Shown: positions 1 to 26,251 of the stretch, one piece after another
Numbering within the stretch: the stretch's first letter is position 1
Layout of the letters: each line of letters starts with the position of its first letter
Virus record (IMG/VR): IMGVR_UViG_3300025828_000162
Location: 1 to 26,251 of that record
DNA from: a virus
Taxonomy: Duplodnaviria > Caudoviricetes
DNA: 26,251 nucleotides
Direction: 5' to 3' (one strand)
Made by a program: the position numbers and the translations under genes
The notes under the pieces: model-generated
Database searches by the model: none
What the model was told of the DNA's origin: nothing
What the model saw: only the letters and a program-made list of their open reading frames with translations

Positions 1-903
1 ATTTATCCATTGACTTATGTTACCAGTTTTATTTGTTAAATTATCTGAAGAACTTGCAGTTATAAACCCTGCTGTATTTGTATCAATTACTGTTTGAACT
101 TTTGCATCAGTATAATATTTATTTGTTCCTTCAGCTAAATCAGAAGTTGTTTTACCAGATAAATCTAATGTAGTTGAAATAGAAGCATCAGCAGTACCAT
201 CAAAACTAGCAGATCCAGTTATTGGGCCTGTTAATGAAATGTTTCTAGAAGTAGCTAATCTTGTTGCTTGATCAGCAGAAGTTACAGCATCATTAATTTG
301 TATATATGCACTTCCTGACCATCTATAAACATCACCTGTATCTTGAGCAATATAAATTTTACCTGTTTCACCAGTTACTGGAAATGAAGCAAAATTAGAA
401 TATTCTTCAACATCATCAACATAACTAGGTAATTGTGCAGCTCCAACTTTACCAGTACCATCTAAACCAGCATAACCATTTATTTGATTTTTATTACTTG
501 TTTGTTCAAATTGTGTACTATCCAATCCATCTATAGTTCCTGCATCAACATTTAAATTATTAACAAATGTTGTATCTACACGTGCATCTATAGCTGCATT
601 CATTGAACTAGTATCAACTGTACCGGATGGGCCTTGTGGGCCTGTTGCTCCTTGTGGGCCTGTTGCACCTTGTGGGCCTGCTACACCTTGGATACCTTGA
701 TCACCTTTAGCACCAGCCGGACCGGTTGGGCCTGTTAAACCTTGTGGGCCTGTTGGGCCTGTTGGGCCTTGTGGGCCTGTATCACCTTGTGGGCCTTGTG
801 GGCCTGTTTCCCCTTGTGGGCCTGTTTGTTTTGAAACATTTACAACTGGAGCTTCTCCATCTACTTTTATAATTGGAGTATTTCCATCTACAATAATTGT
901 CAT
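1..903 (-). CDS. Collagen-repeat tail fibre protein (3' end truncated by window edge, >301 aa)
   Basis: Not in ORF track. ATG at 903 after an AAGGA SD; frame open to base 1. [27 protein letters not shown], 23 Gly-X-Y triplets, then fibre motifs [107 protein letters not shown]. Confidence 0.9.
616..822 (-). repeat. Collagen-like (Gly-X-Y)23 coding repeat
   Basis: Uninterrupted GPQ/GPT/GAT-type triplets; the 9-nt unit GGCCCACAA recurs. Confidence 0.95.
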
Positions 904-918
904 AATTATTTATTCCTT

Positions 919-1368
919 TTATTGAGGTTGATATCTTATTACAAATACAAACCTTAATGATTTTTTAACTTCAGGACTACCTGCAGCCCATTGAACTTTC
1001 ATAACCACAATATATGGTGATGTATCATCAGGAGCAGCTGTAAAACTACCTTGATCTGATAATAATGTTTCAGGAACTAATAATTCAAATTTACCAGCAG
1101 TACCAGTATTATATATAAGTTCTGCCTTTGTATATGAATGCTTTGTTGCAGTAGGTTCTTTTGTTAATGAATCAATTACAATAGATCCTCTTTTTCTTGT
1201 AACAGTTGCTTCAAATAATTCAGCTTGTATATCAAAAGTAGTAGCTGCATCACTAAAATCTATAGTTCCGTCTTCTACTGATATTAAAAATTGATTACCT
1301 TCGGCTACTTCTCGAGCAATAATATTATCTGCTCCTCCTAAGTAATGTTGTATGTTTGATATTCTCAT
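919..1368 (-). CDS. Putative tail/baseplate fibre-adaptor protein (beta-rich, BppU-N-like)
   Basis: Strong AGGAG SD; 149-aa beta-rich protein directly upstream of the fibre gene. Function inferred from position and pattern only. Confidence 0.5.
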
Positions 1369-1394
1369 ATTATCTCCTGTAGGTTAGTTATGAG

Positions 1395-1422
1395 TAAATA
1401 TATATCTGTGGACATATATTTA
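1395..1422 (-). terminator. AU-rich 12-bp hairpin after the 711-aa gene (weak terminator or processing stem)
   Basis: Minus strand TAAATATATGTC-CACA-GATATATATTTA with one G-U pair; no clear U-tract. Confidence 0.35.
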
Positions 1423-1427
1423 TTTTA

Positions 1428-3563
1428 TTAATTTTCTTTTACCCAAGCAGTACCATTCCATTTATAGATATATTCAGCCACTAAGACATCAGTATTGCTA
1501 TCTGTTATTGTATAAGTACTTCCTTTGTTAGTATAAATTGTTGCACCAGTATCATCAATTCCTAAAGACAAACCTGTGATATCACTATCATTGCTTACCC
1601 TATATGCTAAATATATTTTAGTAGAATAATAAATCATTTCAGATCCACTTATTACTGTGTCAGGTGTATCAACTGGTATATTATATATTTCAGAAACAGT
1701 TAAAGTTTCTGTATCAATAACATATTGTCCATTTGAATTAGCAATTATGTCAAAGAAACCATCTACTAATGCTGCAGAACCATTTGACATACCATCAAAA
1801 GCAAATTCTGGAGTTTTTATAGTAGCTACTTTATATCCTGGATATATTGTACCTAAAGTATTTTTAGTAGTTTGAAACCAAGAATAATCTGTTGCAACAT
1901 TTGAAAATACATCTTTATTAGCTAATGTTACAGATCTTAAACCATAATAATCTGGTGTTTTTGAACCTAATGTCGTAATTGAAGCATTACCAACACCTGT
2001 TGAAAAATCACCTAATGTAGTTCCTGTACCAGCTGAATCAGTTACAAGTAATTTAAATATATTATTTACATATCCATTATTAACTGCAGTAAATCTAATT
2101 TGATTTGAAACAGGTTGATCTTTTTCAATAGTCCAATCAGTTATAGAATTATTAATATTTTCCACTACATCTGCAATTGTATTTACAGCACCAGGTAAAC
2201 TTGGAACAAAACCAACAAAACTTTTATTATAATTAGCTGAAGCGCTTCCAGGTTTAAATACTTGAATATTAGTTTTACCTGCATCATCAATATTGGTTTG
2301 TGTTGTACCTAAACTACCTTGTGTAACAGTTTTAGTAATATTTAAATCAGAAAAAGATACATCTAATCCTATATCATCTTGAATTGTTGTAGTCCAATTA
2401 ACTATATCTGAATTACCTGAATCAATTGAAGCAGTTATATATCCATTTAAAGCAGAATTTAATGCATCTCTAAACTCAAGTGCAGCATTAGTAGAATTTA
2501 AATTATTACTAAATGATGTAGCACTTCCGCCAGTAAATGTAACTTTACTAAATAAAGGTTGTCCATTTACAGTAGTTGTATATAAATCAGGGGCAACTAT
2601 AGTATATGTTTCATTTAATACTCCAGATCTTGTAATTGAAGCATTACCAAAAACAATATTTCCTGCATCATCTCCAGTAACAGATCCATTATTTACAGTA
2701 GCAGTCCATAATTGACTAGGATTTGAATCAAATGGAATTGCACCAGTAAATGTAATCTTTTTAGTTTCAGTATCATATGTAGCAGAATAATTATTAGGAG
2801 ATTCAGTATTATTGTTTATTAAATCAACTAAATCATTTCCAATATCATCTGATTGATCATCACTTTCTAAATTAGCTGCAACATTTAATGTTAATGTACC
2901 TGTTCCATCTGGTTCAGTTAAAGTTATACTTGTAGCAGCAGTAGTTCCAGCTCCATCAGTTTCATATTCATAATTGTGAATAATATTTGTACCATCACCA
3001 GCAACATCATTAATTGTAAAAGATGTAATTTCATTATCAGCTGTACCTGTATTAACTATTATTCCATAACCTGAAAAATCTACAAGACCACTATCTGGGT
3101 TTATATCAGATACATAACTAGGTAATGAAACAGATAGTCCACTTATACTTAAACCTAATATTGCTGTTCTAATTTCGTTTAATGCATCAATAGCACCAAT
3201 ACCGTTTGATAATGCAATATTATTTAAATATCCTAAAGTTCCTAAACTAACTGAATATTGTGTATTTGATCCTGAACTCCATCTTGTTTCTAAAGTAGGT
3301 TCAGTAGAATTATAAATATATAAATCATCATCTAAAATAAATTCTTTACCAAACCCAACAATATCAGCTGAATCTGAATAAGTGAATTGTGATGAATAAC
3401 CACCATCATCAGTAAATATTTGTGTATTTGTAGTTGTTACTACAGCAACATTAGTACTATCTAAAATATGAATATTTTTTAAACTATTTCTTATATTAAT
3501 ACCAGTAATAATATCTGAGCCTGACCATGTTCCTGCGTTTGCATAAACAGAACTGATTGCCAT
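1428..3563 (-). CDS. Tail-tip adhesin part C (711 aa): propeller-like N-terminus, four repeated beta/alpha domains, C-terminal YKWNGTAW motif
   Basis: AAGGA SD; T/S/G/N/D-rich virion composition; repeated helices DALNEIRTAI, DIGNDLVDLIN, AALEFRDALN, IADVVENINN. Confidence 0.75.
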   Translation of the reverse strand: MAISSVYANAGTWSGSDIITGINIRNSLKNIHILDSTNVAVVTTTNTQIFTDDGGYSSQFTYSDSADIVGFGKEFILDDDLYIYNSTEPTLETRWSSGSNTQYSVSLGTLGYLNNIALSNGIGAIDALNEIRTAILGLSISGLSVSLPSYVSDINPDSGLVDFSGYGIIVNTGTADNEITSFTINDVAGDGTNIIHNYEYETDGAGTTAATSITLTEPDGTGTLTLNVAANLESDDQSDDIGNDLVDLINNNTESPNNYSATYDTETKKITFTGAIPFDSNPSQLWTATVNNGSVTGDDAGNIVFGNASITRSGVLNETYTIVAPDLYTTTVNGQPLFSKVTFTGGSATSFSNNLNSTNAALEFRDALNSALNGYITASIDSGNSDIVNWTTTIQDDIGLDVSFSDLNITKTVTQGSLGTTQTNIDDAGKTNIQVFKPGSASANYNKSFVGFVPSLPGAVNTIADVVENINNSITDWTIEKDQPVSNQIRFTAVNNGYVNNIFKLLVTDSAGTGTTLGDFSTGVGNASITTLGSKTPDYYGLRSVTLANKDVFSNVATDYSWFQTTKNTLGTIYPGYKVATIKTPEFAFDGMSNGSAALVDGFFDIIANSNGQYVIDTETLTVSEIYNIPVDTPDTVISGSEMIYYSTKIYLAYRVSNDSDITGLSLGIDDTGATIYTNKGSTYTITDSNTDVLVAEYIYKWNGTAWVKEN

Positions 3564-3578
3564 TTTAAATTTCCTTTA

Positions 3579-4106
3579 TTAGTTAAATTGTCCACCACCA
3601 GTTGCAACAAAGTCAGTATAATCTATTGAACTTGTTTGTACAACTTGTGAACCTGTATTAGTATAAGTAATTACATTGCTATTAGAACTTGCAGTAAAAT
3701 TAGTTAAATTATTTATCGCTAAAGCTATAGCTGTAGCAGTACCTTCAACAGTTGAAGACATAGTATCTGTTAATGTACCATAGTCTGTTAAAGATAATAT
3801 CCATGCTCTAATCGGATTAGTAGTATTATCATAATTACTATCTAATGTAATTGTATATGTATTTGTTGTACCAGGTCTTGTTAAATTAATTTCTCTAACT
3901 TTTGTACTTGTAGTAACTTTTATAGTATCATTATCTTGTATTTTAATTGATAATATACCACTAATAGTTTCAACATCTTGAAATACTTTTTCAAATCTAT
4001 GATAATATTTTATTTTAGTTCCATTATACCAAACAATAATATTTTCATTTGTATCTACAATGTTATTGCTAATATCTAAATTTGATATTGTATCTAATAT
4101 TGCCAT
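3579..4106 (-). CDS. Tail-tip adhesin part B (175 aa), ends GGGQFN
   Basis: AGGA SD; N-half of short beta strands, C-half one copy of the repeated domain (GTATAIALAINNLTNFTASSNSNVITYT). Confidence 0.7.
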   Translation of the reverse strand: MAILDTISNLDISNNIVDTNENIIVWYNGTKIKYYHRFEKVFQDVETISGILSIKIQDNDTIKVTTSTKVREINLTRPGTTNTYTITLDSNYDNTTNPIRAWILSLTDYGTLTDTMSSTVEGTATAIALAINNLTNFTASSNSNVITYTNTGSQVVQTSSIDYTDFVATGGGQFN

Positions 4107-4126
4107 TATTTTATTCCTATATAATT

Positions 4127-6697
4127 TTAATTAAATTGTGCACCACCTAAAGCGCCTAACAATGATGGTATTAAATAAATATTCCATATTTCTCCTTCAG
4201 TAACTGATGAATTATAAAGTAAAACATCATCTCCCATATTAGAAACATTAAAGTTTTCAACACCACCTGCATTTGTTCTTGCATAAAATGACCAAGTATT
4301 ATTAACCAATTTAAATGAAAACAATTCAGTATTAGACATTACATATGCAGTTGAAGTACCTATAGATACAGATCTTCCAAAACCGCTTGATACACCATCA
4401 GGAACTAATGAACTTAATTCTAAAGAACCATTTACTTTAACACTATTAGTTGAAGAATCTGCAGTTAAAAAACCAGCTGTATCCCAATCTTTAGCATTTG
4501 CAATTATTTTTCTAGATGTATCATTTTGTATATCATCAGCTAAATTAATATGTAATAATTCTTTTTGTGTTACATTACCTCTTGTTCCTGTAAAACTTAT
4601 TTCTTGTTGTTCTGTTACAGCAGTTCCTGAATTAAAATCAGATGGAAATGTTACAGATCCTGAACCATCAGTTCCACCTGTTCTAGTAATTGTATTAATT
4701 GAAGTACCAGCATAACCTATTTGTTGAACAGCAGGAGTATCATTAAATGTATCTCTCATATTAGATCCAGTATTACTATCTGCATATCTAATTTGAGTAA
4801 ATCTATTTACAACTCCATAAGGATTTTTTGTATCATTAGGATCAACAATAATTCCAGAAATACCTGAAGTAATACCTCCAGCACCTGGTCTAAATACACC
4901 AAAATCATAAGCATTAGAAAAAGCCCCTCTAGCAAATTGATTAATTGGCCTTACCCAAAATACTAATGTATCTGTAAAATCTATATCAAATACTTTGTGT
5001 CTAATTGTTGCACCTTCAGTAAACGGACCTGTTGATGTTCTAAATGAAATATTAAATTCTCTATCAGCAATAGGATCAGCAATACTATCTCCAACATATA
5101 TTTCAAATGTTTCTGTTAATCCTGTTGGTACAGTCCATTGTAATTCTACAAATGGTGTAGAAGAATCTGTATCACTACTAATTGATGTTAAATCAGTAAT
5201 TGTTCCAAAATTTCTAGGATTAGCTAAGTTTGTATTTGGAACTGTTTGAAATTCTGTTAATGCTTGTTCTGCATATGCAGCAGCATTATATTCTTGAGCA
5301 GTAATATAATATCCTGATACACCATCAGTATTCATTTCAGTTTCAGTAATAGAATTAATTTTAAACAATTTATTAGTAAAACCATAAGTGTTATTTGTAA
5401 CTGATATTATATCTGTAACTTGTAATGCTAAAGCCCTTGTATCTGTTTTAAATGATACAATTAAATTATCTCTTGATTTTTTAATAATAACATTAGCGAC
5501 TCTTTCAGCCATAATATTATTATTTATATATTTTAATCTTGTGTCTTGAACTAATTCAGGTTCATTGTATGCTTTTTGATCACTAGCTAAAGTTAAAAAT
5601 ACTTGATCATCTTGAAATTTTTGATCAATAGAATTAAAAGAAATATTCATTTTATTTATGGTACTATTAAAACCATCATTAACTATAGTAACATCACCAT
5701 ACATATTATCAGGTGTAAATGACATTACAGATGTTCCTGTAGTATCAGAAATAATTTGAAATTTACCTAAATGATAACTAAATATACCTTGAGAACAAAC
5801 TACTAAATCAGAAATATTTAAATCCCTTGTATCATTAGTATTTAAAGCACCATTTGTTGTATATCTTTTAGCACTTACTGTTGCTCCATTTTTATCTGTA
5901 TGTGAAATTAAAGTATCACAAAATGTTTTATGAGCAGCAAATGAATCTAAATCAATATCGTTGTCTGATAATACATCACCACAACCATAAAAACTATTAG
6001 TTAAATAATCTAATAAACATTCAGCTGGGTTATTTGAATAAAAAGTATCAGTTGATAAAGTACTTCCAGTAAAAGTCCTAACTAATTTACCTTGAACTTC
6101 TGCACCTAATTTAGTTGTTAAACCTGTTACAGATTCATCTCTATTATATTTTAATTCACAATACAAATATGCAACATTTGGCATTGTTCTATTTTCAGCA
6201 TTGGTGTTCCATTTAGAGGAAAATGTTTCCATAGGAGAACATCTACCACCAGCTTTAAATTTTTTAACTATTAAATTTCCATTTAAAAAATTATCTGTAT
6301 TACCATCTGGATCTGTTGCATTTGTTACATTACCATCACTATCTAATGTTAATCTAAAATTATCCCAATATACATCATCAATACTTTCAATTGGCCCCTC
6401 ACATAATGAAATAATAAATGCCATTGTTTGGTTATCAGATGTTATATCTGCAAATGTAATTGAACCAAATACTTTACCTCGTCCATAAATAACAGGAAGT
6501 TTATTATTAGGGTCTGATGCAATTCTTTGTCTAACTCCTGGATCAGGGGCTGTTTCACCAACACCTGCATTTGGAATATCTGGAGCAAATAATTTATTTG
6601 CGATAAATGAAACTGCTACTGACAATGCAAATCTAGCTATCATTCCTTTAACACCTGCTGATGTAAGAACTGTTATAACTGGTGCAGCTGCTGCCAT
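4127..6697 (-). CDS. Tail tip / host-specificity protein (lambda gpJ-like hub, FN3-like domain, variable C-terminus), ends GGAQFN
   Basis: LPVIYG, LCEGPIESI, SNNPAECLLDYLT and ALALQVTDIISVT...FKINSI motifs; FN3-like VELQWTVP...FWVRPINQF; FG-GAP-like GFGRSVSIG near the end. Confidence 0.88.
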   Translation of the reverse strand: MAAAAPVITVLTSAGVKGMIARFALSVAVSFIANKLFAPDIPNAGVGETAPDPGVRQRIASDPNNKLPVIYGRGKVFGSITFADITSDNQTMAFIISLCEGPIESIDDVYWDNFRLTLDSDGNVTNATDPDGNTDNFLNGNLIVKKFKAGGRCSPMETFSSKWNTNAENRTMPNVAYLYCELKYNRDESVTGLTTKLGAEVQGKLVRTFTGSTLSTDTFYSNNPAECLLDYLTNSFYGCGDVLSDNDIDLDSFAAHKTFCDTLISHTDKNGATVSAKRYTTNGALNTNDTRDLNISDLVVCSQGIFSYHLGKFQIISDTTGTSVMSFTPDNMYGDVTIVNDGFNSTINKMNISFNSIDQKFQDDQVFLTLASDQKAYNEPELVQDTRLKYINNNIMAERVANVIIKKSRDNLIVSFKTDTRALALQVTDIISVTNNTYGFTNKLFKINSITETEMNTDGVSGYYITAQEYNAAAYAEQALTEFQTVPNTNLANPRNFGTITDLTSISSDTDSSTPFVELQWTVPTGLTETFEIYVGDSIADPIADREFNISFRTSTGPFTEGATIRHKVFDIDFTDTLVFWVRPINQFARGAFSNAYDFGVFRPGAGGITSGISGIIVDPNDTKNPYGVVNRFTQIRYADSNTGSNMRDTFNDTPAVQQIGYAGTSINTITRTGGTDGSGSVTFPSDFNSGTAVTEQQEISFTGTRGNVTQKELLHINLADDIQNDTSRKIIANAKDWDTAGFLTADSSTNSVKVNGSLELSSLVPDGVSSGFGRSVSIGTSTAYVMSNTELFSFKLVNNTWSFYARTNAGGVENFNVSNMGDDVLLYNSSVTEGEIWNIYLIPSLLGALGGAQFN

Positions 6698-6699
6698 AA

Positions 6700-7137
6700 T
6701 TAAATTTCCTTTTTATACATTGATTGAAATTCTTTATAGTTCAATTTATTAAAATTAATATTTGTTTTAGGTATAGAATAAAAAATTATATCTTTAACTT
6801 CTTTATGATTTTTTATTTCTTTTTCCAATTTTTTATTCATTCTATAAAATATAGATGAACCCCTTTTATTAGGATGAACCCAAGTTAATAAAATATGTAA
6901 TTGTGTTATATGTGGATTTAATAAATTAGGTATTTTCATTCCTAATAATACACCATCTATAACTCCATTTTTATCTTCTGATATTATTGCAGTTTTATCT
7001 TTTGCTATTGCTTCCATTAAACCTTTATAATATTCTGTATTATCTTCTTTAAATTGACCAAAGTCAAATTCTTTTCTGTGTTGTTCAAGTAATTTTACAC
7101 CTTGATCAACATCTTTATATTCTCCGATTCTTATCAT
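6700..7137 (-). CDS. GNAT-family acetyltransferase in the tail module
   Basis: 145 aa; acetyl-CoA motif A-like WVHPNKRGSSIFYRM preceded by the typical strands (IISEDKNGVIDGVLLG). Confidence 0.75.
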   Translation of the reverse strand: MIRIGEYKDVDQGVKLLEQHRKEFDFGQFKEDNTEYYKGLMEAIAKDKTAIISEDKNGVIDGVLLGMKIPNLLNPHITQLHILLTWVHPNKRGSSIFYRMNKKLEKEIKNHKEVKDIIFYSIPKTNINFNKLNYKEFQSMYKKEI

Positions 7138-7152
7138 TATATTTATTCTCTA

Positions 7153-7740
7153 TTATTCTTCTGCTCCAAACCTTGGATTAAAATTAACCATTGAAGCCAC
7201 AAATTCCATTGAAGCATCATTGCTTGTATATTGTTTAAATGAACTATCAGATGTAAACCTACCTGATTTAGTGTCTAATAAAGCACCTACTATATTTTTA
7301 CATTCAATACTTATATTAACATCACCTTCATTAGTGTTTTCTTCATCAACTGAATGTGAATTAATTATACCTTGCCATTTTTGATATACTTGGCCTTCAA
7401 TTGCTCCATTTTCATCATTCCAAAAAGCTTGATATATAGTAACTATACCACCAATAGCATTTACATTTTCTAAAGCAGCTATTATTGTGTTTGGTAAACC
7501 ATTTAATTGTATAGTTACTGAATTAGTTTTTACATCTTTAGTTTCTTCAACAGCAGATAAACCAATTATGTTTGATCCAGGTAAATATGTATCACCATTA
7601 TAAGTAATATTTGTATATCCTGTATTTAAAAATAAACTATCATTATTATCTGCAGTTACTTGAAATTTAATTAATTGAATTGGATAAGTTTTAGTATTTG
7701 ATACTTCAGCTAATGTTGTTGAATCTATTGACTTTACCAT
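7153..7740 (-). CDS. Tail tip/baseplate hub protein (gpL/DUF2163-like)
   Basis: ITYNGDTYLP, GLSAVEET, VTIYQAF, RFTSDSS...DASMEFV pattern; position between Dit-like gene and tip protein. Confidence 0.7.
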   Translation of the reverse strand: MVKSIDSTTLAEVSNTKTYPIQLIKFQVTADNNDSLFLNTGYTNITYNGDTYLPGSNIIGLSAVEETKDVKTNSVTIQLNGLPNTIIAALENVNAIGGIVTIYQAFWNDENGAIEGQVYQKWQGIINSHSVDEENTNEGDVNISIECKNIVGALLDTKSGRFTSDSSFKQYTSNDASMEFVASMVNFNPRFGAEE

Positions 7741-8354
7741 TATAATATCTCCTGAAAATTAAAACTATCATAAGCATAATAATTATATCCTGGGCCAGGA
7801 ACAACTGTTACATTTGGTCTTCCATTTAATAACATTTTAAATTGTACACCATTACCATAAGTAAATGTATTACCACTTACAATTGGGTTAATTGCACCAG
7901 TCATTAATTTAAAAGTTAATAAATTACTTGAAGCATTTGCATCAGCTTTAATTTGATAAACTTTTGTGCTTGAACTAAATTGTATAAAATCACCAGCTTT
8001 AACATTGCTTGAATTATCTACATTAGCCAATTGAACGTCTTCTCCACTTGTATTTGCATTAACAATATCAATTGACAAACCAGATTGTGCAATTATAGAT
8101 CCATTAGCAAAAGTTAAATTAATTGTTGATGGTAAATCAGTTGTTTTAAAATCTATTCCATCTGTTATTCCTAATAATTCTGCTTCAACCTCATCATATT
8201 TCGATTTAGTTAATAATGGTAAACTTACTTCCATAGAATAAAATGTTGGACTGCCTCTTTCAATTCTAGCATAACCTGAATTAGATATTGATCTTCTAAC
8301 TCTGGCAGCTCTATTTAATGAGACACTATTTGTATATTCAAATATTTTTGACAT
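7740..8354 (-). CDS. Distal tail protein (Dit-like)
   Basis: First gene after tape measure (TAATG overlap); VKAGDFIQF...KVYQI insert and terminal FNFQEIL. Confidence 0.7.
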   Translation of the reverse strand: MSKIFEYTNSVSLNRAARVRRSISNSGYARIERGSPTFYSMEVSLPLLTKSKYDEVEAELLGITDGIDFKTTDLPSTINLTFANGSIIAQSGLSIDIVNANTSGEDVQLANVDNSSNVKAGDFIQFSSSTKVYQIKADANASSNLLTFKLMTGAINPIVSGNTFTYGNGVQFKMLLNGRPNVTVVPGPGYNYYAYDSFNFQEIL

Positions 8355-10483
8355 TATTTTCTCCTATTTCTTAAACCAGCAGTATTTCTAGTAAAATTTC
8401 TATTAGCTCCACCTACTTCAGCAGGGCTACTTGTTATAACAGCTTTAATTTGATCAATTGCTCTTTGATCTACATTTCCGGATATATTAAATGTATTATT
8501 AACTACTGAACCCATAGATCCTTGAACCTTATCTCTTGGTATTACAACTTCTCCTGGTGTTAATAATGCAGGTACTCTATCTGTATATGGTGCACCACCT
8601 GGTACAACTCCGCCTTTATTAAAACCTAAGAAAGAAAATAAACTACCACCATTACCACCACTTACAGCAGCAGTTGCAGTTGCTAATGCTAATTGTTGAG
8701 CTTTTTCACTTGTAATTTGTTTTTCAACTATAAGCTTTTTAGTTCCTAAATTTTCAAATAATTTTTCTATACCAACTTCAATAGTCTTTTTTATAATAGT
8801 TTCAGCTATAGTTTGTAATACATTTTTAAATAAATTTTTAGTCGTTTCTAATAATGAATTACCTTGTCTTAAGCCTTCTAAAAAAGTTGTACTAATTGTA
8901 TCTGAAATTAATTTAGCTTCAATACCAGAATCTTGTAAAAGATCCCTATATGTTCTTTGAGCAGCGTTAGCTTTAGCTTGATCAATAATCATTCTTCTAT
9001 TTGTGAACATAATTCGTTCATTTATAGAAGCTAATTCATCTTGTCTTTTTAAAAAATCAGGATCAGTTGCAGCACCAAAATTAGGTCTTGATCTAGGATC
9101 CCTTACAGCTCTTGGTGTTGTTCTTGTTCCTGAAAATAATTGTTTTTGTTTTTTATTTAATTTTGTATAAGCATTAATAACTTCATTAGCTTCAATTTTT
9201 ATTTGATTAAGTTCTTCTCTTAATAATTTTGCAGCTTCTTCTGCTTCTTTTGAAGCTTTTGGAAACACTTTTAATTTAGAAACAAAATTAAGGACTGCTA
9301 ATTGAGCTTCTTTCATTTTATTTATGAAATAATCTCTAATTGTATTTACAACTTTCATTATAGCATCATTAAATGCAATAAATGCTACAACTGCTACTTG
9401 TATTGCAGTTATAATAATACCAACTATATTTGCTCTTAAAGCTATATTTAAAGCAGCTAAACTAACTGTTGCACCTTTTATATTTGCTGCTAATAAAATA
9501 AATTGAGATGCAACTCCAGCAACAAATGTAGATATTTTTAATCCAATAAATATTTTAAATGCAGTAACTAAAGCATCAATATTTGTGGATACAAACCTAA
9601 TTGCATTTTCAATACTTTTAAAAGCTCCTGCTAAATTTTCACCAACAGTTTTAGCTAATGATTTTAATTCAGCATCATTTCTTTTAAAATTACCTACTAA
9701 ATCAATTAATTGTTGTTTAACACCTTCAAATAAAGGTTGAGCAGCGGCTTGTCTAAATCTAAAATAAGCATCTTCTACAAATGAAACCTGTGCTTCTAAT
9801 GTTTGTTCAAAGTCTTTTGTTGCTTTAGAAAATTGACCACCACTAGAAAATACTTCAAAAAATCTTTTTCTAGTTTGTTCAATTGATACTTTAGCACCGG
9901 CTTCAAAGCCTAACATTGCTCTAACACCTCTTTCTCTAAAGACGTCAGCAGCGGCTATACCACCAGCAAATGCTCTTTGAATTTGTTCAGCAGTTTGTCT
10001 AAAATCTAAACCTGTAGCTGCAGCAACATTACCTGTTATTTCTAATACTTTAGCTAATTCATCAGCATCTTTAGCAATAACAGCTAGATTACCAGATCCT
10101 GCTGCAATAGCTTCTAGTGAAAATGGAACTCTACTAGCAAATTGATTTAATACATCAAATGCTTTTGCACCCTCTGAAGCTGAATTAAATAATAGTTTAA
10201 ATCTTACTTGTAATGATTCAGTAAGTTGTCCTGCTTGAAATGTATCTCTTATAAATTTACCAATACCAAAAGTAACAGCAGCTAATGATGCAGCAACACC
10301 AACTTTTAAAGTTGTACCAAGTGCTGCAAAAGTTGCTCTTGATTTAGCAGCTGCAGTTTCTAATTGTTTTAATCTTCTTGAAGCTATAGTAGCATTAGTA
10401 CCTAATTTATTTAAACCAGATTGTAATGAACTTACTTGGCTCTGCCCCTTAACATTAGTAATTATGTCTAATTTTACAGCCAT
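8354..10483 (-). CDS. Tail tape measure protein (709 aa)
   Basis: Ala-rich helical protein; FASRVPFSLE tape-measure motif; hydrophobic central segments; C-terminal FNKGGVVPG...DRVPALLTPGEVVI. Confidence 0.93.
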   Translation of the reverse strand: MAVKLDIITNVKGQSQVSSLQSGLNKLGTNATIASRRLKQLETAAAKSRATFAALGTTLKVGVAASLAAVTFGIGKFIRDTFQAGQLTESLQVRFKLLFNSASEGAKAFDVLNQFASRVPFSLEAIAAGSGNLAVIAKDADELAKVLEITGNVAAATGLDFRQTAEQIQRAFAGGIAAADVFRERGVRAMLGFEAGAKVSIEQTRKRFFEVFSSGGQFSKATKDFEQTLEAQVSFVEDAYFRFRQAAAQPLFEGVKQQLIDLVGNFKRNDAELKSLAKTVGENLAGAFKSIENAIRFVSTNIDALVTAFKIFIGLKISTFVAGVASQFILLAANIKGATVSLAALNIALRANIVGIIITAIQVAVVAFIAFNDAIMKVVNTIRDYFINKMKEAQLAVLNFVSKLKVFPKASKEAEEAAKLLREELNQIKIEANEVINAYTKLNKKQKQLFSGTRTTPRAVRDPRSRPNFGAATDPDFLKRQDELASINERIMFTNRRMIIDQAKANAAQRTYRDLLQDSGIEAKLISDTISTTFLEGLRQGNSLLETTKNLFKNVLQTIAETIIKKTIEVGIEKLFENLGTKKLIVEKQITSEKAQQLALATATAAVSGGNGGSLFSFLGFNKGGVVPGGAPYTDRVPALLTPGEVVIPRDKVQGSMGSVVNNTFNISGNVDQRAIDQIKAVITSSPAEVGGANRNFTRNTAGLRNRRK

Positions 10484-10489
10484 TTTTCC

Positions 10490-10876
10490 TTATCCGTTAG
10501 TTATTTCCACATTAACTTCATCAAAGTATTTTTTAAAAGCAGCCTCTATAAATTTAGTAGGTGCTTGTTGTGAATGTCCATTGTTAAGGAATTCTATATA
10601 TGTTGTACCATTTGTAACAATAATTTTATTTGGTTTATCTTTTGGAACCAAAATATTTATATTAGATGTTAAAGCAGGCTCATTTTGATTATAATATGTT
10701 TCAGTGTACCCAATATACCAGCTATTTCTGGCTTGACCAGTATCAACTGGAGTTGTTAATTTTACATCAGCAAAAGCTTTTAATGCTCTTGATCTAAATT
10801 CCTGTTCAATTGCTTTATTAACATCTCTTTCAAGATCTTTAGCAGCAGTTTTTAGACCAATAGTAGTTATTGCCAT
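10490..10876 (-). CDS. HK97 gp10-like tail completion protein
   Basis: TPVDTGQARNSW and NGTTYIEFLNNGHSQQAP motifs. Confidence 0.85.
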   Translation of the reverse strand: MAITTIGLKTAAKDLERDVNKAIEQEFRSRALKAFADVKLTTPVDTGQARNSWYIGYTETYYNQNEPALTSNINILVPKDKPNKIIVTNGTTYIEFLNNGHSQQAPTKFIEAAFKKYFDEVNVEITNG

Positions 10877-11037
10877 TATATTAATTTACCTTTATTTATC
10901 CCCTTTTTAATAACATATCTTTGTGTACCATTGGCACCAATATTTACTTCTTTTTTAAGGTTTCTAAATAATTCTTTTTCTTTTGAATTCTTTTTAGCAA
11001 CATTACTATACTGAATTAATGTTTTAGTATCTCTCAT
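10876..11037 (-). CDS. 53-aa basic hypothetical protein (MRDTKTLIQYSNVAKKNSKEKELFRNLKKEVNIGANGTQRYVIKKGINKGKLI)
   Basis: Not in ORF track; AAGG SD; TAATG overlap with the next gene; fills the gap exactly. Confidence 0.8.
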   Translation of the reverse strand: MRDTKTLIQYSNVAKKNSKEKELFRNLKKEVNIGANGTQRYVIKKGINKGKLI

Positions 11038-11052
11038 AATTGCCTTTCAAGT

Positions 11053-11070
11053 GGGCAGTTTTCACCGCCC
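11053..11070 (-). promoter_or_regulatory. GC-rich hairpin with GAAA tetraloop after the chaperone-T stop
   Basis: Minus strand GGGCGGT-GAAA-ACTGCCC; no U-tract, so a stability or processing stem is as likely as a terminator. Confidence 0.55.
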
Positions 11071-11075
11071 TACTA

Positions 11076-11384
11076 TTATTGTTTAGATTTTTTAGCTAAG
11101 CTTTTTAATTTATTAAAACCAGCTTCTAACTTTAAATCTTTTTGAGTATTACTTTCCCTCATTATTTTCAATGAAGGGAATAAATCATTTACCTTAAGTG
11201 GTTTAGTACCTTGGTATGTGGTTTGAGCTAATATAGCAGTTCTATGATCTTCTCGCCAACCATAAGGTCTTTCATTAAAATATTTTATCCAACCCATATA
11301 TTCTTTACTGGACATATTATAAATAGTATCTAATGTAACACCTAATTGATGAGCTATTTCATATTCTGCTAATTCTTCTTCCCC
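11076..11384 (-). CDS. Tail assembly chaperone C-terminal part (gpT-like), reached by -1 frameshift
   Basis: Frame is open 23 codons upstream of the track's ATG (11315): GEEELAEYEIAHQLGVTLDTIYNMSSKEYMGWIKYF, a gpT-like pattern; overlaps the chaperone end in the -1 frame. Confidence 0.8.
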   Translation of the reverse strand, partial: GEEELAEYEIAHQLGVTLDTIYNMSSKEYMGWIKYFNERPYGWREDHRTAILAQTTYQGTKPLKVNDLFPSLKIMRESNTQKDLKLEAGFNKLKSLAKKSKQ

Positions 11385-11686
11385 AATTCACCACCTTTGT
11401 CATCTTTAGCGGCTAATCCGTTATATTCAAGAATTTCTTGAGACAATTGAGTTAATGCTTGAATAGGAAAATCTTCAAATTCAGATTCTTTCATATTTTC
11501 AGCACCTACAACAGTTTGTGTAAATATAGCGCTTAAGGTTTTTAAACCGGTAACATCTTCAGTTTTATTTACATCCAATGCTTTTTGTAAATCCTTTATA
11601 CCCTTAACTGTCAGTTGTTTGATCTCCACTTCCTGTTCCAGAAATGGTACTTTCTTCGTTATTTGTATTATTTTTATATGTTTCAT
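11369..11686 (-). CDS. Tail assembly chaperone (gpG-like)
   Basis: VEIKQLTVK motif; ends LGKKN; lies between tail tube and tape measure. Confidence 0.85.
   Translation of the reverse strand: MKHIKIIQITKKVPFLEQEVEIKQLTVKGIKDLQKALDVNKTEDVTGLKTLSAIFTQTVVGAENMKESEFEDFPIQALTQLSQEILEYNGLAAKDDKGGELGKKN
11378..11384 (-). promoter_or_regulatory. Programmed -1 frameshift site G GGG AAG
   Basis: TTG GGG AAG AAG AAT TAG; the -1 frame is bounded upstream by TGA at 11388-11390. Confidence 0.7.
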
Positions 11687-11912
11687 TATTTATTTCCCCT
11701 AAAGGTTTTTGATATAAATGTTTATTATTCGATTCAAAGTCTTCCATCATTTTTCTAATTTTATGTAAAACGTCTAATGTTTCAAAGACTTGTTGTTTAT
11801 CCTCTACATCTTTTAATCTATCATAAGTTTTTCTTATGGATGTATCTATAGATTTTTTTATATGCAAAGAAGTTATTCTTAATACATAATATTTATTAAA
11901 TGGTTTATCCAT
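11604..11912 (-). CDS. Hypothetical helical protein (102 aa; probable start MDKPFNK)
   Basis: AGGA SD before ATG 11912; the track's ATG at 11948 lies inside the upstream hairpin. Confidence 0.7.
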   Translation of the reverse strand: MDKPFNKYYVLRITSLHIKKSIDTSIRKTYDRLKDVEDKQQVFETLDVLHKIRKMMEDFESNNKHLYQKPLGEINNETYKNNTNNEESTISGTGSGDQTTDS

Positions 11913-11929
11913 GATTTTTATCCTATACA

Positions 11930-11959
11930 ATTTAATTAAGCTGGGCATTTAAGCCCAGC
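11930..11959 (-). terminator. Probable intrinsic terminator after the tail tube gene
   Basis: GCTGGGC-TTAAAT-GCCCAGC stem (11940-11959) followed by TTAATTAAAT on the minus strand. Confidence 0.6.
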
Positions 11960-11971
11960 CTAAAAATTTTA

Positions 11972-12472
11972 TTATGCGTCAGCAAACGGACCAGTATAGT
12001 CAGTTGAAGTACTTAAAGTCAAAGTTGCCTGATTAGAATCAGTCAAATTTGGAGATACTTCAAAAGAAGCGACTTGTCCTTTTACATAAAATGCAGCATT
12101 ATCACCTGTAGATGCGTTTTTAACATCTAGTTGAAATACATATGTGTTTCCATCTTGAACTAAACCTTGAATAGTATCATGTACAGAAGGTACATAATTC
12201 AAAGTAAATTCCAATGTTGGAGCATCAGCTTGTCCTTGGATCTGTGAACTTACAGATTGTCCATAATTTGGTACGTTAACAATGTTAGCGGGTTTACCAA
12301 ATGAAGGAAATTCTCTGATGTTAGTAACTTCAGTTGCACCATCAAAATCACCTGTACTAGGAGTTATAAACGCCTGGTGTTCAGAATCATTTGTTGGTAA
12401 TGTGTAGCTACTATCAGCTTTGTATTTTAATTTAGTGAAAATACCAGCACCTATATTTGAAATTAGAGCCAT
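11972..12472 (-). CDS. Major tail tube protein
   Basis: EVTNIREFPSFG...IVNVPNYG...QIQGQADAPTLEFTLNYVP pattern of siphovirus tube proteins. Confidence 0.88.
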   Translation of the reverse strand: MALISNIGAGIFTKLKYKADSSYTLPTNDSEHQAFITPSTGDFDGATEVTNIREFPSFGKPANIVNVPNYGQSVSSQIQGQADAPTLEFTLNYVPSVHDTIQGLVQDGNTYVFQLDVKNASTGDNAAFYVKGQVASFEVSPNLTDSNQATLTLSTSTDYTGPFADA

Positions 12473-12501
12473 TTTTTGTTATTCCTTTATATTATTTTTG
12501 G

Positions 12502-12894
12502 TTAAATTGATCTGAAATTGACCGTATAATTCACGTTAAATAAACCTGAATCTTTTGTGTCAATTCCAATGTTTGTTATAAAGCTATTAGTTGTTTGTAG
12601 ATATCCAGAGATTACTTCTTGATCTAATAATGTTTTTAACATATCAGCAATTTCATATGCACGTTTCATACCTGCTCCAGCTGGAACAAATATTTGACAT
12701 ACAATTTGACCGTTTGCTATTACATCTTTATAAGCTAATTCTGAAGAAAATGGTAATACAGAAACTCGTATCCATTCATCAGCATTAATTTCCCCTTGAT
12801 AATTCGCAGGAAAAGCTTTTACATTATTTGATGTCCAAGCGCTAGAGGCAAACAAACCTTCAACAGCTGTCAATAATTGTGATATTGTAGCCAT
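12502..12894 (-). CDS. Tail terminator protein
   Basis: 130 aa; WIRVSV...GQIVCQIFVPAGAG motif; position just before tail tube. Confidence 0.75.
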   Translation of the reverse strand: MATISQLLTAVEGLFASSAWTSNNVKAFPANYQGEINADEWIRVSVLPFSSELAYKDVIANGQIVCQIFVPAGAGMKRAYEIADMLKTLLDQEVISGYLQTTNSFITNIGIDTKDSGLFNVNYTVNFRSI

Positions 12895-13250
12895 TATGTT
12901 TCCCTTCCAACAGTTAAATTAATAATATAATTGTTATCTTCAAACTTATTTATTTTCCAAGTCTTACCTCTCATTACAATATTATCGTAATTATCAATAA
13001 GCTTAGAATCTAAATTAGCCGAGTCAATCATTAAATTACATTCTAACCTAGGTTTATCATCATTAGTTCTAAATTGATTTTCAATTACAGCTTTAACAGT
13101 AATTGATGTATCAGTAGAACTAGTAACAGATTGTGTAGCAAAGTCATAAGCAGTTACATTTTTATTTGTAAAAGTTATATCTTCACCAATATCACCTATA
13201 GTATCAAATGCCATTTTTACATTATCTTGAATTAGTTTATGGTAACCCAT
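12894..13250 (-). CDS. Head closure / head-tail joining protein
   Basis: 118-aa beta-rich protein (YDFATQS, DNIVMRGKTWKI); position between adaptor and terminator. Confidence 0.7.
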   Translation of the reverse strand: MGYHKLIQDNVKMAFDTIGDIGEDITFTNKNVTAYDFATQSVTSSTDTSITVKAVIENQFRTNDDKPRLECNLMIDSANLDSKLIDNYDNIVMRGKTWKINKFEDNNYIINLTVGRET

Positions 13251-13801
13251 TAGGCACCTCCACTAACTTTAACTCCCCTATTTGAGCTTTTATTAGCTGG
13301 ATCTTCATATTTAGCAATTAATCTTTGAATTGAATCAGGTAATTGTTTAAAATTACTTAATCCAGATCCTAAATCAAAAGTTAAAGAAATAGAACCAACA
13401 GATAAATCTTTCAATCTAGGTGAACCAGATGATTGATCCTCTATTGTGCTCATATTTTTGATCAAGTGTAAAGCAAGCTCATAGGTCGCTTTTTTGATAT
13501 CTTCAGGAATAGTTCCCATAAACTCAGAAGTATCATCTCTATCATCTTCTAAAGTTTCATAACCACCAGATTTATTATTCCAGTAAGTAATGTCTCTAGG
13601 CCATGATAAAGGATATGAGGCAGTAGGCTCAGCCGTACCACCCCAATCCAAGTCATTGAGAATTCCTGTGGCTGTTACTAAAGCTCGTTCAACAGTTTCA
13701 TCTGTAGCACTATCCCAAGCAGTTTGGTTTAGCCTATCATAAAAGTATTGTTCAGCTTCTATAATAGTTACAAATGAATTGATTCCTTTTTGTAAAGCCA
13801 T
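13250..13801 (-). CDS. Head-tail adaptor (DnaT-like phage family)
   Basis: NSFVTIIEAEQYF, ALVTAT, LSWPR and IPEDIKKATYELA motifs; follows the capsid gene. Confidence 0.82.
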   Translation of the reverse strand: MALQKGINSFVTIIEAEQYFYDRLNQTAWDSATDETVERALVTATGILNDLDWGGTAEPTASYPLSWPRDITYWNNKSGGYETLEDDRDDTSEFMGTIPEDIKKATYELALHLIKNMSTIEDQSSGSPRLKDLSVGSISLTFDLGSGLSNFKQLPDSIQRLIAKYEDPANKSSNRGVKVSGGA

Positions 13802-13831
13802 TATTTTTCTCCGTATCTAATAGTTATAATA

Positions 13832-14896
13832 TTAACCGTGATAAATTGGGAATAAACCAATTTGGTTAACGTTTGTAGCATGAACTGTCCAGTTTGTACC
13901 TAGAGCAAGGTCAGTATTTGCAGGATATGCAGTTGCAGATCCAGCCCATGAGAATCCTTTCGGATGCATGATATTACCCCATCTAGATAAAACAGTCACA
14001 AGACCACCACCATTACCAGCTAGTTCATCTCTTTCAATTGCAGTTGGATTAACCTGTGCAATATCACTGTAATGTACAGACCCAGCTTTTGCTAAGTAAG
14101 AAACTTTTAAACCTGCAGGCATGTTTGCAGTTAATGATTGGTTATTAATAACAAGTCTAATTTTTCCACCAAGAATAGTAGAGAAATTGAAGTTACCGTC
14201 TACAACTGGAGCAACATCAAGAACGTTTTCTTTTCTCATAATGTTGTAAGTTGCAGTGTCTACTACTAAGTAATAGAAAGGCTCTTCAAATTCACCCTTA
14301 ACTTCAGTGATAGCATCTAATAAAGTATCAAAGAAAGTACTTCTTGATTGGCTAGCACCAGTAGAATTAACAAATAGTGGATTTGGATCATCACTAGCAT
14401 CTGAACCAGTGTAAAAACCAAAAGTACCAACTTTTGCAGCAGCATCAGAAGTACCAATTGTAGTTGCGCCCCAAATTTTGTCAGCAACACCATTTAGGAT
14501 AGATCTTAATTGTAGATCTTCTCTTCTTGCTCTAACTGAAGCAAATTGAGAACCTAAGTATGATAAACCATCAACTTTTGAGATTAATTTTTGAATTGAT
14601 AATTCTTGTGCAGCAATATGATCAATATTTTTGATGTATACTGCTGATTTGTTTGACACTGACATTTCATTAATATCTTTATCAGCAGCAGTTTCATTTT
14701 GCTTATGATAAGTAGTAGGGTCAGAAAAATCTAACCATCTTAAAGTACCAGTGTAATTTTCACCTGAGTCATTGATTCTAGCGTCAGAACCAACTAATGC
14801 AGTTGATGTTAATAACGCAGCATCAGCTCTTTCAGCTTGTTCGTAAGCAGAAATAGCCTTAGCAATGTTATTAAAGTTTGAACTTATTACAGCCAT
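13832..14896 (-). CDS. Major capsid protein
   Basis: 354 aa after scaffold; AAGGA SD; ERDELAGNGGG...SRWGNIMHPKGFSW...LALGTNW motif of siphovirus coat proteins. Confidence 0.9.
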   Translation of the reverse strand: MAVISSNFNNIAKAISAYEQAERADAALLTSTALVGSDARINDSGENYTGTLRWLDFSDPTTYHKQNETAADKDINEMSVSNKSAVYIKNIDHIAAQELSIQKLISKVDGLSYLGSQFASVRARREDLQLRSILNGVADKIWGATTIGTSDAAAKVGTFGFYTGSDASDDPNPLFVNSTGASQSRSTFFDTLLDAITEVKGEFEEPFYYLVVDTATYNIMRKENVLDVAPVVDGNFNFSTILGGKIRLVINNQSLTANMPAGLKVSYLAKAGSVHYSDIAQVNPTAIERDELAGNGGGLVTVLSRWGNIMHPKGFSWAGSATAYPANTDLALGTNWTVHATNVNQIGLFPIYHG

Positions 14897-14957
14897 TATA
14901 TTTTTTCCTTTTATTATTTAATGCACATTTGTGCGGTTATTATTATAAAAGATCAGT

Positions 14958-15611
14958 CTATTCAGACCAGTCTCCGTCAACTTTAATTTGCCCTTTTGCA
15001 ACAGCATTAAGCAATTCATCGGTTGACATATCTTTTATAGATGTGACAGGATTGGTTCCTGTGCTGGGTTTAGCTGGATTAATTCCAGTACCCATATTTG
15101 CTTTAACAGAAAATAAAAATGCATTATTTTCATCTTTAGCATAATTAGACACTGTCTCACTTATACTTAGACCACTTTCATGCACCCAATTTCCTGTAGC
15201 GTCTTTCTTTAAACTGTTTACAATATCTGAATAAGCCATATTAGCTGCTTTTTCAGATTTAAAGTTTAAAGCATTAAGCTGAGTACGCACGGCATTATCT
15301 CTACTTAATTCTGTGTTCTTTTGTTCGTATTGTTGAAGTCTTTGGTTAACCTCATTTAGTTTCATTTGCATAGCTTCAGCATGTTTACCTTGTTGTTCAA
15401 GGCTAGAAATTTCAGCTTGTCTTTTCTCTTCTTTAATTTTTTCTATTTGACTAATAGCTTCATCTCGCTCTTTATATGCATTGTCTAAATTTACTTTTAT
15501 ATTTTTTATAGCTTTAGAAACTTCTTCATCAACCATTTGTTTTATATCTGGTTGTTTAGTTTCTTCAGTTTTTGTTTCTTCAACTTGTGTATTTTCAATG
15601 TTTTCTGACAT
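14958..15611 (-). CDS. Capsid scaffolding protein (probable start MSENIE)
   Basis: E/K/Q-rich coiled coil, late FLF motif and G/P-rich tail; AAGGA SD precedes ATG 15611. Confidence 0.82.
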   Translation of the reverse strand: MSENIENTQVEETKTEETKQPDIKQMVDEEVSKAIKNIKVNLDNAYKERDEAISQIEKIKEEKRQAEISSLEQQGKHAEAMQMKLNEVNQRLQQYEQKNTELSRDNAVRTQLNALNFKSEKAANMAYSDIVNSLKKDATGNWVHESGLSISETVSNYAKDENNAFLFSVKANMGTGINPAKPSTGTNPVTSIKDMSTDELLNAVAKGQIKVDGDWSE

Positions 15612-15662
15612 TATTTTTCCTTTGGACACGGCCTTAGTTATATTTTAATTTAAAACAAAAGA

Positions 15663-16685
15663 TTAATTTGATAATTCTTCTAATTGTTTCAACGAAATTA
15701 ATTTACCATCTTTATTAGAAAATTGAGAAAATTTAACTTTTCCAGAATTAAACAAGGTAACTCTTTTTTGATTTCCTAATACAGCCAGCTTAACTTCATT
15801 TGGTTGGTCTTTTAACCATTCTTCATATGTAGTTTTAGCCGGTACTTGACCATTGATAGAGGCACGACGACTATCAGATAATCCAGCAATTTTTCGTTTT
15901 TGTAATCTATTATTTTCTGTATTTAATAATTGATTAGCACTTTTAATAACAGGTATAGTTGTTGATCTACAATTAAAATGTTGTGGTGGTTGTGGTGCAT
16001 TTTTATTATCTAATGAATAAACTTTACCATCTAACCTAGCACAAATTAAACTAGTTCTGCTATCTAAGGTAGCCACATATTGATAACCTTGAACAACATC
16101 ATCATTTAATTTATATGTTGTATTTGACACATAATTAGATGTTTCAGTTATTGCAGTTCTTGTTAATGTTCTTAATTGTACGGTAGAAGCTAACAATCCA
16201 GATCTACCTAAATCACGAGCTATATTAATCATAGCTTTATTTTCAGTCATTCCCTGTTTGACTATACCTTTTATTCTTCTTTGTTGTAAAATACTTATAG
16301 ATGCTAATTGTTGACTAAAAGTACCATTTGATTTGATAATTAAATCATTAACCTTTATAGTATCTTTTACACCTTTAGCTTTATAAATATTTGTTAAGGC
16401 TCTAGCAAATATACTTTTATAAAATCTAGCACTAACACCAGCTAGTTTATTTAATTCACTAATTCCTTCCTTATATATTTTTTTATAAGTTAAACGAATT
16501 TCAGTATTTAATTTTCTAGTTAAAGCATTTATATTTGCTGTACCAGAAAATGCTACAATTCGTTGTAATCTTATTTTGTGTGATGCCAAAATTTTATCAA
16601 TTTCAGTATCCAATCTCTTTTCGTAAAGAGTCAATAATGCACGGTGTTTCAGCATTCTTGAATATACATCATCATTTATAGACAT
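15663..16685 (-). CDS. Head morphogenesis protein (SPP1 gp7 / Mu gpF family)
   Basis: YQYVATLDSRTSLICARLDG...PPQHFNCRSTTIP and TYEEWLKDQ motifs. Confidence 0.92.
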   Translation of the reverse strand: MSINDDVYSRMLKHRALLTLYEKRLDTEIDKILASHKIRLQRIVAFSGTANINALTRKLNTEIRLTYKKIYKEGISELNKLAGVSARFYKSIFARALTNIYKAKGVKDTIKVNDLIIKSNGTFSQQLASISILQQRRIKGIVKQGMTENKAMINIARDLGRSGLLASTVQLRTLTRTAITETSNYVSNTTYKLNDDVVQGYQYVATLDSRTSLICARLDGKVYSLDNKNAPQPPQHFNCRSTTIPVIKSANQLLNTENNRLQKRKIAGLSDSRRASINGQVPAKTTYEEWLKDQPNEVKLAVLGNQKRVTLFNSGKVKFSQFSNKDGKLISLKQLEELSN

Positions 16686-16695
16686 TTGATATCCT

Positions 16696-16923
16696 TTAAT
16701 CTATAGATTTAATTTTAGCAAGTTCTTCATCAACTATTTTACCATGATGATCAATTAAAATTTGACAATTATTAACGTCAATTTCTAATCTTGCTTTATT
16801 AGTTTTTTGTGTTGATAAGGCAATTAAACTATTTCTCATATTTTCGTTTAAATCCTTTTCATAATATTTTTTATCATTAATAGTTATTGTTCTATTTTCT
16901 TCTTGTTTATTTTTAATTATCAT
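16696..16923 (-). CDS. Hypothetical 75-aa protein (beta-hairpin plus coiled coil)
   Basis: ITINDKKYYEKDL motif; tightly packed in the operon. Confidence 0.7.
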   Translation of the reverse strand: MIIKNKQEENRTITINDKKYYEKDLNENMRNSLIALSTQKTNKARLEIDVNNCQILIDHHGKIVDEELAKIKSID

Positions 16924-16924
16924 A

Positions 16925-17023
16925 TTATCTCTTTTTCATTTTAATACAAGAATTACCTTTACCCCTTCGGTAACCCTTCCAACATGCTTTTCCAGCACTA
17001 CCTTTTTTCTTTTTGTAAGCCAT
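16925..17023 (-). CDS. 32-aa basic microprotein MAYKKKKGSAGKACWKGYRRGKGNSCIKMKKR
   Basis: Hand-translated; GAGG SD; TAATG coupling; CWKGY...C motif. Confidence 0.8.
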   Translation of the reverse strand: MAYKKKKGSAGKACWKGYRRGKGNSCIKMKKR

Positions 17024-17139
17024 TATTTGCCTCGTTTTTTAGCAGCAATAATTTTATCTCTTAAAGCTTTTGGAAGCTTCATTTGTTTAGCTGTTAAACT
17101 GTTTGATCCTTTTTTCTTGCTTTTCTTTTTATAAGCCAT
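17023..17139 (-). CDS. 38-aa basic microprotein MAYKKKSKKKGSNSLTAKQMKLPKALRDKIIAAKKRGK
   Basis: Hand-translated; GAGGT SD; starts 1 nt after the previous stop. Confidence 0.8.
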   Translation of the reverse strand: MAYKKKSKKKGSNSLTAKQMKLPKALRDKIIAAKKRGK

Positions 17140-17140
17140 T

Positions 17141-17284
17141 TTATTTACCTCTTTTACGTTTTTTTGCCTTTTTTGCTATTGATATAGCTATAGCAATTGC
17201 TTGATCTCTTTTCTTTCCAGCTTTTAACTCTTCTTTAATATTTTTAGAAATAGATTTAGCTGAATATCCTTTTATTAATGGCAT
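17141..17284 (-). CDS. 47-aa basic microprotein MPLIKGYSAKSISKNIKEELKAGKKRDQAIAIAISIAKKAKKRKRGK
   Basis: Hand-translated; AAGGA SD; MPLxKG...QAIAIA pattern familiar from small phage proteins. Confidence 0.85.
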   Translation of the reverse strand: MPLIKGYSAKSISKNIKEELKAGKKRDQAIAIAISIAKKAKKRKRGK

Positions 17285-17293
17285 AAATTTCCT

Positions 17294-17563
17294 TTACCAC
17301 ATTTTACAAGACCAATATCTTGCTTTTGTTTTAGGCCCAGGACTAGAACAATTATGTCTTGCTCTAAAACTAGCTCTAGCTCCAGGATTGTTTTTTCTTA
17401 TTCTCATAGTTTTTTGACCAGCAGCTTTTGCTGTTGTTCCACCATGACCAAAATTTACTTTTACAATATTACCTTTTGGGTTTTTAACATAAACTTTAAA
17501 TTTTTTTACATCACCACGCATTGGTTTATTTAAAGTTACTTTTCGACCTCTATATTCAGCCAT
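17294..17563 (-). CDS. 89-aa basic conserved phage protein
   Basis: GGAG SD; KKFKVYVKNP...VNFG...ARASFRARHNC...ARYWSCKMW motif; function unknown. Confidence 0.85.
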   Translation of the reverse strand: MAEYRGRKVTLNKPMRGDVKKFKVYVKNPKGNIVKVNFGHGGTTAKAAGQKTMRIRKNNPGARASFRARHNCSSPGPKTKARYWSCKMW

Positions 17564-17565
17564 AA

Positions 17566-17784
17566 TTAAACTCCTTTACTAGGTTTTTCAATACATGTAA
17601 ATTTTGTTAATATTTCATATTTATTTATTTCTTCAATTGTATAATTATTTAATATCATTTGAGATTCTGAATATCCATTTTGTAAACAATCATTCCAATC
17701 TTTGTATTCTGTTGGTTTTAATATACCTGGACTGCATTGTTGAGCAATTGCAGAACAAATATACATAGTTAATATAAATTTCAT
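17566..17784 (-). CDS. 72-aa four-cysteine hypothetical protein
   Basis: MKFILxxxICSxxxxxC...DCxxxGY...KFxC pattern; tight packing. Confidence 0.8.
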   Translation of the reverse strand: MKFILTMYICSAIAQQCSPGILKPTEYKDWNDCLQNGYSESQMILNNYTIEEINKYEILTKFTCIEKPSKGV

Positions 17785-17785
17785 T

Positions 17786-18739
17786 TTATCCCCATAAATT
17801 TCCAGTCATAGAGCCCTTATTGTATTCAGTAGCTCTATTTTCAAAGAAATTTGTGTGTTCAACTCCATTTAGAACCCAATCTAGCCAACTTAAAGGATTG
17901 TCTTTAACTTTATAATTTGGTTTTAAAGATAATTGTAATAATCTTCTATCAGCAATATATCTTATATATTTTTTTACTTCTTCAGGTTTTAATCCACGAA
18001 TACCACCCATTTCAAAAGCTAAATCTATAAATTTATCTTCTAAATCCACCATATCCCGGGCAGTTTGATATAATTCAGCTTTAAATTTTTCAGTCCATAC
18101 TTGTGGGTTTTCTTTTATTAACTGATGAAATAATTTAATCATACTTTCGACATGATGAGTTTCATCTCTAATTGACCAAGTAACTATTTGACACATACCT
18201 TTCATTCTTCCAAATCTTTGAAAATTTAGAAGCATAACAAATGATGCAAATAATTGTAAACCTTCTCCAAATGCAGAAAAACAAGCAATATCTTTTATTA
18301 AACCTTCAACACCTTTGCCTTTTGGTTTAAATAAATATTCATGTTTATCTGCCATTTCTTTATATTCTTGAAATGCTTGAAAATTAGTTAATTGAGTTTC
18401 ACCAATAGTATCATTTAATAATGAATAACTATGAGCATGATTAGCTTCAGATGAAACAAAAGAGCCTAACATCATTCTAACTTCAGGTGCTTTAAATTGT
18501 GGAATATATCTGTCTAAATAAGCTTGAGCTATATCTACATCACCTTGAGTAAAAAATTTTAATATTTGACCTATTAAATTCTTTTCCTCTTGTGTTAATC
18601 TTTCGTTCCAATCTCTTACATCTTCATGTAAAGGAACCTCACTAGGAAGCCAATGCATCTTTTGCATAGTATCATATGCTTCAAACGCCCATTCATAATC
18701 GAAGGGCTTATAATAATTTCTAGTTTTAAATAAGCTCAT
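17786..18739 (-). CDS. nrdB: Ribonucleotide reductase class I beta subunit
   Basis: Metal ligands in FTQGD, EANH with radical Tyr (EANHAHSY), EGLQLF, DETHH; C-terminal FFENRATEY. Confidence 0.96.
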   Translation of the reverse strand: MSLFKTRNYYKPFDYEWAFEAYDTMQKMHWLPSEVPLHEDVRDWNERLTQEEKNLIGQILKFFTQGDVDIAQAYLDRYIPQFKAPEVRMMLGSFVSSEANHAHSYSLLNDTIGETQLTNFQAFQEYKEMADKHEYLFKPKGKGVEGLIKDIACFSAFGEGLQLFASFVMLLNFQRFGRMKGMCQIVTWSIRDETHHVESMIKLFHQLIKENPQVWTEKFKAELYQTARDMVDLEDKFIDLAFEMGGIRGLKPEEVKKYIRYIADRRLLQLSLKPNYKVKDNPLSWLDWVLNGVEHTNFFENRATEYNKGSMTGNLWG

Positions 18740-18868
18740 TTATTTCCTTTTTCTTTTTCTGATAACAACAAGTTTACCATTTTCTTCTTTTACTTCCATC
18801 CCAGCATCTTCAGTTTGTTTTTTTAATTGACGATACTTTTGAGTAATAGTTAATTTTTTTTTAATCAT
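18740..18868 (-). CDS. 42-aa basic microprotein MIKKKLTITQKYRQLKKQTEDAGMEVKEENGKLVVIRKRKRK
   Basis: Hand-translated; AGGA SD; stop abuts the nrdB ATG. Confidence 0.78.
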   Translation of the reverse strand: MIKKKLTITQKYRQLKKQTEDAGMEVKEENGKLVVIRKRKRK

Positions 18869-18876
18869 ATTTATTC

Positions 18877-18990
18877 CTATATACAATCACATATTGTGTT
18901 AATTATTGCCATAATAAATACATAGCCAATATATCCAAAAAGAATTATTGCTAATAATTTATCAGTCCAACTAAAAGTTTTTTTATCCAT
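18877..18990 (-). CDS. 37-aa single-pass membrane microprotein MDKKTFSWTDKLLAIILFGYIGYVFIMAIINTICDCI
   Basis: Hand-translated; TAATG overlap with the nrdA stop; about 19-residue hydrophobic stretch. Confidence 0.72.
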   Translation of the reverse strand: MDKKTFSWTDKLLAIILFGYIGYVFIMAIINTICDCI

Positions 18991-20744
18991 TATCCCTCAC
19001 AAGCTATACAATCTGATTCAGGTATTATTGTTCTTTCAACTTTTAAACTTACTAACTCAGCACGTTTAATTGCTTCAGATCTACAATAATATAATGTTTT
19101 TAATTTCTTCTTCCATGCTAACATGTGAATATCGTGTAATTCTTTTATATTTACATCAGCAGGAACAAACACATTTAATGATTGACCTTGACAAATATGT
19201 TCTTGTCTATCAGCCGCATGTTCAATGATCCATTGTTGATTAATTTCAATTGATGTTTTAAATACATCTTTTTCATAATCTGATAAATCTTTTAAATGTA
19301 AAACTGAACCACGATTAGCTAAAATAGAAGTCCAAGTTTTTTCATTATTTATACCTTTTTGCTCTAATAATTTTTCTAAATATTTATTTTTAACAAGAAA
19401 AGAACCTGACATTGTTTTTTGAACATATGCATTAGCTCTAAATGGCTCAATACTTGGAGAAGTTGTTCCACAAATAATTGAACTTGAAGCATTAGGAGCA
19501 ATGGCAAGTAAATGAGCATTTCTCATTCCAGTACCTTCCATATCCGGAGCTTCACCTCTTTTTATAGCTAATCTTTTTGATTCTTTTACTGCTTCATCTT
19601 TAATGTGTTTAAACATTAATTTATTTTTAGCTTTTGCCATAACAGATTCAAATGCAATATTATTTTTTTGTAAATAAGCATGAAAACCCATAGCACCAAG
19701 ACCAATAGATCTTTCTTGTGTTGCACTATATTTAGCTCTAAATACACTATCAGGAGCATTATCTATAAAGCTTTGTAATACATTATCTAAAAATCTAACA
19801 AGATCAGAAATAAATAATTTATCATCTTTCCATTCATCATATTTTTCTAAATTAACACTTGATAAACAACAAACAGCAGTTCGATCTTCATCGGTTGGTA
19901 ATGTAATTTCAGTACATAAATTTGAATGTTTAACTGACAATCCTAATTTCTTTTGTTGTTCAGGCAATGCATCATTAATATGATCAATGTAGCAAATATA
20001 TGGCTCACCAGTGGCTACTCTGTTTTCAAGTATTTTTTGCCACAAGTCTCTAGCTGAGACCTTTTTAACTATTTCTTTTGTATGTGGATCAATTAAATTC
20101 CAAGTATCATCATAAGTTGGTTCTTGAATACATTTTTCAATTAATTCCATAAAATCATTAGTAATGTTTATTCCATGATGTAAGTTTAAACATTTTCTAT
20201 GTATATCTCCACCTGATGGTTTTCTTATATCTAAAAATTCTAATATTTCTGGATGTGATATATCCATATATGCGGCATAACTACCTCTTCTAGTTTTACC
20301 TTGACTAAATGCCATAATTTCTGAATCTACAACTTTTAAAAAAGGAACAGATCCTGATGATTGAGATCCTCCAGATGTTTTAGTTCCATCAGATCTAATA
20401 TGACCCCAATATCCGCCAATTCCTCCACCAATAGATGTTAACCAAGCATTTTCAGTATAATGTCCAGTTAATCCCTCTCTACTATCTCCAACATAATTTA
20501 AAAAACAAGATATTGGCATACCTCGCTCTGTACCACCATTACTTAATACAGGAGTTGAATACATAAACCAAAGTTTTGATGCATACCCATAAATTCTTTC
20601 AGCCATTTCATCATTATCAGAAAAAGCCTTTGCTGCTCTTAAAAATGCCTCTTGTGGACTATTTTCTTCTGGTAATAAATACCTGTCTTTTAATGTTGTT
20701 TTACCAAAATCTGTGAGTAAATTATCTCTATCTTCTACTATCAT
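18990..20744 (-). CDS. nrdA: Ribonucleotide reductase class I alpha subunit (short, no N-terminal ATP-cone apparent)
   Basis: STPVLSN, PISCF, SNLCTEI, VCCLSS, APNASSS, TLYYCRS and C-terminal CIAC motifs. Confidence 0.96.
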   Translation of the reverse strand: MIVEDRDNLLTDFGKTTLKDRYLLPEENSPQEAFLRAAKAFSDNDEMAERIYGYASKLWFMYSTPVLSNGGTERGMPISCFLNYVGDSREGLTGHYTENAWLTSIGGGIGGYWGHIRSDGTKTSGGSQSSGSVPFLKVVDSEIMAFSQGKTRRGSYAAYMDISHPEILEFLDIRKPSGGDIHRKCLNLHHGINITNDFMELIEKCIQEPTYDDTWNLIDPHTKEIVKKVSARDLWQKILENRVATGEPYICYIDHINDALPEQQKKLGLSVKHSNLCTEITLPTDEDRTAVCCLSSVNLEKYDEWKDDKLFISDLVRFLDNVLQSFIDNAPDSVFRAKYSATQERSIGLGAMGFHAYLQKNNIAFESVMAKAKNKLMFKHIKDEAVKESKRLAIKRGEAPDMEGTGMRNAHLLAIAPNASSSIICGTTSPSIEPFRANAYVQKTMSGSFLVKNKYLEKLLEQKGINNEKTWTSILANRGSVLHLKDLSDYEKDVFKTSIEINQQWIIEHAADRQEHICQGQSLNVFVPADVNIKELHDIHMLAWKKKLKTLYYCRSEAIKRAELVSLKVERTIIPESDCIACEG

Positions 20745-20759
20745 ATATTCATTTTCCTT

Positions 20760-20843
20760 TTATAAAACTGTATAAGCTTCTACAGCAAGTACAGTTATCG
20801 ACATTAAGTATATTGCTAAACTTGTGTACAATATATATTTCAT
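20760..20843 (-). CDS. 27-aa hydrophobic microprotein MKNILYTSLAIYLMSITVLAVEAYTVL
   Basis: Hand-translated; ATGA overlap with upstream ORF; stop merges into the nrdA SD. Confidence 0.6.
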   Translation of the reverse strand: MKYILYTSLAIYLMSITVLAVEAYTVL

Positions 20844-20947
20844 TTCTTTAAATATTTATTTCTTATTTTAATTGCTAAAGAAAATTTACCCTTTTCTCTG
20901 CATTTTATTATTGTTGATTTAACTTTAAATAAAAGTTCTGTTTTCAT
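20840..20947 (-). CDS. 35-aa basic microprotein MKTELLFKVKSTIIKCREKGKFSLAIKIRNKYLKK
   Basis: Hand-translated; ATGA overlaps at both ends. Confidence 0.62.
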   Translation of the reverse strand: MKTELLFKVKSTIIKCREKGKFSLAIKIRNKYLKK

Positions 20948-21132
20948 TTTGATGTTAATCTATCTATGTGATTGTAAATTCTTCCAATTTGTTTATCAAC
21001 CGACATTATTTCTTCACTTAACATTCCTAAGTGAACTTGTAATTCTACTATTGTCATTAATACATAAGTTGACAACCCTAAAAGTATTGTTCCCAATAAA
21101 GCTATTAAAGCTGTATTATGCTGACGTTTCAT
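20944..21132 (-). CDS. 62-aa membrane-anchored coiled-coil protein (probable start MKRQHN)
   Basis: TAATG overlap at 21132; TM segment ALIALLGTILLGLSTYVLMTIV followed by a heptad pattern. Confidence 0.7.
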   Translation of the reverse strand: MKRQHNTALIALLGTILLGLSTYVLMTIVELQVHLGMLSEEIMSVDKQIGRIYNHIDRLTSK

Positions 21133-21356
21133 TATCTTCGTTGCCTTCTTCTTTTGCAAGAAGGACATTTATTCTTTTTAACTTGGTTTAATTTTTTAGT
21201 CCATAATACTCTAAAAAATGGTTGAACAACACCAACGGCTATTGCCCCAACTATTATAGCAAATACGGATTGTGTAGTTATGCCTGCTGTTATTCCAAAT
21301 AAACTAGCAGTCACTACAGTATCATTATTAATCATTGTGCATTTGAATCCTTTCAT
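21132..21356 (-). CDS. Small membrane protein, holin candidate
   Basis: One or two hydrophobic segments and a very basic C-terminus with CPSC (KCPSCKRRRQRR); start may instead be ATG 21335. Confidence 0.6.
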   Translation of the reverse strand: MKGFKCTMINNDTVVTASLFGITAGITTQSVFAIIVGAIAVGVVQPFFRVLWTKKLNQVKKNKCPSCKRRRQRR

Positions 21357-21439
21357 AACCCATTAAAATGCCCTCCTTGCCATAAAGCAAGAAGGAGCAT
21401 TAAAATTAAGATTAATGAATTAAAGTGACGCCATTTCAT
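21353..21439 (-). CDS. 28-aa membrane microprotein MKWRHFNSLILILMLLLALWQGGHFNGL
   Basis: Hand-translated; AAGGGGG SD just after the portal stop; ATGA overlap with the next ORF. Confidence 0.65.
   Translation of the reverse strand: MKWRHFNSLILILMLLLALWQGGHFNGL
21364..21400 (-). terminator. Terminator-like hairpin downstream of portal, inside the 28-aa ORF
   Basis: ATGCTCCTTCTTGC-TTTATG-GCAAGGAGGGCAT-TTTA: 13 bp with one G-U pair and one bulge, short U-tract. Confidence 0.45.
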
Positions 21440-21454
21440 AGCATCCCCCTTTCA

Positions 21455-23053
21455 TTAATTCTCGGTATTAGTATTACCTTGAATAACGTTTATTTCTTGT
21501 TCATATTGTTCTCTTGGAGAAATAATACGATTATCTTGAGATATTTCATCACTTCCAGTAGTATCATCATAATCTGTAGGAATTGCATCATTATTTTTAG
21601 CAACTTCTAAGAATGTTGATCTTGGAATTAATCCATTTTGATACCATTCAGTAATTAATCTCATCCAATCACTTCCTCTTGGAGAAGCATTGAAGTCAGA
21701 TGATAAATTAAATCGAATATCTTGTTCAGTTATATTAACATCATATCTCCAATTTACAAGATGTTTGATAATTTTTTTCATGCTTTCTGATATTTTAGCA
21801 TTTAAACTGGCAAGTGCCGCATTTTGTGCAGCATTTCTTAAGCTTAAGGCAACACCGGATTGATCGGAATTATTGGGCTCTAAACTTAACATTTTAACAC
21901 CAATTCTCGTTAATTCATCATATCCACCTTTAATAGCTTCTTCCATATCTTTTAAAGCATTGGTTGGTGTTTGTAATGTTTCAACAGTATCATCTTTATT
22001 AACAAATAACCAAGTACCTAAACCTTGCTTAACAAGATCAGATTTTTCAGCTTCTGTTAATGAATCAGATTTAACAACTGGAGTATAAGTTGCACTTAAA
22101 TATAATAAATGGTTTCTTCTTGAAATTTTATTATATAAAGCAATTTCTCTGTTTACAATGGCAGTCATTAAAGGGTCAACTGTATCAATTGAACCATTTA
22201 AAGGAAAGAACGGTATATAATCCATTCTTTTGCCATTTTGAAATAAATTTGTATTTGTTTCTTTTAAAATCCAATCATCTGTTAATTGATCAAATGAATA
22301 ATCAACTCCACCATCAATAAATGTAGGTGTATCAGATGTATTTCTATAATATGTGTCAATTACATATAAACCATTTTCATCTAATTTGTGAACTTGTACA
22401 GTATCAACATATTTTGGATGAAATGGGCTATTTGGATCATCTTCAAGTACAAAATATCTAGTAATTAAATTAGATAGTTTCATTTGACCTTTATAATCAG
22501 TAGCAACAGACCAATTTACAACATTTTCAGCGTGGTGTAATATTGGATAAGGTTTTACCTCTTTTCTTTCAGCTGGTGTTAAATTTTCTAAATCTACAAC
22601 AGGAAAGTCTATTTGAATAAAGGCTCTTGATGTTTGTAATTCTTCCCATAAAGCAGTGCTTAAAAATGATATCAGGTTACTTTTGTCAGATCCTATATCA
22701 TCTAATATCCATTGCTTAGCTCCTTCTGGAGCCCCGTTAATTTCTAGCATTGGTTGTTTACGTAATAAACCACCTATTATCATTTTACAAAATTCACTAG
22801 ATACACCCGGTACCTCAGCTTCAGCTTTGTAAAAATCATATTGCTCTTGTGTCATTGTAGGGTTAAACGGAAGTAATAAGTTGTCACTTGAAGGCACAGA
22901 ATCATAATCCTTAGTATAAGACGGACCTTGGATAATTGCTCTGTTTCGTTTCCATTCGTTTATTTGACTCAGGTATTCATCATTTGGATATCCTGGGCCT
23001 TTGGCAGTTTCTGTAGATTTAACTATAGAACTGTTTTTATATCTAATTGCCAT
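21455..23053 (-). CDS. Portal protein (DUF4055-like siphovirus portal)
   Basis: 532 aa after terL; YDFYKAEA, PYPILHHAENVVNW, YIPFFP and GLIPRSTFLE motifs. Confidence 0.9.
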   Translation of the reverse strand: MAIRYKNSSIVKSTETAKGPGYPNDEYLSQINEWKRNRAIIQGPSYTKDYDSVPSSDNLLLPFNPTMTQEQYDFYKAEAEVPGVSSEFCKMIIGGLLRKQPMLEINGAPEGAKQWILDDIGSDKSNLISFLSTALWEELQTSRAFIQIDFPVVDLENLTPAERKEVKPYPILHHAENVVNWSVATDYKGQMKLSNLITRYFVLEDDPNSPFHPKYVDTVQVHKLDENGLYVIDTYYRNTSDTPTFIDGGVDYSFDQLTDDWILKETNTNLFQNGKRMDYIPFFPLNGSIDTVDPLMTAIVNREIALYNKISRRNHLLYLSATYTPVVKSDSLTEAEKSDLVKQGLGTWLFVNKDDTVETLQTPTNALKDMEEAIKGGYDELTRIGVKMLSLEPNNSDQSGVALSLRNAAQNAALASLNAKISESMKKIIKHLVNWRYDVNITEQDIRFNLSSDFNASPRGSDWMRLITEWYQNGLIPRSTFLEVAKNNDAIPTDYDDTTGSDEISQDNRIISPREQYEQEINVIQGNTNTEN

Positions 23054-23483
23054 ATTGTGTTATTCCTAAACATTAAGATGAACCAAAACATTTGGCTCGG
23101 TTATTAAAATAATTTTTGATTTGGCCGATCCAAGATCAAAAGAAATTGGTGTTCGTCAAAGTGCGATTGGCCACCCTAGCCCGACGCCAAAGAGGAATCT
23201 AGTCCCCCTCACGCCCAGCAGCCCATTAACGCCCCGAGCCTAGTAGGGCAGTCAGTCAGTTCTATTTGAATTGAAAGCGCTCTAATCGTACAACCACGCC
23301 TGCCTTGCTAAATATAGTATTTGCTGGGCTCTAGGCTGTAAAATTGAAAAAGCTCGGACCGAATGATTGGCTTTCGGACCACAAAAATTTAAATAAGCTT
23401 TATACACCAATGGTTAAGTGCCATTTGATTATTGGCTAACATTGATTAACTTTATTATAAACTATTGATTATTTAGTTACGAA
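23054..23483. other. 430-bp non-coding GC-rich structured element (ncRNA or cis DNA signal)
   Basis: No ORF in the track; 23161-23250 is 57/90 G+C; several long-range complementary segments, G-tracts and short direct repeats. Confidence 0.7.
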
Positions 23484-24767
23484 CTAAAATGACCACGACC
23501 TATCACGGATAGCTTGCGGTTTATGTTTACCTATTGGATATAAATATTCACATATATATCTTACACCATCAGAAAAGTGTTCAACACCTTTTGACTTGTC
23601 GATAATAGCATTATCCATTCCAGTAGTAAAACCTTCTTTCCAAGTTGTTGTCTCAACCGAGGCAATTGTTCTTGGAGTCTTGTCTTTATTAAAATATAAT
23701 CTTGTATTACCTTTAGCATCTTTTAACAATGCATTAACAGCATTAACACTATCAACCAATGGTGGTTGTTTAGATCTTGCTAATACTTTAAACCCTGCAT
23801 TCCTTAATATACTAAAATCTGTTGTACCTGTAGCAGCACTGGTTTTCATTGCTCTACCGGAAGCATCAGGATAACATATTATATCTCTATTTTTATATCG
23901 ACCTTTTATAGATCTAATTAATTGATGAGTATCAGCATTGCCATAAAACTCATCCATTGCATGTAATTGGTTACCTCGATGGCACCATACAGTTGAAGCC
24001 ATTATTTTGACGTTAAAGTCAATGCTTATATGTATTGGCTCACCTTCTTCAATTGGCAATAAATTATTTGTTACATGTATATTTCGATTAAAATTATAAA
24101 ATACAGCATCACCAGTGTTATTAAAGGTGGCGCAATATTCTTGATTAAAACTTTTTTCATCCATTGTAACCCGAGCAAGTTCAATTTCTTCTTTCATATC
24201 TGGTCTAACATTTTCAGCAGTAAACTGCCAAGACTTCCATAAACCTGTTTTATCTTCTTGACCTTTAACCCATAACTTATAAAAGTCATTGGTTATACCT
24301 TTTGGTGTACTTATTACAAATACACTTGCTCTTCGTTGTGGATCTGAAGTCATAGGTAATATAACTTCTGTAAATGCATTTTGTTTAATAAAGGCAAATT
24401 CATCTAACACAATAAATGTAGGTGATGGTGAAATACCCCTTAAACTGTCTGGCCTATCAAACCCTTTTAGGGTAATCTTGGATCCATTAATAAATCTTAT
24501 TTCCAAATCTATTTCTCTTGGATAACCATTTATATGATCTGGGTGAACAAGACTTTTTAATGTTGTCCAAATAGATTCTCTGATCATCGAAACAGTAGGT
24601 CCGATAATTAAAGCTCTTCTACCTGGTTCTTCTAAACAATGGTTATATGCAGCAACGGCTGCCAAATATGATTTACCAACTCTTCGTCCAGATGCCATTA
24701 CTTTAAACCTAGCAGGATTTGTTAAAACTTCCTGTTGAAAGTCGAAAAGTTCTATTTTATGATTCAT
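23484..24767 (-). CDS. terL: Terminase large subunit
   Basis: Walker A SGRRVGKS, Walker B FIVLDE, motif III ISTP, nuclease SIDFN / YPDASG / HFSDGVRY. Confidence 0.96.
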   Translation of the reverse strand: MNHKIELFDFQQEVLTNPARFKVMASGRRVGKSYLAAVAAYNHCLEEPGRRALIIGPTVSMIRESIWTTLKSLVHPDHINGYPREIDLEIRFINGSKITLKGFDRPDSLRGISPSPTFIVLDEFAFIKQNAFTEVILPMTSDPQRRASVFVISTPKGITNDFYKLWVKGQEDKTGLWKSWQFTAENVRPDMKEEIELARVTMDEKSFNQEYCATFNNTGDAVFYNFNRNIHVTNNLLPIEEGEPIHISIDFNVKIMASTVWCHRGNQLHAMDEFYGNADTHQLIRSIKGRYKNRDIICYPDASGRAMKTSAATGTTDFSILRNAGFKVLARSKQPPLVDSVNAVNALLKDAKGNTRLYFNKDKTPRTIASVETTTWKEGFTTGMDNAIIDKSKGVEHFSDGVRYICEYLYPIGKHKPQAIRDRSWSF

Positions 24768-24817
24768 ATTTATTTACTATATTTAGAATATATATCCAAA
24801 GATTTGTTGAAATGCTT

Positions 24818-25273
24818 TCAGCTAGCCTCGTCTAAAACTATTTGTTTTAATCTTTCGGCTCTTGGGCCAACTTGTGTTGCCCATCGGCTATCCATCATTT
24901 CAATAGCGGCTTCAATCCATTGTTCATCATTTATTGCATCAATAAACTTTTTAAATTTAGATAGTCTTGGTGCACCTAAATTAAAACACATATTAACAAG
25001 AACCACCTGGATATTATCAGGCTTATTAATTAAGTCTGGAAATACCTTTTGTGTTTCTCTAATAAATTTTTGAACATCAGTTTTAAATACTTCATTTACT
25101 CTTTCTTCAGATACTTTTGTACCAACAGGCCAACCATATTCTGGATCCTTATCAGTAATTAAATGACCTATACCAAAAGTGGCATAACCCAAATGATCTT
25201 CATAAATTTCGTATTTAACACCTTCATCAATTTTTAATTGGTCTTTTAATTTTTCTATAAGATTGTTATTCAT
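24818..25273 (-). CDS. T4-lysozyme-like endolysin (GH24; probable start MNNNLIEK)
   Basis: Catalytic E-x8-D-x5-T (DEGVKYEIYEDHLGYATFGIGHL), VNMCFNLG and MMDSRWATQVGPRA. Confidence 0.92.
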   Translation of the reverse strand: MNNNLIEKLKDQLKIDEGVKYEIYEDHLGYATFGIGHLITDKDPEYGWPVGTKVSEERVNEVFKTDVQKFIRETQKVFPDLINKPDNIQVVLVNMCFNLGAPRLSKFKKFIDAINDEQWIEAAIEMMDSRWATQVGPRAERLKQIVLDEAS

Positions 25274-25610
25274 TTTCTTTCTTATTGTATTTATTATCTT
25301 CAAAAGTTAATTTAAATCTAGGTAAGTCCTTCATGTGCTCTTTTCTAACTCTTACGTTTAACATGCTATTCACACACCAAGAGGAATCCAATCGGGATAA
25401 TTGTAAAAGAAGCTCAAAAAGTTTAGCCGTTGCTTTACTTTTAGAAGTAAAAACAATGTCTTTATGACTTACCAGCTTATCTTTGATCGTATTTGATCCA
25501 AAATAAGAAGCTAGTGCTGTTCCGTATTTACCGGTAAAACCAATATAATATGATCCGTCGGTATAGTATGTGATGTATACCTTATAAACTTTCTCAGTCA
25601 GTTTCGTCAT
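25266..25610 (-). CDS. GIY-YIG family endonuclease
   Basis: KVYITY...YYIG, YFGS, conserved E (LFELLLQ) and late N; 114 aa, catalytic domain only. Confidence 0.7.
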   Translation of the reverse strand: MTKLTEKVYKVYITYYTDGSYYIGFTGKYGTALASYFGSNTIKDKLVSHKDIVFTSKSKATAKLFELLLQLSRLDSSWCVNSMLNVRVRKEHMKDLPRFKLTFEDNKYNKKENE

Positions 25611-25980
25611 CAGTATTTGCGCCTTGATCTATAACAGCTTCGCTATTTGTTAATTCTATTTGTTGAACGGGTTTAACCGTTGGTTCGCTTTTTTGCACTA
25701 TCGTTAAAATTGGCACGTTTGCCTGTTGCAATGAAGCCTGACCAACCGGTTGTTTTTGATACCCATATTCTAATAACTTTTCAGCTATTCGAACTCGTAA
25801 ATTTTGTGACCTAAAATCATCCTTGCCTTTAAGCTTAGATAATTCTTTAACTAATATATTAATAGGATCTATACCTAATTTTTTTAATTTTTCTATACTT
25901 GATTTATCTATGGTACTTTTTTCTATTGTGCTTTTTGGAGGCCTACCAGCCCCAGGCCTAGCCCCGCCCTTTCCAGCCAT
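25594..25980 (-). CDS. terS: Putative terminase small subunit (probable start MAGKGG)
   Basis: N-terminal GGARPGAGRP, helical core RVRIAEKLLEYGYQK; first gene of the packaging cluster. Confidence 0.72.
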   Translation of the reverse strand: MAGKGGARPGAGRPPKSTIEKSTIDKSSIEKLKKLGIDPINILVKELSKLKGKDDFRSQNLRVRIAEKLLEYGYQKQPVGQASLQQANVPILTIVQKSEPTVKPVQQIELTNSEAVIDQGANTDDETD

Positions 25981-26125
25981 AATTATACCGCCTATCAAGT
26001 TAAAGTTATTTTCTATTGTTAATGTTTGTTAATATATAAGTTAACACAAAGTACCACAAATAATGTGGCTCTGTTGTCTGTAAGGTATAGAATTTGAATC
26101 TTTTGTTGCCTTTGGCATAAATTGG

Positions 26126-26241
26126 GCCTTATAGCTTATTAGGCTTATATAAGCTTATATAACTTATTTATATATTTATTTATATATTATAAGGCTTAAT
26201 AGGCCTAAGGCTTATATAAGCTTATATAAGCCTTAAGCTTT
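26126..26241. repeat. Palindromic direct-repeat array upstream of terS
   Basis: AGGCTTATATAAGCTTATATAA at 26141-26162 and 26208-26229; perfect 30-bp palindrome at 26206-26235; pure A/T run at 26164-26192. Confidence 0.85.
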
Positions 26242-26251
26242 AGCGTTTTCT

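Follow-up and report, generated by a model that had tools for sequence, protein, structure and literature searches.

Do three consecutive genes of a phage tail locus encode three proteins or one protein in three pieces, and if the latter, what might the division achieve? The question arises from the window analyzed here, a stretch of 26,251 nucleotides that makes up the whole of IMG/VR virus record IMGVR_UViG_3300025828_000162. Gene A occupies positions 4127-6697, gene B lies between A and C at 3579-4106, and gene C, the last of the three, lies at 1428-3563; these genes, genes D and E, and all features within them are on the minus strand.

Identity of the locus

The first 600 residues of A (4898..6697) form the core of a central tail fiber J, or baseplate hub. 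This core matched phrog_31 (E 1.1e-37) and phrog_5616 (E 1.5e-35) among the PHROGs and is homologous to gpJ, with matches in 186 phage records; against Pfam, A scored 19.8 bits for Phage-tail_3, for which the cutoff is 23. The same 600 residues include a probable FN3-like domain. Before A, the order is TMP (8354-10483), Dit (7740-8354), a tail protein (7153-7740), and an acetyltransferase. Beyond C, gene D (919..1368) is a homologue of Kolga gp16 (69% identical), kept between J and the side fiber, and gene E (1..903) is a collagen side fiber cut by the window edge. Because the window is the whole record, the genes past E were read from locus L088, which is 99.9% identical and holds the full copy of E. 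There, E is 871 aa long and ends in GGGQFN; it is followed by gene F (LamG+SPRY) and then by a DUF7483 gene.

The best phage match of the core is the tail tip J of Kolga EXVC016S, gp15 (MT375529; PMC8163748), which is 50% identical over 69% of A. The gene order around J and the downstream gp16/D are as in Kolga, although Kolga gp15 is a single gene whose C-terminal part is unrelated, and it has neither stalk nor tag. Similarity between A and lambda gpJ is confined to the J core. The phage is a Kolga-like siphophage and, judging from its relatives, probably infects SAR11. B, C, and ten subregions had no match in Pfam or PHROGs, and tblastn with C and with its second stalk domain over phage records gave no useful match.

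One tail fiber J cut in three

A, B, and C are almost certainly pieces of one central tail fiber J that is a single chain in relatives. The sequence-only reading had assigned all three genes to one stalk, and the check that it proposed, a search for fused homologues, yielded four natural single-ORF relatives (P0046, P0148, P0150, and P0154), all colinear with A-B-C. P0046, of 1611 aa, is 65, 41, and 51% identical to A, B, and C, respectively. The centers of the four fusions range from ∼260 to ∼1050 aa, and their flanks are colinear. All four are documented solely as protein sequences, with a single contig behind P0046; genome scans with P0046 returned split loci alone, and searches for the loci of P0154 and of another fiber, P0161, found none. 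In an IQ-TREE phylogeny rooted on Kolga, the split forms make up one derived clade (support, 99.8/99) with P0046 as sister (97.2/99); the supports are those of IQ-TREE, as FastTree supports were unreliable after rerooting. Two loci (L013 and L016) join the N-terminal part of B to C in one ORF, and we regard L013 as a partial refusion.

In a correction to the same reading, the part of B that derives from the ancestral chain is confined to its N-terminal ∼75 residues. Residues 76 to 168 of B (3603..3881) are an extra domain that P0046 and P0042 lack; it may be a further domain of the stalk type, acting as a spacer for the C-terminal tag. This domain falls, weakly, in the same unnamed Atlas clusters as the stalk of C, and its profile had no significant match to the four stalk domain bodies of C (R1 to R4).

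A probable 3-beta module with its halves in A and C

All motifs cited by the sequence-only reading were found in frame at their places. Chief among them was an antireceptor-type motif, said to have its first half in A and its second half two genes on in C, and the profile rank of the A half and the predicted pairing of the two support this. The first half is A632-647 (RFTQIRYADSNTGSNM; 4757..4804), and the second is C537-563 (1875..1955), which includes PDYYGLRS (1932-1955) and FSNVATDYSWF (1875-1907). With a profile of three distinct streptococcal N-halves, the A half ranked first among 10,499 window positions, scoring 32.3 against 25.3 for the best of 12 shuffles. The C half ranked first of 9,923 with its own profile (24.0), a score that is borderline when taken alone, as 1 of 12 shuffles was higher (25.8); reverse HMM comparison gave E values of 0.024 to 0.11. 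The N-half and the C-half were each the best site in three of the four fusions. Eight residues (Y638, G644, and R648 of A; Y540, G541, R543, W562, and F563 of C) are invariant in all 37 rows, the four divergent fusions among them. A634-639 is predicted to pair with C539-543 in one sheet, with an expected error of 0.4 to 0.5 Å. Had A and C been independent complete domains, the half-motifs would belong to separate intact repeats; the window holds no second copy of either half above shuffle scores, and the pLDDT of A600-742 falls to 29 with an unrelated partner.

The first half-motif, and probably the second, also occurs in the 3-beta module of the Streptococcus thermophilus phage Tal/antireceptor (DT1 Orf18, residues 513 to 561; PMC9437275), which the same source compares with the BppA junction (PDB entry 5e7t). 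In gp20 of phage 2972, one 3-beta copy is interrupted at the equivalent point by an inserted domain of ∼160 residues. That insert is a single domain in the same chain, whereas in A/B/C, unlike in streptococcal Tal, the insert would be four nested domains and a propeller, and the halves lie in different polypeptides. The sections of PMC9437275 consulted contain no description of a split 3-beta module.

A predicted stalk of A strands nested in C domains

Between the two half-motifs, A would supply strands and C the domain bodies that they complete, in an out-and-back nesting that the model makes very probable. The bodies are R1 (C94-204; 2952..3284), the innermost; R2 (C205-314; 2622..2951); R3 (C315-417; 2313..2621); and R4 (C418-534; 1962..2312), the outermost. 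The outer lead strands of A655-673 (4679..4735), PAVQQIGY (4712-4735) and SINTITRT, are predicted to complete R4 (A656-660 with C489-493; A668-669 with C431 and C451), and GSVTFP (A680-685; 4643..4660) is predicted to complete R3 (A682-684 with C361, C387-388, and C409). A693-704 (AVTEQQEISFTG; 4586..4621) is likely the lead for R2, and VTQKELLHINL (A709-719; 4541..4573), which would be the innermost, is likely that for R1. The listed strand pairs cover the 3-beta module, R4, and R3, and run in reverse order along A and C; both inner leads are in the predicted interface list, from which R1 is assigned by this order and R2 with the help of the fiber P0161 (below). The C-terminal domain of C (C566-711; 1428..1868) is predicted to fold back to the base, with C606-619 and A612-618 in the interface.

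The complex of A and C, predicted 1:1 from alignments of our own making, scored 0.76 (best control, 0.00); the score is the model's confidence, and its mark was reached by 116/157 solved pairs and 2/215 mismatched pairs, with split-gene halves tending to pass. Across three runs, at least 85% of contacts agreed, partner pLDDT was at least 71, and the interface spanned A627-723. The pLDDT of C was 81 to 85 with A and 64 to 65 with unrelated partners. These values support the earlier proposal of an out-and-back stalk built by interchain complementation, the folding dependence itself being a prediction. They agree with its choice of PAVQQIGY as an orphan lead strand, and its other listed strands were in frame as well, although it missed GSVTFP. 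It had also suggested that three C domains lack a lead strand, whereas all four touch A strands in the model.

The four repeat domains of C share a predicted strand-strand-helix-strand-strand pattern, but in profile comparison only R2-R4 was significant (E 1.2e-6); R1-R3 gave an E value of 0.002 at 13% probability, and four of the six pairs gave nothing. The paired regions of A and C had no match among PDB sequences. Folding of the natural fused chain with AlphaFold2 produced the propeller described below but left the lead strands unplaced (pLDDT <50; stalk, ∼30 to 70); the alignment was picked from ∼110 trial subsets as one with rows aligned to the right regions. P0161 has the A693-704 strand together with R1/R2-like bodies, a two-layer module in a different fiber. 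The AlphaFold2 model of P0161 was itself uninformative. A Foldseek search with it had no match at an E value of 0.001 and listed just weak rows for FliD, flagellin, and sheath proteins (E 0.07 to 0.9).

Two known systems resemble such an arrangement in part. In the RTX adhesin AhLap, the first strand of a domain leads into a ligand-binding domain that projects outward, after which the chain comes back to complete the interrupted fold, with nesting of up to two levels; as far as PMC12077191 describes it, this is a single chain of Ig-like folds without five-layer recursion or gene split. The Si3 insertion of cyanobacterial RNA polymerase is likewise an elongated repeat stack in which several repeats are built from distant parts of a folded-back chain, although it is described in PMC10895346 as one chain of the SBHM fold in an intracellular enzyme.

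A predicted propeller that spans both gene breaks

At the center of the chain, A728-839 (4181..4516, with GFGRSVSIG at 4358-4384), B1-75 (3882..4106; 41% identical to P0046 residues 838 to 929 and joined to C in L013 and L016), and C1-87 (3303..3563, with GFGKEFIL at 3333-3356) map to the first, middle, and last parts of one propeller in the fused model. Residues 136 to 397 of the model matched solved whole propellers (Z 18.4, rmsd 2.7, 246 aligned), and all 50 listed rows cover this range; the model is that of a single-chain relative rather than of A, B, and C as separate chains. The model thus supports one closed, seven-bladed-type propeller made of the end of A and the N termini of B and C, for which we make no claim to the WD40 family. 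Propeller-like blades at this central position had been recognized from the sequence. Both gene breaks fall inside the propeller.

C-terminal tags on A and B

The chain ends created by the breaks carry a tag that the sequence-only reading did not mention. A ends in LGGAQFN plus stop (4127..4150), which is absent from the fusions, and B ends in TGGGQFN plus stop (3579..3602). GG[AG]QFN is the C terminus of ∼100 marine phage fibers, pelagiphage side fibers among them. Among distinct ORFs, 61 of the A type and 43 of the B type terminate in QFN, the single exception being a premature stop. In all 30 distinct B 3' ends, QFN is present and its Q and F codons are CAA and TTT, with zero synonymous change, a uniformity that counts against the explanation favored below. 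Both A and B keep the pattern A-x-G-[GS]-[AG]-QFN-stop while neighboring positions vary freely, and nothing extends beyond the N.

The LamG lectin encoded by the gene that usually comes next lacks its first strand, which the tag matches at the sequence level. Among tags other than those of A and B, 95 of 102 precede a LamG-type start, and F-to-W spacing is 24 to 26 in 10/10 contiguous homologues and 83/95 split pairs. Scored with a LamG first-strand profile, the E tag reached 7.1, the B tag 5.8, and the A tag of the window -0.4, with 3 of 193 other C termini as high as the last. Gene F of L088 matched PF13385 (Laminin G/ConA-like) at 47.7 bits (cutoff, 27.6; E 2.3e-12) and weakly SPRY; it had no match among PDB sequences. 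The tag module was matched in at least 25 Pelagibacter phage records, and the tag itself was read in HTVC104P and HTVC200P. In Skadi-1, an F homologue match (15131-15730) overlaps the hypervariable region reported at 13,646-15,713, and a tagged fiber end (15786-16184) lies just outside it; thus, the lectin gene suggested there in PMC10504331 is the F homologue.

Docking of F by the A and B tags has, in our estimate, a somewhat better than even chance of being correct. In chaperone-usher pili, subunits are held by beta-sheet augmentation through donor-strand complementation. Judged by sequence, F and the tag likewise comprise an acceptor without one strand and a partner whose terminal peptide supplies it, although the Ig-fold pilin with its N-terminal extension, the chaperone, and the usher are all absent here. 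Docking would share only the principle of that system and not be a member of it, since the acceptor is LamG and the donor is C-terminal. Podophage A1002 (PMC13730344) also hangs host-binding subunits on a tail protein, itself split in two, by beta-sheet augmentation; in the nozzle-rope arrangement described there, an internal rope binds fiber dimers, in contrast to a free C-terminal peptide that would act as LamG strand 1.

Proposed assembly and its alternatives

The explanation that we favor, and consider probable on balance, is that J is made in three pieces and reassembled noncovalently as a nested, propeller-tipped stalk whose new chain ends are plugs for a lectin-like host-binding protein. 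Past the J core, A would extend outward as bare strands; C would run back, adding the bodies of the 3-beta module and the four stalk domains in reverse order; and A728-839, B1-75, and C1-87 would close the propeller without a covalent link. The propeller would be the sole place where a folded-back chain can have a free C terminus far from the baseplate. The split would likely create two docking plugs at the tip, the tails of A and B, which would fill the missing first strand of F. As each break's tail would be that strand, up to two F copies per J arm are expected, and J is presumably a trimer at the tail tip, which would give three arms.

We put at about even the chance that distal splitting of a folded-back J is a route to docking sites, by which one hypervariable lectin gene serves both side fibers and central tip and modules are swapped across unrelated pelagiphages via a seven-residue connector. 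In this reading, the plug would be a LamG first strand common to podo- and siphophages of SAR11. With a conserved peptide plug on pelagiphage fibers, phage recognition of SAR11 could be studied by means of a synthetic peptide and a single soluble domain. The locus is, moreover, a rare case of dated gene fission: its ancestors are fused forms, L013 is a partial refusion, and a selective reason is plausible. For split-protein design, a three-chain propeller and a five-layer strand zipper found in nature would be of interest. A search of open-access main texts yielded no description of this locus, the tag, or the combination of nested stalk and plug.

The nested three-chain stalk may instead be real while the tails of A and B play no part in docking F. 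They would then be relics of the recombination with side-fiber gene ends by which J was cut, retained through packing on the propeller or binding of, for example, the DUF7483 protein, with the propeller itself binding the host. We consider this rather unlikely. The A ends of L032 and L030 are nearly letter-identical to side-fiber ends, as expected after recombination, the A tag of the window is modest as a LamG first strand, and the four fusions, with highly variable centers, do without tags. Retention of the tag motif on both A and B amid variable neighbors, with nothing past the N, counts against this alternative, as does L013, in which the side fiber lacks the tag and F is kept with a tag on A alone in the locus.

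It is distinctly improbable that J is a domain-swapped or braided trimer in which A strands complete the C domains of the neighboring arm to give one thick fiber. J/Tal proteins are trimeric (PMC9437275), and a 1:1 model is blind to pairing within versus between arms, but one A and one C gave a self-consistent interface in every run, and P0161 carries the two-layer module in a different fiber.

Covalent rejoining of the ORFs, whether through read-through, through frameshifting, or through a ligation that uses the terminal Asn, would make interchain assembly unnecessary but is very improbable. The final Asn and its TAA never vary, and the B-C gap is in frame at 20/22 distinct junctions, but A-B gaps of -1 to 26 bases occur in all three frames (13/3/3; n = 19), in the window a second in-frame TAA follows the stop of B, and B and C are each preceded by purine-rich, ribosome-binding-like sequence. 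The spacing from tag to the conserved tryptophan of F is that of the contiguous domain, in keeping with a strand more than with a ligation signal. The A-B and B-C gap frames also led us to reject any one rule of frameshifting or read-through for the junctions.

Finally, the view of A, B, and C as tail proteins independent of one another and made of complete domains, with half-motifs arising by chance or from separate modules, is largely refuted and hardly credible: the borderline C half-motif and the leads left unpaired by AlphaFold2 would suit it, but the four colinear fusions, the A-C complex score, and the gain in C pLDDT with A count against it, as does a propeller that draws on all three genes.

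Gene setting and the split 3-beta module

The window covers the structural half of a siphophage genome, with every gene on the minus strand; the record is the window itself, with a completeness of 56%. Terminase, portal, head, major tail, tape measure, distal tail, tail protein, and acetyltransferase genes lead into gene A (4127-6697, minus strand; 856 amino acids [aa]), a central tail fiber J (phrog_31; E value, 1e-37). Genes B (3579-4106, minus strand; 175 aa) and C (1428-3563, minus strand; 711 aa) follow, neither with a family match in Pfam or PHROGs. Among 186 phage records, the top match of A was the tail tip protein J of Pelagibacter phage Kolga, and we therefore infer the host from this match. 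Kolga is presented in PMC8163748 as the first SAR11 siphovirus described. In Kolga, J directly adjoins gp16, the homolog of downstream gene D, with no genes between; thus, B and C occupy the place of the end of J.

The acetyltransferase gene immediately upstream of J (6700-7137, minus strand; phrog_1249; E value, 5e-10) is present in Kolga too. Relative to A, Kolga J (gp15; L001:8906-13075) has two large inserts within its core, and the Kolga distal tail gene (gp12; L001:5976-7829) encodes 617 aa versus 204 aa in the window. Loop insertion is thus common in this tail module. Two open reading frames (ORFs) between the portal and head genes (17786-20744, minus strand) presumably resemble ribonucleotide reductase subunits, and an ORF upstream of the terminase gene (24818-25303, minus strand) is one we take to be lysozyme-like.

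Each motif quoted in the sequence-only reading was found in frame at its position, and the streptococcal motif that it invoked was confirmed in two fetched antireceptors, DT1 Orf18 (residues 512 to 560) and phage 2972 gp20. Residues 513 to 561 of DT1 Orf18 are named the 3-beta module in Table 1 of PMC9437275. Of the four copies in phage 2972 gp20, three are contiguous; in the other, a domain inserted between the two halves opens the module at the same point where it is split between A and C. Half-motif profiles built from streptococcal antireceptor copies were scored over window positions, with 12 shuffles as a control. The A half ranked first of 10,499 positions (score, 32.3 versus 25.3 for the best shuffle; n = 12), and the C half ranked first of 9,923 (score, 24.0; 1 of 12 shuffles scored 25.8). 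Key residues of both halves were invariant in 37/37 aligned rows.

Fused relatives and origin of the split

The three-gene layout was kept across the fetched loci. A search for longer C homologs retrieved one protein, P0046 (1611 aa), which matches, in order, A1-839 (65%), B4-~75 (41%), and C14-710 (51%) and lacks the last 17 residues of A and the C-terminal half of B. Three of the 20 matches from a profile search were additional single-ORF forms (P0148, P0150, and P0154), bringing the number of fused relatives to four. All contain the J core, the first half-motif, the lead strands (A strands predicted to complete domains of C), a center, the four stalk domain bodies of C, and the second half-motif. 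The center varied from ~260 to ~1050 residues between flanks that were colinear throughout, as expected if the stalk is hairpin-like with the center at its distal end. DNA context was sought for the full fusions and found for none. At two loci (L013 and L016), the N-terminal part of B is fused to C.

The 18 J cores (593 columns) were placed in a tree rooted on Kolga, in which the 13 split forms constituted one clade (99.8/99), with P0046 as its sister (97.2/99) and the remaining fusions outside. This topology indicates that the split is derived and has a single origin. Recoding that would rejoin the ORFs is unlikely, as A-B gaps occur in all three frames. Premature stops, each on single contigs, were seen in A (L015:104-2176) and in C (L035/L050 and L100) and may reflect sequencing error or pseudogenes.

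Predicted strand nesting and three-chain propeller

AlphaFold2 left the lead strands of the P0046 fusion unplaced (pLDDT, <50), and the fold of P0161, an unrelated collagen fiber, was of no help in placing them. A complex of C90-711 with A600-742, predicted from purpose-built alignments, scored 0.76 versus 0.00 for the best control; this score was reached by 116/157 solved complexes and 2/215 mismatched pairs, counts that apply approximately to such alignments. Contact agreement between runs was at least 85%, and partner pLDDT was at least 71 in the complex versus 29 beside an unrelated protein. In the predicted strand pairs, A and C run in opposite order: A634-639 pairs with C539-543, A656-660 and 668-669 pair with R4 (the outermost body), and A682-684 pairs with R3. 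On the A side, the predicted interface spans residues 627-710 and 712-723; on the C side, it includes R2 (267-274) and the innermost body, R1 (163-173), and we infer the A-strand partners of these two bodies. This assignment is supported by P0161, in which a strand like A698-708 (E value, 0.0013) and another stretch resembling a strand are followed by an insert and then by an R1-like body (E value, 0.027) and an R2-like body (E value, 5e-21). Halves of a split gene can score well through likeness to solved structures; the regions paired here had no sequence match in the PDB.

The score and the reverse-order pairing support the out-and-back stalk with inter-chain complementation proposed from sequence. 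Cross-chain completion is predicted for four domains and for the 3-beta module, which replaces the earlier view that three of the four C domains seem to lack a lead strand. The four C domains share a predicted topology, but homology is demonstrable for R2 and R4 alone.

The R1/R2 stalk module also occurs in other fiber proteins (P0161 [731 aa], P0158, P0160, and P0162) and is thus a mobile unit; loci were sought for P0161, and none were found. P0155 (154 aa), possibly an assembly chimera, starts like a headless LamG protein and ends like the last 55 residues of C. The C-terminal half of B (3603-3881) and the C stalk (1839-2966) fall in the same unnamed Atlas clusters and share a weak match to a crAss auxiliary capsid protein (PF25650; score, 0.89-0.90).

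For P0046 residues 591 to 1611, AlphaFold2 confidence lay chiefly in an all-beta region (pLDDT, ~60-90), and Foldseek returned propeller proteins as the top rows. By VIA, model residues 136 to 397 aligned with whole WD40-type propellers (Z score, 18.4; root mean square deviation, 2.7; 246 residues). This range corresponds to A728-839, B4-75, and C14-87; both gene breaks therefore fall within the predicted propeller. On the fold of this fused relative, a propeller built from parts of three genes, as first suggested, is supported.

The C-terminal tag as a LamG strand

Both A and B end in G-[GS]-[AG]-QFN. Among distinct ORFs, 61 of the A type and 43 of the B type terminate in QFN, the sole exception being a premature stop (L015), and so do 89/93 homologous proteins. 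Tag positions -8, -6, and -5 and QFN are conserved, and adjacent positions vary. Codons vary for Q and N in A and for N only in B, in a comparison whose 13 "other" ends include a few A or B ends missed by the pattern. The collagen side fiber E ends in the same tag at locus L088 (99.9% identical to the window), where gene F, LamG plus SPRY, lies downstream.

A pattern scan of 18/64 parts of IMG/VR retrieved 121 loci with 119 distinct tagged ends, 17 of which belonged to A or B. The remaining 102 comprised 95 upstream of a LamG-type start (83/95 with a TAATG overlap), 1 upstream of something else, and 6 with no downstream ORF in the locus. Homologs of F occurred in 57 phage records; 12 were fetched, and ten were chosen as looking unsplit. 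All ten have a short leader and SLRF[NDEKR] ahead of the strand where F begins, with a Phe-to-conserved-Trp distance of 24-26, the distance also found in 83/95 tag-plus-F pairs. Given this start and spacing, the tag corresponds, at the sequence level, to LamG strand 1. When 193 other C-termini were scored against that strand, none equaled the E tag, 1 equaled or exceeded the B tag, and 3 equaled or exceeded the A tag. At L013, the side fiber is untagged, F is still present, and A is tagged.

Proposed assembly and precedents

The J tip hub would consist of three J chains. Each would extend its A strands outward, with C coming back over them and the propeller capping each arm. Among the fused ancestors, host binding probably fell to the variable center itself. 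In the split clade, the two propeller breaks would have acquired side-fiber gene ends, leaving A and B with free C-termini at the tip, that of B carried on an extra domain. The A and B tags would supply the strand that the headless LamG domain of F lacks; a single variable lectin gene would thus arm side fibers and tip alike. The putative docking of F on A and B is the weakest step.

Each single principle has precedent: an opened 3-beta module in phage 2972 gp20, split domains in RTX adhesins (PMC12077191), folded-back repeats in Si3 (PMC10895346), and sheet-augmented fibers hung on a split tail protein (PMC13730344). No paper describing either this locus or the pelagiphage tag turned up in the literature searched. 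The novelty lies in the combination of five nested layers and a three-chain propeller, both predicted from models, with fused ancestors, a single fission that is dated, and a putative standard plug at each of the two breaks.

Variants of the tag-lectin arrangement

The natural fusion of the N-terminal part of B to C (L013:12568-14910 and L016; 780 aa) lacks the C-terminal half and tag of B, and the side fiber beside it is 1543 aa and untagged. HTVC200P (MH598801) has a second copy of the side-fiber 3' end (L242:11250-11445) with a GGGQFN terminus and its own start absent, followed by a second LamG gene (gp37) that adjoins an opposite-strand DUF7483-like gene; this arrangement may represent an inversion or an alternative cassette for the lectin. 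HTVC104P (L241:3042-10374) contains two pairs of tag and LamG gene, the second donor tail being the variant NNSGGFN. The unsplit LamG proteins (L233-L240, L243, and L244) lie directly after a fiber gene and have an 11- to 27-residue leader ahead of strand 1, which may be an older docking device.

Follow-up and report, generated by a model that had tools for sequence, protein, structure and literature searches.

A ten-residue C-terminal tag on three tail proteins of a siphophage probably serves as a donor strand for a lectin

The window analysed here is a stretch of 26,251 nucleotides (positions 1 to 26,251 of IMG/VR record IMGVR_UViG_3300025828_000162, which is 56% complete) that holds a siphophage structural module with every gene on the minus strand. 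Read along that strand, the gene order is terminase, portal, capsid, tail tube, tape measure, distal tail, the genes that we call A, B and C, a gene for a 149-aa protein, and the fibre gene D (Table 1). A second contig, L144, is 99.9% identical to the window at the nucleotide level across 13,956 nt and extends beyond the window end, and the lectin and tag counts given for the window's own phage rest on 20 kb of it. In L144, D is 871 aa long and is followed by the lectin gene E and then by the DUF7483 gene F. The N-terminal part of A belongs with J-like tail hub proteins, as seen from its match to PHROG 31, a weak match to PF13550, and its position after the tape measure and distal tail genes. 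The closest cultured match to A is the tail tip protein J of Pelagibacter phage Kolga (50% identity over 69%), which is described as a SAR11 siphovirus (MT375529; PMC8163748). In Kolga, a gene like that for the 149-aa protein and a fibre gene come after J, as they do in the window, and we infer a SAR11-type host for the window phage. Pfam and PHROG scans returned nothing credible for B or C, and an Atlas search with B returned its own unnamed cluster only.

Table 1. Genes and sequence features at the tail-tip and fibre locus. Positions are those of the window unless preceded by L144.
Feature	Position	Strand	Details
Gene A: N-terminal part of split gene; J-type central tail fibre / tail-tip protein	4127..6697	-	856 aa; PHROG 31 E 1e-37
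A residues ~740-842, which abut the B-like segment directly in unsplit relatives; likely propeller blades	4172..4480	-	
A residues 843-856 (linker, then tag in the last 10) and stop; missing in unsplit relatives	4127..4171	-	
A-B spacer with SD, AGGA at 4115-4118	4107..4126	-	In relatives -1 to 26 nt, no common frame
Gene B, 175 aa	3579..4106	-	
B residues 1-73: middle part of split tip protein, predicted to form beta-propeller blades	3888..4106	-	
B C-terminal domain (~76-165): add-on carrying second tag; not in L012 or P0263	3612..3881	-	
B tag (last 10 residues) and stop	3579..3611	-	
B-C spacer with SD, AGGA at 3572-3575	3564..3578	-	In relatives 13, 15 or 18 nt; 16 nt in L004
Gene C: untagged C-terminal part of the split tip protein, with N-terminal blades and alpha/beta insert domains	1428..3563	-	711 aa
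Gene D: collagen tail fibre, cut by window end	1..903	-	300/301 residues identical to L144 D; Pfam
Lectin gene E, 439 aa, beyond window end	L144:15727-17046		LamG_3 (PF13385) E 2e-12, weak SPRY
Gene F, DUF7483	L144:17046-18086		

The translated sequences of A and B end in LGGAQFN and TGGGQFN, respectively, as an initial annotation of this DNA had recorded. The GGxQFN motif that it described is real but longer than the six residues noted, as it spans about ten residues with the consensus [FL]xAxGG[GA]QFN and includes an Ala at -6 from the Phe; we refer to it below as the tag. The statement that no other ORF ends in this way applies to the other 28 of the 30 complete genes, but the fibre that is cut at window position 1 is also tagged, as D in L144 ends in GAAGGGQFN. 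A six-frame scan of the window found G[GS][GA]QFN only twice, and the chance of at least five of the last six residues matching is 5e-6 per pair and 2e-3 across 435 pairs. At the DNA level, a repeat search of positions 1-8400 returned a weak two-copy family that lies across both gene ends and starts (D19, 34 nt, 74%), together with collagen repeats. Conservation in related loci had been suggested as a check on the motif, and QFN is kept in 74 of 75 complete A ends (18 distinct DNA ends) and in 71 of 72 B-core matches (23 distinct DNA ends), although the loci, gathered by protein searches (L001-L020 and L144-L209), are redundant and related, so that these counts are not independent. The sole exception for A is a frameshift with the tag present in another frame, while that for B is a cross-match to a C protein. 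All 26 fibre Ig-domain ends likewise finish in QFN. The Ala at -6 occurs in 18/18 distinct A ends and 22/23 distinct B ends; the neighbouring upstream residues vary, and the codons show synonymous changes. Most A tags read GGAQFN and have altered upstream residues, and some A ends are the fibre end letter for letter (FGATGGGQFN).

Comparison with unsplit relatives shows that a single J-type tail-tip protein has been divided into A, residues 1-73 of B, and C. The relative P0263 is a single, untagged chain of 1611 aa that contains counterparts of A[1-832] (65%), B[4-94] (41%), and C[14-710] (51%), with A 65% identical to its residues 1-839. The same A/B/C order is found within one ORF in L208, where a long insert separates the B part from the C part, while in L012 B[1-73] is joined straight to C[3-711] and there is no separate B in that lineage. 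As residues 843-856 of A, which include the tag, are absent from the unsplit forms, the tags are add-ons at the two split points. An HMM of the C-terminal domain of B found no match in C, A, L208, the L012 B-C fusion, or P0263. A structural model of the L012 B-C fusion scored poorly as a whole (pLDDT 55, pTM 0.25) and can be relied on only in parts of the N-terminal half; the N-terminal portion consists entirely of beta structure (pLDDT 75-86 at residues 11-80). This model matched mostly beta-propellers (best Foldseek E 1e-4), with propeller Z-scores of 9-10.7 over 70-135 residues and up to 10.7 on model residues 1-153, and the N-terminal parts of B and C are both predicted to be propeller blades that lie consecutively in the natural fusions. 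Annotators are warned that A, B, and C constitute one split protein.

In the initial annotation, each tag was thought to be caught by the N-terminal domain of the next chain, with B as an optional or repeating extender in an arrangement A-(B)n-C. The presence of conserved tags at both junctions and of one lineage without a separate B is in keeping with this proposal. However, in P0263 and L208 the end of A, B[1-73], and C follow one another in a single chain and carry no tags, which argues against the next chain's N-terminus as a repeated socket. The resemblance that had been reported between the N-terminal half of B and the N-terminus of C was not recovered by blastp (E>2) or by hhalign (probability 0.5%, E 0.12), and an HMM of B residues 1-73 missed the C N-terminus, so that the two regions are not detectably homologous. 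Counting B-like genes, another of the suggested checks, gave profile matches to B residues 1-73 in 116 of 328 loci, once in 115 of them and in the remaining one as a single gene with an internal stop; two B genes were found at none of these 116 loci. The split-protein evidence, together with the single B per locus, removes the basis for A-(B)n-C, and we regard this arrangement as very improbable. What survives of the original proposal is the idea of a C-terminal docking strand, as a donor-strand-like role fits the evidence while the next-chain partner and the architecture do not.

The gene that follows the tag elsewhere also speaks against a chain of this kind. Scanning viral contigs for the motif and a stop gave at least 121 stretches among the matches listed (about 460 are estimated), representing 120 distinct junctions. 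Among the matches listed, 100 of the 120 junctions lead into a lectin gene with no relation to B or C, seven into B, six into C, and one into an unrelated gene, with no sequence available at six; these lectin genes start M-A-[ST/N]. A reverse scan for truncated lectin starts, which was blind to the upstream sequence, found 103 stretches, 85 of them distinct and 84 with upstream sequence. The truncated lectin is preceded by QFN in 71 of these 84 (L294 included), by variants in 11 (GGFN, ATFN, MGFN, GMFT, SMRFI, SMRFL), and by a tag shifted by one base in one, and thus 83/84 have a tag-like gene end upstream. The 84th, in the L012 record, has an untagged gene upstream, and the only tag in that record is on A, 7.9 kb away; this remote-tag case represents one lineage and a record that is 66% complete. 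Neither tag nor lectin E was found in Kolga (complete) or in L208 (41% complete), and Kolga, despite the 50% identity of its J to A, lacks B and C as well. L207 has one tag, on J, with E adjoining. A fibre tag and a truncated lectin occur together in 5/5 cultured pelagiphages checked, namely HTVC011P, Skadi-1, Greip, HTVC201P, and HTVC103P; in HTVC011P the annotated fibre stops earlier, and the tag was read from the DNA. A search of viral contigs with one exact pattern for an in-frame fusion that keeps GGxQFN ahead of the lectin gave 0 matches. Judged from these sequences, the likely socket for the tag is lectin E, which is encoded just past the window end.

E is a ConA-like beta-sandwich protein, as indicated by its PF13385 match and by the structural matches of an intact homologue, and homology shows that it starts after a strand that intact homologues possess. 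The 262 stored proteins gave 250 lectin domains with sequence upstream of the position at which E starts and 121 that start at Met as E does. In 219 of the 250, the upstream sequence contains S[LIVAT]x[FLIYT]; the other 31 fail this expression, and several of these carry LQF or MQF. The consensus of the strand, Y-x-I-x-x-S-L-R-F-[RN], stands in register with that of the tag, [FL]-x-A-x-G-G-[GA]-Q-F-N, with Y in 52% and F in 14% at -8, I in 54% at -6, L in 69% at -2, R in 89% at -1, F in 80% at 0, and R in 40% and N in 37% at +1, while S at -3 is fixed by the expression and is given no percentage. Some tag ends (SMRFI, SMRFL, EGMQFN) are intermediate. Because the tag carries Gly or Ala where intact strands carry Leu, Ile, or Ser, we attach no E-value to this ten-residue match.

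A sequence search for a solved relative of E found none, apart from one chance match (E 0.58), and its structure was approached through P0059, an intact homologue in which E and F are fused. The model of P0059 (pLDDT 88, pTM 0.90) has a strand at S18-F21, and its structural matches include 4dqa (Z 20.8, rmsd 2.6, 203 residues aligned) and the C-reactive protein structure CRP 1gnh (Z 18.4), with alignments to LamG/pentraxin structures beginning at model residues 12-17. Across the 250 intact domains, L19-F217 and L19-L29 rank 3 and 4 of the long-range covarying pairs, which places the strand in the packed core; covariation is weaker for S18-Y171 and F21-M172. Position 172, the predicted neighbour of the Phe, stays hydrophobic in the truncated lectins (M 79%, L 13%, I 6%). 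The truncated lectins differ at other predicted partner positions, with Y171 (90%) changed to S, L, or C and the F217 region gapped; here, as in the covariation, related sequences count as independent. These changes may be a compensation for the Gly-rich tag, or they may be an adaptation to the absence of the strand, in which case E would fold without it.

From this register, the co-occurrence of tag and truncated lectin, and the model of the intact homologue, we consider it likely that the tag is a donor strand that completes lectin E in trans and that it has been reused to display one receptor-binding lectin on A, B, and D. The tag would be the first beta-strand of a LamG/pentraxin-type lectin, a strand that an old fission left attached to the upstream gene, and its completion of the E sandwich in trans would mean that any tail protein ending in the tag carries a lectin. 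It could also be supposed that only the fibre tag completes E, and that the A and B tags have taken on a new task, either closing the split propeller or binding some other partner. The location of the A and B tags at loops of the predicted propeller favours such a change of role, as do the altered residues upstream in the A tags, but the Ala at -6 and the Q, F, and N are held as they are on the fibre, and the L012 record, in which only A is tagged, retains a truncated lectin. A separate role for the A and B copies is therefore unlikely in our view.

The DNA at the junctions bears on two further explanations. As had been noted initially, B and C each have their own SD and ATG; the SD is AGGA, 8 nt before the ATG in both. 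A plain -1 overlap (TAATG) is found at 88 of 100 lectin junctions among the matches listed in the motif scan and at 10 of 18 distinct A-B junctions, the stop codon is TAA in 49/49 distinct tag ends, and there is little third-position variation among B ends (CAA and TTT in 23/23). All of this could be accommodated by a nucleic-acid cassette for translational coupling or recombination, with the Gly codons acting as SD ahead of the TAATG overlap and the peptide as a by-product. However, there are synonymous changes at Gly, Gln, and Asn in A and at Phe in D, the peptide is also kept at junctions (the window's included) whose next gene comes with an SD of its own 11-26 nt away, and the peptide matches the strand that E is without, which together make a purely nucleic-acid role distinctly unlikely. 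The other explanation is that the pieces are turned into one long protein by covalent joining or recoding, whether through readthrough, frameshift, splicing, or Asn-based ligation. Natural fusions do exist and Asn is terminal in most tags, but the spacers, at -1, 11, 13, 15, 16, 18, 20, 22, and 26 nt, share no frame, and a double stop terminates B. Natural ends in FT, FI, and FL disfavour a ligation tag, an option in the initial annotation, if it requires Asn. RNA-library contigs also bridge both junctions without a joint, although this is a weak point, as contigs cannot show strand, level, or transcription. We hold joining or recoding to be extremely improbable.

In the model of a donor strand for E, the additional tags would have originated when the fibre-lectin junction (tag, stop, and overlapping ATG) was copied into J at two loops within a Kolga-related siphophage clade, giving A, B, and C. 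Because tag, stop, and overlapping ATG would arrive together, a copied junction would split J yet keep the downstream part translated. A, B, and C would come together again via the propeller that they share. One E (with F) would dock on each of the newly created A and B ends and on the fibre D, so that a variable receptor-binding unit is multiplied over the tail tip. On the basis of fold and annotation, the E-F unit is a candidate host-surface binder. All 12 of the D-E junctions of the clade that were examined (a subset) have a spacer of 56-91 nt with an extra SD and a mini-ORF of 12-15 codons coupled to E, an arrangement that may let E be made in excess of D. Since five other loci and Skadi-1, none of which showed a second tag, have similar mini-ORF spacers, we take the D-E spacer as consistent with the model and no more. 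For SAR11-type phages in general, we lean slightly towards a portable ten-residue mounting tag, whereby a copied tag-stop-start cassette splits genes in place and adds sites for one and the same hypervariable receptor-binding unit, with three sites and a second ribosome entry for the lectin in this clade.

In donor-strand complementation and exchange, as in chaperone-usher pili, a short terminal strand from another chain completes a strand-deficient beta-sandwich; TasA is reportedly an example as well. The system proposed here is similar in that a beta-sandwich without one strand would be completed by the short terminal strand of another chain, as register and co-occurrence suggest. It differs from chaperone-usher pili in that the candidate acceptor is a LamG/pentraxin lectin rather than an Ig pilin, the donor is C-terminal, and the proteins that bear donor and acceptor are of different kinds, so that no polymer would form; the strand is also apparently the lectin's own, separated by gene fission. 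No subunit has both donor and acceptor, as the N-terminal part of B is a piece of a split chain and E itself ends without a tag, and the N-terminal parts of B and C match propellers instead of Ig-like pilins. No chaperone or usher genes were found among the 21 window proteins scanned, which come from a record that is 56% complete.

Mounting of one tail protein by a short peptide on another is outlined for the branched systems of receptor-binding proteins (RBPs) in Klebsiella podophages, in which a branching domain is paired with a conserved peptide on the secondary RBP (PMC13352976). The likeness lies in a short conserved peptide that pairs with a domain on another tail protein and so mounts an RBP. 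In the systems outlined there, the peptide is on the secondary RBP, the domain is on the primary one, and different RBPs are mounted, whereas here the peptide is the scaffold C-terminus, is found on three scaffolds (A, B, and D) and not on E, and would complete one lectin's fold. Pfam and PHROG scans of A, B, and C gave no match to a T4 gp10-like branching domain. In the account of PilC/PilY1 in PMC13711793, about ten C-terminal residues link the adhesin to the fibre by beta-strand augmentation; there the adhesin bears the tail, whereas here the scaffold does, and the strand would fill a gap in the adhesin. Pelagiphage fibre and lectin/SPRY pairs and lectin genes in variable regions have been described, as has a lectin-domain gene in a hypervariable region of Skadi-1, and the passages dealing with these genes make no mention of a tag or split domain (PMC10504331, PMC3909814). 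Our search of the main texts of the open literature found no description of a tag-lectin system and nothing on DUF7483, and GGGQFN gave only an irrelevant match.

If the model is true, adhesin valency would be set by a natural tagging system built on a split domain, of a kind not known from phage tails. It would explain how the product of a lectin gene that is common in pelagiphages is attached to the virion, and the lectin could be swapped while the fibre stays, as the interface would be one short strand. It would also provide a route to more adhesins per tail without new adhesin genes. Finally, for phages that infect the most abundant marine bacteria, it would name E with F as a candidate receptor-binding unit and point to its mount.

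The lectin E (a truncated LamG/SPRY protein) and the DUF7483 gene product F, which are encoded side by side in L144, a contig 99.9% identical to the window, are two pieces of one split protein. The two are fused in P0059, an intact homologue, and in others, and the fused form is compact in the predicted model (pTM 0.90). The A-B-C tail-tip protein also has an unsplit relative, in L208, where an insert of approximately 700 aa separates the B-like from the C-like part; a Pfam scan of this insert gave no match.

Coordinates of the split, unsplit and junction regions
Feature	Location	Basis
Unsplit A-B-C relative	L208:2-5071	
HTVC011P (KC465900) fibre-lectin region	L023:4339-6640	
D-E spacer with new SD and mini-ORF	L144:15671-15726	
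E + F (DUF7483)	L144:15727-18086	

In the cultured pelagiphage HTVC011P, the annotated tail fibre stops approximately 280 nt short of the tag, the GGxQFN-type C-terminus. The tagged end lies directly upstream of the lectin gene in a different frame from the annotated fibre, and this suggests a frameshift in the record. Other arrangements were also observed. L325 has a collagen fibre without the tag and a separate 250-aa protein (L325:14152-14904) that resembles the C-terminal part of the collagen tail fibre D and carries the tag at its end, in addition to tagged A and B. Some genomes (L234, L041, and L332) have two lectin genes, and those of L234 (5702 and 9276) each have their own tagged gene upstream, with differing tag variants.

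Elsewhere in the window, two overlapping ORFs of 114 and 105 aa (11369-11948), conserved in relatives, lie between the tail tube and tape measure genes. This is where tail assembly chaperones are encoded, and a frameshift may be involved. An acetyltransferase-like gene (6700-7137; PHROG 1249, E 5e-10) is found directly upstream of A in relatives whose sequence reaches there, and the genes for the alpha and beta subunits of a class I ribonucleotide reductase (17786-20744) are flanked by portal and head morphogenesis genes.

The D-E junction of L144 and 11 other D-E junctions from the Kolga-related siphophage clade have a new SD and a Lys/Ile-rich mini-ORF of 12-15 codons, which ends in FN in L144 and L194. 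The mini-ORF overlaps the lectin start via TAATG, an overlap also present at the E-F junction of L144. This element may serve E as an additional ribosome entry site, or it may encode a free peptide.
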